Shown: positions 1 through 64,000, numbered from the stretch's first letter. The stretch is DNA of 64,000 nt from Candidatus Magasanikiibacteriota bacterium (GCA_003518365.1 DOYU01000022.1:24095-88094), one strand, 5' to 3'. Program-made: numbers and translations. Notes: generated by a model not told the origin, from the sequence alone.

Positions 1-400
1 GTGTTGGTCCACAATTGTAAGCGGTAAAAAATTGACCAAGCAAAGTAATGCCTTTATATTTTGGGTCGATGGGAAAAACATCGCGACCAATATCTGATAC
101 TGTTGCAGGATCAGTGCATAGCGACGATGTCGTATGCTCAGGTTGAGTATTGTTTACTATAGCTGTATCTTGACTTGTCAATTCTTGTATAACTGTCACT
201 TTTTTAGCTTCCATCAAATCTTGTGATATTTTTTCATTCTGAATTCTAAGGGCTTGGATTTCTTTTCTCAAAATATCTGTCTGATTTTTTTGAAACAACA
301 TGAAACCTCCTCCCACAAGTAAAGCCGTTACCACTACGCTCAGTATGATTGTCCAGATGTTTTGAGAGCTTTGGGCTGGCTCGTTGTTTTGTAGGTTCAT
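1..400 (-). CDS. Partial CDS, only the N-terminal ~133 aa are in the window. It is a membrane-anchored coiled-coil protein; the start codon is at 398-400 and the ORF runs off the window start.
   Basis: The reverse strand translates without a stop from 400 to 1 (MNLQNNEPAQSSQNIWTIILSVVVTALLVGGGFMLF...), showing one TM helix followed by a heptad-like region. It is not in the ORF track because it has no stop inside the window. Confidence 0.45.
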   Translation of the reverse strand, partial: MNLQNNEPAQSSQNIWTIILSVVVTALLVGGGFMLFQKNQTDILRKEIQALRIQNEKISQDLMEAKKVTVIQELTSQDTAIVNNTQPEHTTSSLCTDPATVSDIGRDVFPIDPKYKGITLLGQFFTAYNCGPT

Positions 401-490
401 ATTTTTTGTTAAGTAATTGAGACAGAAAAGTGGAAAAAAATCAGTAAAATTTCACATAACGCGTGATAGGCGATGTGTTTGTGCAAGGTA

Positions 491-958
491 TTATGTGGTA
501 GGGGATGTCGTTGAATACTCCAAAACAATTATGGGAATTTTTATGCCTTGTTTTATGAACACATCATCTTTTATTTTTACAAATCCATATTTTTTGTAAA
601 AACTTTCGGCATTGATAGTTGATTCAATTTTAATTTTTTTGTGATTTTGTGAAGCTATATGAAGGCCATAATCCAATAGACGTTTTCCCATTCCTTTTTT
701 GTGGAAAGTGGGATCGACAAAAATGGCAATAACCTCTCCGGGAATTGCATGACCAAAGCCGATTATCTTCCCATCATCTTCTGCTACATACATTTCACCG
801 TTATTGATACCTTCGTAGTATCCTTCAGGTGATCTGCCTTCGAGCCATGCTTGTATCTGTCTTTCTGTATAAAAATCTTTGCATGTTGTATGTACTGCAC
901 TCGTGTGAATCCTATGCATTTCTTTTGCATCATTGATTGTTGCTGTTTTTATTTTCAT
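491..958 (-). CDS. GNAT-family N-acetyltransferase. The ORF track extends it to 1048, but the likely start is the internal Met at 958.
   Basis: Acetyl-CoA-binding motifs (IIGFGHAIPGEVIAIFVDPTFHKKGMGKRLL) are typical of GNAT enzymes. The longer start would overlap the upstream ACT gene by 43 nt. Confidence 0.75.
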   Translation of the reverse strand: MKIKTATINDAKEMHRIHTSAVHTTCKDFYTERQIQAWLEGRSPEGYYEGINNGEMYVAEDDGKIIGFGHAIPGEVIAIFVDPTFHKKGMGKRLLDYGLHIASQNHKKIKIESTINAESFYKKYGFVKIKDDVFIKQGIKIPIIVLEYSTTSPTT

Positions 959-1005
959 AAGTGTGTATTCAACGAGTGCATATACTGTGTTGTGCAATGT
1001 ATTTT

Positions 1006-1407
1006 TCAATCTTTTTTTATTACCGGAAATCCAATATCTTTTAGACAAGATATTACCGTGTCATAGGTTTTTTCTCGCACGAGTATGTAGTCTTTTGAAA
1101 AAGTAGAAACGACCAAGATGTTTAAACCTTTGTCAGCAACAGCCTTTGTTATTGCGGCAAGCAATCCCACTCCAAGAAACGGCACAGAAACTTTTATTTC
1201 GAACAACTTAAACCATTTAACTTCTTTGCTAAAGGTTGTTTGAGAAATATTTTCTTCTTCGGTTACTATTGTTGTTTCATCTTGATCCTGTGAAATAAAA
1301 AAATGGTTTTTTATTTCAAATTCTTTACCTTGAAGGTAAACATACCTCCCAGGATGAACAACAACTGTGCTGTTTTTTATTATTTCGGTTAGAGATGGGG
1401 TTTCCAT
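1006..1407 (-). CDS. ACT-domain (amino-acid-binding regulatory domain) protein
   Basis: The C-terminal PFLGVGLLAAITKAVADKGLNILVVSTFSKDYILV matches the ACT fold signature. Confidence 0.5.
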   Translation of the reverse strand: METPSLTEIIKNSTVVVHPGRYVYLQGKEFEIKNHFFISQDQDETTIVTEEENISQTTFSKEVKWFKLFEIKVSVPFLGVGLLAAITKAVADKGLNILVVSTFSKDYILVREKTYDTVISCLKDIGFPVIKKD

Positions 1408-1578
1408 AATTGAAAAAAATTTCAGCTAACGTATGTGAGTATGCGAAGTCCAGCCTTTTGTTTCCAGTACAAACTTTTATTTCACAATAAACCTATTTTA
1501 CTGCTTCAAACCTTCAATTTCAAGAGTGGAAGTTGTGTGGAGTGAAGAAAAAATTATTATTTTTTGTACTTTTTTAGC

Positions 1579-1607
1579 TTGACAGATATGCGTGAGCGTG
1601 ATATAAA
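1579..1607 (+). promoter_or_regulatory. Sigma70-like promoter: TTGACA, 17-nt spacer, TATAAA
   Basis: It lies upstream of the ORF at 1636, and a GGAGG ribosome-binding site precedes the ATG. Confidence 0.45.
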
Positions 1608-1635
1608 GAGTAGTCGCCAACGGAGGTAACTATAC

Positions 1636-1974
1636 ATGATCACGACGATGACGGTAAAAGCGGTGAATGAGCTTCGGGAAGCTCTGCGGTACGCCGAGGG
1701 CAAGTGTGACGTAGTACTTGCCAGTGGTTTACCCTATGATTCGTCCATCGACAATCTAGCTGATTTCCTCGCCCACCTTTTTGAACAAGGGGGTAACGAT
1801 CTTCCTCTTCGTGAGTGGTTCCGTGCGCTCGAAGAACAGACCTTCAGGAAGCTGATTGAGAATGGCGCAAAGGGTGCCGACCTAGATCGTTACCTTGGAA
1901 TGAAGAAGTCGGCAAGGCAACAGTATCTTTACCGGCGATTTGGAATTGCGGTTACCAAATTGGGGAATAGGTAG
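1636..1974 (+). CDS. Hypothetical 112-aa protein in a locally GC-rich segment
   Basis: A GGAGG RBS precedes it and GC content is clearly higher than in flanking DNA. A perfect GC hairpin terminator follows. Confidence 0.45.
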   Translation: MITTMTVKAVNELREALRYAEGKCDVVLASGLPYDSSIDNLADFLAHLFEQGGNDLPLREWFRALEEQTFRKLIENGAKGADLDRYLGMKKSARQQYLYRRFGIAVTKLGNR

Positions 1975-1999
1975 ATCGTCCAGTCGCCCCGCTCATCAC

Positions 2000-2037
2000 G
2001 CCCTGCCCGAGATATCTCGGGCAGGGCATTTCTTTTT
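2000..2037 (+). terminator. Rho-independent terminator: 12-bp perfect GC stem (gccctgcccgag / ctcgggcagggc) followed by a T-tract
   Basis: Seen directly in the sequence at 2000-2027, with attTCTTTTT after it. Confidence 0.8.
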
Positions 2038-2090
2038 CACGCAACCTTATACTCAGTGTTATCGTTGATGTACCTAGAAGTTTTTATTCC

Positions 2091-2675
2091 TTATTTCGTG
2101 AATTTAAAACTCGAAAGCATTAAATCAAAGGTATCAATATATTCTTTATCGCTAGAGGTTGTGTTGTGTAATCCTAATACGTAGGTTTCTGAATTTTTCT
2201 CTACATATACCCCCATATTGTATCCATTATTCAAGTTGATAATGAATTTGTCAGTTGAAACGCCTCCAACAACAACTGGTGATGTTGAAATGATTACATT
2301 GCTATTACGCTTAATATAATCAGCGCTATCAACTCTGGAAACGTTGGTCGTGGGAGAAACTTGAATGTCAACTATTTTGTCATGTGGCACATTTTTCTGT
2401 CCAGGGGCTAAGAATGTGGCTAGGGTTTTACCTCGACTATCTTTAGATGCCAAATCTACAGTCCACGTTGAAGGATATTGAATCGAATACCCATAATCTG
2501 TATTGGTGTACGTTTTCCAATTAGTTGGCACAACTGCTGTATCCGATGGTTCGACAGCACCATTGTACGGCATAATATCATTGTCAGCAGTCGTCGCCTG
2601 ATTAGTCGTGCATCCAGCCCCTGTTGTTAAAACGGTAGTGACGATGGCGAGTAGAAGTAACGTTTTCTGGTTCAT
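2091..2675 (-). CDS. Lipoprotein (signal peptide plus lipobox L-T-T-G-A-G-C). The ORF track extends it to 2729, but the likely start is MNQKT at 2675.
   Basis: An N-terminal hydrophobic segment ends in TGAGC, and a YSIQYPSTW module is present. It is paralogous to the next gene. Confidence 0.55.
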   Translation of the reverse strand: MNQKTLLLLAIVTTVLTTGAGCTTNQATTADNDIMPYNGAVEPSDTAVVPTNWKTYTNTDYGYSIQYPSTWTVDLASKDSRGKTLATFLAPGQKNVPHDKIVDIQVSPTTNVSRVDSADYIKRNSNVIISTSPVVVGGVSTDKFIINLNNGYNMGVYVEKNSETYVLGLHNTTSSDKEYIDTFDLMLSSFKFTK

Positions 2676-2758
2676 ACTTTTGCTGATTATTGAATAAATT
2701 ATATTTTTGCATTTTTTCTTGAATCCCATGCATACCTCTCAATTGAGGTTGGGCTTTT

Positions 2759-3358
2759 TTATCTAAGTTTTATTGTTGGTTCAACAACATCTTTCACTTC
2801 TTGACATCCAATTGGTTTGTTAGAGCCATCACTACCTCCAGAGCCACAGGAACTCATGAAGAGGAGCCAATTATCATTTAGCATTGTAGGATAAGCGTCT
2901 CCGGCGGCGTAACATAGATCAAAGTCTTTCTTGAATTGATCAAGTGAAGTATAACCAGCTTTGTTTGGAAGTAATGTTACGACGAAAGTATCAAATCCTT
3001 GGCTTTCTCCAGTGTACTTGAAGTTGTAGATAGTTTTAGATGAGCCACTAAATTTAGTAACTAACTTATCAAAGTAATCAGCTTCATGTTTGGTACCACA
3101 CTCTTTAGCCATTGATTCTAATTGATTGGCTGTGTAAACAAATGGTGCTGTCTTTTGGGATACAGAGGTGGAGACGCCACTTGTTGAATAGGTTATAGGT
3201 ATTTTTGGATCTTCGCTAACTGGATCAGATGGTTCGACGGCACCATTGAATGGCATAATATAAGGTTCATCAGTTGTTGCTTGATTAGTTGTACAGCCTG
3301 CTCCCATTGTTAATAATGGGATTGCAATTGCAAACAGGAACAAATTTTTTTTATTCAT
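2759..3358 (-). CDS. Lipoprotein, paralog of 2091..2675
   Basis: Its N-terminus, LTMGAGCTTNQATTDEPYIMPFNGAVEPSD, is nearly identical to the neighbour's TTGAGCTTNQATTADNDIMPYNGAVEPSD. Confidence 0.55.
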   Translation of the reverse strand: MNKKNLFLFAIAIPLLTMGAGCTTNQATTDEPYIMPFNGAVEPSDPVSEDPKIPITYSTSGVSTSVSQKTAPFVYTANQLESMAKECGTKHEADYFDKLVTKFSGSSKTIYNFKYTGESQGFDTFVVTLLPNKAGYTSLDQFKKDFDLCYAAGDAYPTMLNDNWLLFMSSCGSGGSDGSNKPIGCQEVKDVVEPTIKLR

Positions 3359-3406
3359 ATATATTACTATTAAACGAATTTCTTAAAATAATTGCTAAAT
3401 TTGCTA

Positions 3407-4336
3407 TTATTTTGTCAATCCAAATGTTTTTATAATTTCTTGAATTTCTGCCATTCTCGCAACCATTGTATTATTGACGGCATCTTGTGCTATTGCATAT
3501 CCGAAAACATATTTACTATTTTCTCCTAGATACGTCGGCGTAGGGCCTTCTTCAGATTCAAGTTTTTGCCATTGGCTTTTTGAATGTACACTAATATTGA
3601 ATAAGGAGTCTTGAACAGAAAAACCAAAGTCAATAGAATCGTTGGTACCTAACGTTCCCCAATCTATTGTTCTGCTTTTTGTCGTATAGTCTTTCCACGT
3701 TTGTGGAAAAGTTAAAGTGAAACCGTAGGTTGAGTTTGTGTAGACAATATCTTGAGGTTGAGTGACTTGTTGATTTGTATTTTGGTTTTGAAAAGAAAAA
3801 CTATTCAATATGGTTTCTATGTTAGTATAGTTTTGATCTGCTGGATCATAACTAATCAAGAATGTGTAATCATTCTGTGGAATCAATATAGAAACTACTG
3901 GGGAGCCAAAATCGCCCGTGAAGTTAATTTTTGTTGCAGATTGACCAGCAAAAGTAATATTCTCACGACTGATTAGGTTTTTTCGTATGTTGTCTTCAAG
4001 GGAAGAACGATTGATTGTAATCATTAACTCTGTATTTTGTTCAGCGTTCGTAATCTCTTTTTTTGAGATCCAAACAGCCTCTGGTTGTGCTTTATCAAGT
4101 TTTGGGCTCTTTGTAAGGAACCAGTCTTCTGGATATTGAAATGAATAATTGAACTCGGAACTACTATAAGTTTTTGTAGTTACTTTTGCAGGTTTTGTCT
4201 GTTCGGTAACATTTTGGTCTGTAGGCAATTTTGACTCCTGATTAGTTTGCCACCAATACACTAAGCCACCAACTACGACAGCGGTGATAATGATGGAGAG
4301 GACGACTGGGACTGTACTGGATTTCGTCTGTTCCAT
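3407..4336 (-). CDS. Membrane-anchored secreted protein with repeated Y-x-(Y/F)-P-x-(D/T)-W modules. The ORF track extends it to 4453, but the likely start is MEQTK at 4336.
   Basis: One N-terminal TM helix (VPVVLSIIITAVVVGGLVYWW) is present. The modules FNYSFQYPEDW and YGFTLTFPQTW resemble the module in the adjacent lipoproteins. Confidence 0.5.
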   Translation of the reverse strand: MEQTKSSTVPVVLSIIITAVVVGGLVYWWQTNQESKLPTDQNVTEQTKPAKVTTKTYSSSEFNYSFQYPEDWFLTKSPKLDKAQPEAVWISKKEITNAEQNTELMITINRSSLEDNIRKNLISRENITFAGQSATKINFTGDFGSPVVSILIPQNDYTFLISYDPADQNYTNIETILNSFSFQNQNTNQQVTQPQDIVYTNSTYGFTLTFPQTWKDYTTKSRTIDWGTLGTNDSIDFGFSVQDSLFNISVHSKSQWQKLESEEGPTPTYLGENSKYVFGYAIAQDAVNNTMVARMAEIQEIIKTFGLTK

Positions 4337-4535
4337 ATGTTTTTGGATTACTGAATAAATCTCATCGCTTATATGAAGCCTACTCTTAATCAAGGAATAA
4401 AGATATACCAACGGGAAACGACGCAGATATATACACATATTGTTTGCTTGCAACTAGAGCATATTACAATCCCTCTTGATGCTTGACGGAGTTCGTGCGA
4501 ATCCGATACAATACCCCTACTAATATTCTTGCACT

Positions 4536-5192
4536 ATGTCATCATTTGAACGCCTTTTTAAACTCGCAAAAAAGACCGGCGACCGTATGATCGTGTTTGA
4601 TAGCGCGATAGGGGACGGGTTTGCGGCTATCCCTATTGATGAATATGAGGCCATGATGACCGACCCACGTGATGTGATGTCTCTCTCTGGTGATGAACTC
4701 CTCGAACAAATCAATGACGATATTGCCATTTGGCGTGCACACCAGGAGGCAACAGAACGAGAAGAATTTGCAGATATTCTCGAAGAAAAACTTGCTGATG
4801 AACCACCCTTTGATCCGTTTGTGGAAGATTTTGCACACAAGCCTGAGTGGCACAGCACAGGAGATGTGTTACAAGATCGGTACAAAAAACCTTCGTTTGA
4901 CTGGCTGGAAGATGATGATGACGATGATGATCTTGGACTGTTTGATTATCATGAACCTGCTGACCATGAACGTCACCGTTCTCGATACGAAGATCCTGCT
5001 GTTGGTGTTGGAGAAGAGGAAGATTTTTTTGGAGATACTGAAGAAGAGGATGAAGAGATGACGGTTGAAACACTGCCGTTTGACCCACCGATGCCACAGT
5101 CTATTCCACCCGCAACAGAACGACCGCTCGGTGATTGGCAAGAAGAACCTCTCGATGAGGAACCGTTGTTTTTTGAAGAACCAATCGAATAA
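4536..5192 (+). CDS. Highly acidic, low-complexity hypothetical protein (Asp7 run, EEEDEE tracts)
   Basis: It is a 218-aa ORF with extreme D/E content and repeated W/F-x-D/E motifs. No catalytic motif was recognised. Confidence 0.5.
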   Translation: MSSFERLFKLAKKTGDRMIVFDSAIGDGFAAIPIDEYEAMMTDPRDVMSLSGDELLEQINDDIAIWRAHQEATEREEFADILEEKLADEPPFDPFVEDFAHKPEWHSTGDVLQDRYKKPSFDWLEDDDDDDDLGLFDYHEPADHERHRSRYEDPAVGVGEEEDFFGDTEEEDEEMTVETLPFDPPMPQSIPPATERPLGDWQEEPLDEEPLFFEEPIE

Positions 5193-5237
5193 ATTCTTAA
5201 ATTTTAAATTCAAAAATTCCTAATTCATCTCAATAAC

Positions 5238-5471
5238 GTGTTACCTTTGTATATGGATAATGCACAACAATCACAACCACCACAGTCAGCAGGACAGCCA
5301 GATTATGCAAATATGAGCGAAAAGGAACAAATGGACGCTGCGATGAAGCAGGCTGGCATGGGGCCTGGAGACCTGAAAAAGATGGTTGCCAAGAATATGG
5401 CAAAAAATATGGTGCAGAGCACAGCAAAGTCATGGATGCGTAGACTTCTTTCTCGCTTTTTGAAGTTCTAG
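5238..5471 (+). CDS. Small hypothetical protein with a Gln/Pro-rich N-terminus and a basic C-terminus
   Basis: ORF only, with no recognisable family. Confidence 0.3.
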   Translation: MLPLYMDNAQQSQPPQSAGQPDYANMSEKEQMDAAMKQAGMGPGDLKKMVAKNMAKNMVQSTAKSWMRRLLSRFLKF

Positions 5472-5515
5472 AACCAAACTGCCACATTTCCCCATGTTAT
5501 CCCTAGAAAGAGGGC

Positions 5516-5544
5516 TTGACGCATTGCGTTGTTTCCTATATAAT
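5516..5544 (+). promoter_or_regulatory. Near-consensus sigma70 promoter: TTGACG, 17-nt spacer, TATAAT, upstream of tuf
   Basis: TTGACG sits at 5516-5521 and TATAAT at 5539-5544, leaving a ~130-nt 5' UTR before tuf. Confidence 0.6.
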
Positions 5545-5675
5545 CGACACGCGTAACTTTTACGCCTTTTTTTCCGGCTCTGCGAAAGCAACACCGGATA
5601 GAATCTTAGATAAAACAAAGTATCATACCGCTGGACACAAATCTGTGCTGACCACTCAGTGCAGTGCGGTGAATA

Positions 5676-6878
5676 ATGTATGCCACTATGGCAGAGTTTA
5701 ATCGTTCCAAACCTCACGTGAATGTGGGTACCATTGGTCACGTAGACCATGGCAAAACAACGACCACTGCAGCGATCCTTGCTGTTGCTGGTGCACATGG
5801 GCTTGTTGCTCAGACAAAAGGTGTCGATGCTATCGACGCTGCACCAGAAGAAAAGGCACGTGGTATTACTATCGCGACTGCACACGTAGAATACGAGACA
5901 GATGCTCGTCACTACGCACACGTGGACTGTCCAGGCCATGCTGACTATGTCAAGAACATGATCACTGGTGCTGCACAGATGGACGGGGCTATCCTCGTTG
6001 TATCAGCTGCAGACGGCCCTATGCCGCAGACACGTGAACACATCTTGCTTGCTCGCCAGGTAGGTGTGCCTTACATCGTGGTCTTTTTGAACAAAGTCGA
6101 CCAAGTATCTGATCCAGAACTTATCGACCTCGTAGAAGAAGAAATCAAAGACCTCTTGAACAAATACGAATTCCCTGGAGACACCACACCTATCATCCGT
6201 GGGTCTGCACTCAAAGCTCTTGAAAATCCAAGCGATGACGCTGCAAGTAAGCCAATCATGGATCTTTTGAAGACGCTTGATGAATATATCCCAACACCTG
6301 TACGTGACCTCGACAAACCATTCTTCATGTCTATTGAAGACGTGTTCTCTATTGAAGGACGTGGTACGGTTGTTACTGGTCGTGTTGACCGTGGGTCAGT
6401 AAAAGTTGGAGAAGAAGTAGAAATTGTTGGTATGAAAGCTCAAACCAGTAAGACTACTGTGACTGGAGTTGAAATGTTCAACAAGAGTCTTGACCAAGCG
6501 CAAGCTGGTGACAACGCAGGTGTCCTCCTTCGTGGTACAAAGAAAGATGAAGTAGAGCGCGGACAAGTACTGGCAAAACCAGGTACTATTACGCCTCATA
6601 CTGAATTTGAAGCAGAAGTAGTTGCGCTCACCAAAGAAGAAGGTGGACGACACAAACCATTCTTCAATAAATACAAACCACAGTTTTACATCAACACAAC
6701 TGATGTAACAGGAGAAGTCACCTTGCCTGCTGGCACAGAAATGGTCATGCCTGGTGATACTGTGAATCTCAATATCAAACTCATCGTCCCAGTTGCGCTT
6801 GAAGAGAAGACTCGCTTTGCTATTCGTGAAGGTGGTCGAACCGTCGGCGCTGGTGTGGTAACGAAGATTATTCAATAA
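5676..6878 (+). CDS. tuf: Elongation factor Tu. A second in-frame ATG at 5688 gives the canonical MAEF...[19 protein letters not shown]-terminus.
   Basis: It carries the [10 protein letters not shown]-loop, DCPGHADY and NKVD motifs. Confidence 0.97.
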
Positions 6879-6887
6879 TAGAAAACC

Positions 6888-6928
6888 GGAGGAGAGCCGC
6901 ACTGCGGCTTTCCTCCTTTTCTTTCTTC
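6888..6928 (+). terminator. Rho-independent terminator after tuf: hairpin ggaggagagccgc...gcggctttcctcc followed by ttttctttctt
   Basis: Read directly from the sequence. Confidence 0.7.
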
Positions 6929-6937
6929 CGTTCTTTT

Positions 6938-7291
6938 ATGACAGCAGACAAGCACCCACAACAAGACGACGACACGCAGACCGCTGGATCAAAGCTTCGT
7001 ATTAAGATCCGCGCATACGATAATAAAATTATCGATATCGCTACAAAAACGATTATCGACACAGCTGAACGAAACGGTGCAAAAGTCGTCGGACCAGTTC
7101 CACTTCCTACTGAGACGGCAAAATTTAGTGTAAACCGTTCTACCTTTGTTCACAAACCTGCGCAAGAACAGTACGAAATGCGAACGCACAAGCGTCTGAT
7201 TGATATTATTTCACCTTCACCAAAAGCAATCGATGCTCTCATGAGTCTCAATTTGCCAGCGGGAGTTGATGTAGAGATCAAGATGAGTTAG
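6938..7291 (+). CDS. rpsJ: 30S ribosomal protein S10 with a ~15-aa N-terminal extension
   Basis: RIKIRAYDNKIID...GPVPLP is typical of uS10. Confidence 0.9.
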   Translation: MTADKHPQQDDDTQTAGSKLRIKIRAYDNKIIDIATKTIIDTAERNGAKVVGPVPLPTETAKFSVNRSTFVHKPAQEQYEMRTHKRLIDIISPSPKAIDALMSLNLPAGVDVEIKMS

Positions 7292-7328
7292 TTGCAAGTA
7301 GCAATGAACAACTAGCAATAAACAAAAA

Positions 7329-7353
7329 AATAGTCCGAAAGGGCTGTTTTTTT
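7329..7353 (+). terminator. Putative terminator after rpsJ: a short stem with a GAAA tetraloop (agtcc gaaa gggct) followed by T8
   Basis: It is preceded by A7, so it could act in both directions. Confidence 0.45.
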
Positions 7354-7367
7354 TGTTTGGTGGTAAT

Positions 7368-7478
7368 GCAAGCAACCCTACCTCCTGTCCTCCTTCCCTT
7401 AAAAAGGGAAAGAGGAACGTGCTAAGAAGGTTTCCTCCTCTTTTTAAGGGAAGGGTTAGGGTGGGGTTGCGTTGCCGC
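7368..7478. repeat. Copy 1 of a hairpin repeat element with terminal inverted repeats, which I call MITE/REP-like (TIR gcaaccctacc ... ggtggggttgc)
   Basis: It shares a 29-nt 5' block and the 3' TIR with the copy at 59139..59215. Confidence 0.7.
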
Positions 7479-7575
7479 AAGAAAAAAAAGTACAAAATCC
7501 AGCCTGCACGGAGCAATCGAACGAAGTGAGATGAAGCCGTGTGGATAACCTATCAATAAACCAACATATCTGCAC

Positions 7576-7604
7576 TTGACAGCCTAGAGAAAGTGAGATA
7601 CAAT
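7576..7604 (+). promoter_or_regulatory. Sigma70 promoter: TTGACA, 17-nt spacer, TACAAT, positioned to drive rplC and the downstream ribosomal genes
   Basis: TTGACA is at 7576-7581 and TACAAT at 7599-7604. Confidence 0.55.
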
Positions 7605-7804
7605 TGTGCCGCACTCAATACTTATATTTCTGTGCACGATAGCTTCATTCGCGGAGCAGATAAGATCTTCTCTTTCGACTCATTCAGTGGTTCAGGGAAA
7701 GAAAACATCTGTGGACGCCCGAAGATATCAGGAGAACACTACTGACACATTCCAATTTGTTACAAGCCTTCGCAAGTCCGCCTTGGGCGGATTATTCCAT
7801 AAGG

Positions 7805-7882
7805 CTAGAAAGAAAGGGTCCAATGCCGTTGTATTGATATCTTTCTTTCTAGTTTTTTGTTACCTTCCCGCATTGCGGGAAG
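7805..7882 (+). promoter_or_regulatory. Attenuator-like leader structure about 40 nt upstream of rplC: a 12-bp perfect stem (ctagaaagaaag...ctttctttctag), then T6, then a second 8-bp hairpin (cttcccgc att gcgggaag)
   Basis: Read directly from the sequence. By analogy only, it resembles the L4-mediated attenuation seen in S10 operon leaders. Confidence 0.4.
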
Positions 7883-7894
7883 CAATGACTGCAT

Positions 7895-8662
7895 ATGAAA
7901 TGTATTTTAGGAACAAAAAAAACAATGACACAGATCTTCCGTGAGGATGGTACTGTTGTTCCGGTTACTCGTGTACAGGCAGGTCCATGTGTTGTCACAC
8001 AAGTGAAAACGGTAAAGCGTGATGGTGTGAGTGCCCTACAGATTGGATTTGGTCCACAAAAAGCATTTCGCCTTACAAAACCACTCAAAGGACATTTGAA
8101 AGATATCGATGCTGTTAGACATATGCGTGATTTCCGCGCACCAGAGGATCATGGTCTTTCTCGAGGTGATAGTTTCACAGTCAGTATTTTTTCTGAGGGA
8201 GACCGTGTGGAAGTTGTCGGCGTATCAAAAGGAAAAGGATTCCAAGGTGTTGTCAAACGTCATGGATTTCGTGGGGCACCTGCAAGCCATGGTCATAAAG
8301 ATCAGCTTCGCATGCCTGGAAGTATTGGTGCCGGCGGTGTGCAGCGTGTATTCAAAGGCGTTCGTATGGGCGGACACATGGGAGACCAGCAAGTCACTGT
8401 GAAAAATTTGGAAATTGTTGGTATTGATGAAGAAAAAAATGAATTGTTGATCAAAGGCGCTGTTCCTGGTGCATTTGGTGGTTTATTGATAATTTCTACC
8501 GAAGAAGGAACCATTGAGGTTGCTCATGCTGCGGAAACAAAAGCGGATGCTACTGATGAGCTTGTTGACGATACAAAGAAAGAAGAACGCACCGAAGTTA
8601 CTCCTGAAACTAAGGTTGAGGAGACCCCTGAAGAAAAGAAAGAAGAAGCACCTGCTGCATAA
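7895..8662 (+). CDS. rplC: 50S ribosomal protein L3 with a ~50-aa acidic C-terminal tail
   Basis: MKCILGTKKTMTQIFREDG aligns with the uL3 N-terminus. Confidence 0.9.
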   Translation: MKCILGTKKTMTQIFREDGTVVPVTRVQAGPCVVTQVKTVKRDGVSALQIGFGPQKAFRLTKPLKGHLKDIDAVRHMRDFRAPEDHGLSRGDSFTVSIFSEGDRVEVVGVSKGKGFQGVVKRHGFRGAPASHGHKDQLRMPGSIGAGGVQRVFKGVRMGGHMGDQQVTVKNLEIVGIDEEKNELLIKGAVPGAFGGLLIISTEEGTIEVAHAAETKADATDELVDDTKKEERTEVTPETKVEETPEEKKEEAPAA

Positions 8663-8672
8663 TGCTATCTAT

Positions 8673-9293
8673 ATGAATGTATCAGTCTACAATGTACAAG
8701 GGAAGAAGGAAAAAGACATGGCATTGAATGATGCAATCTTTGGTGTGCCTACAAAAACTGCACTTGTGCATCAGGTATATCATGCGATTGAAGCAAATGC
8801 ACGTGAACCTTGGGCTCATACAAAAACAAAAGACGAAGTTCGTGGTGGTGGAAAAAAACCATGGAAACAAAAGGGGACTGGTCGCGCGCGACATGGATCT
8901 ACTCGTTCTCCAATATGGAAAGGCGGCGGTGTGACGTTTGGTCCACGAAATGTTCGAAATTATACCCAGCGTATCAACAAAAAAATGAAACAGCTTGCAA
9001 CAAAGATGGTGCTTTCTTCCAAAGCAAAGAATGAGAAATTTTTTATTGTTGAAGGGCTTACCGATTTGAAAAAAACAAAAGACATGTCAACCCTCGTGAA
9101 GACATTGCCTCTCAATGGAAAAAGTACCTTGATCATTGGTGGAGAGGGAGAAGATTTTGGATTGATTGTTCGAAATATTCCACAAGTACATTTGCAACGA
9201 GCAATTGATATGAACGTGGTTGATATTTTGCATCATCAATATATTGTTGCTACACAAAAAGCAATAGAAACTCTTGAATCACGTTTGGCATAA
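8673..9293 (+). CDS. rplD: 50S ribosomal protein L4. The true start is the Met at 8673, and the track's upstream Lys-rich extension is an artefact of an overlapping frame.
   Basis: GGGKKPWKQKGTGRARHGS is the uL4 signature. Confidence 0.9.
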   Translation: MNVSVYNVQGKKEKDMALNDAIFGVPTKTALVHQVYHAIEANAREPWAHTKTKDEVRGGGKKPWKQKGTGRARHGSTRSPIWKGGGVTFGPRNVRNYTQRINKKMKQLATKMVLSSKAKNEKFFIVEGLTDLKKTKDMSTLVKTLPLNGKSTLIIGGEGEDFGLIVRNIPQVHLQRAIDMNVVDILHHQYIVATQKAIETLESRLA

Positions 9294-9298
9294 TTGCT

Positions 9299-9679
9299 AT
9301 GGGAATTTTGAAACGAAAGACAACTGATACAAAAGCAAAAAAAGAAACAACACCTGTTTTAGAAGAAAAGAAACGTGTGTCTGTGCAGAATGCATTTGTT
9401 CACAAACGTATCTTACTGGGAGCACATGTCAGTGAAAAAGCGGCAAGTGTGGAATCTACAGGACGGTACACATTCCGTGTGGCAATCAATGCAACCAAAA
9501 ATGATATTTCTACTGAGATAAAAACACACTACGGTATCGCTCCTCTTTCAGTTCGTGTTATCAATGTAGAAGGAAAAAATGTTCGATTTGGTCGAACCCT
9601 GGGCAAGCGAAAAGATTGGAAAAAAGCTATTGTTACTCTGCCAGAAGGAAAGCATATTGATATTCATTCTGGTGTTTAA
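9299..9679 (+). CDS. rplW: 50S ribosomal protein L23 with an N-terminal extension
   Basis: Its position between L4 and L2 plus the conserved core (RVINVEGKNVRFG). Confidence 0.8.
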   Translation: MGILKRKTTDTKAKKETTPVLEEKKRVSVQNAFVHKRILLGAHVSEKAASVESTGRYTFRVAINATKNDISTEIKTHYGIAPLSVRVINVEGKNVRFGRTLGKRKDWKKAIVTLPEGKHIDIHSGV

Positions 9680-9688
9680 TATCCTGGT

Positions 9689-10531
9689 ATGCCGATAAAA
9701 AAATATAAGCCAACAACTCCAGGACGACGCGGTGCTAGTGCACAAGACTTTTCTGATATTACAAAGAAACGCCCTGAGAAATCTCTTACGAAAGTGTTAA
9801 AAAAACACAGTGGAAGAAATAATACAGGAAGTATTACGGTCCGACATCGAGGCGGCGGCGTAAAGAAGTTGTACCGCATGGTTGATTTCAAACGATTTTC
9901 ATTTGATACGCCCGCTACTGTTGAAGCGATCGAATATGATCCAAACCGTGGTGCTCGTATTGCGCTCGTTTCATTTGAAGATAACACAAAAGCATATTAC
10001 ATCGCAGCAAAAGGACAAAAAGTAGGCGATGTAGTCATATCATCACAACAAAAAATAGACGCAACCATTGGAAACCGCATGCCTCTCGAACATATTCCTG
10101 TTGGTCTGTTCGTATACAATGTTGAATTGGCACCAATGACTGGGGGATCTATTGTACGCGGTGCAGGAACAAGTGCGCAGCTTCAAACGATCGAAGGTGC
10201 CTTTGCTCAGTTGAAATTTCCTTCAGGAGAAATTCGTTTGATCCCAAAAGAAGCACTCGCAACTGTTGGGACTGTCAGTAATCCGGAATACAACTTGGTA
10301 CGACTTGGAAAAGCAGGACGCATGCGAAAGAAAGGTTGGAAACCAACAGTCAAGGGACGAGCAATGAATCCTGTAGATCATCCTCACGGAGGAGGGGAAG
10401 GGCGAACCAGTACAGGTCTCAAAGGTGGTCCAAAGACCCCATGGGGAAAGAAAGCAATGGGTGTCAAAACACGAAATAAAAAGAAGGCAAGCAGTAAATT
10501 TATTCTCCACCGCCGTAAAGGCAAGAAATAA
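9689..10531 (+). CDS. rplB: 50S ribosomal protein L2
   Basis: MPIKKYKPTTPGRRG together with the HPHGGGEG motif. Confidence 0.95.
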   Translation: MPIKKYKPTTPGRRGASAQDFSDITKKRPEKSLTKVLKKHSGRNNTGSITVRHRGGGVKKLYRMVDFKRFSFDTPATVEAIEYDPNRGARIALVSFEDNTKAYYIAAKGQKVGDVVISSQQKIDATIGNRMPLEHIPVGLFVYNVELAPMTGGSIVRGAGTSAQLQTIEGAFAQLKFPSGEIRLIPKEALATVGTVSNPEYNLVRLGKAGRMRKKGWKPTVKGRAMNPVDHPHGGGEGRTSTGLKGGPKTPWGKKAMGVKTRNKKKASSKFILHRRKGKK

Positions 10532-10534
10532 TTT

Positions 10535-10610
10535 AGAGAAGGCTTAGAAGGCCTAGAAGGCTCGGAAAGATATTCTTTCTCTGCCTTCCCAAGCCTTCCA
10601 AGTCCTCCAA
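10535..10610. repeat. Long imperfect inverted repeat built from 9-nt agaaggcyt units. It fills an unusual 89-bp rplB-rpsS spacer.
   Basis: agaaggcttagaaggcctagaaggctcggaaaga faces its near-complement tctttctctgccttcccaagccttccaagtcctcc. Confidence 0.6.
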
Positions 10611-10620
10611 GCATACATTT

Positions 10621-10932
10621 ATGTCACGAAGTTTGAAAAAAGGACCTTACGTTGATCCAAAAATCATTGCGAAGGTTCACAAAGCAAAAGCAGATAATGA
10701 TCGTACTCCAATTAAGACATGGTCACGATCCTGCACCATCACGCCAGACATGGTGGGTGTTTCCTTTGCTGTGCACAATGGACGCAAGTTTATTGAGTTC
10801 ACAGTGGATGAAAACATGGTAGGACATAAATTTGGTGAATTTTCTCCAACACGAACCTTTAAGGCACACAGTGGAAAACTTGCAAAAGAAAGCACAACGA
10901 AACCACCAGCACCAAAACCACAGCAAAAATAA
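10621..10932 (+). CDS. rpsS: 30S ribosomal protein S19
   Basis: SLKKGPYVD together with HNGRKF. Confidence 0.95.
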
Positions 10933-10961
10933 TTGACAACCAGTAACAAACAGCGTATAGT
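10933..10961 (+). promoter_or_regulatory. Consensus sigma70 promoter: TTGACA, 17-nt spacer, TATAGT, internal to the ribosomal cluster upstream of rplV
   Basis: TTGACA is at 10933-10938 and TATAGT at 10956-10961. Confidence 0.5.
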
Positions 10962-10982
10962 GCGCCCACCTATCACATACAT

Positions 10983-11441
10983 ATGAAACGGCAAGCAACA
11001 GCAAAATTGAACAATCTCCGCGTAGCACCACGAAAAGTGCGGCTGCTTGTTGACCTCATCCGTGGTATGCATGCTGCTGATGCATTGGTACAGCTCAAAT
11101 TTTCAAAAAAACACGCTGCATCATCTGTATTGAAATTACTCCGCAGCGCGGTTGCAAACGCTGAACATAATGCAGATATTGACATTGATACATTGATGGT
11201 AAAAGAAGCATACGTAGACGGTGGTCCGATTTTGTATCGCTGGATGCCACGAGCATTTGGTCGGGCAGGAAAAATCCGTAAGCGTACAAGCCACATTACG
11301 CTCGTGCTCGAAGGTGATGAAAAAGCGACAAAAAAAGCACCTAAAGCATCAACGCAAAAAAAAGAAGAAATGAAAGAAGATGTACAGACAAAGAATGCAG
11401 ATGAAATCCCTGCGAAAAAAGAAAAAAAGGCAAAGAAATAA
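10983..11441 (+). CDS. rplV: 50S ribosomal protein L22 with a Lys-rich C-terminal tail
   Basis: The conserved L22 core (KVRLLVDLIRG...HITLVL). Confidence 0.9.
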   Translation: MKRQATAKLNNLRVAPRKVRLLVDLIRGMHAADALVQLKFSKKHAASSVLKLLRSAVANAEHNADIDIDTLMVKEAYVDGGPILYRWMPRAFGRAGKIRKRTSHITLVLEGDEKATKKAPKASTQKKEEMKEDVQTKNADEIPAKKEKKAKK

Positions 11442-11478
11442 TTCTGCATTCGAAATTCTACATTCAACATTCTGATAT

Positions 11479-12204
11479 ATGGGACATAAAGTTCATCCAA
11501 AAATTCACCGCACTGGTATCATCTACACATGGGACTCTCGTTGGTTCTCAAAAGATGATTATGCTACCTATGCTGAGCAAGATATTGCTATTCGTACGTA
11601 TCTTGGGAAAAAGTTCAAGGATGCGCATATTGATCGCATCAGTATTGAACGTGGTCCAAAGAACGTAACCGTAACTATTTTGGCAGCAAAACCAGGATAT
11701 ATTATTGGACGCGGTGGAAAAGGTTTGGACGATGTCCGAAAATATATCGAACGAAAGATTTTGAAAATGATTCTGAAAGTGAAATTGAATGTCCGTGAAG
11801 TCAGTACACCAGCGCTTTCTGCGATGGTTGTGGGACAATCAATTGCAACTGATCTTGAAAAACGTATTCCATTCCGACGTTCCATGAAACAGTCTATTAA
11901 GCGTGTCATGGAAGCAAACGCAGGTGGTGTCAAAATTCAGGTATCAGGGCGTCTCAATGGCGCTGATATCGCTCGATCTGAAAAACTTGCTGCAGGAAAA
12001 GTTCCATTGATTACGCTTCGTGGTGATGTAGATTACGGAAGAGTTGAAGCGCATACCACATACGGTGTTATCGGTGTGAAGGTATGGATCTATCATGGGG
12101 AAGTATTTGGTCGAAAAGACGTGTTTGATATAGCTGATGAACCAAAAACACAAACAGCACGTCGCCGAAAGCGACCTGCAAGACGACTGTCTGATAAGAA
12201 CTAA
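11479..12204 (+). CDS. rpsC: 30S ribosomal protein S3
   Basis: MGHKVHPKIHRTG plus a KH domain. Confidence 0.95.
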   Translation: MGHKVHPKIHRTGIIYTWDSRWFSKDDYATYAEQDIAIRTYLGKKFKDAHIDRISIERGPKNVTVTILAAKPGYIIGRGGKGLDDVRKYIERKILKMILKVKLNVREVSTPALSAMVVGQSIATDLEKRIPFRRSMKQSIKRVMEANAGGVKIQVSGRLNGADIARSEKLAAGKVPLITLRGDVDYGRVEAHTTYGVIGVKVWIYHGEVFGRKDVFDIADEPKTQTARRRKRPARRLSDKN

Positions 12205-12212
12205 GAAACGGT

Positions 12213-12623
12213 ATGCTTATCCCAAAAAAAGTAAAACACAGAAAATGGCATAAACCGCGACGCGGGAATAAAGGTACCGCGAGCCGTACAAACACGATTG
12301 CTTTTGGTACGGTCGGTGTTGTGGCAACAACGCATAGTTGGGTCACATCACGACAGATCGAATCTGCTCGTCGTGTCTTGACTCGGTACGTCCGCCGTGG
12401 TGGAAAGGTCTGGATTCGTATTTTCCCAGATCGACCAGTCACCAAAAAAGGTTCTGAAGTACCTATGGGAAAAGGAAAAGGCGCACCTGATCATTATGTC
12501 TGTACGGTAAAGCCAGGAACTGTCATGTTTGAAATGGGTGGTCTCCCTGTAGAAAAAGCACAAGAAGCATTGGAATTCGCGGGGCATAAATTGCCAGTAA
12601 AAACAAAAATTATTACGAAGTAA
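12213..12623 (+). CDS. rplP: 50S ribosomal protein L16
   Basis: MLIPKKVKHRK. Confidence 0.95.
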   Translation: MLIPKKVKHRKWHKPRRGNKGTASRTNTIAFGTVGVVATTHSWVTSRQIESARRVLTRYVRRGGKVWIRIFPDRPVTKKGSEVPMGKGKGAPDHYVCTVKPGTVMFEMGGLPVEKAQEALEFAGHKLPVKTKIITK

Positions 12624-12626
12624 TAT

Positions 12627-12821
12627 ATGGAACTTGTAGAATTGAAGCAAAAAACAGGAGATGATTTGAAGACTTTGCTCATCGAGCAACGTGCTCATTT
12701 AAAAGAGCTTCAATTTCAGGCACATGAAGGGCAGCTCAAGCAAATCCATACCATTAAGCAGACAAAAAAAGTGATTGCCCAAATTTTGACACTGCTTAAT
12801 GTAGCGGCATCAAAGCAATAA
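12627..12821 (+). CDS. rpmC: 50S ribosomal protein L29
   Basis: Its size, position and coiled helical sequence. Confidence 0.8.
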   Translation: MELVELKQKTGDDLKTLLIEQRAHLKELQFQAHEGQLKQIHTIKQTKKVIAQILTLLNVAASKQ

Positions 12822-12828
12822 AGATTTT

Positions 12829-13110
12829 ATGACTACGAAGAATCACACAACACAAACTCCAAAAGTTATCAAGCGAGAATTCGAAGGTACTGTTGTTTCT
12901 GCAAAGGAACAAAAAACAGTCCATGTTCGTGTGGAAACTGTAAAAATGCATCCAAAGTATAAAAAACAGTATGTCACAAGTCGAAAATACGCAGTGCATG
13001 ATGAAAAAGGGACTGTGCAGGAAGGTGATGTTGTCCGATTTCAAGAATGCCGCCCATATAGCAAGACAAAACGATGGTTTGTGATTTCAGTTGTAAAGAA
13101 AACTGCATAA
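12829..13110 (+). CDS. rpsQ: 30S ribosomal protein S17
   Basis: EGTVVSAKEQKTVHVRVE. Confidence 0.9.
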   Translation: MTTKNHTTQTPKVIKREFEGTVVSAKEQKTVHVRVETVKMHPKYKKQYVTSRKYAVHDEKGTVQEGDVVRFQECRPYSKTKRWFVISVVKKTA

Positions 13111-13120
13111 TTCGTGAGAT

Positions 13121-13492
13121 ATGATCCAAGAAGAATCAGTGCTCAAAGTAGCCGACAATTCAGGAGCAAAGAGATTGAAGGTAATCCGCGTGCTCGGTGG
13201 ATTTAAAAAACGATATGCGCATATCGGTGACATTGTGACATGTGCAGTGAAAGAAGCAGCGCCACGTGCTGCCATCAAAAAAGGTGATGTTGTTCATGCT
13301 GTATTGGTTCGCCAACGAAAAGAAATTCGACGAAAAGATGGTACCTATATCCGATTTGATGAAAATGCTGCCGTTGTTGTTGATAAGAAAAATAAAGAAC
13401 CAAAGGGAACACGTATTTTTGGACCAGTTGCTCGAGAGCTTCGCGTAAAGGGATTCCAGAAAATTGTTTCTTTGGCACCTGAAGTACTCTAA
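13121..13492 (+). CDS. rplN: 50S ribosomal protein L14
   Basis: [17 protein letters not shown]. Confidence 0.95.
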
Positions 13493-13499
13493 CATTTGT

Positions 13500-13820
13500 A
13501 TGAAGATAAAAACAGGCGACAATGTAAAAATTCTTTCTGGAAAAGATAACGGAAAGACAGGAAAAGTTACACAAACTCTTTTTCACGAACAAAAGCAGCG
13601 ATGGTTTGTCGTCGTCGAGGGATTGAATGCGATGAAACGACACATGAAACCACGACAGCGTGGAGAGAAAGGGCAAGTGTTGGAACTTTCACGTCCCATT
13701 GATGCAAGTAATGTTATGGTTATTGACCCTGCATCAAAAAAACCAACTCGCGTTGGATATAAAAAAGAAGGTTCAACAAAAAAACGTATAGCTAAAGTAA
13801 GTGGTGAATACCTCGATTAG
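13500..13820 (+). CDS. rplX: 50S ribosomal protein L24. The true start is MKIKTGD at 13500.
   Basis: A KOW motif (KIKTGDNVKILSGKDNGKTGKV). Confidence 0.9.
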   Translation: MKIKTGDNVKILSGKDNGKTGKVTQTLFHEQKQRWFVVVEGLNAMKRHMKPRQRGEKGQVLELSRPIDASNVMVIDPASKKPTRVGYKKEGSTKKRIAKVSGEYLD

Positions 13821-13824
13821 TTTT

Positions 13825-14373
13825 ATGACAGAGCCAACACTCTACACACAATATAAAACGACTGTTGCACCAAAACTGCAAGAACAGTTTGGGTACAAAA
13901 ATGTTATGCAAGTACCACGCATTAAAAAAGTTGTGGTCAATGTTGGCTATGGTCGACATGTAAAGGATAAACAGTATATTGAGCAAATTGAAAAGACACT
14001 GACACAGATTACAGGACAAAAGCCAGTACATAATAAATCGAAAAAAGCTATTTCAAATTTTAAAATCAGAGAGGGGATGAATATTGGTGTATCCGTAACT
14101 CTGAGAGGGCGATCCATGTACGAATTTTTAAACAAATTGATTCATATTACATTTCCACGGGTGCGAGATTTTCGAGGTATTAGTCCAAAAAGTTTTGACG
14201 CACAGGGAAATTATGCTATAGGATTTAAAGAAAACATTGCATTTCCGGAAATTGGTGGCGACGCCGTAGAACGCATGCATGGGCTTGAAGTCGTGATAAC
14301 TACTACGGCGATCAACAAAAAAGAAGGACTCGCACTTTTGAAAGAAATTGGATTCCCATTTCGGGACAAATAA
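13825..14373 (+). CDS. rplE: 50S ribosomal protein L5. The likely start is at 13825, while the track ORF begins at 13801.
   Basis: FGYKNVMQVPRIKKVVVNVG. Confidence 0.9.
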   Translation: MTEPTLYTQYKTTVAPKLQEQFGYKNVMQVPRIKKVVVNVGYGRHVKDKQYIEQIEKTLTQITGQKPVHNKSKKAISNFKIREGMNIGVSVTLRGRSMYEFLNKLIHITFPRVRDFRGISPKSFDAQGNYAIGFKENIAFPEIGGDAVERMHGLEVVITTTAINKKEGLALLKEIGFPFRDK

Positions 14374-14382
14374 TATAGTGTT

Positions 14383-14568
14383 ATGGCAACAAAAGGACAA
14401 ATAGCAAAATCAAAACGTATTCCAAAGTTTAGTACTCGACTCGTGCGACGATGCTGGAATTGTGGACGAAAACGAGCATTTATGAGAAAATTTGGATTGT
14501 GCCGTATTTGTTTCCGGGAAATGGCAAACGATGGAAAACTCCCGGGTGTCCGTAAATCAAGCTGGTAA
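14383..14568 (+). CDS. rpsN: 30S ribosomal protein S14, zinc-ribbon type (type Z), 61 aa
   Basis: The [10 protein letters not shown]...CRIC Zn-finger. Confidence 0.9.
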
Positions 14569-14580
14569 GACGATTATTCT

Positions 14581-14970
14581 ATGATGACAGACCCAATCGC
14601 AGACATGCTCACACGTATCAGAAACGCTGCAAAATCACGCAAGCGTACTACTGAAGTACCTGTATCTAAGGTAAAAAGAGCTCTTGCAGATCTTCTCAAA
14701 GCAGAAGGCTATCTTCAAGACGTTGCAGAAATTGATGGCAACCCACGTATGCTTGTATTGACATTGGCGTACCAGGGAAAACAATCAAAAATTCAATCTA
14801 TTACTCGTGAAAGCAAGCCTGGACATCGGGTATACCGAAAATCTGATGAGATGCCTCGTGTTTTGAATGATTATGGTATCGCGATTGTGTCAACATCAAA
14901 AGGAATCATGACAAATAAGCAAGCGCGACAAGATGGTGTTGGGGGCGAAGTGCTTTGTAGTATCTATTAA
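14581..14970 (+). CDS. rpsH: 30S ribosomal protein S8
   Basis: DPIADMLTRIRNA. Confidence 0.95.
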   Translation: MMTDPIADMLTRIRNAAKSRKRTTEVPVSKVKRALADLLKAEGYLQDVAEIDGNPRMLVLTLAYQGKQSKIQSITRESKPGHRVYRKSDEMPRVLNDYGIAIVSTSKGIMTNKQARQDGVGGEVLCSIY

Positions 14971-14973
14971 TGT

Positions 14974-15522
14974 ATGTCACGTATAGGAAAAAAGACAATT
15001 GAGATCCCGCAAGGCGTCACGGTGACGATTGCCAATGATGTGGTGAAAGTCCAAGGTCCAAAAGGGACGCTCGAAAGGCGTATTCATCCACTCGTGAGTG
15101 TGTCAGTCACGGACAATGTTGTGGCAGTTGATGTGGTACAAAAAGAAGAAAAGAAAGAGCGTTCACTCTGGGGAACGTTTGGTGCACATATTCGAAACAT
15201 GATTGAGGGAGTAACCACTGGATTTAAAAAAGAATTGGAAGTCAACGGCGTAGGATATAAAGTGGCGATGCAAGGAACGGACCTTAAATTAGATCTTGGT
15301 TTTTCTCATCCTGTTATCTATAAGATTCCCGCAACTGTCCAAGCGAGTGTTGAGAAAAATGTTATGACGCTTGTCAGTGCTGATAAAGAATTATTGGGCG
15401 CTACGGCAGCAGAGATTCGTTCTATCCGTAAACCTGAACCATATAAAGGAAAGGGAATTAAGTATATGGAAGAACAGATTCGACGCAAAGCAGGAAAAGC
15501 TGCAAAGGCAGCTGGTGCGTAA
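14974..15522 (+). CDS. rplF: 50S ribosomal protein L6
   Basis: MSRIGKKTIEIPQGV. Confidence 0.95.
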   Translation: MSRIGKKTIEIPQGVTVTIANDVVKVQGPKGTLERRIHPLVSVSVTDNVVAVDVVQKEEKKERSLWGTFGAHIRNMIEGVTTGFKKELEVNGVGYKVAMQGTDLKLDLGFSHPVIYKIPATVQASVEKNVMTLVSADKELLGATAAEIRSIRKPEPYKGKGIKYMEEQIRRKAGKAAKAAGA

Positions 15523-15539
15523 TTCTCCATACATATTCT

Positions 15540-15917
15540 ATGAATACTAAACATCAGACAAAAGAACAAAAACGAGCTCGTCGACGCGTGCGTGTTCGTG
15601 CTCGTGTTGAAGGCACTGCGCTTCGTCCACGACTTTGTGTATTTCGGAGTCTTCGTGGGATGTATGTCCAGCTTATTGACGATGTCGCTAGTCTTACGCT
15701 TGTGAGTGTGCATAGTAAAAAAGATGCTTCTCTTGATGTTGACGCAGGAGATCGAACTGGCAAAGAAGCGCGTGCCTATGTGCTTGGAAAAGTCCTTGCT
15801 GAAAAAGCTCAAAAAGCAAACATTACAACGGTCGTTTTTGATCGTGGTGGGTATGCATACCATGGACGTGTGAAGGCTGTTGCAGATGGTGCACGAGATG
15901 GTGGTTTGATATTCTAA
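15540..15917 (+). CDS. rplR: 50S ribosomal protein L18
   Basis: RPRLCVFRSLRGMYVQLIDD. Confidence 0.9.
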   Translation: MNTKHQTKEQKRARRRVRVRARVEGTALRPRLCVFRSLRGMYVQLIDDVASLTLVSVHSKKDASLDVDAGDRTGKEARAYVLGKVLAEKAQKANITTVVFDRGGYAYHGRVKAVADGARDGGLIF

Positions 15918-15929
15918 TTTCGATTTCAT

Positions 15930-16523
15930 ATGGCACAACCAGAAGGAAAACGAAGACGTGGCTCTCGAGCCCCAAAAGAAAAACCAGAGTTTGACCAACA
16001 AATTGTTGATCTTGCTCGTGTAACTCGTGTTACAAAAGGTGGAAAACAAATGAGTTTCCGATGTTGTGTTCTTATTGGTGATCGAAATGGGCGTGTTGGG
16101 TATGGTATTCAAAAAGGAAAAGATGTCCAGATCGCTGTAGAAAAAGCAGTTCGACAGGCAAAGAAGCATATGATCCTTGTGCCCCTTATCAAGGAAACAT
16201 TGCCACATACGGTGCATGCGAAATTTAAAGCGGCTGATGTTATGCTCAAACCGGCACCAAAAGGGTCTGGTATTATTGCAGGATCAGTAATTCGCACGGT
16301 GCTTGAAATGGCAGGCGTCCCAAATGCTTCATCAAAAATGCTTGGGAAGACAAATAATAAAATCAACAATATCAAAGCAACCTTTGATGCATTGCAATCG
16401 TTTCATGTCAAAGAAAAAGGATCTAAAAAAGCTTCTAAAAAAATAGACGAAACGAATGACATCTCGAACAAGACTGTTCAGGATCCAAAAGCAACTGTAT
16501 CTGAAGAAAAGAAATCAGTATAA
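15930..16523 (+). CDS. rpsE: 30S ribosomal protein S5 with a ~40-aa Lys-rich C-terminal tail
   Basis: VTRVTKGGKQMSFRCCVLIGDRNGRVGYG. Confidence 0.9.
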   Translation: MAQPEGKRRRGSRAPKEKPEFDQQIVDLARVTRVTKGGKQMSFRCCVLIGDRNGRVGYGIQKGKDVQIAVEKAVRQAKKHMILVPLIKETLPHTVHAKFKAADVMLKPAPKGSGIIAGSVIRTVLEMAGVPNASSKMLGKTNNKINNIKATFDALQSFHVKEKGSKKASKKIDETNDISNKTVQDPKATVSEEKKSV

Positions 16524-16527
16524 TTAT

Positions 16528-16971
16528 ATGGCAATTGGTGCACACACAATTTCAAAAGCATTCGGATCAGCACGACAAAAAAAACGTGTTGGTCGTGGGA
16601 ATGGATCACAAAAAGGAACCACCGCAGCTCGTGGTACGAAAGGCCAACGAGCTCGTTCTGGTGGAAAGAGTAGAACCGCTGTTCGGGGAATGAAGCAATC
16701 TCTTCTCAAAGTTCCAAAACTTCGTGGATTTACGAGTATGCATCCAAAGGCACAGGCTGTGTCACTTCGAACACTGAATCGTGTCGCAGAAGAACATGTT
16801 TTGGTGACACCTTCATTTCTCAAAAGCAAAAGTGTTATCAAGAACATCTCACATCCTGTAAAGATTGTTGCCGGTGGTACATTGACGAAGAACGTCACAC
16901 TGCAGGGATGTGTTGCAACAAAGGCTGCGACCGCTGCAATTGAGCAAGCAGGCGGCTCTCTTCGTTTCTAA
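16528..16971 (+). CDS. rplO: 50S ribosomal protein L15. The true start is at 16528, immediately after rpsE, so no L30 gene lies between them.
   Basis: The Gly/Arg/Lys-rich N-terminus (KKRVGRGNGSQKGTTAARGTKGQRARSGG). Confidence 0.9.
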   Translation: MAIGAHTISKAFGSARQKKRVGRGNGSQKGTTAARGTKGQRARSGGKSRTAVRGMKQSLLKVPKLRGFTSMHPKAQAVSLRTLNRVAEEHVLVTPSFLKSKSVIKNISHPVKIVAGGTLTKNVTLQGCVATKAATAAIEQAGGSLRF

Positions 16972-17000
16972 GAATACTGATGGTCAGTATTCTTTGTGTG
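16972..17000 (+). promoter_or_regulatory. Perfect 9-bp hairpin (gaatactga tgg tcagtattc) followed by a T-rich stretch in the 94-bp rplO-secY spacer. It may be an attenuator or partial terminator.
   Basis: Read directly from the sequence. Confidence 0.45.
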
Positions 17001-17065
17001 TGATATCATGCACATGTTATCGGGTTGGGTTGCTCTACTCATCTCCATCATCACATTAGCTTTGT

Positions 17066-18346
17066 ATGTTAGAAACACTCCGCCGTATTTGGAAAATTAA
17101 AAATCTTCGTCAGAACATCCTGTTTGTCCTTGGGATGCTTGTTATTTTTCGTGCAGCTGCACATATTCCTGTCCCAGGAGTAGATATTGAAGCACTTCGA
17201 GGTTTTTTGTCTGGCAATCAGGTGCTTGGGTTATTGAATATTTTTTCAGGTGGTACGATTGAAAATTTTTCTATTGTGATGCTTGGTGTTGGTCCATATA
17301 TTACGGCGTCCATTATTTTTCAAGTGTTGACAATGGCGCTCCCTCAGTTGGAAGAATTGCAAAAAGAAGGGGAGTCTGGACAGCGAAAAATCAACATGTA
17401 TACCCGTATTGCAAGTATTCCTCTGGCTATTCTCCAGGCGTTTGCCTTGTTGCGTTTGCTTGGTTCTACCGCAAGCCAGGCTGGTGGCAATATCCTTGGT
17501 ATTTCATCTCCCTTTCAATGGGTTGCGATGATTACTGCTGTCACCGCTGGAACCGTCTTCCTTATGTGGATTGGTGAACTTATTACTGAAAAAAATATCG
17601 GCAATGGTATTTCTATTTTGATCTTTTCTGCCATTGTTTCTGGACTGCCAACGACCATTCAAAACCTTGTGGTAAATTACAACCCTGCGGATTTGACAAC
17701 GTATATTTTATTTGTGGCAGTTGCATTAGTGACGATCGTTGGCGTCGTGTACATTACTGAAGGACAACGCAATATCCCTATTACCTATGCGCGACAAGTG
17801 CGTGGACGTGCTGCTGCTGGTATGAAAAACCATCTGCCGCTTCGTCTGAACATGGCCGGTGTGATCCCTATTATCTTTGCCGTATCTGTCGTACTCTTTC
17901 CACCAATGATTGCACAGTTTTTTTCAAACAATCCTGGAACAGGTGGGGCAATAGCACGAGGCATTATTACCTTTTTCAATAATCAACTATATTACGGGTT
18001 GCTGTATTTCATTCTTGTATTTGGGTTCACCTATTTTTATACTGCGATTATCTTCCGACCAGATAAAATGGCTGAAAACCTACAACGACAAGGTGCCTTT
18101 ATTGCCAATGTTCGTCCAGGCAAGCAAACAGAAGAATATCTTGGCAAGGTCATGAATCGTCTTGTCTTTAGTGGAGCGCTTTTTCTTGCGCTTATCGCTG
18201 TCTTGCCACTCATTGTTCAGGCATTTACTCGTTCACAAGTATTGGCTGTGGGTGGTATCAGTCTTCTCATTGTGGTGAGCGTTGCTATTGAAATGGCAAA
18301 GCAAGTACAAGCTCAGCTCACGATGCATGAATACGATAGAGTGTAA
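17066..18346 (+). CDS. secY: Preprotein translocase subunit SecY
   Basis: Ten TM helices and conserved SecY motifs. Confidence 0.95.
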   Translation: MLETLRRIWKIKNLRQNILFVLGMLVIFRAAAHIPVPGVDIEALRGFLSGNQVLGLLNIFSGGTIENFSIVMLGVGPYITASIIFQVLTMALPQLEELQKEGESGQRKINMYTRIASIPLAILQAFALLRLLGSTASQAGGNILGISSPFQWVAMITAVTAGTVFLMWIGELITEKNIGNGISILIFSAIVSGLPTTIQNLVVNYNPADLTTYILFVAVALVTIVGVVYITEGQRNIPITYARQVRGRAAAGMKNHLPLRLNMAGVIPIIFAVSVVLFPPMIAQFFSNNPGTGGAIARGIITFFNNQLYYGLLYFILVFGFTYFYTAIIFRPDKMAENLQRQGAFIANVRPGKQTEEYLGKVMNRLVFSGALFLALIAVLPLIVQAFTRSQVLAVGGISLLIVVSVAIEMAKQVQAQLTMHEYDRV

Positions 18347-18368
18347 GCAAAAAATAATAAATAATAAA

Positions 18369-18396
18369 CAAAACCCCATGATAGGGGTTTTGTTGT
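18369..18396 (+). terminator. Rho-independent terminator (caaaacccc atgata ggggttttg followed by ttg)
   Basis: Read directly from the sequence. Confidence 0.75.
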
Positions 18397-18466
18397 AGAG
18401 TGGAGTAAAAGACTTGATTTTTTTGATATTGTCCTATACAATTCCTTTGTTATAACGTATGTTGTT

Positions 18467-18757
18467 ATGGGATTTTTTGACTATATCTTTGGGAGTAATG
18501 CAGCGTATTCGTCTGAGATGAAAGCCGTCTCGAGAGAACAAATACGTATGTTTGTCTCACAGTCGAGCGTGCGTACTCTTGATAGTAAGGAAGAAGATGC
18601 CATCGAAGACGCACTTGCTACGGCTCGACAAGATGGAAAGATATCACTTCAGAAGGTAGATAAGACATTACAGTCACTTGTGTCGAAACGTGTGATCAGT
18701 ATCAATGATAAAAAAGGAGTGTTTACTCTCTTTGAACAATATTTTGAATCACGGTAA
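18467..18757 (+). CDS. Hypothetical 96-aa protein inserted between secY and adk
   Basis: ORF only. Confidence 0.35.
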   Translation: MGFFDYIFGSNAAYSSEMKAVSREQIRMFVSQSSVRTLDSKEEDAIEDALATARQDGKISLQKVDKTLQSLVSKRVISINDKKGVFTLFEQYFESR

Positions 18758-19350
18758 TGCGTATGAAAAAAATTATTATTCTTCTCGGTATCCCAGGAAG
18801 TGGAAAAGGGACGCAAGCAATGCGGCTTGTTGAGCGTTATGGGTACACACACATTTCAACTGGCGACTTGCTCAGAGGGCTGCAAGGCAGAACAGATCTT
18901 GATTCCGAATTACAAGAAGCCGTAGACACCATGCTTGAAGGAAAATTGGTCAAAGACACTGTTGTGTATAGACTTGGTTTTGACGCGATTCGCGACGCAC
19001 TTGATGCTGGCAAAGGTGTTGTGCTCGATGGTGTTGTGCGCAATCGTGCGCAGGCAGAGTGCTACTATGCGTTTTTTGAAGAATTAGGTGTTGTCAATGA
19101 TGTACAGGTGATTGAAATTGCTCTTGATGACACGGAAAGTTTTGATCGTTTGAAAGCGCGGATTGCCAGTGGGTACCAGTCGCGTCCTGATGATACACAA
19201 GAAATTCTTCGTGAACGTATCAAAGTCCAGGGCAACACTGCACTTGCACCCATCAAAGCCTTTTATGACGCGCATGGTGTGCTTGCTCGGGTGGATGGAC
19301 GAGCGTCTATGGATGATGTAGAGAAAGCCATTACTGCTATTTTGTCGTAA
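18757..19350 (+). CDS. adk: Adenylate kinase, short form without the zinc lid
   Basis: IILLGIPGSGKGTQA. Confidence 0.95.
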   Translation: MRMKKIIILLGIPGSGKGTQAMRLVERYGYTHISTGDLLRGLQGRTDLDSELQEAVDTMLEGKLVKDTVVYRLGFDAIRDALDAGKGVVLDGVVRNRAQAECYYAFFEELGVVNDVQVIEIALDDTESFDRLKARIASGYQSRPDDTQEILRERIKVQGNTALAPIKAFYDAHGVLARVDGRASMDDVEKAITAILS

Positions 19351-19617
19351 CATTTGAGAATAAAAAAATAGACCCTCTTGGAGTCCTACTGCGAGATGTA
19401 CACCTCGCAGTTTCGCCTCAACAAGAATGGTCGTTTTTTTTTGCCTTTCGGCACTCTCTAGAGAGTCTTGATGCCATGCACCATAGTGCCTGGCAAAAGA
19501 GCTTGCATATTATATCGGTGTTTTACGATATTGTCTATGTGGTGCTATGTGGACATCTTGATTTTTTTGGTTTTTGTGTTAGTATGGGAATAAATAAATA
19601 TACCAATTATCTGTTGT

Positions 19618-20427
19618 ATGGCCTATCTGAAAACACAAGAAGAACAAGATGCAATTCTCAAAGGAGGACTTTTGTTGGGGGCAATTCTAGAAGATCTTGG
19701 GAAGATGGCAAAACCCGGAGTGACGACTCTTGAGATCGATACGGAAGCAGAACGACGTATTCGTGCGGTCGGTGGTATTCCTGCGTTTAAAGGCTATGCT
19801 CCATCAGGGCATCGTCCTTTTCCTGGGACTATTTGTGCGTGTGTGAACGATGAAATTGTGCATGGTATCCCGTCAGACCGTGTTCTTATTGAAGGTCAAA
19901 TTTTGAGTATTGATATTGGGATGCAGTATCCAGCCAAGAGTGGGCTAGGGCAAGGGGGCAATGGATTTTTTACAGATACGGCGATTACGGTGCCTGTCGG
20001 AGAGATCAACAGTCAAGCACGACAGCTCTTATCTGTCACAAAAAAATCACTTGAAATGGCAATAGAGGTTGCGACGGCTGGGACATCGGTTGCAGAGATT
20101 GGCAGAGTGATAGAGCGGTATATTGAGCCACAAGGCTATGGCATTGTCAGAGACCTGGTGGGTCATGGCGTCGGGCATGAGGTGCATGAAGATCCTGCTG
20201 TGCCAAATTATTATGAAGCATATCTTGAAAAAAAATTGTTGAAGCCGGGCGTGGTCATTGCGATTGAACCGATGATCACGGTGGGCGATTATCGTACAGA
20301 TGTCCTCGACGATGGGTGGACTATTGTCACAGACGATGGCAGTTTATCGGCTCATTTTGAACATACGATTATTATCACAGAGGATGGGAAGCCTATTGTC
20401 GCGACACTCAGGCCATCAGAAAAATAA
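19618..20427 (+). CDS. map: Methionine aminopeptidase type I
   Basis: Metal ligands fall in the conserved positions (D...D...H...E...E). Confidence 0.95.
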   Translation: MAYLKTQEEQDAILKGGLLLGAILEDLGKMAKPGVTTLEIDTEAERRIRAVGGIPAFKGYAPSGHRPFPGTICACVNDEIVHGIPSDRVLIEGQILSIDIGMQYPAKSGLGQGGNGFFTDTAITVPVGEINSQARQLLSVTKKSLEMAIEVATAGTSVAEIGRVIERYIEPQGYGIVRDLVGHGVGHEVHEDPAVPNYYEAYLEKKLLKPGVVIAIEPMITVGDYRTDVLDDGWTIVTDDGSLSAHFEHTIIITEDGKPIVATLRPSEK

Positions 20428-20429
20428 CT

Positions 20430-22145
20430 ATGTCTGTGCCATATACACTGGGACATGATTTTTTCAAAGTACAGCAATGTTTGTTTGCTGTACTTTTTTT
20501 TGTGTTTGCTGTCACATTTGTGAGTCCTGTTCATGCAAGTGAATTTCCTATTTCACTGCAAGGAGTAGAGGAGTCGGCTGTCTCTCCAGACTTGTATGCG
20601 TGCGTACAAGATGCAAATCAAGCATATCTGTACAATGCAGAGATACGGTATTCAGATTGGCTGGAACAAGCCGTCGCATGTTACCGACAAACTGGCGATA
20701 TGTCACTCCTTCCATCTTTTTTCCAAGCATACGATTTTTCTACTGCTGAAAAAGATTTTGCCTTAGAAAATTGTAATGCTGATGTGCAGCGTGGACAGTA
20801 TGCACGACTCACTGCATGTGCGTGGAGTGGAAAAAGTATCAACGCATGTTATGCTGAAGAAAAAAATACAACTGTTCAGTTGTTATCGGCGTGTTATAAA
20901 GAAAACATTCCAGAAGACAGTATATGGAATCTGCCGATCATGCAGCAGGGGATAGAGGCCATGCTCGGCGGGGCAGATTACAACACGATGTCGCTCGAAG
21001 AAAAATATACCCTTGATACATGTCTGCAAGATGCATTATCCGGGGAAAAGGCTGACACGCTTGATCAAGAAAAGGAAGCTGCAATTGCATCTTGTTATAC
21101 CGAGGTCGGATTGACGGATGTTGCTGCCTTTTATACCAAAACATCCATTGTGGTTGATTGTGCCCTCGAAGTAGCAAGTCGTCGAGGCGTCTCTGATATC
21201 AAGACACTGATTGTCTCTCGATCTGCCGCTGATGAAGCATACATCGAACAATGTGTGGTAAAGAAAACTGCCCCGATTATTCTTGGCATAGCAGTAGTAA
21301 ACATTCCATTTGCAGCTGGCTTTGGAAATCTTTTGTTGTACCTCCAATTTTTCTTTACACAACCACTTCTTCTGCTACGTGGAAAACGAGAAAATTGGGG
21401 GAAAGTGCTGGACGCTATGACAGGATCGCCGATAGACCTCTCCGCTGTCAGACTTATTGATGAAGAAAAACAGACCGTCCTCAGAAGTATGGTGACAAAC
21501 AAGAAGGGAGAGTATTTCTTTTTGCCACCAACCGGGACATATCGCGTGGAAGCGATGAAGCAAGGATATGCATTCCCATCTACCTTATTGAAAGGATCTC
21601 CAGAGTATTATTTTGGAAAGAGTTTTGCAATCGATTCAAAAGGAGATGTCATAGACAAACATATTCCTCTTGATCCGGCTGTTGAAACGGTTTCTGTACG
21701 AGCATTTCTTCTGAAAAAATGGCGATACCGTATTGGGACCTTGTTTGCTGTGGTAGGTCCCGTATCTTCTCTGATATTTTTTATCTTCGTGCCAAAGTGG
21801 TGGGTTGCTGTCCTCATTGTATTGCATATTGTTTTGTTTTTTGTCTTCCGTCGTCTGTCATCGAGGCATACCGTAAAACAATTTGGTGTGGTAACAGATG
21901 AAAATGGGAAATCATTGAGTCAGGTAAAAGTCATGCTCTTTAACGGACCGTATAAAAAGTTGCTGCAATATTATGTGACGGATATGTTTGGACGATACTA
22001 CTTTCCTCCTATTGTCGGTGAGTTTATTGTTAAATTTGAAAAAGATGGTTTTGAAATGGCGAGTAAAGAAATTCAGATTAGTCCACTTGATACGACGAAA
22101 ACAGTACATCTGGATGTTCATTTGAAATCTACTATAACGTCATAA
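20430..22145 (+). CDS. Large membrane protein with a signal peptide, a Cys-rich N-terminal domain, TM helices and two CarboxypepD_reg-like (prealbumin-fold) domains
   Basis: GEYFFLPPTGTYRVEAMKQGYAF and GRYYFPPIVGEFIVKFEKDGF are typical CarboxypepD_reg motifs. The gene sits where infA and rpmJ usually follow map. Confidence 0.55.
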   Translation: MSVPYTLGHDFFKVQQCLFAVLFFVFAVTFVSPVHASEFPISLQGVEESAVSPDLYACVQDANQAYLYNAEIRYSDWLEQAVACYRQTGDMSLLPSFFQAYDFSTAEKDFALENCNADVQRGQYARLTACAWSGKSINACYAEEKNTTVQLLSACYKENIPEDSIWNLPIMQQGIEAMLGGADYNTMSLEEKYTLDTCLQDALSGEKADTLDQEKEAAIASCYTEVGLTDVAAFYTKTSIVVDCALEVASRRGVSDIKTLIVSRSAADEAYIEQCVVKKTAPIILGIAVVNIPFAAGFGNLLLYLQFFFTQPLLLLRGKRENWGKVLDAMTGSPIDLSAVRLIDEEKQTVLRSMVTNKKGEYFFLPPTGTYRVEAMKQGYAFPSTLLKGSPEYYFGKSFAIDSKGDVIDKHIPLDPAVETVSVRAFLLKKWRYRIGTLFAVVGPVSSLIFFIFVPKWWVAVLIVLHIVLFFVFRRLSSRHTVKQFGVVTDENGKSLSQVKVMLFNGPYKKLLQYYVTDMFGRYYFPPIVGEFIVKFEKDGFEMASKEIQISPLDTTKTVHLDVHLKSTITS

Positions 22146-22148
22146 TAT

Positions 22149-22523
22149 ATGAATATATTAGCAATAGACTTCGGACAAAAACGAATTGGCCTGGCGTGGC
22201 TTCAGCCAGGCATTGATATTGTGCTTCCCTTTGGCGTGATCGCGTATGAAAAATGGAAAACAGAACTTCCCGCATTGATTGAGAGTGAAGGAATACAAAA
22301 CATAGTCATAGGAAATCCACTTGGTATGGATGGGGGAGAGAATGAGAATACAAAACGTGTTCAAGATTTTGTAGACGAACTTTCTGCAATGATTGCTGTC
22401 CCTATCGAGCTCTATGATGAACGATTTTCTTCAAAACAAGCAGATGCCATGGGAGGCACCGCAACGAGAGACGAAAAATCGGCCATGGTCATCTTGCAAA
22501 GTTATCTTGAGCGCAAAAAATAA
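22149..22523 (+). CDS. ruvX: Holliday-junction resolvase-like protein YqgF/RuvX
   Basis: MNILAIDFGQKRIGLA. Confidence 0.85.
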   Translation: MNILAIDFGQKRIGLAWLQPGIDIVLPFGVIAYEKWKTELPALIESEGIQNIVIGNPLGMDGGENENTKRVQDFVDELSAMIAVPIELYDERFSSKQADAMGGTATRDEKSAMVILQSYLERKK

Positions 22524-22531
22524 TTTTTTCT

Positions 22532-23311
22532 ATGTACGGCATTGTCCTCTCACGACGTGATTTTCGAGAGGCAGATCAAGTCATCACTATCTTGACTGCA
22601 GAGGAGGGCAAACGAGAATACATCGCCCGTGGGGTAAAAAAAATTGTCAGCAAAAACACGTCGCACCTTGAGCCTGCGACGCTTATTAGTTTTGGTATTG
22701 CAGAAGGAAAGAAAGAATTTTCCTATCTGACGAATGTCCAACCGGTTGAATCATTTTTTCATCTTCGACAATCTCTTCCAACACTTCATATCATCGGGTA
22801 TAGTCTTGATGCGCTTTTTACCATGCTCAAAGAAGGGGAAGCAGATAGCGACATCTACCAACTGTATATTTCGTATCTTAGATTTCTCAATACTCAAGAA
22901 CAGGTGAGACTTCTTCTTCTCGACGCATTTCTTATCAAACTTTTTTCTCATCTTGGCTATCATCCATCACTCGATGCGTGTGTGGTATGTGAAAAAACCT
23001 ATAAAGAAATAGGACTAGAATTTCTTTCTGCGACAGAGCAAAAACCTGGGTTTTATTTTGCCGGCGGCGGTATTATTTGTGCGTCTTGCAAAGCAGAAAA
23101 ACAACGCATTGGAGAAGTGGCATATCCGTGTGGAATAAAGGAAATCAACACGTTGCGTTTTCTATTGGCAAGTTCGTGGCAAGATGTGGTTTCGTTCCCA
23201 CTTGATGAAGAAGAATATCGTCTTGTACACAAACTGATCTATGAGTTTATGTTATATCACAGTGAGAGAAAGTGGGATGATTGGGGGAAGATTTCTTTGA
23301 TCATGACATAA
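22532..23311 (+). CDS. recO: DNA repair protein RecO
   Basis: An N-terminal OB fold plus a CxxC...CxxC zinc finger. Confidence 0.75.
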   Translation: MYGIVLSRRDFREADQVITILTAEEGKREYIARGVKKIVSKNTSHLEPATLISFGIAEGKKEFSYLTNVQPVESFFHLRQSLPTLHIIGYSLDALFTMLKEGEADSDIYQLYISYLRFLNTQEQVRLLLLDAFLIKLFSHLGYHPSLDACVVCEKTYKEIGLEFLSATEQKPGFYFAGGGIICASCKAEKQRIGEVAYPCGIKEINTLRFLLASSWQDVVSFPLDEEEYRLVHKLIYEFMLYHSERKWDDWGKISLIMT

Positions 23312-23371
23312 CCTGAGCAAAGAAATCTGCGGAAGGCTGGGGGCCTTCCGCGACTGTGGATGATGGTTTCG

Positions 23372-23542
23372 CTATACCTGTCCGGTGGCCTGTAGGAGCC
23401 ATCCCAACGCGGCAAGGACGAGGATGAAGATCGTCAGCTTGATGAGGACTTCGCCGCTAGTCTTTACTGTTTTGATGGGGTGGAAGAGAAGGTTCCAGAA
23501 AAACACCAGTACAAGAAATCCCAAAATACCAACAATCCACAT
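23372..23542 (-). CDS. Small membrane protein of 56 aa with two TM helices. The likely start is MWIV, preceded by a GGAGG RBS.
   Basis: An ORF in a GC-richer islet, preceded by the duplicated promoter module described below. Confidence 0.4.
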   Translation of the reverse strand: MWIVGILGFLVLVFFWNLLFHPIKTVKTSGEVLIKLTIFILVLAALGWLLQATGQV

Positions 23543-23703
23543 AGTAACCTCCAGTTTCGTCATGCATATATACAACATGTATTCTATTTATGCATGACAA
23601 AACTGAAGAGCGGTGGAGTATATACGATATTCTTTTTTCTGTCAACCTTGCAATTTTATTCCATTTTTAGCTCGATAGTCGAGGAATTATAGGAAATTTT
23701 TGA

Positions 23704-23772
23704 AATAAAAAAACAAGGAGATCTTGTTTGTTGAAGTGAACTCGGGCAGCGTGCGTGACGCCGCCCGAGTTC
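23704..23772 (-). terminator. Terminator region for the gene at 23788..24024: a GC hairpin (gaactcgggc...gcccgagttc) and then a 6-bp hairpin followed by a T-run on the minus strand
   Basis: Read directly from the sequence. Confidence 0.5.
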
Positions 23773-23787
23773 GTCGTTTAGCGGAAG

Positions 23788-24024
23788 TCACCCCAAAGGG
23801 GATTTCTTCCCATCGAAAACCTTGAGCGCCCGCCACGCGATGATCAAGGCAAGGAACAGCGTCAGAACAAACGAAGCACATGCTGCGCCGATGATATCGC
23901 GGGCTTCCTCAGTGGGGGCTTTCCTCACCATGACAAAGCCGGTGATGAGTGCGGCTATCAGAGCTGCCTTGAGCTGGCTCATGATTCCTCGCAACCATCG
24001 TACGGTCTGGTGATGTGGGTTCAT
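23788..24024 (-). CDS. Small membrane protein of 78 aa. The likely start is MNPHHQ with a GGAGGA RBS, and the track's longer start would overlap the -10 element.
   Basis: Two TM helices and the same upstream promoter module as 23372..23542. Confidence 0.4.
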   Translation of the reverse strand: MNPHHQTVRWLRGIMSQLKAALIAALITGFVMVRKAPTEEARDIIGAACASFVLTLFLALIIAWRALKVFDGKKSPLG

Positions 24025-24140
24025 CAGGTCCTCCGTCGGGGTTTGAATGACATAGTAACACATATTATTTTCCTGTCAACCTTGCAATTTTTCATTGTTT
24101 TTTGTAGTATACAAGGTACTTTAGATGTTATTACTTTTAT

Positions 24141-25436
24141 ATGAATGCACGTATATCACAGTTTAAAGACCACGTCGGCCAAGAAGTCACCATCCAAGGA
24201 TGGATTCAAGGAGGACGATCTTCTGGCAAGATCGCCTTTTTTGAGATTCGCGATGGCTCTGGATTTACGCAGGCAGTGGTAGCTCAAGAGAGTGTGTCTG
24301 ACGATGTCTGGCAACAGGCTGTCGGTGCCTCACAAGAGTCTTCCGTTCGACTAACAGGGACTGTCTCTGCACATCCAAAAAAAGAAGGTGTATTTGAACT
24401 TCAAGTATCGAGCATGAAAGTCGTGGGTGCTTCAGAAGAATATCCTATCGGGAACAAAGAGCATGGTCCGGATTTTCTCATGAATCATCGTCACCTCTGG
24501 CTCCGTAGCAAAAAGCAATGGGCGATTCTTCGCATCAGAGATACGGTAGAGCGAGCGATTATGAATTTTATGCATGAACAAACATTCGTGCGTACTGATT
24601 CTCCTATTTTTACGCCAAACGCGTGCGAAGGAACCACAGATTTATTTCCTGTCCCATATTTTGATCTTGGGGAAGCATATCTGTCACAGTCTGGACAACT
24701 CTATATCGAAGCGGCTATTGCGAGCGTCGGACGATGTTATGATTTTGGTCCAGTGTTTCGTGCAGAAAAATCTGTCACAAAACGGCATCTCACAGAATTT
24801 TGGATGATGGATGCAGAAGCGGCATTTGTCGAGCATGATGAAAACATGAATATCCAAGAAGCGCTTGTGAAATATATTGTCAAAGCGTGTCTCACAGAAT
24901 GTAAAGAAGAATTTGTTATTCTGGAGCGAGATACGACGCCATTAGAAAAACTTCTTGAACTTTCATTCGAACGACTCGAATACGATGATGCTATTGTTCG
25001 TCTCAATGAACTCGGATCAGATATTAAGCATGGAGAAGATCTTGGTAATGATGATGAAGGCTTGCTCACGCAGAATAGTCCTGTGCCAGTCTTCATCCAC
25101 AAATGGCCAAAGCATATCAAGCCATTTTATATGAAAATTGATCCAGAAAATCCAGCACGCGTCTTCAACAACGATCTTATTGGTATTGAAGGATCTGGAG
25201 AAATTATTGGTGGATCACAGCGTGAAGATAATTATGATTTGCTTTTGGAACGTATCAAAGCTGATGGGCTGAGTCCAGAAGAATATGAATGGTATCTTGA
25301 TCTTCGAAAATACGGCAGTGTGCCACATTCAGGATTTGGTATTGGGCTCGAGCGTATGGTGAGATGGATGTCTGGTACAGAGCATATTCGTGAATGTATT
25401 CCATTTCCACGATTGGTAAATAGAATAAAACCGTAA
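24141..25436 (+). CDS. asnS: Asparaginyl-tRNA synthetase
   Basis: Class IIb synthetase motifs (FRAEKSVTKRHLTEFWMMDAE and GGSQREDNYDLL) and a length near 430 aa. Confidence 0.85.
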   Translation: MNARISQFKDHVGQEVTIQGWIQGGRSSGKIAFFEIRDGSGFTQAVVAQESVSDDVWQQAVGASQESSVRLTGTVSAHPKKEGVFELQVSSMKVVGASEEYPIGNKEHGPDFLMNHRHLWLRSKKQWAILRIRDTVERAIMNFMHEQTFVRTDSPIFTPNACEGTTDLFPVPYFDLGEAYLSQSGQLYIEAAIASVGRCYDFGPVFRAEKSVTKRHLTEFWMMDAEAAFVEHDENMNIQEALVKYIVKACLTECKEEFVILERDTTPLEKLLELSFERLEYDDAIVRLNELGSDIKHGEDLGNDDEGLLTQNSPVPVFIHKWPKHIKPFYMKIDPENPARVFNNDLIGIEGSGEIIGGSQREDNYDLLLERIKADGLSPEEYEWYLDLRKYGSVPHSGFGIGLERMVRWMSGTEHIRECIPFPRLVNRIKP

Positions 25437-25445
25437 TAGCACGTT

Positions 25446-25468
25446 TCTCCTCCTTACTAAGGAGGAGA
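25446..25468 (+). terminator. Perfect 10-bp hairpin (tctcctcctt act aaggaggaga) after asnS, followed by aggaggttttctt. It is a putative terminator or SD-sequestering structure.
   Basis: Read directly from the sequence. Confidence 0.45.
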
Positions 25469-25569
25469 ACAAGAGGAGGTTTTCTTAGCAAGCAAAAGGA
25501 GGGGATATGACAAAGCTGTATAATAAGCAAGAATATACAAAAAAACGAAATGTATAAAACATATATACT

Positions 25570-26562
25570 ATGTCACGAAAAAATCGAAAGAAACAAAAAC
25601 CAGTTTTCCCAAAAGAAATTCCACAGGAATTTTTTGATCGGCTGACAGCGATGTTTGGTGATGTTTTGTCATCTGAATTACAACAAACATTTATCGACCG
25701 ACCGACGACATTCCGTGTGAATACGCTGCGGGCAAAAACGAAAGATATGTTGAACGTGTTGAAAGAACAGTCGTACGAGCTCGATCCTGTGACGTGGTTT
25801 CCAGATGCGTACATTCTTCGCAATAAAGAAAAGAAAGATATTTGTGATCTTGAGATGTATACTGACGCACAGATTTATCTGCAGAGTATTTCGAGTATGA
25901 TTCCGCCGGTGGTCTTGGATCCACAGCCAGGAGATCGCGTGCTCGATCTTACCGCAGCGCCTGGAAGTAAGACAAGCCAGATGGCGATCATGATGAATCA
26001 ACAAGGCGAGCTGGTTGCAAATGATAAAAACAAGATTCGGTTTTTCAAGCTGAAGCATAATATGGAGCAGCAGGGGGTGGTAGATGAAGAAAAGAAAGAC
26101 TGGTCACTGACTCTCCGCATGGAGCCGGGCACGCAGCTCGTTCGAGAATATGACGCGTATTTTGATAAGATTCTCCTCGATGCACCCTGTAGTTCGGAAG
26201 CGCGATTTGTAATTAGGAATCCAAAAACATTTGGGTATTGGAAAGATCGAAAAGTAAGAGAAATGGCATATACGCAGAGAGAGCTTTTGCTTTCTGCCTG
26301 GAAATCACTCAAACCAGGCGGTACGATCGTGTACAGCACCTGTACCTTCGCACCAGAAGAAAATGAAATGCAAATTGATAGAGTATTGGAGAGATTTGAA
26401 GATGCTATAGTCTTGCCAGTTGTACTGCCAGGAGTAGACACCTTGCCGATTATGAAAGAATGGAATGGAAAAACGTTGTCACCAGAGGTACAGAAGTGTC
26501 TTCGCGTGAAACCGACAAAAGATATGGAAGGATTTTTTATTGCAAAATTGCAGAAGAAATAA
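25570..26562 (+). CDS. RsmB/RsmF-family (NOL1/NOP2/Sun) rRNA cytosine-C5 methyltransferase
   Basis: The SAM-binding DLTAAPGSKT motif and the catalytic cysteines in DAPCS and TCT. Confidence 0.85.
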   Translation: MSRKNRKKQKPVFPKEIPQEFFDRLTAMFGDVLSSELQQTFIDRPTTFRVNTLRAKTKDMLNVLKEQSYELDPVTWFPDAYILRNKEKKDICDLEMYTDAQIYLQSISSMIPPVVLDPQPGDRVLDLTAAPGSKTSQMAIMMNQQGELVANDKNKIRFFKLKHNMEQQGVVDEEKKDWSLTLRMEPGTQLVREYDAYFDKILLDAPCSSEARFVIRNPKTFGYWKDRKVREMAYTQRELLLSAWKSLKPGGTIVYSTCTFAPEENEMQIDRVLERFEDAIVLPVVLPGVDTLPIMKEWNGKTLSPEVQKCLRVKPTKDMEGFFIAKLQKK

Positions 26563-26655
26563 TATACATTTGGGAGTGACGAAATGAGAGAAACGAATTT
26601 CGTTATCGTTGCTAAGAGGACGAACTCACGCTTGTCACTCCTCTCATTTTCATAT

Positions 26656-26892
26656 ATGGAAGACATCATCATCGGTGGCATCTACAAACATTATCGCAGA
26701 GGAGGGGAGTACAAAGTCATCGGTTTTGCGCGACATTCGGAGACACTGGAAGAGCTGGTGGTGTATAAGCCACTATACGACACGCCAGAATTTCCAGAAG
26801 GAACGCTCTGGGTGAGACCGAGAGAGATGTTTTTGGAAGATGTAGAAGTTGATGGGGAAATGGTGAAGCGGTTTCAGTATTTGGGGGAGTAA
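26656..26892 (+). CDS. DUF1653-family protein. The true start is MEDIIIGG at 26656.
   Basis: GIYKHYRRGGEYKVIGFARHSETLEELVVYKPLY matches the DUF1653 signature. Confidence 0.55.
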   Translation: MEDIIIGGIYKHYRRGGEYKVIGFARHSETLEELVVYKPLYDTPEFPEGTLWVRPREMFLEDVEVDGEMVKRFQYLGE

Positions 26893-26918
26893 AAAACGAG
26901 CTGGTTGCTCGTTTTTTT
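26891..26918 (+). terminator. Rho-independent terminator (aaaaaacgagc tggtt gctcgttttttt)
   Basis: Read directly from the sequence. Confidence 0.8.
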
Positions 26919-27143
26919 GTTATTTCAGATAACGTCTCTGGACATGCAAAGTTGCACCGTTGTTAGTTTACCAGATTTTCGTTTTAGTACTAGCCTTCGT
27001 CGAAGCCTCAAACTTTCAATTTTTTTGTCGTGGTTTACTATTGACAATTTATCTAAAAACGGTAAGATTGGGTCGAGAGTCGGGGTTTACCTTATTTCGA
27101 GGGATTCCTTGTGACTTTCAAGCATATCGAGAAGGAGCCTGTC

Positions 27144-27350
27144 ATGGCACGGAGTGTTCACCTCACGAACGGTCAGGGTCAGCCCGTCCGCTTCAGCAAG
27201 GGGCAGGGTGAGTCGGTCTACATCGGAAACGGCGGCGATCCGGTGTACGCCTCGAGCTCGGGGAAAATCGTCTGGGCGACGAACCCCGACGCTCTCCCCG
27301 CCAACCTGCGTCCCGGCCAGGTCGGGACGCGCGACGAGTTCAAGCCGTAG
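27144..27350 (+). CDS. Small 68-aa ORF with high GC, a GAAGGAG RBS 7 nt upstream of the ATG, and a putative promoter at 27041..27068. Function unknown.
   Basis: Its GC content is much higher than the surrounding genome, and a GC-rich terminator follows at 27371..27413. Confidence 0.35.
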   Translation: MARSVHLTNGQGQPVRFSKGQGESVYIGNGGDPVYASSSGKIVWATNPDALPANLRPGQVGTRDEFKP

Positions 27351-27370
27351 CCTACGGTAAGAACCATCTC

Positions 27371-27413
27371 AGGCCGGCTTCGCAATTTCGCGGAGCCGGC
27401 CTTTCACTTTTTA
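27371..27413 (+). terminator. GC-rich rho-independent terminator (aggccggct...agccggcct followed by ttcactttttag)
   Basis: Read directly from the sequence. Confidence 0.6.
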
Positions 27414-27441
27414 GAGAGAAAAAATTTTAAAAATAATGAAC

Positions 27442-27470
27442 AAAAACGAGTGTGGAAGCTCGTTTTTTTG
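27442..27470 (-). terminator. Bidirectional terminator (aaaaacgag tgtggaag ctcgttttttt) serving the minus-strand gene at 27504..28016
   Basis: Its stem sequence is nearly identical to the terminator at 26891..26918. Confidence 0.65.
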
Positions 27471-27503
27471 TTCAAATGAATAGGTAGGCTTTTTTATTGT
27501 GCA

Positions 27504-28016
27504 TTATTCAATAATTTCCCCTTCATCATACTTGTATTCTGCGTCATTCCAACAGTTACAAGTCGTATTTCCGTTGTTATCTGGTGAAAGATATGATCCA
27601 TTTCCGTCATAGCCTTTTTGTACACACAGATTGACACATTGTTGATGGTTTTGCTTTTTAGATAGAGAAGCACTCAGAAAAGTAAACATAAGAGTACCTA
27701 CTAAAACTAATATTGCTATCGAAATTATAACATGTCCGCTGTTTACTGAAACGTATTCAGATTCTCGTTTTTTTCCAATAAAAAATCCAGTCACTATCAT
27801 GATCGTGAGTGATGTTAAAAACGCTATCGCTTTTGTCCCTGTTATTATCAACCCGGCCACTGCAGGCCATGTATTATCTCCAAATACAAAAGCCCATAAA
27901 AATGCGAATGCTAATATCCCTGCCAATATTGATGCAAAAATTGATATTATAATGCCAGGAATTCCAAATAAAAGTGAGTAAATGTATCTTTGTTTCATAA
28001 TGAGATAATTAATCAT
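27504..28016 (-). CDS. Hypothetical membrane protein with four TM helices and a Cys-rich C-terminal tail
   Basis: Hydrophobicity pattern plus a C-terminal CxC-rich region. Confidence 0.45.
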   Translation of the reverse strand: MINYLIMKQRYIYSLLFGIPGIIISIFASILAGILAFAFLWAFVFGDNTWPAVAGLIITGTKAIAFLTSLTIMIVTGFFIGKKRESEYVSVNSGHVIISIAILVLVGTLMFTFLSASLSKKQNHQQCVNLCVQKGYDGNGSYLSPDNNGNTTCNCWNDAEYKYDEGEIIE

Positions 28017-28173
28017 CTATAGTTTATATGTCTTATTAAATGTTATCAAAATTTCGCTATTATAAGAAAAATATGTTTTAACGTGGCGCGGATATGAGAA
28101 GTTGGCTTTGCCAATTTGGGCGAGTGCGAAGCAACGAGCCTCATATCGGCTGTTAGGGGATGTGCTATAAAAA

Positions 28174-28602
28174 TTAAAAAAGATTGGCAGAGATAAATAA
28201 GTATAAAATGATCAATGAAAGAATGTATCCAATAATTGCGAAATGTTGAATGACTTTTTGTAGTAGAGTGAATTTTTTACTTGCTAGAATATAATCTTTA
28301 TCATTCTGCTTCGATGCACCAATATTTTGTCTACCTGTAGAACCAATGCTGTTGGCGGCTAAATAATTAGTTACAGAAGATAATATTAGAGTAGTTAACA
28401 ATAAGATTAAAGCAGTTTTGATGTAACAAACAGAATTTATTTTTCCATTTGAAGCTTTTATTTGTGTAATCAGCGGTATTATAAGAGTAATAGTTGCCCC
28501 CGAAAGTATTGACCAATGGAAAAAAAATTTTGTTCTTAATTCGGCTGCTTGTTTAGTTTGCTCTACGCCAAGATCAACTCTTTTTTCTTCTTCATTTTTC
28601 AT
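28174..28602 (-). CDS. Hypothetical membrane protein
   Basis: Three to four predicted TM helices. Confidence 0.45.
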   Translation of the reverse strand: MKNEEEKRVDLGVEQTKQAAELRTKFFFHWSILSGATITLIIPLITQIKASNGKINSVCYIKTALILLLTTLILSSVTNYLAANSIGSTGRQNIGASKQNDKDYILASKKFTLLQKVIQHFAIIGYILSLIILYLFISANLF

Positions 28603-28710
28603 ACTTTTTAATTTTTATAGCATTTTGCCTAACTGGTTTTTATCCAAACTTTTATATGGAAAATATACAAAATTTAGTATGAAATGCAAACTTTTGTCAC
28701 AGGGAATTTT

Positions 28711-29748
28711 CTACCCTTCTATACACGCATTATATCCACTCACCTCTACATTATATTCACTCACGAGCAACTCTGTCTCGCCAATAAGCGTGTTATATTC
28801 AGCAACAAGTGCATTGTATATATCTACTTTTTCTTTGTAAGCACTCCCTTGCTTTGGCTCGGACGCATCGAGTGCTTCTTTTTGCGCTGTGAGCTCGGCT
28901 TGCCGGTCTTTGATTGTTTGCTGGTTTGTTGCGATCAATGCTTGGGTATCTTTATTTGGAAGCGAACAATTTGGCAGCGGTTTTCCAAAAATTTGGACGG
29001 CAAGCCAGGTTTCGCGTCCGTCATACATGCCTTTGCCTACAGCAACACCAATCTCTGTATATTCTGGTTTTAATATATTTGCGCGATGGCCTGGACTATT
29101 CATCCATGCCGTGACCAGGTCTGTATCTCCAGAAAAGTCACCTAAGGCTAAATTTTCTCCAGTCAATCTGTAGATATATCCCGCACTTTCTACCCAGTAT
29201 GATGGCTGCGTGCCATCTGGCCCAACATGTGCAAAGTATTGCTTTGCAAACATATCTGCGAGCTTTGCTGCGGCAGCGTTGGAGAGCTTTGTGTTGAGCG
29301 TGAGAGATGAGAGGCCTTGGGCAGTTCTTTCCGCGTTTGTGACTGCTACGACGCCAGGAACGGTCAGTGCACCAGTCGCAGACAATGAAGGGCGTGTGAG
29401 CGGAGGCGGGGAATTGACTTCTTTTTTGGTGTCAGTGATTTTTGTTTGGGTAAATGTCGGGGTGGTTTCTTGTGTTGGGGTGTCTATCTTCTGTGGAGGC
29501 TCCTGATCTGCGGTTTTCTCAGTATCTGCTCTCAATGGTAGCTTTTGCCCTTTTGACGTGTCAGAAACACTTTGTGGGGCGTTGTAGCGAGCTAATTCTT
29601 CTATATCTACGTCTATCAGGGCTTCCTGTAAGGTAAATCTGAATAATAAGACAGCGCCAACCGTGAGGCCAGCAAAGAAGAGTATGGAGAAGAGTCGTCT
29701 CATAAGCTCTTGCGTAAAGGGGCATAGATTGCTACAATACCGAGGCAA
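28711..29748 (-). CDS. CAP/SCP (PR-1-like, YkwD-type) domain secreted protein with an N-terminal TM anchor and a C-terminal coiled coil. An alternative start is MRRLF at 29703.
   Basis: The CAP motifs GHRANIL and YTEIGVAVG. Confidence 0.65.
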   Translation of the reverse strand: MPRYCSNLCPFTQELMRRLFSILFFAGLTVGAVLLFRFTLQEALIDVDIEELARYNAPQSVSDTSKGQKLPLRADTEKTADQEPPQKIDTPTQETTPTFTQTKITDTKKEVNSPPPLTRPSLSATGALTVPGVVAVTNAERTAQGLSSLTLNTKLSNAAAAKLADMFAKQYFAHVGPDGTQPSYWVESAGYIYRLTGENLALGDFSGDTDLVTAWMNSPGHRANILKPEYTEIGVAVGKGMYDGRETWLAVQIFGKPLPNCSLPNKDTQALIATNQQTIKDRQAELTAQKEALDASEPKQGSAYKEKVDIYNALVAEYNTLIGETELLVSEYNVEVSGYNACIEG

Positions 29749-29814
29749 AAAATGCTTTATTCAGAGAAATCTTTCTGATTCAGTATACAAAAAATATACT
29801 ATATATTCAAGTCT

Positions 29815-31578
29815 ATGACACTTCGAACACATACGTGTGGAGAATTGAAAAAAGCTGCTGTCGGCACACAGGTCACATTGTCAGGTTGGGTCCACAAACG
29901 ACGCGATTTGGGAGGCTTGCTTTTTGTAGATCTTCGCGATCGATATGGCATCACCCAAGTCGTATTTCATCCAGACAAGGTGGCTGATTTTTCTGTGGCA
30001 GAAAGTTTGAAGTATGAATACATCATCACGGTGAACGGAGACGTCGTTGCGCGCGATGCCAATACAGTCAACAAAGATCTCGCGACAGGAGAGATTGAAA
30101 TTCATGCGACGACGCTCACGATTCAGTCTACGGCAAAAGCAATGCCATTTGAAATTTTTGACACACAAAAAGGAGAAGAAGATGAAGATCTTCGCTTGAC
30201 CTACCGTTTCCTCGAACTCCGTCGTGAAAAATTGAAAGAAAATATCATCTTCAGAAACAAGATGGAACAGCATATTCACAAGTACATGCAGGAGAGAAAT
30301 TTTTTGCATATTGCAACTCCGATTCTTACGGTCAGTTCTCCAGAAGGTGCGCGTGATTTTCTTGTGCCAAGTCGTATTCACCCAGGGAAATTTTACGCAT
30401 TGCCACAAGCGCCACAGCAGTATAAGCAGCTCCTCATGGTCGCAGGCTTTGATCGCTATTATCAGATTGCGCCATGTATGCGCGACGAAGATCCGCGCGC
30501 AGATCGTTCACCAGGAGAATTTTATCAGCTCGATACTGAAGTGAGTTTCATGACGCGTGATGAATTTTTTGAACTCATGGAACCTCTGTTTGTAGAACTT
30601 ACGGAACAAGTTGCTGGGAAAAAAATTCAACAAACACCATTTCCACGTATTCCATTCAAACAAGCAATGGAAGAATACGGCAGTGATCGTCCAGACCTTC
30701 GTTTTGGTTTGAAACTTGTTGATGTGACTGCGTGGGGGAATGCAAGTGCATTCAAAGTTTTTTCAGACGCACCAAGTGTTCGTGCATTGAAAATCGACGG
30801 TGGACACGAATGGAGCAGAAAACAAATCGAAGATGAATTTGAAGATGCGGCAAAACGTGCACATGCAAAAGGACTTGCATGGATGAAATTTGTTGAGGGT
30901 AAGTTCGATGGAGGTATTGCCAAGTTTTTTTCAGAGGAACAATTACAACAATTACAACAATTAGTACACATTGAACAAAACACGATAGTGTTTTTCGTCG
31001 CTGATGAATGGGATGTCAGTTGTCTTGCACTCGGTGCAGTTCGCCACTATGCAGGAAAGAAACTCGAGCTCGCAGATCAAAATGTGATTGCGTGGGCATG
31101 GATTGTCGATTTTCCATTTTTTGAAAAGAACAGTGAAACAGGAAAAATAGATTTTGGACACAATCCATTCTCTATGCCACAAGGCGGCCTTGACGCACTG
31201 AACAATCAAAACCCACTCGATATTCTCGCAGACCAGTACGACATCATTGCAAATGGACTTGAACTCAGTTCCGGTGCGGTGAGAAATAAAGATCCTGAAG
31301 TCATGTACAAAGCATTTGATATCGCTGGATATACCAAAGCGCAAGTAGATGAAAAGTTTGGGCACATGATAAAAGCGTTTGAATATGGTGCGCCTCCCCA
31401 TTGCGGCTTTGCGCCTGGTATTGAGCGTATGGTGATGGTATTGAAAGGGGAGACAAATATCCGTACTGTCATTCCATTCCCAAAGAATCAAAAAGCAGAA
31501 GAACCTATGATGGGCAGTCCTGCCGTTGTTGACGATGCGCAATTGAAAGAATTGGGGATTGCTGTGGTAAAGGAATAA
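29815..31578 (+). CDS. aspS: Aspartyl-tRNA synthetase
   Basis: An N-terminal OB fold, class II motifs and a GAD-type insertion, in a 587-aa protein. Confidence 0.95.
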   Translation: MTLRTHTCGELKKAAVGTQVTLSGWVHKRRDLGGLLFVDLRDRYGITQVVFHPDKVADFSVAESLKYEYIITVNGDVVARDANTVNKDLATGEIEIHATTLTIQSTAKAMPFEIFDTQKGEEDEDLRLTYRFLELRREKLKENIIFRNKMEQHIHKYMQERNFLHIATPILTVSSPEGARDFLVPSRIHPGKFYALPQAPQQYKQLLMVAGFDRYYQIAPCMRDEDPRADRSPGEFYQLDTEVSFMTRDEFFELMEPLFVELTEQVAGKKIQQTPFPRIPFKQAMEEYGSDRPDLRFGLKLVDVTAWGNASAFKVFSDAPSVRALKIDGGHEWSRKQIEDEFEDAAKRAHAKGLAWMKFVEGKFDGGIAKFFSEEQLQQLQQLVHIEQNTIVFFVADEWDVSCLALGAVRHYAGKKLELADQNVIAWAWIVDFPFFEKNSETGKIDFGHNPFSMPQGGLDALNNQNPLDILADQYDIIANGLELSSGAVRNKDPEVMYKAFDIAGYTKAQVDEKFGHMIKAFEYGAPPHCGFAPGIERMVMVLKGETNIRTVIPFPKNQKAEEPMMGSPAVVDDAQLKELGIAVVKE

Positions 31579-31585
31579 GAATGCT

Positions 31586-32281
31586 ATGAGGCAATCTGCT
31601 TATAGCATTATTATCCCAACCTATAACGAGGTAGAAAACATAACTCCGCTCATTGAGGAGATTATCGAACAGGTTGATAGTTCATCTGTGAGTTTGGATA
31701 TTGTTGTTATTGATGATAATTCTCCTGATGGCACAGGAAAAAAAGTGTTGGAATTGGTAGATACGTATCCTGTGAGGTTGATTTCTCGAGAATCAAAAAC
31801 CGGGTTAGGAAGCGCTGTGAGAGAAGGATTTGCTCAAACTGATTCAGAGTATCTTATTGTTATGGATGCAGATTTAAGTCATGATCCATCAATTTTGAAT
31901 GCTATGATCACGGCTTTATCGAGTTTTGATATTGTTATCGGCAGTCGTTTTTTGCCAGAAAGCACGGTTGAGTCTTGGACTCCTTGGCGTAAATTTTTAT
32001 CAAAATTTGGTGTTTCCTTGGCACGCTATACGGTGCAGGTACAGGATCCATTGAGTGGATATTTTGGTTTTCGTCGGCACGTTATTGATAATGTTCAGCT
32101 AAAGACAATGGGATATAAAATATTGTTTGAGATATTGGCGAAAGGAACCTATCAATCTGTATGCGAGATTCCGTTTACCTTTCGTGTGCGACATACGAGT
32201 GTTTCTAAATTGAATACGAAAGAATATCTTCGTTTTTTGTTTCAATGCATAACCTATGTGAGGTGGCGGAAAAAAAAGTAA
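31586..32281 (+). CDS. GT2 glycosyltransferase, polyprenol-phosphate mannose/glucose synthase (DPM1-like)
   Basis: IIIPTYNE, VIDDNSPDGT and DADLSHDP motifs. Confidence 0.8.
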   Translation: MRQSAYSIIIPTYNEVENITPLIEEIIEQVDSSSVSLDIVVIDDNSPDGTGKKVLELVDTYPVRLISRESKTGLGSAVREGFAQTDSEYLIVMDADLSHDPSILNAMITALSSFDIVIGSRFLPESTVESWTPWRKFLSKFGVSLARYTVQVQDPLSGYFGFRRHVIDNVQLKTMGYKILFEILAKGTYQSVCEIPFTFRVRHTSVSKLNTKEYLRFLFQCITYVRWRKKK

Positions 32282-32283
32282 GT

Positions 32284-33573
32284 ATGGTTTTACGGCTACG
32301 ACAAATAACATATATAAAAGTTTTTGCTTTTTCTTTTTTGTGTACGCTATTTGTTATATATCTCCATCTTGCATTGCCGTCGATGTTTAATCAATTTGCC
32401 AAAACAAACTTTTTCTTTTCTGATGTGTCTACAAGAATTAGCGAACCGTATGGAGAATATGTTTGGAATTTGCATACTACCCATCCGGTATTTGCAAGAA
32501 GGCAGCTTACGACACAAGTCGTACATTTGTTTCAGCATGTATTTGATATTGGGATAATGCCAGCGTTTATTCTGCTACAATCATTGCTTCTCTTTTTTTC
32601 TGGGGTGGCTCTCTTTTATTTTATACGGGCTGTAGAATTAGAAAAGTACTGGTTTGTATCATTGGCAGCATTTTATACAACATTTCCTATTTTATTTGCT
32701 TTTTTGCCTAGTATCTGGTCGTATGATGATCTTTGGCAAATATTTTTTTTGTTTCTTGTTCTTGCGAATGCGTGGAATCGGAGATATACGTTTACGTTAT
32801 TTTTTTTATTCCTTGCTCTCGTTTCTCGAGAATCAACGATCCTGGCGTTTCCTGGGATTTTTGGGATCATGGTCTATCGAGGATACGCCGGTGTGAAAAC
32901 AAAAATTTCATTTCGTTCTATATTCACCCATGGATTGATGTTATTACTTCCAATAGTAGTATATATGTTATATTATGTTGCATTAGGGCGCATACTCCAT
33001 ATGCAAGGAAGTGACGTCGCATATATGACAACTGAAAGATTTCGTCATGTTATGTATAATTTTCAGAATACTGCATATAGTGTAGAGTCTTTGGTTGCTC
33101 CGGTCCTTGTATATGGTTTAGCTGTATATGCTCTTTTTCGTTCCTTGCAAGGGGGATATATGAAAGAAACGTTTTTCCCTCTTGTGATTGGGTTTGTTGT
33201 GACTATGTTTGTAAATGTACTTGCTGTCTATACGGGTGGCCATGCCTATGAAATGCGCCTTTTTTTCTTACCCCTGGTATTTTTGTATCCACTATTGGGA
33301 TTTTTATATATGAAAGAATTGAGGACTATACGAGACATAGTGAAGAAACATACCATGCATAGGCGAGCTGCCCCTATACTTTTTACATATTTCATTTCTT
33401 TTTTCCTTTGTATTTTTGCTACAATTGTGTTTAGTTTTTTTGTATATAGTCCAGTTGGTGGTGGCCCTGTGAGTATGATATATCAATGTTTTCTTTTTCT
33501 TGTATTGTTTTTCATTGCTTTGAGTATGTGCTTGCACAGTGTAGACAAATCATTAAAAAGAATTTTAAGTTGA
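32284..33573 (+). CDS. Polytopic membrane protein, putatively a GT-C-fold glycosyltransferase partnered with the upstream DPM1-like enzyme
   Basis: At least ten TM helices and a position immediately downstream of a polyprenol-phosphate sugar synthase. The family assignment is inferred from context. Confidence 0.4.
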   Translation: MVLRLRQITYIKVFAFSFLCTLFVIYLHLALPSMFNQFAKTNFFFSDVSTRISEPYGEYVWNLHTTHPVFARRQLTTQVVHLFQHVFDIGIMPAFILLQSLLLFFSGVALFYFIRAVELEKYWFVSLAAFYTTFPILFAFLPSIWSYDDLWQIFFLFLVLANAWNRRYTFTLFFLFLALVSRESTILAFPGIFGIMVYRGYAGVKTKISFRSIFTHGLMLLLPIVVYMLYYVALGRILHMQGSDVAYMTTERFRHVMYNFQNTAYSVESLVAPVLVYGLAVYALFRSLQGGYMKETFFPLVIGFVVTMFVNVLAVYTGGHAYEMRLFFLPLVFLYPLLGFLYMKELRTIRDIVKKHTMHRRAAPILFTYFISFFLCIFATIVFSFFVYSPVGGGPVSMIYQCFLFLVLFFIALSMCLHSVDKSLKRILS

Positions 33574-33576
33574 CAT

Positions 33577-34266
33577 ATGGATCTCACGCTCAAACAATTT
33601 ACTGGCCCTTTTGATCTTTTGTTGTCGCTGGTGGAAGGGCAGGAGCTTCAGATTTCCGAAATTACCTTGTCCGAAGTCACAGAACAGTATCTCACATATC
33701 TCGATACCCTGGAGGAAGATCGTGTTGAAGAATTGGCAGATTTCCTGGTTGTTGCCGCAAAACTTTTGTATTTGAAATCAAAGCGACTCCTCCCTGAATT
33801 TTTGCCAGAAGAAGAGGATGATACTGATGGGCTTGAAGCACAGTTGAAGCTGTATAAGCAATTTGTTGATGCTAGTAAGATAGTAGACAAATTGTGGCTT
33901 GGAGACAAGAAAAGTGGCTTTCGCAGTGAACCACCAAAGCAACGTGACGGCTTTGCATTGCCCCCAGGGCTTGATCTAGAGGCTTTGGGGCAATCTATGG
34001 TACACTTAGTGTCCAAGATAGCGCCACCAAAAAAATTGCCTCGGACCCATATAGATAAAGGGGTGTCTCTCAAAGAGCGTATTGATGCGATTCGGAAGCT
34101 CTTGAAAGAACGAAAAAGTTTTCGTTTTGCAGATGCTCTTTCTGATGCTAATAATAAGACCGAAGTGATCATTGGATTTCTTGCGATTCTTGAACTGGTG
34201 AAGCAGAAGTCCTTATATTTAGATCAAGATGCGACCTTTGGGGATATTATGATTACGCGGGCGTGA
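33577..34266 (+). CDS. scpA: Segregation and condensation protein A
   Basis: FTGPFDLLLSLVEGQELQISEITLSEVTEQYL. Confidence 0.85.
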   Translation: MDLTLKQFTGPFDLLLSLVEGQELQISEITLSEVTEQYLTYLDTLEEDRVEELADFLVVAAKLLYLKSKRLLPEFLPEEEDDTDGLEAQLKLYKQFVDASKIVDKLWLGDKKSGFRSEPPKQRDGFALPPGLDLEALGQSMVHLVSKIAPPKKLPRTHIDKGVSLKERIDAIRKLLKERKSFRFADALSDANNKTEVIIGFLAILELVKQKSLYLDQDATFGDIMITRA

Positions 34267-34284
34267 AGCATCACTCCTACAATA

Positions 34285-34356
34285 GAACACGGATCAAACA
34301 GATTGAACGAATTTGAACTGATCCGTGAATATCTGTGAGATCTGTTCAATCCGTGT
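34285..34356. promoter_or_regulatory. Structured or operator-like scpA-scpB spacer: three copies of a 7-mer (cacggat / atccgtg / atccgtg) arranged as a 9-bp hairpin (34288..34327) plus an extra half-site
   Basis: Read directly from the sequence. scpA and scpB are separated by 109 bp here, whereas they are often translationally coupled. Confidence 0.4.
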
Positions 34357-34375
34357 GCTATCAGTACTTACCTCT

Positions 34376-34933
34376 ATGAATCTTTTATCAAAACTTGAAT
34401 CTATTCTCTTTGTTGCGTCAAAACCTTTGACGATTGTTCAGCTTGCAAAAGCACTCGATACGAGTAAGGAGCATATCAGTGAAGCACTGGATACACTTGT
34501 CATGAAATACAATCGTGATGATAGTGGCATTCATATATTGCGAGAAGCAGAAAGTGTGCAGATGGCGACGAATCCTGAAAATCTTTCTGCGATTGAAGGA
34601 TTTATCAAAGACGAAGTTTCAGGAGAATTGACAAAGGCACAACTCGAGACATTGACTGTCATTGCATATCGTTCACCAATCACCAGAGCTGATCTCGAGC
34701 AAATTCGTGGGGTGAACTGTTCTGTTATTTTGCGAAATTTGATGATGCGTGGGCTTGTGGATCAATATGATAGTAGTGAAGAAATTTTACCAACGTATGT
34801 GCTTACGATGGATGCCTTGGCCGCACTTGGTATTTCGGAGATTGCTGATTTGCCACAGTTCGCAGAGCTCAGTCAGCACGAGCATATTGCACATGCGCTT
34901 TCAAAAGAAGAAGATAGCGATACTGTAGAATAA
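34376..34933 (+). CDS. scpB: Segregation and condensation protein B. The true start is MNLLSKLE at 34376.
   Basis: LESILFVASKPL together with a winged-helix pair. Confidence 0.85.
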   Translation: MNLLSKLESILFVASKPLTIVQLAKALDTSKEHISEALDTLVMKYNRDDSGIHILREAESVQMATNPENLSAIEGFIKDEVSGELTKAQLETLTVIAYRSPITRADLEQIRGVNCSVILRNLMMRGLVDQYDSSEEILPTYVLTMDALAALGISEIADLPQFAELSQHEHIAHALSKEEDSDTVE

Positions 34934-34940
34934 TGTAATT

Positions 34941-36005
34941 ATGAATTTTCTTGATATACAATCTGGTGCAAAAGATAGATCAAATACGTGGCGAAATATT
35001 CTTGCTATGGGTATGTTTGTCGTTGCTCTTGGTGGTATTGGGTGGTCATTTGCATCATCATTTTCTTCTGGAAAAATATCTACATTTATTGCTCGGGTTA
35101 CGCCAGAAGGATTTCCTCTTGCAGAAGACAAAGAGGTGGTAAAAGCAGGAGGAGATATTACGGTCGAGCCCATGAATCTTCCTGTTCCACCAAAATTGAT
35201 AGGAGAACTTGTTCCTGCAAGCACTTTTGCGGCCGAAGGATTGATTGTCAAAGATGTGGAAACCGGTGCATTGCTGTATGAAAAGCGTGCCTATGATCAA
35301 CGACCAATCGCGAGTATTACAAAGCTCATGAGCGCGCTTGTTATTTTGGAAAAATCTCCTGATTGGACAACGTCAACTATTGTTGTCTCAGATACTGTCC
35401 CTGATACACACATGTATGCGGGGGATACCTATACACTCGAAGAATTATGGCGCGCGGCATTGGTTGGATCGTCAAATAAAGCGATTCTTACACTTGCGGA
35501 TGCTGTTGGCTGGCCACGCGATGCGTTTATCGAGCGCATGAATCAAAAAGCGCGCGAGCTTGGCATGCTCGATAGTTTGTTTACAGATCCGAGTGGACTT
35601 GATGCTGGGAATGTTTCAACGCCATCAGATTTGGTCATTCTCCTGAATGAAGCACTCTCACACGAAGATATTCAGCGGACACTCTTGATCACAGAAGTGC
35701 AGCTTTTTTCAAAAGAGCGAAATAAGCAGCATCACATGTGGAGCACCAATTGGCTTTTGCTTGGGTGGATCCAGCATGGATTTGCCAATATTCTTGGTGG
35801 AAAAACAGGCTACATTCCAGAATCTGGATACAATTTTACTGCTCGTATTGAAGATATTCTTGGGCATCAGCTCGATATTGTAGTTCTTGGTGCTACGGTA
35901 CATGAAGATCGTTTTACTGTGCTTCGAGAGGCAGGGGAGTGGGCATTTGAAAATTATCAGTGGGATGATGAACCAATTGTAGAAACTTCACCGGAGGGCG
36001 TATGA
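34941..36005 (+). CDS. D-alanyl-D-alanine carboxypeptidase (S11, PBP5/6-like)
   Basis: SITK (SxxK), SSN (SxN) and KTG motifs, plus an N-terminal TM anchor. Confidence 0.8.
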   Translation: MNFLDIQSGAKDRSNTWRNILAMGMFVVALGGIGWSFASSFSSGKISTFIARVTPEGFPLAEDKEVVKAGGDITVEPMNLPVPPKLIGELVPASTFAAEGLIVKDVETGALLYEKRAYDQRPIASITKLMSALVILEKSPDWTTSTIVVSDTVPDTHMYAGDTYTLEELWRAALVGSSNKAILTLADAVGWPRDAFIERMNQKARELGMLDSLFTDPSGLDAGNVSTPSDLVILLNEALSHEDIQRTLLITEVQLFSKERNKQHHMWSTNWLLLGWIQHGFANILGGKTGYIPESGYNFTARIEDILGHQLDIVVLGATVHEDRFTVLREAGEWAFENYQWDDEPIVETSPEGV

Positions 36006-36565
36006 ACAAAAAAGCAATATTGATCAAAATAATCGCACTCCTCTTTGTGTGTGGTATCATTGTCGGACTCAACATTTTTTTGATAGAGCACAGTGATGTT
36101 GTAGAAAATATTGTTTCACGCTTTGGATATGTGGGAATGTTTCTTCTTGCTGCGGTGAGTGGATTCAATCTGGTTGTCCCCATCCCTGCCATAGGATTTT
36201 ATCCGGTGTTTGCCGAACTTGGATATGCACCAGCCGTGATTATTGGCATCATGTCTCTTGGAATGACGCTTGGTGACTCTATTGGCTACTTGCTTGGGCG
36301 TACAGGAAAAGATATGCTTGCTGCCTCTTCATCACGGCATGTGAATGATGTCTTTCATAGATTGTATCTGCGACATCAAGTCTTGCCATTTGTTTTTTTG
36401 TTTTTTTATGTTGCATTTGTGCCACTTCCAAACGAGCTGCTTGTAATTCCTATGGCTATTGCCGGCTATCGGTATTGGCACATGGCTGTGGTATTGTGTT
36501 TGGGAAATATGTTGTTTAATACATTCGGTGCATTTGGAATAGCGACGATAGTGTCATTGTTTTAG
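36002..36565 (+). CDS. Membrane protein, possibly of the DedA/VTT family
   Basis: Four to five TM helices and a VPIPA motif. The family assignment is weak. Confidence 0.35.
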   Translation: MNKKAILIKIIALLFVCGIIVGLNIFLIEHSDVVENIVSRFGYVGMFLLAAVSGFNLVVPIPAIGFYPVFAELGYAPAVIIGIMSLGMTLGDSIGYLLGRTGKDMLAASSSRHVNDVFHRLYLRHQVLPFVFLFFYVAFVPLPNELLVIPMAIAGYRYWHMAVVLCLGNMLFNTFGAFGIATIVSLF

Positions 36566-36568
36566 GCT

Positions 36569-37075
36569 ATGCCTCATTTGAATCCTGCCACATGGTTTGC
36601 TGCACTTCCTCATGAATGGGCAGTATTTTTGCTTTCGATGCTCCCGATTACCGAGCTCCGAGCCGCTATTCCTATTGGGCTTACCGTCTATGACATGTCT
36701 TTACCCGTGACGTGGATCATGGCGGTGTTGGGCAATCTTGTGCCATCATTTTTTTTGCTCCTTCTTTTGCCTCGGTTGCATGATTGGATTATCCGACAAA
36801 AATATATAGGAGCTATATTCAAAAAGAAACTCGCAGATGCTGAGCGATTTTTTTCTGGCAATCATGCGAAGTATGGGGCTATCGCTTTGGTGGTATTCGT
36901 GGGGATCCCGTTACCTATGACCGGAGCATGGACTGGGTCACTCGCATCGTTTATTTTCAAAATCCCATTCAAAAAATCATTTCCTCTCATCGCGCTTGGC
37001 GTTTCGCTCGCCGCGACGATTGTTACTCTTATTACGCTCTTTGCTGGGGGAGCATGGCGAGCCTTATTTTTGTAG
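36569..37075 (+). CDS. Small multidrug-export-like membrane protein (COG2426 family)
   Basis: The PITELRAAIPIG motif. Confidence 0.5.
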   Translation: MPHLNPATWFAALPHEWAVFLLSMLPITELRAAIPIGLTVYDMSLPVTWIMAVLGNLVPSFFLLLLLPRLHDWIIRQKYIGAIFKKKLADAERFFSGNHAKYGAIALVVFVGIPLPMTGAWTGSLASFIFKIPFKKSFPLIALGVSLAATIVTLITLFAGGAWRALFL

Positions 37076-37105
37076 GAGGTATCCCATTTTGAAAAAACAC
37101 TCGCA

Positions 37106-38245
37106 TTATTGAGTGTTTTTTCTTTCCTGAATGAGTGTTTTTATTTCATGCACGATGGTATTGATGAGTTTTTTTATTTTTCTCTTGGATGAACGTATTT
37201 CATCATATTCCCAATAAATGCCAGGATTTGTATTGCCTTCTACGAGATACAAATGTCCATTGTTACTTCGTATATAGTCTAGTGCATAGAGAGAGTGTGA
37301 CAGGTCTAGGGTGTTTTCTAATATTTTTTTAATTTTTGTGTTCATGATGATTACATCTTGGGGGATGCGTCTTAGAGAAATATAAAAAGAACTTCCGCCC
37401 TGGTGTTGGTTTGCTAAAAAGTTTCCTTTTTGAGCTACGCGGATATAGCTTTGGAGTGTTTTTGTATTCAATGTGATTACTCGTACATCTATTGTTCCGC
37501 GATGTTTTTTGAAATGAAAGCTCGTATCACAGGTGAGAAAAGGTTGAAGAACATACGAGATATGTTTTGTATGATAGTCGATTATTTTGGCTATTCCTTT
37601 TTTGGTAAACGTTACTTTGTGAATATTGAATCCTCCAGATCCTGTTTTATTTTTTATAATGTATCCATTCAAAAAATCTTCACGATAGGGATGTTTTTGA
37701 AGTATGGCATCTAGTCTTTTTTTTGCTGCCATGATTGCTTTTTCTGTGCCATGTGTTATTTCTGCTGTAGGTATCGCATATTTTTTGAAATGTGTGTATG
37801 TATTGAATTTATTCTCAAAAACTTTTGTGAGGATTTTTTTGTTAAACGTATAGATTTTTTTGCTTGATGTAAGTGTAGACATTTGCTCCTTTTGAGTAGA
37901 TGTCTTTGGGGTAAACTTATCAAAGAGCATGGTCGTGTATGCCTTATGTGGGTGTCTGTGCCATGTGTTGTTGTCGTAGGTCCAAAAACTTTTGAATAAT
38001 CCTGAACCACAAATGTCTGATGATGTTGCAAATGCAGCGTTCAATCCTTTTTTTTTGCATCTTTCTAAAAAATATCGATAGCAGTCATTGTATACTCCTA
38101 CTTTACTTTTTGGAGGAAACGGAGGGCTGTCTGTATATGACGTATTGCCCGCACTCTTTGCTTTCATTCCCGAATACACAATAATAATGTCAAATGTGTC
38201 TATTTGAGTATTCATGATATGTTGATTTATCTTGAAATCAATCAC
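37106..38245 (-). CDS. ATP-grasp family protein with a C-terminal ATP-grasp fold. The likely start is MNTQID at 38215.
   Basis: NQHQGGSSFYISL and LYLVEGNTNPG match the ATP-grasp nucleotide-binding signatures. Confidence 0.55.
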   Translation of the reverse strand: MIDFKINQHIMNTQIDTFDIIIVYSGMKAKSAGNTSYTDSPPFPPKSKVGVYNDCYRYFLERCKKKGLNAAFATSSDICGSGLFKSFWTYDNNTWHRHPHKAYTTMLFDKFTPKTSTQKEQMSTLTSSKKIYTFNKKILTKVFENKFNTYTHFKKYAIPTAEITHGTEKAIMAAKKRLDAILQKHPYREDFLNGYIIKNKTGSGGFNIHKVTFTKKGIAKIIDYHTKHISYVLQPFLTCDTSFHFKKHRGTIDVRVITLNTKTLQSYIRVAQKGNFLANQHQGGSSFYISLRRIPQDVIIMNTKIKKILENTLDLSHSLYALDYIRSNNGHLYLVEGNTNPGIYWEYDEIRSSKRKIKKLINTIVHEIKTLIQERKNTQ

Positions 38246-38369
38246 CCTGCAGGAGGCTGACAGGGTGTGAGAAGAGATACCTTTGTATAGTACAAGGAAG
38301 GTCTAAGATATATATATCCTAGCATAGATACGAGTATCTGTATAGAGAAAATTTGTGGTATGACAACAT

Positions 38370-40307
38370 TTACTGTTGCTGGTATGTGAACGATTTTTTC
38401 ATTGCTTTCCAGAATACTTCTTTGTTGACACAATGTGGATTGGTCCCATCGCAGTCTTTGTTTTCTAAAATGTTGCCATATTTGGCAAACGTATTTTTGT
38501 CTTCGTACATATACGGATCTTTTTGCAAGTTTGCTGTGACAGCGGCATGCGCTTTGTCTACGTCACCACCGGCTTTTGCCAATTCTTCTTCCATACCTAG
38601 ATTGTATGCACGGACAAGGCCGCGGAATTCTGCTGATTTTGCTTCTTTTTGGACCGTGTCGAGCGCTTCACCGAGTATTGCTGTCGTTGCTCCGGCAGCA
38701 TCTGATTCGACGAGTTCGAGCAATTCTCCAAAAGCGGCTTTTTTGGCCTCGTCTGTTATTTTTTCAATTATGTCATCTTTTATTTGATCTTGTATACGAC
38801 CTGTTTCTCTCTCAAAATCTTGTTGTTCTTGACTCAAGCCTTTGTCAATGGCGGCTTGTCTCTCGAGCATTCTTTCATATATCAAGAGTGATTCATCATA
38901 TTTCTTTTCTTTTTCTGTTGGGTTTGCGTTCCAGAATTTGAGGTAGTCTTTGGCATTGCCAAGTTTTTCGTTCCAACGTAATTTTACGAGTTCAGAAGCT
39001 TCTAGATTTTCTATATCATTTTTTGGATCATTTTTGTAGGCAAGCATATCACTGATTGCCTTATACTCTTTTTCGCTCAGTGTTTCACCTTTTTCGCGCA
39101 AACTATCATTAAGCGCCGTCAGAGCATTTTTTGTTTTTTCATCTATTTCCCCCGTTGCGTAGTCGAGTGCTGTTTGTTTGTTCAGTGGGTCTGTGAGCGA
39201 TTCGTATTCTTTTTTATTTTCATCATTGATTACTGCCATGTAGTCTGCCTTGGTTTTTTCTAACTCGTCTAATTGTTTTTGCAACGCAGCGTCTGGATTT
39301 TCATTCAATTCTTTTTTCAAAAATTCTATTTGTTCGTCTATTTCAACTACTCTGCCAGGATGAATTGATGGACTTACTTGCTCAATACATGCGTCTCTAT
39401 CAGCTCCTGTTAATGCTACACAGCCAGAAGGATTTTTGAATTTGACGGAGGTATTCAAAATACATTCTTCTTTGGTGTACGAGTAGGGGCCTCCTTCTAT
39501 GTTGTCACACGTACCAAGGTCGCCGGTATTTTCCGCTATACGGAGATAACATTTGTCTTTTGGTGGATTCGATCCTGAATCAGAAAAATCTTCACCTTGT
39601 ATATTTTTACACGTATCGGGATTTCCTCCCTGAACCGCAGCATTTTGCAAACAATGATCAGGATTGTCAAAGAAGCCACATGCCCATTCGTTGATATTGC
39701 TTACGCACCCTGTGAGAAAGAGGGGTGCTATGAGGAAGGATGCAACAAGCGCAGATTTTTTAGCTACGTTTTTGCTGATTACTTTTTTGACAATGAGTAT
39801 CAACGTCCACAGAGCTACTACCCAAAACAAAAATTTGGTGGTAGATAAGAGCGGCACGCCGATATAATAGATGAGTCCTCTTCCCATATCAGTATATTTG
39901 TTTTCAATATAGACGAGCTGTCTCGCCAAAAAATACCAAGGTAACGTCATGAGGAACGCTATTACTGGGAATATAAGAGTGTAATTTTTTAGTGCAGTTT
40001 TTTTCAATATACCATACACTATATATCCACCAAGCATAGAGATGAATCCTAGTGCCAGTCCGGCAAAAATACTGTAGGTGGCAAAAAGTTTTGTTATACG
40101 AGCATCGGTAATATCTGCGTATGTGATCTTTGCTAAATCATACGAAAAAAAATAAAAAAGACCGCCAAAAACGATCCAGAATACGAGAGGCATAAGTGCC
40201 GTGTGCAAAAAGTTTGTTCTTGTCTTTTTTTCTTTGGGTGAGTTTTGTGTGTCTGCAAGTATTTCCTCTTGTTCTTCGGGCTGGTTGGCTATATGTTCTT
40301 CTTCCAT
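38370..40307 (-). CDS. Large 645-aa membrane protein with about six N-terminal TM helices, a Cys-rich segment and a long extracellular coiled-coil domain
   Basis: Hydrophobicity plus a heptad-rich acidic C-terminal half. There is no catalytic motif. Confidence 0.5.
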   Translation of the reverse strand: MEEEHIANQPEEQEEILADTQNSPKEKKTRTNFLHTALMPLVFWIVFGGLFYFFSYDLAKITYADITDARITKLFATYSIFAGLALGFISMLGGYIVYGILKKTALKNYTLIFPVIAFLMTLPWYFLARQLVYIENKYTDMGRGLIYYIGVPLLSTTKFLFWVVALWTLILIVKKVISKNVAKKSALVASFLIAPLFLTGCVSNINEWACGFFDNPDHCLQNAAVQGGNPDTCKNIQGEDFSDSGSNPPKDKCYLRIAENTGDLGTCDNIEGGPYSYTKEECILNTSVKFKNPSGCVALTGADRDACIEQVSPSIHPGRVVEIDEQIEFLKKELNENPDAALQKQLDELEKTKADYMAVINDENKKEYESLTDPLNKQTALDYATGEIDEKTKNALTALNDSLREKGETLSEKEYKAISDMLAYKNDPKNDIENLEASELVKLRWNEKLGNAKDYLKFWNANPTEKEKKYDESLLIYERMLERQAAIDKGLSQEQQDFERETGRIQDQIKDDIIEKITDEAKKAAFGELLELVESDAAGATTAILGEALDTVQKEAKSAEFRGLVRAYNLGMEEELAKAGGDVDKAHAAVTANLQKDPYMYEDKNTFAKYGNILENKDCDGTNPHCVNKEVFWKAMKKSFTYQQQ

Positions 40308-40392
40308 ATACTATATGAAACTAGGTATACGCACCTATATGAGGTAGCATAGCACTTTTTTTTGTTCCGTACAGTCTCCCTGTTGATAATTA

Positions 40393-41364
40393 TTACTCCA
40401 CCTTCAACAACACCACTTCCGGCGGATTGAACAACCTTGCGCGCGCGCCGGTTTCCCCTGTGCCGCTTGTGACAAATAATTGCGTGTCTGTATCAACCTC
40501 TACAAGCCCTTGATACCAATCTGCAGGAATGGCTTCTGCGATTCGACCGACAGGGCCAACAAATGGCAACCGAATTTGTCCGCCATGGGTATGTCCAGAC
40601 AGGATCAGATCGATCTTTTCTTTTGCTGCTAGCCATGCGGCTGCAGGATTGTGTATGAGTGCAATCGTTGGAATCTCAGTCATCGTCTCCTCAAGCGCAT
40701 CAAAGGCGAGCTTACCCGCAAGGTAGGAATCGCCCCCGAAAATCTGTATATCCTGTCCATGAATGGTCGTGGTCACGACATCGTTCACCAGATACGTGAT
40801 TCCCATAGGGGTCATGGCATCGTAGACCTGTGTGCTCACGTCACCGAGTAAAAATACAGGACCCTTTTTTCGACTCATACTGACACCGTATTCATGATTG
40901 CCATGAATAGCGTACGTCGGGATGCCGGCATCTACTAAGCGAGCGAGGGGAGCGAGCTCAAGTGTTTCGTCGGTTGGTCCATTTGCATTATCCACTTGAT
41001 CTCCTGCAATCATCACGATGTCTGGCTGAAGGCTGAGAATCCGGTCAACGATGCGATCCATATACACGGCTTTCTTGTACGGCCCTACTTGAAAGTCTGC
41101 AACAAGTGCAATGCGAATGGGTGTATTGATGCCAGGGATATCAATCGTTTGTTCGCGTATCACGAGAAACGTGGGTTCAATAAAACTGCCATAGAAAATG
41201 GTCGTTGCGCCAAAAAGGAGGAGAGTAACAAACAAAAAAGACCAACGTTTGTGTCGGTATTCCCAGCTCTGTATCCTCCTCTTCGTACTGTGGAGAATGA
41301 TTCCTGCTGGGACAATTGTCCCAACAAGAAAGATGGCGATCATCAGATCGTAGAAGATACGCAT
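40393..41364 (-). CDS. Membrane-anchored metallophosphoesterase of the calcineurin-like family. The true start is MRIFYDL at 41364, since the track's longer N-terminus would run antisense through the tRNA-Leu gene.
   Basis: The GDQVDN, GNHEYG and GHTHGGQ motifs. Confidence 0.8.
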   Translation of the reverse strand: MRIFYDLMIAIFLVGTIVPAGIILHSTKRRIQSWEYRHKRWSFLFVTLLLFGATTIFYGSFIEPTFLVIREQTIDIPGINTPIRIALVADFQVGPYKKAVYMDRIVDRILSLQPDIVMIAGDQVDNANGPTDETLELAPLARLVDAGIPTYAIHGNHEYGVSMSRKKGPVFLLGDVSTQVYDAMTPMGITYLVNDVVTTTIHGQDIQIFGGDSYLAGKLAFDALEETMTEIPTIALIHNPAAAWLAAKEKIDLILSGHTHGGQIRLPFVGPVGRIAEAIPADWYQGLVEVDTDTQLFVTSGTGETGARARLFNPPEVVLLKVE

Positions 41365-41367
41365 ATG

Positions 41368-41451
41368 TGCCCTGGGAGAGACTCGAACTCTCATGATGTT
41401 GCCATCACTGGATTTTGAGTCCAGCGCGTCTACCAGTTCCACCACCAGGGC
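41368..41451 (-). tRNA. tRNA-Leu(CAA), 84 nt with a long variable arm and no encoded CCA
   Basis: Folds as a 7-bp acceptor stem GCCCTGG/CCAGGGC, anticodon loop CTCAAAA, long variable arm TGATGGCAACATCATG, and T-arm GAGAG TTCGAGT CTCTC. Confidence 0.85.
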
Positions 41452-41457
41452 ATGTAT

Positions 41458-41733
41458 TTACTTTTTTAGACTATCACGTAACAGTAATTTTACCATACGT
41501 TTGCCTGTACTTGTTTTCAGATACGTTTCTCTTCTCAATGCATCTGTTTTTGAACAAAATGCTTCGTAGTACACAAGTTGGAATGGTCGATATGGTGCAG
41601 TTGATTGCACTTTTCCATCTGTATGTTCTTGCATTCTTCTTTTCAAGTCACTTGTTTGTCCACTATATATATTTCCACTACTTAATTGTAACAAGTATAC
41701 ATAGTGCATAGAATAGAAATGGATTTTGTCCAT
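41458..41733 (-). CDS. GIY-YIG nuclease family protein of 91 aa (URI domain, COG2827-like)
   Basis: YVYLLQLSSGNIYSGQTSDLKRRMQEH...YEAF...RRETYLK matches the GIY-YIG signature. Confidence 0.75.
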   Translation of the reverse strand: MDKIHFYSMHYVYLLQLSSGNIYSGQTSDLKRRMQEHTDGKVQSTAPYRPFQLVYYEAFCSKTDALRRETYLKTSTGKRMVKLLLRDSLKK

Positions 41734-41792
41734 GAACTAGAGCGAAGCTCAGTTCAGGACACCAGGAAGCGAGCTTTGCTCTGCTTCTCTGG

Positions 41793-41830
41793 TGAGTCCA
41801 GCGCGTCTACCAGTTCCACCACCAGGGCAT
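41793..41830 (-). repeat. A 38-nt exact duplicate of the tRNA-Leu 5' half (2 nt of 5' flank plus tRNA nucleotides 1-36, ending inside the anticodon)
   Basis: 41793..41830 is identical to 41416..41453. Confidence 0.85.
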
Positions 41831-42003
41831 TAGATAGTTTCTAAGCAGTCAATACTATAGCGAAAAATGGCAGGGTTGTCAATTTTGTGATATACTTTCA
41901 TTGATTTCACAGATCTGAAAGGATTACACTGATTTTTGCTATAAATAGCTTCATAAATTCTTTGTATATAGCAAAAAAGAGAGATCTGTTGCTGACATAT
42001 GAT

Positions 42004-42771
42004 ATGGCTAAAATTATTGCTGTTGTGAACCAAAAAGGTGGCGTGGGGAAGACCACGACTGCTATGAATCTCGCCGCTCACCTCGCTGAGCTTGGCAAAT
42101 TTGTGCTTCTCGTGGACATGGATCCACAGGGGAATGCCACGAGCGGTTTTGGTATTGCCGTGCATGAATTGGAGCATGGTGTGTATGAAGCCTTAGCAAA
42201 ACAAAAGCGTGTGCATGATGTGATCCAAAATACGTCCCACGAAGGGCTGCGCATTTTGCCGGCGACGACAAATCTTGCCGGTGCAAATATTGAGCTTGTG
42301 GACATGGATCGCCGTGAATTTCAATTGTCAGATCTTCTCGGAGAAGTGACGCATGCGTATGATTATATTATTATTGATTGTCCACCATCTCTTGGATTGC
42401 TCACGATCAATAGTCTTGTTGCTGCCAATGAACTCCTGATTCCTGTGCAAGCTGAGTATTATGCGCTCGAAGGATTGGGACAGCTTCTCAAAACAATTCA
42501 GCTTATCCAAGAACACATCAAGCCGAATTTGGAAGTGCTCGGTGCTGTGATTACCATGTTTGATAAACGTACACGACTTTCGACAGATATTATGGATCAA
42601 TTGTACAAATTTTTTCCTGATACGATTTTCCGATCAGTTATTCCACGTACCGTTCGTCTTGCCGAAGCCCCAAGTTTTGGACAGACGATTCTCCAATACG
42701 ATCCAAAAGGAAAAGGGTCTCGCGCGTATGAGCGGTTGGCGAGGGAGATTCTAGAAAAGCATCAGATGTAA
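42004..42771 (+). CDS. parA: Chromosome partitioning ATPase ParA/Soj. The true start is MAKIIAV at 42004, because the track ORF begins at an upstream TTG.
   Basis: NQKGGVGKTTTA deviant Walker A motif. Confidence 0.9.
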   Translation: MAKIIAVVNQKGGVGKTTTAMNLAAHLAELGKFVLLVDMDPQGNATSGFGIAVHELEHGVYEALAKQKRVHDVIQNTSHEGLRILPATTNLAGANIELVDMDRREFQLSDLLGEVTHAYDYIIIDCPPSLGLLTINSLVAANELLIPVQAEYYALEGLGQLLKTIQLIQEHIKPNLEVLGAVITMFDKRTRLSTDIMDQLYKFFPDTIFRSVIPRTVRLAEAPSFGQTILQYDPKGKGSRAYERLAREILEKHQM

Positions 42772-42889
42772 ATTACAAATTACTAATTACCTAATTCACC
42801 TAATAAAATTTCAAAATAGTATTTTCTTATTAGAATTTTTGCATGTTATTTTGAATGAGATAATTAGATGAATTAGAAATGTATAGTAT

Positions 42890-43756
42890 ATGGCATTAGG
42901 AAAAGGACTCGACTCCCTCATCCCCTCACAATCAAAACGCAGGTCGTTTCGAAAAGAAACAGAATTTTCTCCGTCTGCAAATGCTGCAGATCGGGTGTGG
43001 CATATTCCGCTCTCAGAGATCACCCCAAATCCAAATCAGCCACGAAAAGAATTTTCTCATACTGAAATGGAACAGCTTGTCGCTTCGATCAAAAAACATG
43101 GTGTGATGCAGCCAATCACGGTGACAGAAAAAGAGGATGGTGGGTATGAAATTATTGCAGGAGAACGTCGATTTCGTGCATCAACGATTGCTGAACTGCC
43201 AACTATTCCCGCATTGGTTCGCAGTGCGACGGAGCAAGAAAAATTGGAATTAGGACTGATTGAAAATATTCAACGGCAGGATTTGAATCCGATTGAAGAG
43301 GCATTTGCGTATCAACGGCTTACTGATGAATTTGGCTTAACCCAGCAAGAAATTGCCGATCAAGTGGGGAAAAGTCGTCCTCTGATTGCCAATACTATTC
43401 GATTGTTAGATTTGCCAGAACCTATCCAAAAGGGATTGATTGATGGACTGCTATCTGTCGGGAAAGCGCGCGCACTGTTGAGCTTGAAAGATGAAAAAGA
43501 ACAATTGAATATGTACCAAAGTATGATTGGCACCACTGCAACGGTGCGGCAGATCGAACAGGCCGTCGCAGGAAAAGGAGAACACTCTCGCAAAGGATCT
43601 GTCCGTCGTGACCAGCAATTGTCTCAAGCAGAAAAAATTATTGAAGATAGGCTTCGTGCAAAAGTGCATATCAGTGGAAAGGGCGAGAAGGGAACGATTC
43701 AGATCTCGTACTATTCAAAAGATGAGCTGAAGCGACTTATTGAAGAATTATCCTAG
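42890..43756 (+). CDS. parB: Chromosome partitioning protein ParB/Spo0J
   Basis: GERRFRA ParB box together with a helix-turn-helix. Confidence 0.9.
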   Translation: MALGKGLDSLIPSQSKRRSFRKETEFSPSANAADRVWHIPLSEITPNPNQPRKEFSHTEMEQLVASIKKHGVMQPITVTEKEDGGYEIIAGERRFRASTIAELPTIPALVRSATEQEKLELGLIENIQRQDLNPIEEAFAYQRLTDEFGLTQQEIADQVGKSRPLIANTIRLLDLPEPIQKGLIDGLLSVGKARALLSLKDEKEQLNMYQSMIGTTATVRQIEQAVAGKGEHSRKGSVRRDQQLSQAEKIIEDRLRAKVHISGKGEKGTIQISYYSKDELKRLIEELS

Positions 43757-44078
43757 TATGGATGAACTACAAAGTCCTGATGTACACATGGCTGTTGCCA
43801 ACATGATCAATATCGCGCTTGGCTTTATTGGCATGTTGTCCGTATTTTCGGTTTTTTTCTTTTGGATCGTCGCGCTCATTCAGGTGATTATCAGAAAAGA
43901 TTTGACTGAACACAAGTTGCTGTGGATATTACTTCTGATATTTGTTGCCCCCGTTGGTGTACTAGCATATTTCTTTATTGAAAAAAGAAAAGGGTGGGGG
44001 ATTGCGGCTGCAATTTCTTTTGCCATACTTCCTTTTGTGTTAGTTTTTTGGGCGATCTCAAGAGCGATGTATTTGTAG
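43740..44078 (+). CDS. Small membrane protein with a PLDc_N-like (phospholipase-D N-terminal) domain
   Basis: LLWILLLIFVAPVGVLAYFF is typical of PLDc_N. Confidence 0.45.
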   Translation: MKNYPSMDELQSPDVHMAVANMINIALGFIGMLSVFSVFFFWIVALIQVIIRKDLTEHKLLWILLLIFVAPVGVLAYFFIEKRKGWGIAAAISFAILPFVLVFWAISRAMYL

Positions 44079-44097
44079 AGAAGAACATAAAAAATAA

Positions 44098-44130
44098 AAA
44101 ACGATGGGAAACACCCATCGTTTTTTTATA
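44098..44130 (+). terminator. Rho-independent terminator (aacgatggg aaacac cccatcgtt followed by ttttt)
   Basis: Read directly from the sequence, and it could act in both directions. Confidence 0.75.
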
Positions 44131-44162
44131 CCTAATTCTCTAAGACTCTAAACCTCTAACAC

Positions 44163-45659
44163 CTATTTATTCGGCAACACACTCTTGATCCAACTTGTTC
44201 GTTTTTTCTTCGCTGCATTTTTTATATGCGATTTTGCTGTATGTGTTTTGACGAAGCTAATCCAATCTGGATTTGGTTCTTTTCGATTTTTGTCAAGAAT
44301 AATATCGATCACGTCACCATTTTTCAGTTCTGTATCAAGGCTCACCATTTTGTCATTCACGATTGCACCATTACATTTATTTCCAATATCTGTGTGGATA
44401 TGATACGCAAAATCAATCGGTGTGGCACCGTCTGGCAGATCGATAACATCTCCCTTTGGTGTGAAGACAAAAATGCGTGATTGCAAAAAATCGACTTTCA
44501 TTTCTTCGAGATCATTCAATTTTGTGAGCATGTCTTTTTGTATTTCAGCCAATTCTTTTGCCCACGCTACTTCCTTTTTGGGCATACGAGCACCTTCTTC
44601 ATCGTAGTGCCAGTGTGCTGCAATACCAAATTCTGCTTCTTCATGCATTTCTTGTGTACGGATTTGAAATTCGACAAGTTCCCCATCAGGTGTAAAAACA
44701 GTGGTATGGAGTGATTTGTATCCATTTGGTTTCGGTTGAGAGATGTAATCTTTGATCCGCCCTTTCATAGGGCGCCAGATGTAGTGAAGAATGCCGAGAG
44801 CGGCATAACAATCTGCGACTGTTGGGACAATGACTCTGATCGCGACCAGATCATAAATTTTTGCGACCTGGTTGTCTTTTCGAAGTAATTTTTGATAAAA
44901 ACTATACAAGCGTTTTTCTCTGCCATAGAGTTCTTTGATAGGCACGCCTGCTTGCGCCAATTCAGCTTTTGCTTTTTCTTCAATATCTTTTAAAAATTTT
45001 TCTTTCCCAGCCAATTTTTCTTCACGGACCTTCTTCGTTCTCTCATATTCTTTTGGGTAGACATATTTGAACGACAAGTCTTCCAGCTCTCCTTTCATTT
45101 CTGCCATCCCAAGACGATTTGCAATTGGTGCATAAATTTCCAGACTCTCAAGCGCGATGCGATACCGTTTTTGTGGTGGAAGTGCGTCCAGCGTGGAAAG
45201 ATTGTGAATACGATCTGCAAATTTGATAATCATGACGCGGACATCTTCTGCCATTGCCACAAACATTTTTCGAAGATTCTCAATATAGCGCTCGACACCG
45301 CGATATTTCAATTTTCCAAGTTTTGTGATGCCTTCTACTAGTTTTCGGATTTCTTCTCCAAAGTTTTTTTCAAGTTCATCAAGTGTCACCTCTGTATCCT
45401 CTGGCACATCGTGCAGGAGCGTCGCGACAATGATAACAGGATCTATCTTCATATCTGCTACAATATGCGCAGCACCAAGCGGGTGAATTATATAGGGTTC
45501 ACCTGATTTTCGGAATTGCCCTTCGTGCGCGTCTCTTGCAAATTCGTATGCAAGCTTGATCATGTCTAGATCTGTCTGAGGCGCATATTCTCGTACTTTG
45601 TCGAGCAGTCCTTCAATTGTCTCCTTTTTCTGCTTTGTCATACCACTGTATGTTACCAT
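44163..45659 (-). CDS. rel: RelA/SpoT-homolog (p)ppGpp synthetase/hydrolase, a short 498-aa form with HD, synthetase and TGS domains but no ACT domain
   Basis: The HD motif (HDVPED), the synthetase domain and the TGS domain. Confidence 0.85.
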   Translation of the reverse strand: MVTYSGMTKQKKETIEGLLDKVREYAPQTDLDMIKLAYEFARDAHEGQFRKSGEPYIIHPLGAAHIVADMKIDPVIIVATLLHDVPEDTEVTLDELEKNFGEEIRKLVEGITKLGKLKYRGVERYIENLRKMFVAMAEDVRVMIIKFADRIHNLSTLDALPPQKRYRIALESLEIYAPIANRLGMAEMKGELEDLSFKYVYPKEYERTKKVREEKLAGKEKFLKDIEEKAKAELAQAGVPIKELYGREKRLYSFYQKLLRKDNQVAKIYDLVAIRVIVPTVADCYAALGILHYIWRPMKGRIKDYISQPKPNGYKSLHTTVFTPDGELVEFQIRTQEMHEEAEFGIAAHWHYDEEGARMPKKEVAWAKELAEIQKDMLTKLNDLEEMKVDFLQSRIFVFTPKGDVIDLPDGATPIDFAYHIHTDIGNKCNGAIVNDKMVSLDTELKNGDVIDIILDKNRKEPNPDWISFVKTHTAKSHIKNAAKKKRTSWIKSVLPNK

Positions 45660-45718
45660 TTATCCTATCCCAGGTGTGGGTATTTTGCAAGTCTCCACTC
45701 ATTTTTAAAAAAGATCCG

Positions 45719-46399
45719 CTAACATGACGGATCTTTTTTGTGTTCAGACTGTTCAGGTCCTTTTTCCTCTAGATCAGAAAAATTTCGCAATCCTTCCCAT
45801 TTTTTGCGGAAATCTTCCGCACCGAGGTACTCAACAAAGGTATGGTATTGGGAATGTGTGTGGGGTAGGCGGGTGGCGTATTTGATGGGGCACCAATATC
45901 GTTCTGTCCGCCCAGCAATTTCAGTCGCGTAGCGCATGAGATTGTTGAAGTAGCTGCAGTACAGACAATTGAATTTTTCAAACCAGTTTAAATAGGGCAG
46001 CCGTTGGCGGTCGTAGACAAAATAGTCTCGTGCTTTTACGCGTGGGATATCGTACAGACGAAATGAAAACTGATGATACATCTCAAGGCAAATATGAAAA
46101 ATGATCGCAGGCATGATCATTCCATAAATGAATGGAACGCTGAGAAGATGGGGGAGGCTAATGGGAAAAAAAGTTTTGAGAGAACTGATTTTCCATTGTC
46201 GCATTTGTTCTCTTTTTTTCTTGAGTTCTGTAAAAATGTTTGTCTTTGTATTCACTGCTTGCATTGCACGATCAAACGCTGCAAACATATCGTCCCCAAG
46301 TTCTGAAAGTTTTTTCACTTCAAGCTCTTTCATTTTCCCCAGACGATCTTGAATGTTTTTCAGGCGTTTTTGGAGGTCTTGTTTTGTTTTGTTTATCAT
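45719..46399 (-). CDS. Hypothetical protein with an N-terminal coiled coil, one TM helix and a C-terminal Cys/His-rich region
   Basis: ORF only. Confidence 0.4.
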   Translation of the reverse strand: MINKTKQDLQKRLKNIQDRLGKMKELEVKKLSELGDDMFAAFDRAMQAVNTKTNIFTELKKKREQMRQWKISSLKTFFPISLPHLLSVPFIYGMIMPAIIFHICLEMYHQFSFRLYDIPRVKARDYFVYDRQRLPYLNWFEKFNCLYCSYFNNLMRYATEIAGRTERYWCPIKYATRLPHTHSQYHTFVEYLGAEDFRKKWEGLRNFSDLEEKGPEQSEHKKDPSC

Positions 46400-46509
46400 A
46401 TCATCTAAATATAGCGAATGGAGTATAGCAGAAGTTGTGTTTTCAGTACACGTTTTATGTATAGAGTTATATATAGATTCCTCCCTTACTTTTTTTTACC
46501 AATCTGATG

Positions 46510-46541
46510 AAAAAAATCGCCACTGTGGCGATTTTTTTGGT
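46510..46541 (-). terminator. Bidirectional terminator (aaaaaaatcgccac tg tggcgatttttttt) downstream of topA
   Basis: Read directly from the sequence. Confidence 0.75.
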
Positions 46542-46542
46542 A

Positions 46543-48834
46543 TTACTCACTTTTTTTCTTTTTTGCCCATTTTCGTTTTGGTTTTTTCTTTGCCTCTTCT
46601 ATCAGTTCTTGACACTGTTCAAGCGTCAGGGTTGTTGGATCAGTATCTTTTGGAATCTTCGCATTTATTTTGCCAGCTTTAATATATGGTCCATAGCGGC
46701 CTTCACGGATTTCAATGCGCTCTTCGGCGTCAAAAGCTTTTATCAATGCTTTTGCTTTTTTTTCTTTATCTGCTGCAACAACTTCTTTTGCTCTTTCAAG
46801 TGTGACAGTATATGGGTCATCATCTTTGAGAGAAACATATACTTTTCCAATCTGAATATACGGTCCAAATTTGCCAATCGCGACTGTCATATCTTCACCT
46901 GCTTCTGTTTGCCCGAGAATTTTTGGCAATGACAGGAGATGGAGTGCTTCGTTCATGGTGACGGTTTGGACAGATTGTCCTTTGCCAAGGCTGGCAAATT
47001 TTGGTTTTTCTTCGTCTTCTTTATCACCGAGCTGCACAAACGGGCCAAAGCGTCCGATGCGCGCAAAAATTGGTTTACCGCTTTTCGGGTCTGTGCCAAC
47101 TTCTCTGATTTGCAGTGTATCTTCGCGGGACAGTTCTTCTTCTTTTTTTACTAAATTTTCATGAAAGGGATGATAGAACGTCGCAATGATTGGTTGCCAA
47201 TCGCGTTCACCTGTTGCGATCTCATCGAGATTTTGTTCCATGAGTGCGGTGAAATCGTAATCAATAATATCTTTGAAATGATCAACAAGGAGATCATTGA
47301 CAACCATGGCGATGTCTGTTGGTTTGAGTCGTTTGTCTTCCAGTCGTTCGACATAGCCGCGCGCTTCAATTGTCCCAATTGTTGGCGCATAGGTGGATGG
47401 GCGGCCGATACCACGCTCTTCGAGTGCTTTGACAAGTGTTGCATCGGAATAGCGAGCAGGTGGTTTGGTAAAATGTTGTTCTGGTTTGAGTGCTTCACAC
47501 ACAAGTGTTTGGCCTTGTGCAAGCACCGGCAGCATTTCATGTTTGATATTTTCTGGATAGAGTGCAAGCCAGCCATCAAACACACAGGTTTGTCCATTTG
47601 CACGGAAGGTATATTTCAGTGCAGAAATATCAACTGCTGTTTTGTTGAGTTTCGCCGCTGCCATCTGTGTCGCGACTGCGCGTTTCCAGATCAGTGCATA
47701 CAATTTGTATTGATGATCATCGAGATATTGTTTGATTGATTCTGGTGTGCGTGCAGGGTCTGTGGGACGGATAGCTTCATGCGCTTCTTGGGCTCCTTTT
47801 GCTTTTTTTGCATAGACACGCGGTGTATCGAGAATGTATTTGTCTCCGTGGGTATGTTTAATGTAGGCGTTTGTCTCTGTGACAAATTTTTCAGACAAAT
47901 TTGTTGAATCCGTACGCATGTAGGTGATCAGCCCTGTTGATCCTTCTGCTCCAATCGCAATTCCTTCATACAGTTGCTGAGCAAGACGCATGATTTGTTT
48001 TGCAGAAAATCCATATACGTTGTTTGCCGCTTGCTGCAAGCTGGACGTAATAAAGGCTGGTGGGGGAGTGCGTGTTGTTGCTTTTTCTTCAATATGTGAA
48101 ATGGTGTATACTGCGCCTTCAAGATCTGTAAGAATCGTATCGACAGTTCCTTTTTCGCTCAGTTCCAATTTTTTTAATGATTTTCCATCAATGGCTTGCA
48201 GCTTTGCCACCACCGGATCTGGAAATGTTTTTTTCTCATCTTGAAATAAACCCTCAAGGGTCCAATATTCTTCCGCAATAAATGCTTGAATTTCTCGTTC
48301 ACGCTCGACGGTGAGGCGCACGGCTACTGATTGCACACGCCCAGCAGAAAGACCTCGGGCTACTTTTTTCCATAAAAATGGGGAGAGCTCGTATCCCACG
48401 AGGCGGTCCAGCACACGGCGCGCTTGTTGTGCATCGACCAGCTTTTGATCAATTGTACGGGGATGTGCCAGCGCTTCATCAATCGCGTGTTTGGTGATTT
48501 CATGGAAGACAATGCGATGCGCGTCTTCTGGTTTTACTTTCAAAATATGCGCCAAATGCCAGGAGATGGCTTCTCCTTCGCGATCTTCATCAGTTGCAAA
48601 GATGATTTCATCACTTTTTGCTGCGAGATCTTTGAGTTTTTTTACTTGCGCGGTCTTATCTTTTGACACGGTGTAGGTGGGTTCAAACGTCCCGCCTTCA
48701 ATATCAATGCCCATTTTGCTTTTTGGCAGATCGCGGACATGGCCAAAAGAAGACTCAACATAGTAGTCTTTGCCTAGGAATTTGCCGATAGTCTTCGCTT
48801 TTGTCGGTGACTCAACGATTACAAGTTTTTTCAT
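46543..48834 (-). CDS. topA: DNA topoisomerase I
   Basis: A TOPRIM domain (MKKLVIVESPTKAKTI), the catalytic Tyr region and a Lys-rich tail. Confidence 0.95.
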   Translation of the reverse strand: MKKLVIVESPTKAKTIGKFLGKDYYVESSFGHVRDLPKSKMGIDIEGGTFEPTYTVSKDKTAQVKKLKDLAAKSDEIIFATDEDREGEAISWHLAHILKVKPEDAHRIVFHEITKHAIDEALAHPRTIDQKLVDAQQARRVLDRLVGYELSPFLWKKVARGLSAGRVQSVAVRLTVEREREIQAFIAEEYWTLEGLFQDEKKTFPDPVVAKLQAIDGKSLKKLELSEKGTVDTILTDLEGAVYTISHIEEKATTRTPPPAFITSSLQQAANNVYGFSAKQIMRLAQQLYEGIAIGAEGSTGLITYMRTDSTNLSEKFVTETNAYIKHTHGDKYILDTPRVYAKKAKGAQEAHEAIRPTDPARTPESIKQYLDDHQYKLYALIWKRAVATQMAAAKLNKTAVDISALKYTFRANGQTCVFDGWLALYPENIKHEMLPVLAQGQTLVCEALKPEQHFTKPPARYSDATLVKALEERGIGRPSTYAPTIGTIEARGYVERLEDKRLKPTDIAMVVNDLLVDHFKDIIDYDFTALMEQNLDEIATGERDWQPIIATFYHPFHENLVKKEEELSREDTLQIREVGTDPKSGKPIFARIGRFGPFVQLGDKEDEEKPKFASLGKGQSVQTVTMNEALHLLSLPKILGQTEAGEDMTVAIGKFGPYIQIGKVYVSLKDDDPYTVTLERAKEVVAADKEKKAKALIKAFDAEERIEIREGRYGPYIKAGKINAKIPKDTDPTTLTLEQCQELIEEAKKKPKRKWAKKKKSE

Positions 48835-48886
48835 ACAAAGCCGAGCATAGAGGAAGATCGTCCAATTGTCAACCCTCCGTAGATTT

Positions 48887-50203
48887 TTAGTAGAAGAAGC
48901 TTTTTATTTCACTGCTTACAAACAGCGAACCGGTGACAAGTAGTATATCATGTTTTTTCACATGTTTCTGTGCCCACGTGAATGCATCCTGTGGTTGGAG
49001 GAATATTTCTGTGTGTGCATCACTATAGTTGTTCCATACGTTTGCGATATCGTGTGGTGACGCAACTTTTCGAAAATGATTTATGGTATTTCTTGTACAG
49101 ACAACTGCTTTTGGATTGAGCGTTGCCAGCTGTGAAATCATTTTTTTCAGATCTTTGTCACCTGAAAACCCATTGATGATATACAGATTTCTTTTTTTGT
49201 CAGGTCTTAAGACCTGCGTTACACTAGCAACTGTTGTTTGTATCTTATCTGCATTATGCGCTCCATCAAGAATAATCAGTGGCATTTCCGACAACACTTC
49301 CATGCGTAATGGTTGGTCGGCGTGACTGATTCCGTTTGCGATATGTTTTTCATCAATGCCAATTGCCGTTGCCGCGTCAATGGCAATTGCAGCATTCATG
49401 CTCTGATGCTCGCCGAGCGCTGTTGTATGATATGTCGACCCTTGATATGTGAACATTGTGCCATTGAGATCAGTGGTTATATCACAAATTTCTTTTTTCG
49501 ATATGGCGTGTATCTTCGAGTTCTGTTTTTTTGCTTGTGTTTCAATAATTTTTTTAATCACCGTACTTTGTTCACCTGTAATAACGGTGCATGGTGCGGA
49601 AATAATACCAGCTTTGCGTACTGCGATTTCTTGTTTTGTTTTCCCAAGCAGCTCTGTATGATCCAATCCGACATTGGTAATCACGGCGACATCTTTGTAG
49701 GGGATAACATTCGTTGCATCGTATGTGCCGCCACAGCCGACTTCAAGAATTGCCCATTCCACTTTTTTTTTTGCAAAAAAATAGAGGGCAATGGCTGTTG
49801 TCAGATCAAAGTAAGAGAGCATGTCATAGGGGGATGTTCGAATATATTCATCAAGAAGAGGGGAGAAGGTCTCCATGATGTTTGCAAATTCTTTTTTTGT
49901 CATGCAGACATTGCCTACCTTCCATCGTTCAGTGATGGATGTTGGATGAGGAGATGTGGTACTTCCAACTTTTTTTCCGGCTTGCTTGAGAATGCTATGA
50001 ATATAGTTGACGGTCGATCCTTTCCCGCTCGTCCCTGTGACATGGATGTAGTGTGGAATCTTTTTTTCAGGATTGCCAAGAATGTCGAGAAAAAATTGTA
50101 CGCGCGGTAAATATTCTGAACAGTCTCGACTGTCAGTCATGTATTCTTTTCTCGGAAGATTTGAAAGAGAATACAGAAATTGTTCTGCGTCATGATAGTT
50201 CAT
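48887..50203 (-). CDS. folC: Folylpolyglutamate synthase / dihydrofolate synthase (Mur ligase family)
   Basis: HVTGTSGKGST P-loop. Confidence 0.8.
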   Translation of the reverse strand: MNYHDAEQFLYSLSNLPRKEYMTDSRDCSEYLPRVQFFLDILGNPEKKIPHYIHVTGTSGKGSTVNYIHSILKQAGKKVGSTTSPHPTSITERWKVGNVCMTKKEFANIMETFSPLLDEYIRTSPYDMLSYFDLTTAIALYFFAKKKVEWAILEVGCGGTYDATNVIPYKDVAVITNVGLDHTELLGKTKQEIAVRKAGIISAPCTVITGEQSTVIKKIIETQAKKQNSKIHAISKKEICDITTDLNGTMFTYQGSTYHTTALGEHQSMNAAIAIDAATAIGIDEKHIANGISHADQPLRMEVLSEMPLIILDGAHNADKIQTTVASVTQVLRPDKKRNLYIINGFSGDKDLKKMISQLATLNPKAVVCTRNTINHFRKVASPHDIANVWNNYSDAHTEIFLQPQDAFTWAQKHVKKHDILLVTGSLFVSSEIKSFFY

Positions 50204-50226
50204 TGGATGACAAACTCAACTGTGTG

Positions 50227-50898
50227 TTATGAGATACGCGCATGCTCTGTATTTTCTGCATCATCTTGTGTGTGCCCTTTTCGAAGCCAGCGGACGAGCG
50301 CATAGACAAGTGGTGTATCGATGAGAGCAAAGAGTGCTTTGATGAGCCAGTAGGTAATGGAAAGATGCAAAATAAATCCAACCGTAAATCGGTCATTAAT
50401 GCCGTAGAAAGCAATAAACATGAAGAGCAGTGTATCAATGGCTTGGCTGACAACTGTTGATGCATTATTTCTGAGCCAGAGATATTTTCCATGTGTTTTT
50501 TTTTTCCACCATTCAAATGCCCAGATGTCATGCGCTTGCGCAACAACAAAGGCGATGAGGCTCGCGATGATCATACGAATGCTGCCATGAAAGACGGTGA
50601 TGTATTCTGCATTGGTGGTATATCGTTCTGCTGGTGGCAGAGCAACGGAAAGCCAGGTGAGAAAGAGGACTAAGATTTGGGCAAGAAATGCAGCGTAGAC
50701 GACTTGTTGTGCTTTTTTCTTTCCGTACACTTCTGCGATAGCATCTGTCATGAGAAAGGTAAGAGGATAAGAAAAAATAGCAACGGACATCGTGACGCCA
50801 AAGATGGTCGTAACTTTCGCGCCAAGAAGATTTGCAGAAATAAGTCCTGCCACAAAGATTGATGTAAGAATGGTTAGTTTGTAGTGTTGATCTTTCAT
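50227..50898 (-). CDS. yhhQ: Queuosine-precursor transporter YhhQ (DUF165/VUT family)
   Basis: YPLTFLMTDAIAEVYG motif. Confidence 0.75.
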   Translation of the reverse strand: MKDQHYKLTILTSIFVAGLISANLLGAKVTTIFGVTMSVAIFSYPLTFLMTDAIAEVYGKKKAQQVVYAAFLAQILVLFLTWLSVALPPAERYTTNAEYITVFHGSIRMIIASLIAFVVAQAHDIWAFEWWKKKTHGKYLWLRNNASTVVSQAIDTLLFMFIAFYGINDRFTVGFILHLSITYWLIKALFALIDTPLVYALVRWLRKGHTQDDAENTEHARIS

Positions 50899-50991
50899 AG
50901 GAATGTTGAATATAGAATGCTGTATGAAGAAATAATACGCTTGCCGTGTTTTTATGAGATCGTTCCCAGTTACGGGTGCCTAGTGACTATC

Positions 50992-52077
50992 TTATCTCGC
51001 TACAACATAGTGCATGTTTCCTATATTACGGACTTTTCCTTTCATTTCCATGAGGGTGAGAGTACTATTTACCTCTCTGCTTGTCAAACTACTCTGTTTT
51101 GCCAATTCATCTACGTGAATTGGTTCCCTAGACAAATGCGTAAGAATCGCTGCTTCTTGTGGAGTGTCAGGGATGATCGCGGCATTTTGTGTAAATGTTT
51201 TGAGTTCATTTAAATTGAGCACGTCAATGACATCTGATGCTGACGTGACCATGTGTGCGCCTTCTTTGAGCAGCTTATTTGGACCTGTGCCAGTTTCTGA
51301 CGTAATTGGGTGGGGGACTGCAAAAATTTCTCTGCCATGTTCGAGTGCATAGCTCGAGGTAATGAGTGCACCTGATTTTTCTGCGGCTTCGATCACAAGC
51401 GTGCCAAGCGTCATGCCGGCAATAATGCGGTTTCGTCGCGGAAAGGTAAATTTTGATGGGAGTGAGCCTGGGGGATATTCTGAAATAACAGCGCCGCCCC
51501 GAGCAATGATTCTCTCGGCAAGTTGTTTGTGTACCGCTGGATAAATGTGATGGCGATTGATACCGCTCCCGAGCACGGCAATCGTCGTGCCACCTGCCTG
51601 CATCGTAGCATCGTGAGCAATGCCATCGATGCCAAGTGCTAGGCCACTTGTAACCACCAGCCCATGTTGTGCAAGACCGCTGACAATTTCTTGCGTAATC
51701 TGTTTGCCATAAGCACTTGCCTTTCTTGTCCCTACCACGGCAATAGGATATTGATTTTTGAGTTGCAATTTGCCTCGCACAAATAAACAAAACGGTGGAT
51801 CATAGATTTGCTTTAACAATGGTGGGTACTGTTCGTCTTGCTCGGTAATAACAGTGATATGTTCTTGCTCTAAAATTTTCTTGATCCGTTTTGGATCAAT
51901 ATCTTCTCGCCACATGAGGAAAAGATTTTTTGTCTCTTCATCCCATGGAAGTTTTTCTTTTATGACATAGGTATCTGCATCAAAAAAAGCGTCTGCAGAA
52001 CCAAAAGCTGCGACGCCTTCTTTGAAACGTTTGACCGTCATTTTTGGAAAGTGAGCAAAAAGTGCTTCAGCAATCAT
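50992..52077 (-). CDS. dprA: DNA processing protein DprA (Smf)
   Basis: Rossmann-like motifs VVTSGLALGIDGIAH and PRRNRIIAG. Confidence 0.85.
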   Translation of the reverse strand: MIAEALFAHFPKMTVKRFKEGVAAFGSADAFFDADTYVIKEKLPWDEETKNLFLMWREDIDPKRIKKILEQEHITVITEQDEQYPPLLKQIYDPPFCLFVRGKLQLKNQYPIAVVGTRKASAYGKQITQEIVSGLAQHGLVVTSGLALGIDGIAHDATMQAGGTTIAVLGSGINRHHIYPAVHKQLAERIIARGGAVISEYPPGSLPSKFTFPRRNRIIAGMTLGTLVIEAAEKSGALITSSYALEHGREIFAVPHPITSETGTGPNKLLKEGAHMVTSASDVIDVLNLNELKTFTQNAAIIPDTPQEAAILTHLSREPIHVDELAKQSSLTSREVNSTLTLMEMKGKVRNIGNMHYVVAR

Positions 52078-52613
52078 GTGATCCAGTCAGTAATATGAGT
52101 ATGCGCATCTTCTGCCATTTTTTTTATTGCTCGTTTTTCGAACATGCTAAATTTTCCGAGGACAAAGTTCACTGTATCTTCCATTTGGCGAGGATGATCT
52201 GATGCAATGCCGAGTCGAATGCGAGTAAAATTTTGTGTGCCAAGATGTTCTATAATTGATTTAACGCCGTTGTGTCCCGCTGCTCCTCTGTCTTTTTGTA
52301 CTTTGATCGTGCCGAGTGCAATATCCTTTTCATCATGTAAGACGATGAGGTCTTTTGTTGGGTCGAGTGTATAGTAATTGATCAGCAACCCTACCGACTG
52401 CCCTGAGTTGTTCATGAAAGTCATTGGTTTTACGAGCATGATAGATTCATTCACAATAGATCCTTCGCTTATTTCGGCATTAAATTTTTTACTGAGTGAC
52501 CATTTTTTCATGCCTGGGAGCTTTTGGAGTTCATCCAACACAAGAAACCCAGCGTTGTGTCGAGTTTTTTCGTATTGTTTCCCTGGATTCCCTAATCCTA
52601 CGATGAGCTTCAT
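52074..52613 (-). CDS. pth: Peptidyl-tRNA hydrolase
   Basis: MKLIVGLGNPG...TRHNAGF. Confidence 0.9.
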   Translation of the reverse strand: MKLIVGLGNPGKQYEKTRHNAGFLVLDELQKLPGMKKWSLSKKFNAEISEGSIVNESIMLVKPMTFMNNSGQSVGLLINYYTLDPTKDLIVLHDEKDIALGTIKVQKDRGAAGHNGVKSIIEHLGTQNFTRIRLGIASDHPRQMEDTVNFVLGKFSMFEKRAIKKMAEDAHTHITDWIT

Positions 52614-52726
52614 ACAATCATGTATACGGATATCCGGATAATCCAGATATACAGATTATGTTAATATGTCTTTTTGTAAGATACATCCAATCCGTAAATC
52701 TGGATTATCTGAATATCCAGGTGCTG

Positions 52727-54124
52727 TTATCTTTTCATCTTGGTCAGCTTTATTATAATCGGTACAGCGTAAAAATCAAATTGTTCGCGGAGGCGATTTT
52801 CGAGATAGTTGATATACGATCGGTGGACAGATGTCCGAAACTTCACAAATATTTCAAATACCGGAGGAGCAGTCCCTATTTGTCTGATTCCCATGAGTTT
52901 TGGGTGGCGCGTTCCTTTGCCCCGAGAAGGCGCATGCGCACTTGTTGCAGTCTTCAGGAATGATTCGAGTGCTTTGACTGGTACGGCTATTTGACGTGCA
53001 TGCCATGCATGAATGAGCTCAGGAAAAATTTTATGAACGCCATATCCTGTTTTTCCACTCACGAGTAAGATTGGCGCAAAGTTGAGATGGGGAAGATACT
53101 GTGCGATCATGGTTTTTATTTCATTTCGTTTGTTATCAGCTTTATCATCAGAGAGGTCCCACTTATTGAGTAAAATAATAACGCTTTTTGCATGCCGCTC
53201 AAGAAGACCACCGAGTTGCATGTCTTGTGTTGATATTTCTTCTGTCCCATCAATAACAAAGAGCGCTATATCTGCTTTTGTCGAAGCATCTATACTTTTG
53301 TGAATACTCTCACGTTCGAGCCCTTTTCCGACTTTTGCTTTCCTTCGAATTCCTGCTGTATCGATAAACGTGATGCGGTAGGGAAGTGCTTCTGCTTGTT
53401 CTGGTGTATACATGACTTCTGTATCATGTGGTTCCCGTGTCGTGTGTGGAATGTCACTTACAATAACCTTGTCTTCCCCAATAAGTTTGTTAAAGAGTGA
53501 AGATTTTCCAACATTTGGTTTCCCTATTAACGTCACTGAGAATGATGCATTCACTGATACACCATCTTCTTTCACCTTCGATCGTTTTACATGCTTTGTG
53601 AGATCAACAATAATATCAAGGAGATCACCTGTATTTTTTCCACTTGCTGCAGAGAGGGGGAACGGTTCACCAAGACCGAGTTTATACCAAGCTGCGTCTG
53701 TGAGATTGCGTTCATGTTTTTTATTGTCTGCTTTATTTGCGATGAGGATGACAGGCTTTTGTTCAATACGTCTGAGATGCTTTGCGAGCTCATGCTCTTG
53801 TGGCAAGATGCCTGTTTGTGCATCGGTGACAAATAAAATGATATCAGCTTCTTTCATGGCAGCTTTGGATTGTTCGAGAATTTCTTTTTCAAAAGGGATA
53901 TCATCAGTAAATGTTAGTCCTCCTGTGTCGATGATGCGGAATTCTTCGCCACGCCAGATGATAAGTCCTTCATTGTTTGTACGTGTTGTTCCTGGAACGT
54001 CAGAAATAATTGCCTTTGGGCTTTCGATTAATTTATTGAACAATGTTGATTTTCCGACATTAACTCGTCCTACGAGTGCGATTGTTGGGAGTGTTCGTTT
54101 TTCTTGTGTGTATTGTTTTGTCAT
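52727..54124 (-). CDS. der: GTPase Der/EngA with two G domains and a KH-like domain. The true start is MTKQYT at 54124.
   Basis: GRVNVGKSTLFN and GKPNVGKSSLFN. Confidence 0.9.
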   Translation of the reverse strand: MTKQYTQEKRTLPTIALVGRVNVGKSTLFNKLIESPKAIISDVPGTTRTNNEGLIIWRGEEFRIIDTGGLTFTDDIPFEKEILEQSKAAMKEADIILFVTDAQTGILPQEHELAKHLRRIEQKPVILIANKADNKKHERNLTDAAWYKLGLGEPFPLSAASGKNTGDLLDIIVDLTKHVKRSKVKEDGVSVNASFSVTLIGKPNVGKSSLFNKLIGEDKVIVSDIPHTTREPHDTEVMYTPEQAEALPYRITFIDTAGIRRKAKVGKGLERESIHKSIDASTKADIALFVIDGTEEISTQDMQLGGLLERHAKSVIILLNKWDLSDDKADNKRNEIKTMIAQYLPHLNFAPILLVSGKTGYGVHKIFPELIHAWHARQIAVPVKALESFLKTATSAHAPSRGKGTRHPKLMGIRQIGTAPPVFEIFVKFRTSVHRSYINYLENRLREQFDFYAVPIIIKLTKMKR

Positions 54125-54125
54125 A

Positions 54126-55571
54126 TTATTCTTCAAAATCCTCTCCCAGGATGACGAGCACTTGGGTCCCCGTCGCATGACGGAGATCTTTCTGAGGCTC
54201 TTTAATAGGTATCTGGAGTGTTCCTTTTATTGCTTGGGCAGCGTCTTTTCCAAATGGGTCAAGGATATAGATTGCACTTTCCATGATTGGACGTTCATCT
54301 GTGTTGCCGAGAATGGATACTGAAATATCTTCGTCCTCAAGTTGTCTTTGCGTGCGAGCGGCAAGACCTGCGCGCCATGTTCCATTTTGTATTTCTACAA
54401 TGGTAGGTGGTAATTGTGGTTGTGCTTGTACCGGTGTATCGATTGCTTCGACTGTATCGAGTATGATGTCAGGATTGAAAATATGTTCAAACAAATAAGA
54501 AATGTCATCAAAATTTCCTGAAACGGGCTCAAGGATAAATGCTCCGCTCGAACTGTATCCATTTTTTAGATACCCATTTACTGATGTGTCGAGCACGACT
54601 GTCTTGATACTGGAGAGATCTACTTCTTTTGCCAGTTTCATCATGGACATAATGTCTGAGAACATCATGTTCGTTGATATGTGTTTGTCGAGTGTAGAAA
54701 GAATGCTATGAATCCGAATAGGATTTGACAGTGTTTCAAAAGAAAGCATTTTTTCTTTGAGCGCGAGGATCACGCGTTGTTGTCTGCGGGCGCGAGCAAA
54801 GTCTGATCCTTCGCCATTATTGCCATGGCGAGAGCGTGCATATTCGAGTGCGGTCTCACCATCCATAGTTTGAACGCCTTGTTTGAACGAGACGGTTTGG
54901 TACAGATGATTGGCTGCTGGGAATTCCGCATCTGTAAAGCTACGTTCTACATCTACTGTAATGCCACTGATATCGTCGACAATTTTTTTGATTGCCTCAA
55001 AATCGACACGCACATAGTAGTGTATGGTGATTGCAAAGGTATCACTAACCACTTTTGCGGCAAGGGCGCCCCCACTGCCAGATTGGTTTGCTTCGCCAAA
55101 CGCATTGGCGTGGTTGATCTTATACCACCCATGGCCTGGAATATCAACCCCTAGGTCACGCGGAATAGACATAAGTGCTACTTCACCGGTCGATGGTTGG
55201 ATACTTGCCACTATCATGGTATCGGTCAGATATGGGCCATCATGACCTGGGCCTCCCATCCCAAGGAGGAGAATATTGATGCGGTCTTGTTTTTCTCCAG
55301 CAAGTGGTTCTTCTTTGCTGAATACCAAGTGCTTGATTCGCGTGAGGAGACCTTCTGGTTCAATTGGTTCGAGTGTTACTGGGTCGTAGGCAAGTGGGTC
55401 ATTTGGGAGTGTTCGTTCTATGAAAATTCTCCCTACGCAGCCAGATACAAAGAGGATGGTTCCAATGAGCAAAAATAAAAAAATCCGTCCTCGTTTTTTT
55501 TTGGGCGGTTCGTATATCTGTGGTTCAGTAGAGGGGGAATTGTCTAGAAAGTTCGTTTTTCTCTTTTCCAT
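54126..55571 (-). CDS. LytR-CpsA-Psr (LCP) family cell-envelope phosphotransferase with a C-terminal LytR_C-like domain
   Basis: An N-terminal TM helix and an LCP core (NILLLGMGG...LTDTMIVASI...SIPRDL). Confidence 0.8.
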   Translation of the reverse strand: MEKRKTNFLDNSPSTEPQIYEPPKKKRGRIFLFLLIGTILFVSGCVGRIFIERTLPNDPLAYDPVTLEPIEPEGLLTRIKHLVFSKEEPLAGEKQDRINILLLGMGGPGHDGPYLTDTMIVASIQPSTGEVALMSIPRDLGVDIPGHGWYKINHANAFGEANQSGSGGALAAKVVSDTFAITIHYYVRVDFEAIKKIVDDISGITVDVERSFTDAEFPAANHLYQTVSFKQGVQTMDGETALEYARSRHGNNGEGSDFARARRQQRVILALKEKMLSFETLSNPIRIHSILSTLDKHISTNMMFSDIMSMMKLAKEVDLSSIKTVVLDTSVNGYLKNGYSSSGAFILEPVSGNFDDISYLFEHIFNPDIILDTVEAIDTPVQAQPQLPPTIVEIQNGTWRAGLAARTQRQLEDEDISVSILGNTDERPIMESAIYILDPFGKDAAQAIKGTLQIPIKEPQKDLRHATGTQVLVILGEDFEE

Positions 55572-55665
55572 AGCGTTGCTAGTATACGAAAAAAAAGTGT
55601 TTTTGGCAATGTTGTTTGCATATGGGGTTTTATGCTATACTTCTATCACTTATAGGTACATATAT

Positions 55666-56163
55666 ATGCCAGAGAAAATAACTGAACATACTTTTATAGG
55701 AGATGTCCTCTACGAATGGGATGTAGAGGAATATGAACAACATGACCGTGGGACATTGTGGCATGTTTTGGTAATTTCAGTTGGCATTCTTCTTGTGATA
55801 TATGCCCTCGCTACAGATAACTTTTTATTTGCAGTTATTATTATTCTGGCCGCAATAATTTTGTTTTTGCAGTCAGCTGTTGAGCCAAATAAAGTTTCTT
55901 TTGCTATTGCAGATTTGGGCATTGTGTTAGGCAACCGTTTTTATACATATGATGAATTGCGTGCCTTCTATATTATTTTTACCCAAGATGCACGGACGCT
56001 TTTTTTTGATACAAAATCTGCAATTCGTCCTGATATCAGAGTTCCTCTCAAGGATGCAGATCCTATGGAAGTTAGATTTGCCTTACAAGCTGTATTGGAT
56101 GAAGATTTAGAAAAGGAAGAGCCTTTTTCAGATAGAGCTGCACGGAGATGGAAGATGCATTAA
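55666..56163 (+). CDS. Hypothetical membrane protein with two TM helices. The track ORF starts at 55420, inside the LCP gene, so the likely start is at 55666 or 55609.
   Basis: ORF only, followed by the terminator at 56172..56200. Confidence 0.35.
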   Translation: MPEKITEHTFIGDVLYEWDVEEYEQHDRGTLWHVLVISVGILLVIYALATDNFLFAVIIILAAIILFLQSAVEPNKVSFAIADLGIVLGNRFYTYDELRAFYIIFTQDARTLFFDTKSAIRPDIRVPLKDADPMEVRFALQAVLDEDLEKEEPFSDRAARRWKMH

Positions 56164-56171
56164 AAATAAAC

Positions 56172-56200
56172 AAAAACAGCAGGTCCCTGCTGTTTTTGTT
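56172..56200 (+). terminator. Rho-independent terminator (aaacagcagg tcc cctgctgttt followed by ttgttttt)
   Basis: Read directly from the sequence. Confidence 0.75.
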
Positions 56201-56204
56201 TTTG

Positions 56205-56279
56205 TGGTGCTCCCGCTAAGAATCGAACTTAGATTTTTGGTTCCGCAAACCAATGTCCTATCCATTGAACGACGAGAGC
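56205..56279 (-). tRNA. tRNA-Arg, 75 nt, with an apparent GCG anticodon (CCA encoded)
   Basis: Acceptor stem GCTCTCG/CGGGAGC, D-loop AATGGATA carrying A20, anticodon stem-loop TTGGT-TTGCGGA-ACCAA, and T-arm CTAAG-TTCGATT-CTTAG. Confidence 0.7.
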
Positions 56280-56349
56280 CTTATGCGAAACGAGTATAGT
56301 CGAAATATGCCTATTCGTCAATACCGAGCTCTTTTGCTAGAATAGACAC

Positions 56350-58497
56350 ATGCATCTCGATACCTCAGTTATTCATCTCAATAAGGTAGGGGAGGCGCTT
56401 GAGAAGCGTCTGCTTCGGCTTGGGATAAAAACGGCGCACGATCTGTTATTTCATTTTCCGTTTCGCTATGAAGATTTTAGCCAGGTGTCTGGGATTACAC
56501 AACTGCAGAACGGACAGGAAACAACGATTGAAGGAACAGTCGAGCTGATTGCAAATAAACGTAGTCCACGAAAGTGGACGATGATCACAGAAGCGGTAGT
56601 AAGCGATGGGACAGCGCAGATGCGTGTTGTGTGGTTTGGTCAGCCATTTATTGCAAAAAGTTTACATGTAGGGGACAGGGTGTTTCTGTCTGGAAAAGTG
56701 AAGGATGATATGTTTGGGTTACAGATGGTGTCGCCGAGCTACGAAAAAATCAGAAATCAGGCGTCAGTAACCAGTAACCTAGACACTTTGAATACTGCAA
56801 GAATCGTGCCAATGTATTCACTTACAACAGGGCTCACACAAAAACAATTGCGGATGTTGATAAAGCAAGTATTACCCGTTGCCAAAGAACTTTCAGAATG
56901 GCTGCCTGAAGATATCCGCGACAGAGCAGACGTCATGCCACTGCATGAGGCGCTTGCGCATATCCATTTTCCAGAAGACCTGGATAGTTTGAAACATGCC
57001 GAGCGTCGATTGAAATTTGATGAATTATTTTTATTGCAGCTCAGAGCTGAGATGATTCGCCAAGAAGTGAAGCAAGAAACTGCATCAGAAATTCCATTTG
57101 CTGAAGAAACGATCAAGGCGTTTGTGGCTGCATTGCCGTTTGCTCTCACGAAAGCACAAAAGATTGCGGCGTGGGAGATCTTGAAAGATATAGAAAAAAA
57201 AGAACCCATGAATCGATTGCTTGAAGGAGATGTAGGATCAGGGAAAACCGTTGTGGCTGCGATGGCGACGCTCGATGCTGTTCATGCTGGGTTTCAAGTA
57301 GCGATCATGGCGCCGACGGAGATTTTGGCGAAGCAACATTTTCAATCATTTCAGACGTTGCTTCCCAATGCAAAGATATTGCTTATAACATCGTCAGAAA
57401 TTAGAAATTTGAAATTAGAAATTGGTGAAGAATCAAAGAAAAAGCGGAGAGATCAAGCCATTGCATGTATGAAAAGTGGGGAAGCGCAGATTGTGATTGG
57501 GACGCATGCATTGCTGACAGACGATGTCTTATTTAAAAATCTCGGTTTGGTCATCGTTGACGAACAACATCGCTTTGGTGTGGCGCAGCGGAAAACAATT
57601 CGAGAAAAGTCTGGTAATCCAAATACCATGCCGCATTTTCTTTCTATGACTGCGACACCGATTCCACGTTCGTTTGCATTGACATTGTACGGCGATTTGG
57701 ATTTGTCTATTATCAATGAAATGCCAGTGGGGAGGAAACCTGTGAAGACTACGGTTGTCGATCCACACGCACGGTCTGCTGCGTATGATGTTATTCGGGA
57801 TGAGGTGAAGGCGGGGAGGCAGGTGTTTGTAATTTGTCCGTTGATTGAGGAAAAAAAAGATGAAGGGACAGGTTCCTCCACTTCGGCGGACAGGCGTGAC
57901 CTGTCAGTACAGACGTCTGGTTCAGAAAAAAAATCTGTATTAGCAGAGTATGAAAAACTTTCAACAAAAATATTTCCTAATCTTCGCGTTGCATATATTC
58001 ATGGAAAAATGAAATCTGTAGAGAAAGATGCTGTGATGAACAAATTTGCTACTGGCGAGATCGATATTCTTGTTTCAACCTCAGTCGTTGAGGTCGGTGT
58101 AAATATTCCAAACGCGAGTGTGATGATGATAGAAGGAGCTGAAAATTTTGGGCTTGCACAGCTTCACCAGTTTCGTGGACGTGTGGGGCGAAGTGAATAT
58201 CAGTCATATTGTTTTTTGTTTACTGATAGTGATAGTCAGCGAGTGGCAGAGCGACTGAAATTTTTTTCAAGCACGACGAACGGATTCAAAGTCGCTGAGT
58301 ATGATCTCGAGATGCGTGGGCCGGGAGAAGTGTATGGGAAGATGCAGAGTGGTATGGGAGAGTTGAAGTTTGCGACGATGCAAGATGGCGAGCTTATCAA
58401 GCTTGCACGAGAGGTTGCACGTGGTATTGATTTTGAGAAATATAGTACGCTAAAAGAAAGGGTGGAGGAGTGGGAGCGGGGGATTCATCTGGAATAA
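56350..58497 (+). CDS. recG: ATP-dependent DNA helicase RecG
   Basis: A wedge domain and helicase motifs (GDVGSGKT, DEQH). Confidence 0.9.
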   Translation: MHLDTSVIHLNKVGEALEKRLLRLGIKTAHDLLFHFPFRYEDFSQVSGITQLQNGQETTIEGTVELIANKRSPRKWTMITEAVVSDGTAQMRVVWFGQPFIAKSLHVGDRVFLSGKVKDDMFGLQMVSPSYEKIRNQASVTSNLDTLNTARIVPMYSLTTGLTQKQLRMLIKQVLPVAKELSEWLPEDIRDRADVMPLHEALAHIHFPEDLDSLKHAERRLKFDELFLLQLRAEMIRQEVKQETASEIPFAEETIKAFVAALPFALTKAQKIAAWEILKDIEKKEPMNRLLEGDVGSGKTVVAAMATLDAVHAGFQVAIMAPTEILAKQHFQSFQTLLPNAKILLITSSEIRNLKLEIGEESKKKRRDQAIACMKSGEAQIVIGTHALLTDDVLFKNLGLVIVDEQHRFGVAQRKTIREKSGNPNTMPHFLSMTATPIPRSFALTLYGDLDLSIINEMPVGRKPVKTTVVDPHARSAAYDVIRDEVKAGRQVFVICPLIEEKKDEGTGSSTSADRRDLSVQTSGSEKKSVLAEYEKLSTKIFPNLRVAYIHGKMKSVEKDAVMNKFATGEIDILVSTSVVEVGVNIPNASVMMIEGAENFGLAQLHQFRGRVGRSEYQSYCFLFTDSDSQRVAERLKFFSSTTNGFKVAEYDLEMRGPGEVYGKMQSGMGELKFATMQDGELIKLAREVARGIDFEKYSTLKERVEEWERGIHLE

Positions 58498-58578
58498 GGT
58501 TTCTGAGGTTGGTAAGGTTGTTGAGGTAGCTAAGGTTTCTAATGATTACGGGAAAGAATTTTGCTTTATACACATAAG

Positions 58579-58602
58579 ATGCTTTACAAAAAGCATTTTT
58601 TG
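58579..58602 (+). terminator. Terminator after recG (atgcttt acaa aaagcat followed by ttttt)
   Basis: Read directly from the sequence. Confidence 0.6.
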
Positions 58603-58692
58603 GTGTATTTTGGGCACATCGTTGTCGGCCTCATTCTATCCTTTGCCTAAGTGGGCGTTGGAAAGAAGAGGCAAACGCATCAAGGGAACACC

Positions 58693-58914
58693 ATGCATTG
58701 TGTCAAGAAGGTCGGTTCCGAGTATGTTCAAGCCGACTTCCACCTGGCCACCCGCGGGAATCACCGGCGCATCCTGGTGCCGGTCCGTCCTCTCAGGGAA
58801 GGAGATCCCCTCCCCAAGGGAGTGTCCTCGATGATGGATCTCGGTAGGCTCTGTGCCACTGAGCGAGAGCTGAAGGCCGCCCGCGTCGCTGCGGGAGTGC
58901 CGCACCGCGGCTAG
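58693..58914 (+). CDS. Possible small ORF or pseudogene fragment in a GC-rich islet. The frame has a strong GC3 skew, an AAGGGA RBS precedes the ATG at 58693, and the track ORF starts at GTG 58651.
   Basis: About 70% of third-codon positions are G/C in this frame and not in the antisense ORF. No family was recognised. Confidence 0.25.
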   Translation: MHCVKKVGSEYVQADFHLATRGNHRRILVPVRPLREGDPLPKGVSSMMDLGRLCATERELKAARVAAGVPHRG

Positions 58915-59086
58915 CACTTCATCGCCGTCCACGTGGCAAGGAGAGGGCTGCGTGTACTCATCCGCGGCCCTCTCCTCTGAGAATTGCATTTGTACCCAAC
59001 CACTCGCACCTCACTGTGATTTGAACTCAAAACGTTCAAGTCAGAGCAAGGTAGCTCATATCGAGTGGTTGTCTCTACAATTAAAA

Positions 59087-59115
59087 ACACTCCGTGTAAG
59101 CGGGGTGTTTTTTTT
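59087..59115 (+). terminator. Rho-independent terminator (acactccg tgtaag cggggtgt followed by T8)
   Basis: Read directly from the sequence. Confidence 0.7.
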
Positions 59116-59138
59116 CGTGCTGGGTTTTTCTTGCTGCG

Positions 59139-59215
59139 GCAACCCTACCTTCTGTCCTCCTTCCCTTATAAAATATTCCTTCCCCTTTTTAAGGGGAGGG
59201 CTAGGGTAGGGTTGC
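59139..59215. repeat. Copy 2 of the MITE/REP-like hairpin element with terminal inverted repeats (perfect 11-bp TIR gcaaccctacc ... ggtagggttgc)
   Basis: It shares the 29-nt 5' block gcaaccctacctyctgtcctccttccctt and the 3' TIR with 7368..7478. Confidence 0.7.
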
Positions 59216-59229
59216 GTGGCTAACAGTCA

Positions 59230-60588
59230 TTACGTCTTTGCAATCAATTCTTCTATATTTTTTACTTGCACTGTTTTTACACCATCAATGATTGGTACGG
59301 CTTTACTCGCTGCGGTGATGACGCGTGTCATGCCAAGCTGGGCTGCTTCTTTTATTCTTTTTTCGAGAAAACGTACGGATCGGACTTCACCGCCAAGACC
59401 GACTTCTCCAAACACGACCAAATCTTTGCCACCGGATTTTTCTTTGAAACTACTTGCGATGGCAAGGCAGACTGCAAGATCTACCGATGGTTCTGTTGCT
59501 TTTACACCGCCGACAACATTGAGATGAATGTCGTACTGTCCGAGATCTAGGCCTGCCCGTTTTTGTAGCACGGCGACGAGGACGTGGAGGCGATTGATAT
59601 CAAAGCCACTTGCTTTTCGTACTGGATATCCAAAACTTGTTTTGTTTACCAGTGCCTGGATTTCTACGAGGAGTGGGCGCGTGCCTTCCATGAGGCAGGT
59701 GATAATACTGCCAGGCATGTCGTCACCTCGTTCTGCGAGAAAGGCGGCGGATGGATTTGCTACACCAAAAAGACCATCGCTTTTCATTTCAAAAATACCA
59801 ACTTCGTCTGTGGATCCAAATCTATTTTTGACAGCGCGAAGAATTCTGTATACATGATATCTATCTCCTTCGAGGTATAGGACGGTGTCGACAAGATGTT
59901 CCAGTGTTTTGGGGCCGGCCACCGTGCCGTCTTTTGTGACATGTCCGATAAGGACGACTGGCACGCCGCTCGACTTTGCAGCGTCGAGGAGTGTTACGGT
60001 GCAGGCACGAATTTGGGACACACTTCCTGATTCTCCTGTCGCGTCCGCATTCCACATGGTTTGCATGGAGTCGACGATTACTAACTGTGGTTTGAGTTTT
60101 TTAATTGTACTAGAAATAACATCAATGTTTGTCTCATTCGAGAGGGAAAGAGACGCATGGCTATGCGTCTTTACGTCGTTCATGTTTAGTCTATCGGCTC
60201 TTAGTTTGATTTGTTCGACGGATTCTTCTCCGGAGAAGTAGAGTGTGTTTGGGATGCTGGCAGCGAGCTGGAGAGACAGTGTGGATTTCCCAATGCCAGG
60301 TTCACCGCCAAGCAGTGTGAGGCTTCCCGGGACAATGCCACCGCCGAGGACACGGTCAAGTTCGCTGATATGTGTTTGTGCTCTGACGATGTTTTTCCCT
60401 GCGATATCTTTCAATGATGTTGTCTTTGCAACAGGGAGATCTTGAAGATTTTTTGATTTGTTATTTTCTTGTGTTATTGCCTTCTCAAGCGTACCCCATT
60501 TGCCACATTCAAGACACCTGCCGTTCCATTTTGTAAACTGGGCGTCGCAGTTTGTACAAGAAAAAATAGTTGTGTTTTTTTCAGCCAT
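59230..60588 (-). CDS. radA: DNA repair protein RadA/Sms
   Basis: An N-terminal C4 zinc ribbon, a RecA-like ATPase (GEPGIGKST) and a Lon-like C-terminal domain. Confidence 0.9.
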   Translation of the reverse strand: MAEKNTTIFSCTNCDAQFTKWNGRCLECGKWGTLEKAITQENNKSKNLQDLPVAKTTSLKDIAGKNIVRAQTHISELDRVLGGGIVPGSLTLLGGEPGIGKSTLSLQLAASIPNTLYFSGEESVEQIKLRADRLNMNDVKTHSHASLSLSNETNIDVISSTIKKLKPQLVIVDSMQTMWNADATGESGSVSQIRACTVTLLDAAKSSGVPVVLIGHVTKDGTVAGPKTLEHLVDTVLYLEGDRYHVYRILRAVKNRFGSTDEVGIFEMKSDGLFGVANPSAAFLAERGDDMPGSIITCLMEGTRPLLVEIQALVNKTSFGYPVRKASGFDINRLHVLVAVLQKRAGLDLGQYDIHLNVVGGVKATEPSVDLAVCLAIASSFKEKSGGKDLVVFGEVGLGGEVRSVRFLEKRIKEAAQLGMTRVITAASKAVPIIDGVKTVQVKNIEELIAKT

Positions 60589-60692
60589 AGAAGAAACGAT
60601 ATCTCACGAGTGGAGGAATGACTATTTATTTTTGGTGCTGGGCGTTGCCGTTTGTAGAAGAAGCTAGAGGATAGGCATATGCCCTATCTGCT

Positions 60693-62609
60693 TCACTCCT
60701 CTTCAACAGATTGACTTGATACATTTGGGCATGTGGATTCTTGCCACATCACGGCATTCACTCTGTTAAAGCAATCTTTATTTGTTTCGGACTCTATATA
60801 TTCTGTTTTCCCAGTATCATTTGATATTTCACAACATCCTTTTGCATTATCTGCTTTTTTTAGTGAGTAATCTTGTTGAGCAAGTTGTGTTGCAATTTTT
60901 TCTGACCATTGCTTATTTTTGCATCCATGAACAGTAGAGTCTAATCCTATTTTACTATAATCAAAATTCCGTGCATCTGCTCTGTTATTATCCACTTGGC
61001 AATGATTCAAAATACTTCCATCCGTTCGCGAGATGCTCGTCATAGGAACTACTTTTGAAATAATTTTATTTATAGCATCATATTGTTCTTGGGTATATGT
61101 GCATTTCGCACTACAGGTGGCATCTCTTACACATGCCGTTCCTGTGCTACATTCATCTGCAATGCTCAGATCTATGCCAATAGAAAATGGATTTATGGTG
61201 CCTGCATGATACGCTCTCCTGCGTATGTCTACGGCTTCAATAATGGTCCCATCTCGTTTTACCACAAAATGCGTTGAGAGTTGTCTCGATTTTAGTGTAT
61301 TTACGGTTGCATCGATTCCATTGACGAGTTTATCTCGACTACCTTCATGAAGAATAATATATCGGACACTTTTGAGGGAACGATTGCCACAGGAAAATGC
61401 ATCAAGTGCATCGAACTGTGCTATGCCAAGTCCTAAACTTTGAGATGCAGGTTTTCTCCCTACACATGGTGTAGAGACTGTTGATGCCGTTTCTTCTTCT
61501 GCACTGTGCTCTGAGAGAGGGATGCTTTGGACTATCATGACACGCAGATTTCTAAAATTTACCAATTCTGGGTTGATAAGGTAGAGTAACGCATAGGATG
61601 TTGTGGCAATAAAGAGACCAATGATTGCCTGTGTGATATGTTTTTTGGCAGTAGTAATTTTGTCACTCTGTCCTGATGATGCAATCCATAAGAGACCTGC
61701 ATACATAATCATGACTACGGAGGCAACCCCAATTGCTATGATACCGTACTTGTATATTGAAGCTATATATTCTCCTAAATAGGGGAAATACACATACGTT
61801 GCTCCTCTTTCGTCTGTTGTTCGTTTCAGTTTGCTAGGATTTGTGAAGGATACCCCCGGGATAGTAATTTTGAGACTGGGTGCTTGAATGAGTTTATTCA
61901 ATGCGGCTGCATTGAGCTGGATCGCGGCTGAAGTGTCTGTAAGAATATCGAGGCCGCAGCTTTCCGTGACTGGTCCGGGAAATTTTGAGTTGACTTGGTT
62001 ATCATATTGACAATAGTTTAGATTACCTGATCCACAAGTTCCATCGTTACATTCCCATTTGGTAGGATCTTGCCCCGGTGTCCCATATGCTTGTGAACAA
62101 TCTTCCTTACCAGTCGATCCGACTGCTGCCGCACTACACACACAATAATTTCTTTGGTCGATAGCGCTTTTTTCACAAACATCCGTGCTGCAATCGTTAT
62201 CATCAGTACATATTTGTCCAATAGAGAGTTTGGTCTGCTGCTCGGCTGCCTCATCATTGTATTGGCAGTAATTTAAGTTGCCTGTTGTAATTTTTCCATC
62301 ATTACATTCCCATTTGGTAGGATCTTGTCCCGGTGTCCCATATGCTTGAGCACATTCTTGGTCACCTGTCGACCCGATTGCTGCCGCACTACACACACAA
62401 TATTTTTTTCCATCGAGATAATTTTCCTCACAAACATCAGTACTGCAATTATCATTATCAGTACATATCTGTCCAATAGGAAGTTTTGCCGGCTCTGCTT
62501 GTCCGTATGCTATGTGAGGCAAGGAAAAGAGTCCCAAAAGGAATGGAAAAACAAATAAACATGTTGATACATATATTCTGCGTTTCATAGACCAAGCACT
62601 ATTTCCCAT
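60693..62609 (-). CDS. Secreted, membrane-anchored protein with a signal peptide, two tandem ~85-aa Cys-rich repeats, a hydrophobic anchor region and a C-terminal N-acetylmuramoyl-L-alanine amidase (Amidase_2/PGRP-like) domain
   Basis: The repeats LPIGQICTDNDNCSTDVCE... and LSIGQICTDDNDCSTDVCE..., and the amidase motifs ILHEGS...HFVVKRDG...AYHAG. Confidence 0.65.
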   Translation of the reverse strand: MGNSAWSMKRRIYVSTCLFVFPFLLGLFSLPHIAYGQAEPAKLPIGQICTDNDNCSTDVCEENYLDGKKYCVCSAAAIGSTGDQECAQAYGTPGQDPTKWECNDGKITTGNLNYCQYNDEAAEQQTKLSIGQICTDDNDCSTDVCEKSAIDQRNYCVCSAAAVGSTGKEDCSQAYGTPGQDPTKWECNDGTCGSGNLNYCQYDNQVNSKFPGPVTESCGLDILTDTSAAIQLNAAALNKLIQAPSLKITIPGVSFTNPSKLKRTTDERGATYVYFPYLGEYIASIYKYGIIAIGVASVVMIMYAGLLWIASSGQSDKITTAKKHITQAIIGLFIATTSYALLYLINPELVNFRNLRVMIVQSIPLSEHSAEEETASTVSTPCVGRKPASQSLGLGIAQFDALDAFSCGNRSLKSVRYIILHEGSRDKLVNGIDATVNTLKSRQLSTHFVVKRDGTIIEAVDIRRRAYHAGTINPFSIGIDLSIADECSTGTACVRDATCSAKCTYTQEQYDAINKIISKVVPMTSISRTDGSILNHCQVDNNRADARNFDYSKIGLDSTVHGCKNKQWSEKIATQLAQQDYSLKKADNAKGCCEISNDTGKTEYIESETNKDCFNRVNAVMWQESTCPNVSSQSVEEE

Positions 62610-63229
62610 TCAGCAACAGAATTCGGTGTTGCGATTTGGGTATTATCAACAAAAAATGTTGGGACACTCTGCACATGAAGAATTGTTGCCAATGATTGAA
62701 TTGTATCAATATATGCAAGACCATCATTTGAATCAAGACATGCTGATAGTTTTTCTTGATCTAACTCGATTTCATTTGAGATGGTGACTAATGTTGTTGG
62801 TGTGAGATTTGTATTATTTACAAATGCATACTCTTTAAATACTTCAAATTTTCCTTGTTTGTGTGCACAAAATGCATATTCATGGGCGACTTCACTCGGA
62901 TATGGATAGGGGATAACGGGAAGACCTTTCCATATAATTTTGACTTTGCCTGGATGTTGTTGTTGAACCTGTTTCAAAAAGGTATCTTGTATTTTACATC
63001 CTGCACAGGCAAGATCTTCAAACACGACGATTGTTTTTGGGGAAGAAGGAGAGCCTATGATTGGATCATCAGGTAATATTGGTATCAAATCAAGTGATTC
63101 ATTCTGTTGAGATTGAATTTTTCGTGACTGAGATAAGGAATTGTATTGCCATATGCGTATCATGAAAATTCCGGCAACAAGAAAAATTGCCGGTATCATG
63201 ATAAAAAATATGTGTCTCGGTTTTATCAT
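62585..63229 (-). CDS. Thioredoxin-fold thiol:disulfide oxidoreductase (DsbA-like) with an N-terminal TM anchor
   Basis: A CAGC (CxxC) active-site motif in a thioredoxin-like context, and adjacency to a Cys-rich secreted protein. Confidence 0.55.
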   Translation of the reverse strand: MIKPRHIFFIMIPAIFLVAGIFMIRIWQYNSLSQSRKIQSQQNESLDLIPILPDDPIIGSPSSPKTIVVFEDLACAGCKIQDTFLKQVQQQHPGKVKIIWKGLPVIPYPYPSEVAHEYAFCAHKQGKFEVFKEYAFVNNTNLTPTTLVTISNEIELDQEKLSACLDSNDGLAYIDTIQSLATILHVQSVPTFFVDNTQIATPNSVAEWEIVLGL

Positions 63230-63240
63230 AGAAGGTGTGT

Positions 63241-64000
63241 TTAGAGCGGTATTTGGAAAAGACCTGTTTGATTTTTATCTGTAAAGTACAGGGTGCGCCC
63301 GCTGTCTCCCAAAAACATGCTATCAACTGTGTGGACACCATCTGTTTGTATTTGTTGTTTCAAACCTGTTTGTGTGTCGATTCGAATAATATCGTCAGGA
63401 GCCGCATCTGCGAGTGCCGGTACAAAACCACTTCCTTTTTCTAGGATTCTGGGTACCCCACAATAGACATATCTGTCGTCGGCAAATGCGCATTTGTCTG
63501 CCCATGTATTTACATTGAGTAGCTTTCTTCCAGAACCAATGGTATCTCCTGACGCATTTACCACCCACAATTGTGGCTGGTACTCACTTTGTGCACTATA
63601 CACGCTGTGTAACAATTTTTCTCCATTTGGAGACCATGTGGAACGCAAATCTCTCCCCTCAACAATAACAGATTTAAAATTTTCACCATATTGACCGAGA
63701 AGTAAGACTTCTTGTCTATCAGAACCAAGTGATTCTCCTGTCCTTGAAAGCGCAATAACACTATTATTTGGAGACCAATCGACAATTACTTTTGCAGCAT
63801 TTTGTCCGAGGGGTTCAATAGGAGTCACATTGGTTCCTTTTGGATCAGAAACAACAAGCCATTGATTTTCTTCAGAAAATCCAATACTTTTTGCGGCAAT
63901 TTTGTCTCCGGTTTGTTCAAAACTAAAAGATTCCCAGTGTTGGGGAAGGGTCACTTGTTCTTTTGTATCAAAATTATAATAAATATTTGCACCATCAGGA
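63241..64000 (-). CDS. WD40-like beta-propeller (TolB-like) repeat protein, partial. The N-terminus lies beyond the window end.
   Basis: Repeated SPNGEKL/SPNNSVIAL-type propeller blades. The reading frame stays open to position 64000. Confidence 0.55.
   Translation of the reverse strand, partial: PDGANIYYNFDTKEQVTLPQHWESFSFEQTGDKIAAKSIGFSEENQWLVVSDPKGTNVTPIEPLGQNAAKVIVDWSPNNSVIALSRTGESLGSDRQEVLLLGQYGENFKSVIVEGRDLRSTWSPNGEKLLHSVYSAQSEYQPQLWVVNASGDTIGSGRKLLNVNTWADKCAFADDRYVYCGVPRILEKGSGFVPALADAAPDDIIRIDTQTGLKQQIQTDGVHTVDSMFLGDSGRTLYFTDKNQTGLFQIPL

Follow-up and report, generated by a model that had tools for sequence, protein, structure and literature searches.

A pilin-like membrane hairpin as the candidate anchor of a cysteine-rich peptidoglycan amidase in a conserved DsbA-containing gene cluster of Candidatus Magasanikbacteria

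Introduction

AmiD and AmpDh2 are envelope-tethered enzymes that work outside the cytoplasm, as is predicted for the peptidoglycan hydrolase described in this study. The hydrolase shares the Amidase_2 fold and a His-His-Asp zinc triad with AmpD, AmpDh2-AmpDh3 and AmiD (PDB 1J3G/2Y28, 4BJ4 and 2BH7), which are its best matches in both sequence and structure. Unlike the members of that group, however, it is anchored by a VirB2-like two-helix hairpin in the middle of the protein rather than by a lipid, it has a four-cysteine insert between the 'IGID' strand and the next helix, and it adds two N-terminal cysteine-rich domains and a cysteine-containing tail. It also has Asp and Arg where AmpD has E116 and K162, and it comes from a monoderm in which it has a dedicated DsbA neighbour. 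Thioredoxin-fold partners of pilus and type IV secretion system (T4SS) substrates are known as well, for example TrbB/TraF of the F plasmid and TcpG of V. cholerae. In those systems, as here, a DsbA/DsbC-like gene lies beside genes for the exported disulfide proteins that it presumably services. In contrast, the partner at the present locus is N-terminally membrane-anchored, occurs in a monoderm and is conserved beside a very cysteine-rich hydrolase family with a median of 15.5 Cys.

The anchor of the hydrolase resembles the Patescibacterial VirB2-like pilins (PF18895; Quinonero-Coronel et al. 2025, PMC12102498; Wang et al. 2023, PMC10633639) in having a signal peptide, two hydrophobic helices and a short basic loop. 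The likeness extends to PF18895 matches, to a source in the same phylum and to the occurrence of the hydrolase genes in tandem arrays of 1-3 paralogues. A cultivated relative, the sole genetically tractable species, cannot grow as an epibiont without these pilins, whose function there is unexplained (PMC10633639, PMC12857230). Ordinary VirB2-like pilins are ~70-230 aa long and are encoded near virB4, whereas the hydrolase family bears large domains, enzymatic or binding, at either side of the hairpin, has an 'IPGxxF' strand element before TM1 and 'INPELVxFRNL' after TM2, and is encoded in a propeller-DsbA-...-radA cluster that has no T4SS genes close by.

Additional parallels come from the VirB1-type wall hydrolases of Gram-positive conjugation, PrgK (pCF10), TraG (pIP501), TcpG and CD419 (PMC12102498). 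These are membrane-anchored multi-domain peptidoglycan hydrolases that use mixed SLT, CHAP/NlpC-P60 and M23 modules to open the wall for a machine that spans the envelope, and sister proteins of the hydrolase family carry the same modules. Their anchor is one TM segment at the N-terminus and their genes lie in T4SS operons, while the present hydrolase has a pilin-like anchor, an Amidase_2 payload and no adjacent T4SS genes. Phage endolysins and the wall-targeting effectors of T6SS and T7SS likewise combine a constant module with swappable catalytic and variable binding domains. In the present family, however, the constant module is a hairpin integral to the membrane, the genes have no holin, phage context, immunity gene or secretion system beside them, and they keep a fixed place in the chromosome throughout a bacterial class.

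Much of bacterial diversity belongs to the Patescibacteria (CPR), and the ways in which they reshape their own walls or get through those of their hosts are largely obscure. Here we describe a pilin-like core that carries interchangeable wall hydrolases in a conserved DsbA-containing cluster, a combination that is new. A pilin-type hairpin is thus also the constant core of a large cysteine-rich wall-hydrolase family that has its own cluster and DsbA partner. The locus supplies concrete candidates for CPR lysin biochemistry, a confidently modelled disulfide domain that has no known relative is now defined, and whether or not wall hydrolysis is linked to the Patescibacterial T4SS becomes testable.

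Results and discussion

Layout of the hydrolase gene

The source organism is a Candidatus Magasanikbacteria bacterium (Patescibacteria/CPR, class ABY1), an ultra-small groundwater bacterium, which agrees with an earlier note on this DNA that had proposed a small-genome bacterium. Coordinates are positions in the window, by which we mean the whole 64,000-nucleotide stretch that was analysed, and features lie on its minus strand unless stated otherwise. The ORF call places the whole hydrolase gene, with its pilin-like core as anchor, at 60693..62609; its 638-aa product is identical to a database entry (P0001/KKT25474.1). Databases also hold a 631-aa version that starts at M8 (62588). The upstream start is favoured since the N-terminal 'MG[NG]S[AT]W.M' is kept in the orthologues P0002 and P0007, and from this start the ORF overlaps the DsbA-like gene by 25 nt.

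In order, the protein consists of a signal peptide, two eight-cysteine domains, a two-helix hairpin and a C-terminal Amidase_2 domain. The signal peptide (aa 1-36, 62502..62609) has a KRR motif and a hydrophobic core with a hydropathy peak at aa 11-36, and its cleavage between AYG and QA is predicted from the -3/-1 rule. A C-terminal tail (aa 563-638, 60696..60923) carries a small 'GCC...C...C' motif that recurs in P0003, P0005 and P0008 and stands N-terminally in P0012; the structure model of this tail has low confidence.

The pilin-like hairpin and core module

Between the cysteine-rich domains and the amidase lies a conserved ~130-aa core module (aa 231-361, 61530..61907; core HMM E 2.3e-59). 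Its parts are, in order, 'KPxxKIxIPGxxF' strands, 'P[YF]LGEYI', TM1, an 'SGG..AKK' loop, TM2 and 'INPELVNFRNL', and its structure model has two long helices and three short strands. Hydropathy places TM helix 1 at aa 288-312 (61674..61748; model helix 271-303 in 631-aa numbering, pLDDT 87-90) and TM helix 2 at aa 327-346 (61572..61631; model helix 308-338 in the same numbering). Thus, where the earlier note had a single hydrophobic membrane segment, there are two TM helices that form a VirB2-like hairpin of the T4SS_pilin type. The inter-helix loop, SSGQSDKITTAKKHITQ, is basic and by the positive-inside rule would therefore lie in the cytoplasm.

The window protein scores 23.2 bits against Pfam T4SS_pilin (aa 290-338), just below the cut-off of 26.6, and its homologue P0015 scores 30.7 bits. 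Across the family, 66 of 87 representatives match this profile at E<=1e-3 (best 2.9e-71). Searches with the core profile yield 41,407 representative proteins at E<=1e-3 and also bring up short PF18895 pilins, and the NCBIfam library gives a weak match of the hydrolase to a pilin-like conjugal transfer protein. Hydropathy and the model give the signal peptide and two hydrophobic helices with a short loop that are typical of such pilins, the loop being placed on the cytoplasmic side by its charge. The protein differs from a small pilin that is essentially a hairpin only, as its 638 aa include ~200 aa of cysteine-rich domains before the hairpin and ~290 aa (amidase and tail) after it. Since the two TM helices match T4SS_pilin, the hydrolase would be anchored rather than freely secreted. 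The earlier description of the amidase as secreted consequently goes too far. As modelled, the hairpin would leave both flanking halves extracellular yet tethered. Placement outside is supported by P0042, which has four tandem hairpins followed by an SLT domain, a layout that makes sense only if every hairpin brings the chain back outside.

A predicted zinc amidase domain

The Amidase_2 (N-acetylmuramoyl-L-alanine amidase) domain spans aa 393-562 (60924..61433). Its match to Pfam PF01510 (E 3.3e-14; aa 413-544) scores 53.8 bits against a cut-off of 26, and the four-cysteine insert occupies aa 487-503. The family profile finds AmpD at E 3e-15 and also matches AmpDh2, AmiD and T7 lysozyme, while the amidase region matches PHROG amidase and endolysin families. 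In the AF2 model the domain has a pLDDT of mostly 80-96, and each of the top 44 Foldseek matches in the PDB is to AmpD, an amidase endolysin, a PGRP, T7 lysozyme or AmiA/AmiE. The putative zinc ligands H421, H536 and D545 are invariant across 20 homologues; H536 and D545 align to H154 and D164 of AmpD, and H421 to the 'LHY' His of AmpDh2. On the grounds of homology, fold and ligand conservation the domain is thus predicted to be a zinc amidase, much as had been proposed, and with an intact AmpD-type triad the objection that the zinc ligands might be missing falls away.

A non-catalytic PGRP-type sensor or binder of peptidoglycan would have the same fold, and such PGRPs are among the fold matches. 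The equivalents of E116 and K162 of AmpD could be read in the same direction, being D480, an Asp that hardly varies among family members, and R543, at whose position the family has His, Arg or Lys, both of which are conservative replacements. Non-catalytic PGRPs, however, usually lack the third zinc ligand, whereas here all three ligands are invariant in 20 diverse homologues, and sister proteins have bona fide hydrolase domains at the same position. We therefore consider a sensor very improbable.

A duplicated eight-cysteine domain

A repeat search finds a direct DNA repeat of two copies and period 255 (62005-62239 and 62260-62494, given without strand) with 80% identity over 235 nt. This bears out the two ~80% identical cysteine repeats with a period of ~255 reported before, whose units fall inside the copies as now mapped; identity between the copies across the whole 255-nt period is 74.5% for DNA and 66% for protein. 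At the protein level, a domain HMM that we built from homologues detects copy 1 at aa 42-118 (62256..62486; E 6.5e-31) and copy 2 at aa 127-205 (61995..62231; E 1.9e-29), and the two are 71% identical over 79 aa. Copy 1 has eight cysteines (49, 55, 60, 71, 73, 86, 102 and 115), as claimed for both copies, whereas copy 2 has the same eight and an extra C192, with C218 following in the linker. Between the copies dS is 0.92, dN/dS is 0.23 and the longest exact run is 26 nt. The dN/dS value indicates that both copies are under purifying selection and, together with the match of each copy to the homologue HMM, argues that the repeat is not a chance resemblance. Tandem Repeats Finder did not call the repeat in the hydrolase, which fits the divergence of the copies.

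AF2 models copy 1 with a pLDDT of 91.6 and a pTM of 0.81. The domain gave no match in a Pfam search and its model none in a PDB fold search, and it appears to be a previously undescribed eight-cysteine domain that is modelled with confidence. Two copies are also present in other family members, and the domain has been duplicated independently several times over evolutionary time. The suggestion of a hotspot for slipped-strand copy-number change finds weak support at best, given old copies (dS ~0.9), a longest run of 26 nt and a two-copy form that is stable across assemblies. That the tandem repeat is an assembly artefact is hardly credible, even though run SRR3989339 yielded both a single-copy hybrid fragment (P0029) and a two-copy fragment (P0181). 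Between the copies 20-25% of the bases differ, mostly by synonymous changes, further family members have two copies, and the identical two-copy protein occurs on at least 24 contigs from several assemblies and projects, with four GenBank MAG accessions and TPA re-assemblies among its records. P0029, a possible chimera, is likelier to be the artefact because it derives from a protein-level assembly.

A conserved DsbA-like neighbour

Directly upstream of the hydrolase gene, at 62585..63229, lies the gene for a putative membrane-anchored DsbA-like thiol:disulfide oxidoreductase of 214 aa. It matches Thioredoxin_4 (E 4.7e-20; 72.9 bits against a cut-off of 23.2) and DSBA (E 1.4e-7; 31.9 against 25.6), it has the motif C75AGC78 with further cysteines at C121 and C164, and its N-terminal hydrophobic anchor is IFFIMIPAIFLVAGIFMI, preceded by basic residues, an arrangement that would orient the protein with its catalytic domain outside the cytoplasm. 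The proposal of an adjacent membrane-anchored thioredoxin-fold CxxC protein thus holds, and its coupling to the amidase is stronger than first seen. The DsbA-like gene lies directly upstream of the hydrolase gene or genes in 43 of 47 related species loci, as well as in all seven metagenome loci (7/7), and 41 of 43 orthologous neighbours have retained CxxC, with a highly variable dipeptide between the cysteines. Hydrolases of the family have a median of 15.5 Cys, or 2.7% of residues as opposed to 0.74% in neighbouring ORFs; this 3.7-fold enrichment is seen even in members that lack the N-terminal repeat, and the cysteine count is even in 48 of 68 family proteins. Among the 34 window ORFs scanned against Pfam there is no DsbB/VKOR partner for re-oxidation.

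A modular family at a fixed locus

By sequence comparison the window hydrolase is one member of a large, class-wide modular family built on the pilin-like core, with at least 505 clusters at 50% identity (representatives, core HMM E<=1e-30). The same core is found with Amidase_2, VanY/M15, SLT, M23, NlpC/P60, CHAP, C39-like, GH18, SGNH and EEP payloads. The conserved order of the cluster is propeller protein, DsbA, 1-3 hydrolases and radA. It occurs once per genome at a fixed chromosomal place among clpB, radA, recG and lytR across Magasanikbacteria and Uhrbacteria, and at this syntenic locus the payload is swapped between species (amidase, VanY, SLT-like, M23, SGNH, EEP), with an amidase at only ~9 of 47 species loci. 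The window itself includes wall genes for a Mur ligase, an S11 DD-carboxypeptidase and LytR.

In having variable catalytic domains on a constant carrier the family resembles effectors, but the cognate immunity gene that would be expected immediately downstream is absent. No immunity-like ORF lies next to the hydrolases at the metagenome and species loci, where the hydrolase genes abut each other or radA, and the sole small ORF near them (86 aa, in L003) corresponds to the N-terminal part of an SGNH domain that has been split.

Proposed function and alternative explanations

The account that we favour, and in which we place roughly even confidence, is that the gene encodes a surface-tethered, disulfide-stabilised zinc peptidoglycan amidase that acts on the wall near the cell's own membrane. 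Sec would export the protein with cleavage of the signal peptide, and the VirB2-like hairpin would insert with its short basic loop in the cytoplasm, as sequence and model suggest. With the loop on that side, both eight-cysteine domains and the amidase would end on the external face of the membrane, on linkers of only ~35-45 residues. The co-transcribed DsbA-like protein may then form up to ~14 disulfides from 29 extracytoplasmic Cys, a step to which gene adjacency and cysteine content point. The H421/H536/D545 zinc site is predicted from homology, fold and ligands to cut the MurNAc-L-Ala bond, and the cysteine domains are most likely wall- or ligand-binding modules. Action in cis on the producer's own wall is judged most likely because the tethers are short, and such cutting could contribute to growth or division, or make openings in the wall for machines that span the envelope. 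The fixed housekeeping position, the lack of an immunity-like ORF, the organism's own wall genes and the dN/dS of 0.23 together suggest a vertically inherited envelope function. Against an own-wall role, payloads vary by species and their activities are not interchangeable for a defined housekeeping step, a pattern more typical of effectors or of hydrolases for which any hole will do. The apparent homology of the core to VirB2-like pilins that are essential for epibiotic growth points the same way, and the sub-threshold T4SS_pilin score and the Asp/Arg replacements also weigh against this account.

The hydrolase could instead be displayed at, or released into, the zone of host contact, where it would cut the host wall, either to obtain muropeptides as food or to create a channel. 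The cysteine domains would then bind the host surface, and payload swaps would be adaptations to different host walls. We regard a host-directed lysin as rather unlikely. Swappable payloads and variable N-terminal modules on a constant core are reminiscent of polymorphic effectors and modular lysins, the cysteine domain has been duplicated repeatedly, the cultivated members of the radiation are obligate epibionts (PMC12102498), and the extended linker of the neighbouring propeller protein, ~90 aa long, could reach past the wall. On the other hand, with tethers of 35-45 residues and an integral two-helix anchor a host-directed lysin would need a processing or release step, and none is evident. 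The absence of an adjacent immunity gene and the restriction to a single locus per genome, at a fixed housekeeping position throughout a class, would also be unusual for accessory effectors. A role as part of a T4SS or pilus, either as a VirB1-like hole-maker in the platform or as a minor pilin that carries wall-degrading enzymes on the pilus, is less probable still. No T4SS gene lies within 56 kb of window sequence on the recG side, within 10 kb on the other side or in 6 other metagenome loci; the VirB4 of the Magasanikbacteria genome (KKT25787.1) is encoded elsewhere than the hydrolase (KKT25474.1), which is absent from the published VirB2 table for this genome. From what is generally known of pilus structure, flanking globular domains of ~200 and ~290 residues would fit awkwardly in a VirB2-type filament as the major subunit. 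In favour of a T4SS role, the core belongs to the T4SS_pilin family by profile, with the weak NCBIfam conjugal pilin-like match in addition, and poly-hairpin proteins with a C-terminal SLT exist. Furthermore, the same genome has VirB4, TrsD, VirB6 and VirB3 (supplement of the published T4SS survey), VirB1 is not recognisable in most Patescibacteria with VirB2 homologues, and ABY1 virB4 loci commonly lie <=20 genes from recG and radA (PMC12102498). A bolder and slightly more doubtful version holds that ABY1 have turned VirB2-type hairpins into carriers of swappable wall enzymes and of the eight-cysteine domain, serviced by their own DsbA, and that these hairpins would co-assemble with the essential T4SS pilins into enzyme-decorated pili or a pilin-built VirB1 substitute that breaches the host wall. 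If true, enzyme-decorated pili would be a new delivery route for lytic enzymes, and the absence of VirB1 from most VirB2-bearing Patescibacteria would be explained.

The propeller-like gene

The remaining gene of the cluster runs off the window, which holds the 3' part (63241..64000) of the gene for a membrane-anchored protein with weak PD40, TolB and WD40 matches. At full length, as seen in L009, this protein has 411 aa and consists of a TM segment, a ~90-aa S/T/G/P-rich linker and what is probably a beta-propeller, which bears WSP(D/N)G-like motifs and two conserved, paired cysteines. The earlier note had called it a TolB-like periplasmic propeller, but the matches are weak ones to beta-propellers, far below curated cut-offs (18.7 bits against 343 for TIGR02800, TolB; 11.5 against 20.9 for PD40), and a PDB profile search returned no TolB and only weak WD40 and 6PGL propeller matches at E>=0.02. 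Tol-Pal context is absent at the locus, which has clpB, a gene for a coiled-coil membrane protein of unknown kind, the DsbA-like gene and the hydrolase gene around the propeller gene. The low scores, this context and the description of Patescibacteria as monoderm (PMC12857230) speak against a TolB identity. The gene had also been placed downstream, whereas in the direction of transcription it lies upstream of the DsbA-like gene, and this position directly upstream is conserved in the species loci.

The 638-aa protein encoded by the minus-strand ORF at 60693..62609 belongs to a conserved and previously undescribed gene cluster that joins Amidase_2 enzymes, VirB2-like pilins and DsbA partners, each of them a known kind of protein. 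We consider this finding to be real, and of greater interest than an amidase on its own would be, with a function that we infer.

Cysteine-rich repeat of the window protein

Calling of the ORF and a repeat search bear out an earlier note on this DNA, which had described a 638-aa protein and approximate repeat units that fall within two direct DNA copies at 62005-62239 and 62260-62494 (start-to-start 255 nt, 80% identity over 235 nt). Over the full 255-nt period copy 1 and copy 2 are 74.5% identical in DNA and 66% identical in protein, with 71% protein identity over the 79-aa domain. Tandem Repeats Finder (min_score 30) did not report this repeat in the window because the copies are too diverged, while direct-repeat searching recovered both. 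The eight cysteines that the note had counted per repeat are also present, with copy 1 (aa 42-118) containing C49, C55, C60, C71, C73, C86, C102 and C115, and copy 2 (aa 127-205) containing the equivalent eight plus C192; a further cysteine, C218, is located in the linker. Since a domain HMM built from homologues matches both copies (E 6.5e-31 and 1.9e-29), since their divergence is chiefly synonymous (dS 0.92, dN 0.21, dN/dS 0.23), and since the identical two-copy protein occurs on at least 24 contigs and has entries under four GenBank MAG accessions and in TPA re-assemblies, the repeat is neither a chance similarity nor the assembly duplication against which the note had advised a check. The protein is identical to KKT25474.1 and to three other Candidatus Magasanikbacteria MAG entries; one MAG that encodes it, GCA_001000125.1 (GW2011_GWA2_43_9), is a class ABY1 genome of 1.09 Mb and 1121 proteins (PMC12102498). 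Most database annotations give a shorter 631-aa form. Assuming the upstream ATG start, the first 25 nt of the ORF (62585-62609) coincide with the 3' end of the DsbA-like gene. An overlap of identical length is present in the orthologous locus L001, which encodes homologue P0002, as is the N-terminal peptide MG[NG]S[AT]W.M.

The domain HMM detects the Cys domain in 60 of the 178 proteins of our collection (~50 of 137 new family representatives), nearly always right behind the signal peptide and usually as one copy, with two copies in seven proteins. Pairwise identities indicate that the window duplication postdates the split from the single-copy orthologue P0002, as identity is 71% between the two copies but only 59-61% between either copy and P0002. 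Homologues P0129 and P0114 have separate duplications, and P0014, P0073 and P0084 have a common older one. On an evolutionary time scale the number of Cys domains is clearly labile. The proposal of present-day instability, with the repeat as a slipped-strand hotspot, is at best weakly supported, as copies 1 and 2 are old, have a longest exact run in common of 26 nt, and keep a two-copy form that is stable across assemblies. A 214-aa fragment, P0029 (SRR3989339_493731, SRC), has a single hybrid Cys domain and is otherwise identical to the window protein, with the crossover inside AYGTPGQDPTKWECNDG, a stretch common to both copies (compare window 61995-62486). The same run, SRR3989339, also yields a two-copy fragment (P0181). 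P0029 may be a real deletion allele, or it may be a chimera since the SRC catalogue is a protein-level assembly. The Cys-rich domain is novel. Matches to LEAP-2, EB and Nodulin_late were rejected, with Pfam scores all below cut-offs and Cys spacing alone mirrored.

Amidase domain

The assignment of the C-terminal region to Amidase_2 holds, as Pfam matches aa 413-544 well above threshold (E 3.3e-14, 53.8 bits vs a cut-off of 26) and a Foldseek search of the PDB returned AmpD-type folds, with AmpD at the top followed by phage amidase endolysins, PGRPs, T7 lysozyme and staphylococcal AmiA/AmiE. The zinc triad, which the earlier note had singled out for checking, is present as H421, H536 and D545 (638-aa numbering), all invariant in an alignment of 20 diverse homologues. 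A profile from this alignment matches AmpD at E 3e-15; in it, H536 and D545 fall on H154 and D164 of AmpD, and H421 falls on the first zinc-binding His of AmpDh2. The domain is credible as an enzyme, with the caveats that the positions of AmpD E116 and K162 are occupied by Asp480 and Arg543 and that a 4-Cys insert (aa 487-503) occurs between the 'IGID' strand and the following helix.

Membrane hairpin and topology

What had been described as a hydrophobic membrane segment is indeed a membrane region, but hydropathy resolves it into two helices (aa 288-312 and 327-346) that are located behind a signal-peptide-like N-terminus. The Pfam T4SS_pilin family (PF18895) matches aa 290-338 with 23.2 bits, slightly under its cut-off of 26.6. 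The AlphaFold model of the full-length protein has a mean pLDDT of 64, with confident prediction of the two long helices and most of the amidase, and also places two short strands ahead of TM1 ('IPGVSF', 'YVYFPY') and one past TM2 ('RVMIV'). As basic residues mark both the N-terminus (KRR) and the loop between the helices, SSGQSDKITTAKKHITQ, the positive-inside rule predicts that the Cys domains and the amidase are both outside the membrane. This N-out/C-out hairpin would correspond to the topology of VirB2/TrbC pilins. Homologue P0042 (612 aa) contains four tandem hairpins followed by an SLT domain, an architecture that works only if every hairpin brings the chain back outside. Tandem arrangements of 3-11 VirB2-like hairpins per polypeptide occur in P0042, P0043, P0063, P0137, P0140, P0173 and P0152, the last of which (1147 aa) has eleven hairpins with Cys-containing linkers between them. 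Such "poly-pilin" proteins may be relevant to the function of the published pilin gene arrays.

A modular family built on a pilin-like core

Among homologues the N-terminal part and the hairpin are constant, and the C-terminal enzyme varies between VanY/M15, SLT, M23 and Amidase_2. Modules at the N-terminus vary as well (Cys domain, SGNH, EEP or none). The constant core of ~130 aa has the motif 'KPxxKIxIPGLxFS ... IP[YF]LGEYIAAxYKY-TM1-SGG..AKKRI-TM2-SYxLLYxINPELVxFRNL'. A search of 1.84 billion representative proteins with a profile of this core module gave 41,407 matches at E<=1e-3, which constitute the general pilin family; 8,628 of them remain at E<=1e-10, and 505 at E<=1e-30. Nearly all of the best 150 matches have several domains, with lengths of 270-1147 aa; when the core alignment was used in a word-indexed protein search, short pilins alone came back. 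A Pfam census covering 87 of the best core-profile matches found T4SS_pilin in 66 members, Amidase_2 in 15, SLT and VanY in 10 each, Peptidase_M15_4 and GDSL/SGNH in 7 each, Peptidase_C39_2 in 6, GH18, NlpC/P60 and CHAP in 2 each, and M23 and EEP in 1 each. In the related metagenome locus L003, an 86-aa ORF (3252-3512) encodes the N-terminal piece of an SGNH domain, including its GSSS motif, and the next ORF (3564-4952, P0015) starts with the remainder of that domain, an arrangement that resembles an SGNH-pilin-VanY gene after a frameshift or split.

Conserved cluster with DsbA-like and propeller-like genes

Seven metagenome loci exhibit one gene order, namely clpB, 1-2 unknown membrane/coiled-coil proteins, a membrane-anchored propeller-like protein of ~410 aa, a DsbA-like protein, 1-2 core-module hydrolases, radA, recG and lytR, with the hydrolase domain, or payload, at the equivalent position varying among them. 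A scan of one genome per species yielded 47 loci, which belong to Magasanikbacteria, Uhrbacteria and other Patescibacteria. Several scan records are titled 'uncultured Gammaproteobacteria', titles that are presumably wrong given the common cluster and contigs that reach 0.93 Mb, one of them labelled a chromosome, a length that would suit a small CPR genome. By HMMs from the first loci, 43 of the 47 have the order propeller, DsbA, core (1-3 genes), radA, and contig ends explain three of the four departures; an amidase payload is found in only ~9 of the 47. The DsbA-like neighbor pointed out in the earlier note (62585..63229, minus strand) is a regular cluster member, and its CxxC is kept in 41 of 43 loci. 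The median Cys count of core-module proteins is 15.5 (2.7% of residues vs 0.74% for the remaining ORFs of those loci), with an even count in 48 of 68, and a conserved Cys pair is kept in the propeller proteins. From the CxxC retention, the Cys enrichment and this Cys pair, it follows that the link to DsbA is a property of the whole cluster that extends beyond the repeats of the window protein. A promoter/terminator scan was at chance level and is silent on co-transcription either way.

The gene described as a downstream periplasmic TolB-like propeller (63241..>64000, minus strand) is upstream in the direction of transcription and extends past the window edge. Its full product, read from locus L009, is 411 aa with an N-terminal TM, a ~90-residue S/T/G/P-rich linker and a region with WSP(D/N)G-like motifs; it is a probable beta-propeller. 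The TolB identity was rejected, as PD40 scores 11.5 bits vs a cut-off of 20.9, TIGR02800 scores 18.7 bits vs 343, and a PDB profile search recovered weak WD40 and 6PGL propeller matches and no TolB. Upstream of the propeller gene the cluster contains 1-2 proteins that combine coiled coils and a TM hairpin with a long disordered stretch of acidic character, such as those at L009 7237-8100 (287 aa, just past the window end) and L005 1790-3611, which have no Pfam family and only weak coiled-coil-type matches. A role as a defense system was rejected, as PADLOC has no match for the hydrolase, the DsbA-like or the propeller-like protein and only a weak coiled-coil match of LmuB to the 287-aa neighbor (E 4e-4).

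Proposed mechanism and competing interpretations

The domain order, zinc triad, amidase fold, pilin-type hairpin, family modularity, cluster conservation and Cys enrichment are established here. In the mechanism that we propose, the window protein would be exported by Sec with subsequent cleavage of its signal peptide, the hairpin would give it an N-out/C-out topology, and the neighboring DsbA-like protein would form its disulfides. The amidase would then cut the MurNAc-L-Ala bond, and the Cys domains, in which conserved Tyr and Trp are present, may serve in binding.

We favor, at about even odds, an amidase that acts in cis on the wall of its producer. Action in cis is favored by the short tethers (~35-45 residues), by an anchor that is integral to the membrane, by a single locus per genome at a housekeeping position that is fixed across the class, and by the absence of an immunity gene. 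The main argument against it is the swapping of payloads, which fits at least as well with a host-directed lysin, a role that we hold to be less likely than action in cis. Payload swapping fits equally well or better with a T4SS-associated hole-maker or pilus-displayed enzyme, which we consider the most improbable of these roles. A lysin of a prophage or ICE was rejected in view of the conserved housekeeping synteny.

Regarding the T4SS, no T4SS genes were found over the 56 kb that the window covers toward recG, over 10 kb in the opposite direction, or at the other metagenome loci. A 2025 survey of the T4SS of Patescibacteria using PF18895 reported that 1,948 assemblies encode VirB2-like pilins, that pilin genes form arrays of 2-11, that VirB1 is generally lacking and, in class ABY1, the common occurrence of recG and radA close to virB4 (PMC12102498). 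For GCA_001000125.1 its table records VirB4, TrsD, VirB6, VirB3 and a single VirB2, KKT25948.1 (PMC12102498). KKT25474.1 is not among the VirB2 homologues of Table S3 in that survey (PMC12102498), so surveys of this kind may arrive at too low a number of pilin-core hydrolases. At least one VirB2 match in its table, KKT24894.1, also bears an NlpC/P60 domain (PMC12102498). Full-text literature searches returned no description of pilin-hydrolase fusions.

Genome setting and other features of the window

The window is core chromosome, with housekeeping genes for EF-Tu, adenylate kinase, methionine aminopeptidase and two class II aminoacyl-tRNA synthetases, and further genes for ScpA/B, ParA/B, RelA/SpoT, TopA, DprA, Pth, EngA, RecG and RadA. 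It also encodes an S11 DD-carboxypeptidase, a Mur ligase and LytR, from which it follows that the organism makes peptidoglycan.

A GC-rich island at 58655-59120 (plus strand; 63-69% GC vs 42% for the genome) is flanked by recG (56350..58497, plus strand) and radA (59230..60588, minus strand). It is strongly structured (z -5.6 on the plus strand and -4.3 on the minus strand), and its end comprises a conserved long hairpin and a terminator-like stem, with a T run behind the stem on the plus strand. Homologues are full-length in L001 and L020, with 3' parts in L003 and L023, and compensatory changes occur at 28 of 112 predicted pairs among three sequences. Many related loci have GC-rich islands immediately downstream of radA, ahead of recG where the locus extends there. 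The island matches no Rfam family and no tmRNA, and is a candidate conserved ncRNA of ~450 nt; the 117-aa ORF that gene callers place within it is probably spurious.

The ORF scan covered the window apart from the short plus-strand ORFs at ~9-18 kb. Among the ORFs scanned, there is no Pfam match at E<=1e-3 for 38370..40307, 27504..28016, 28174..28602, 45719..46399 and 2759..3358 on the minus strand or for 32245..33573 and 4536..5192 on the plus strand, a set that includes two large ORFs of 645 and 442 aa. Additionally, the window encodes two neighboring PsbP_2-like proteins (2091..2729 and 3407..4453, minus strand), and two likely exported proteins, a member of the CAP/cysteine-rich secretory family (28711..29748, minus strand, E 5e-16) and one of 571 aa that has CarboxypepD_reg-like repeats (20430..22145, plus strand).
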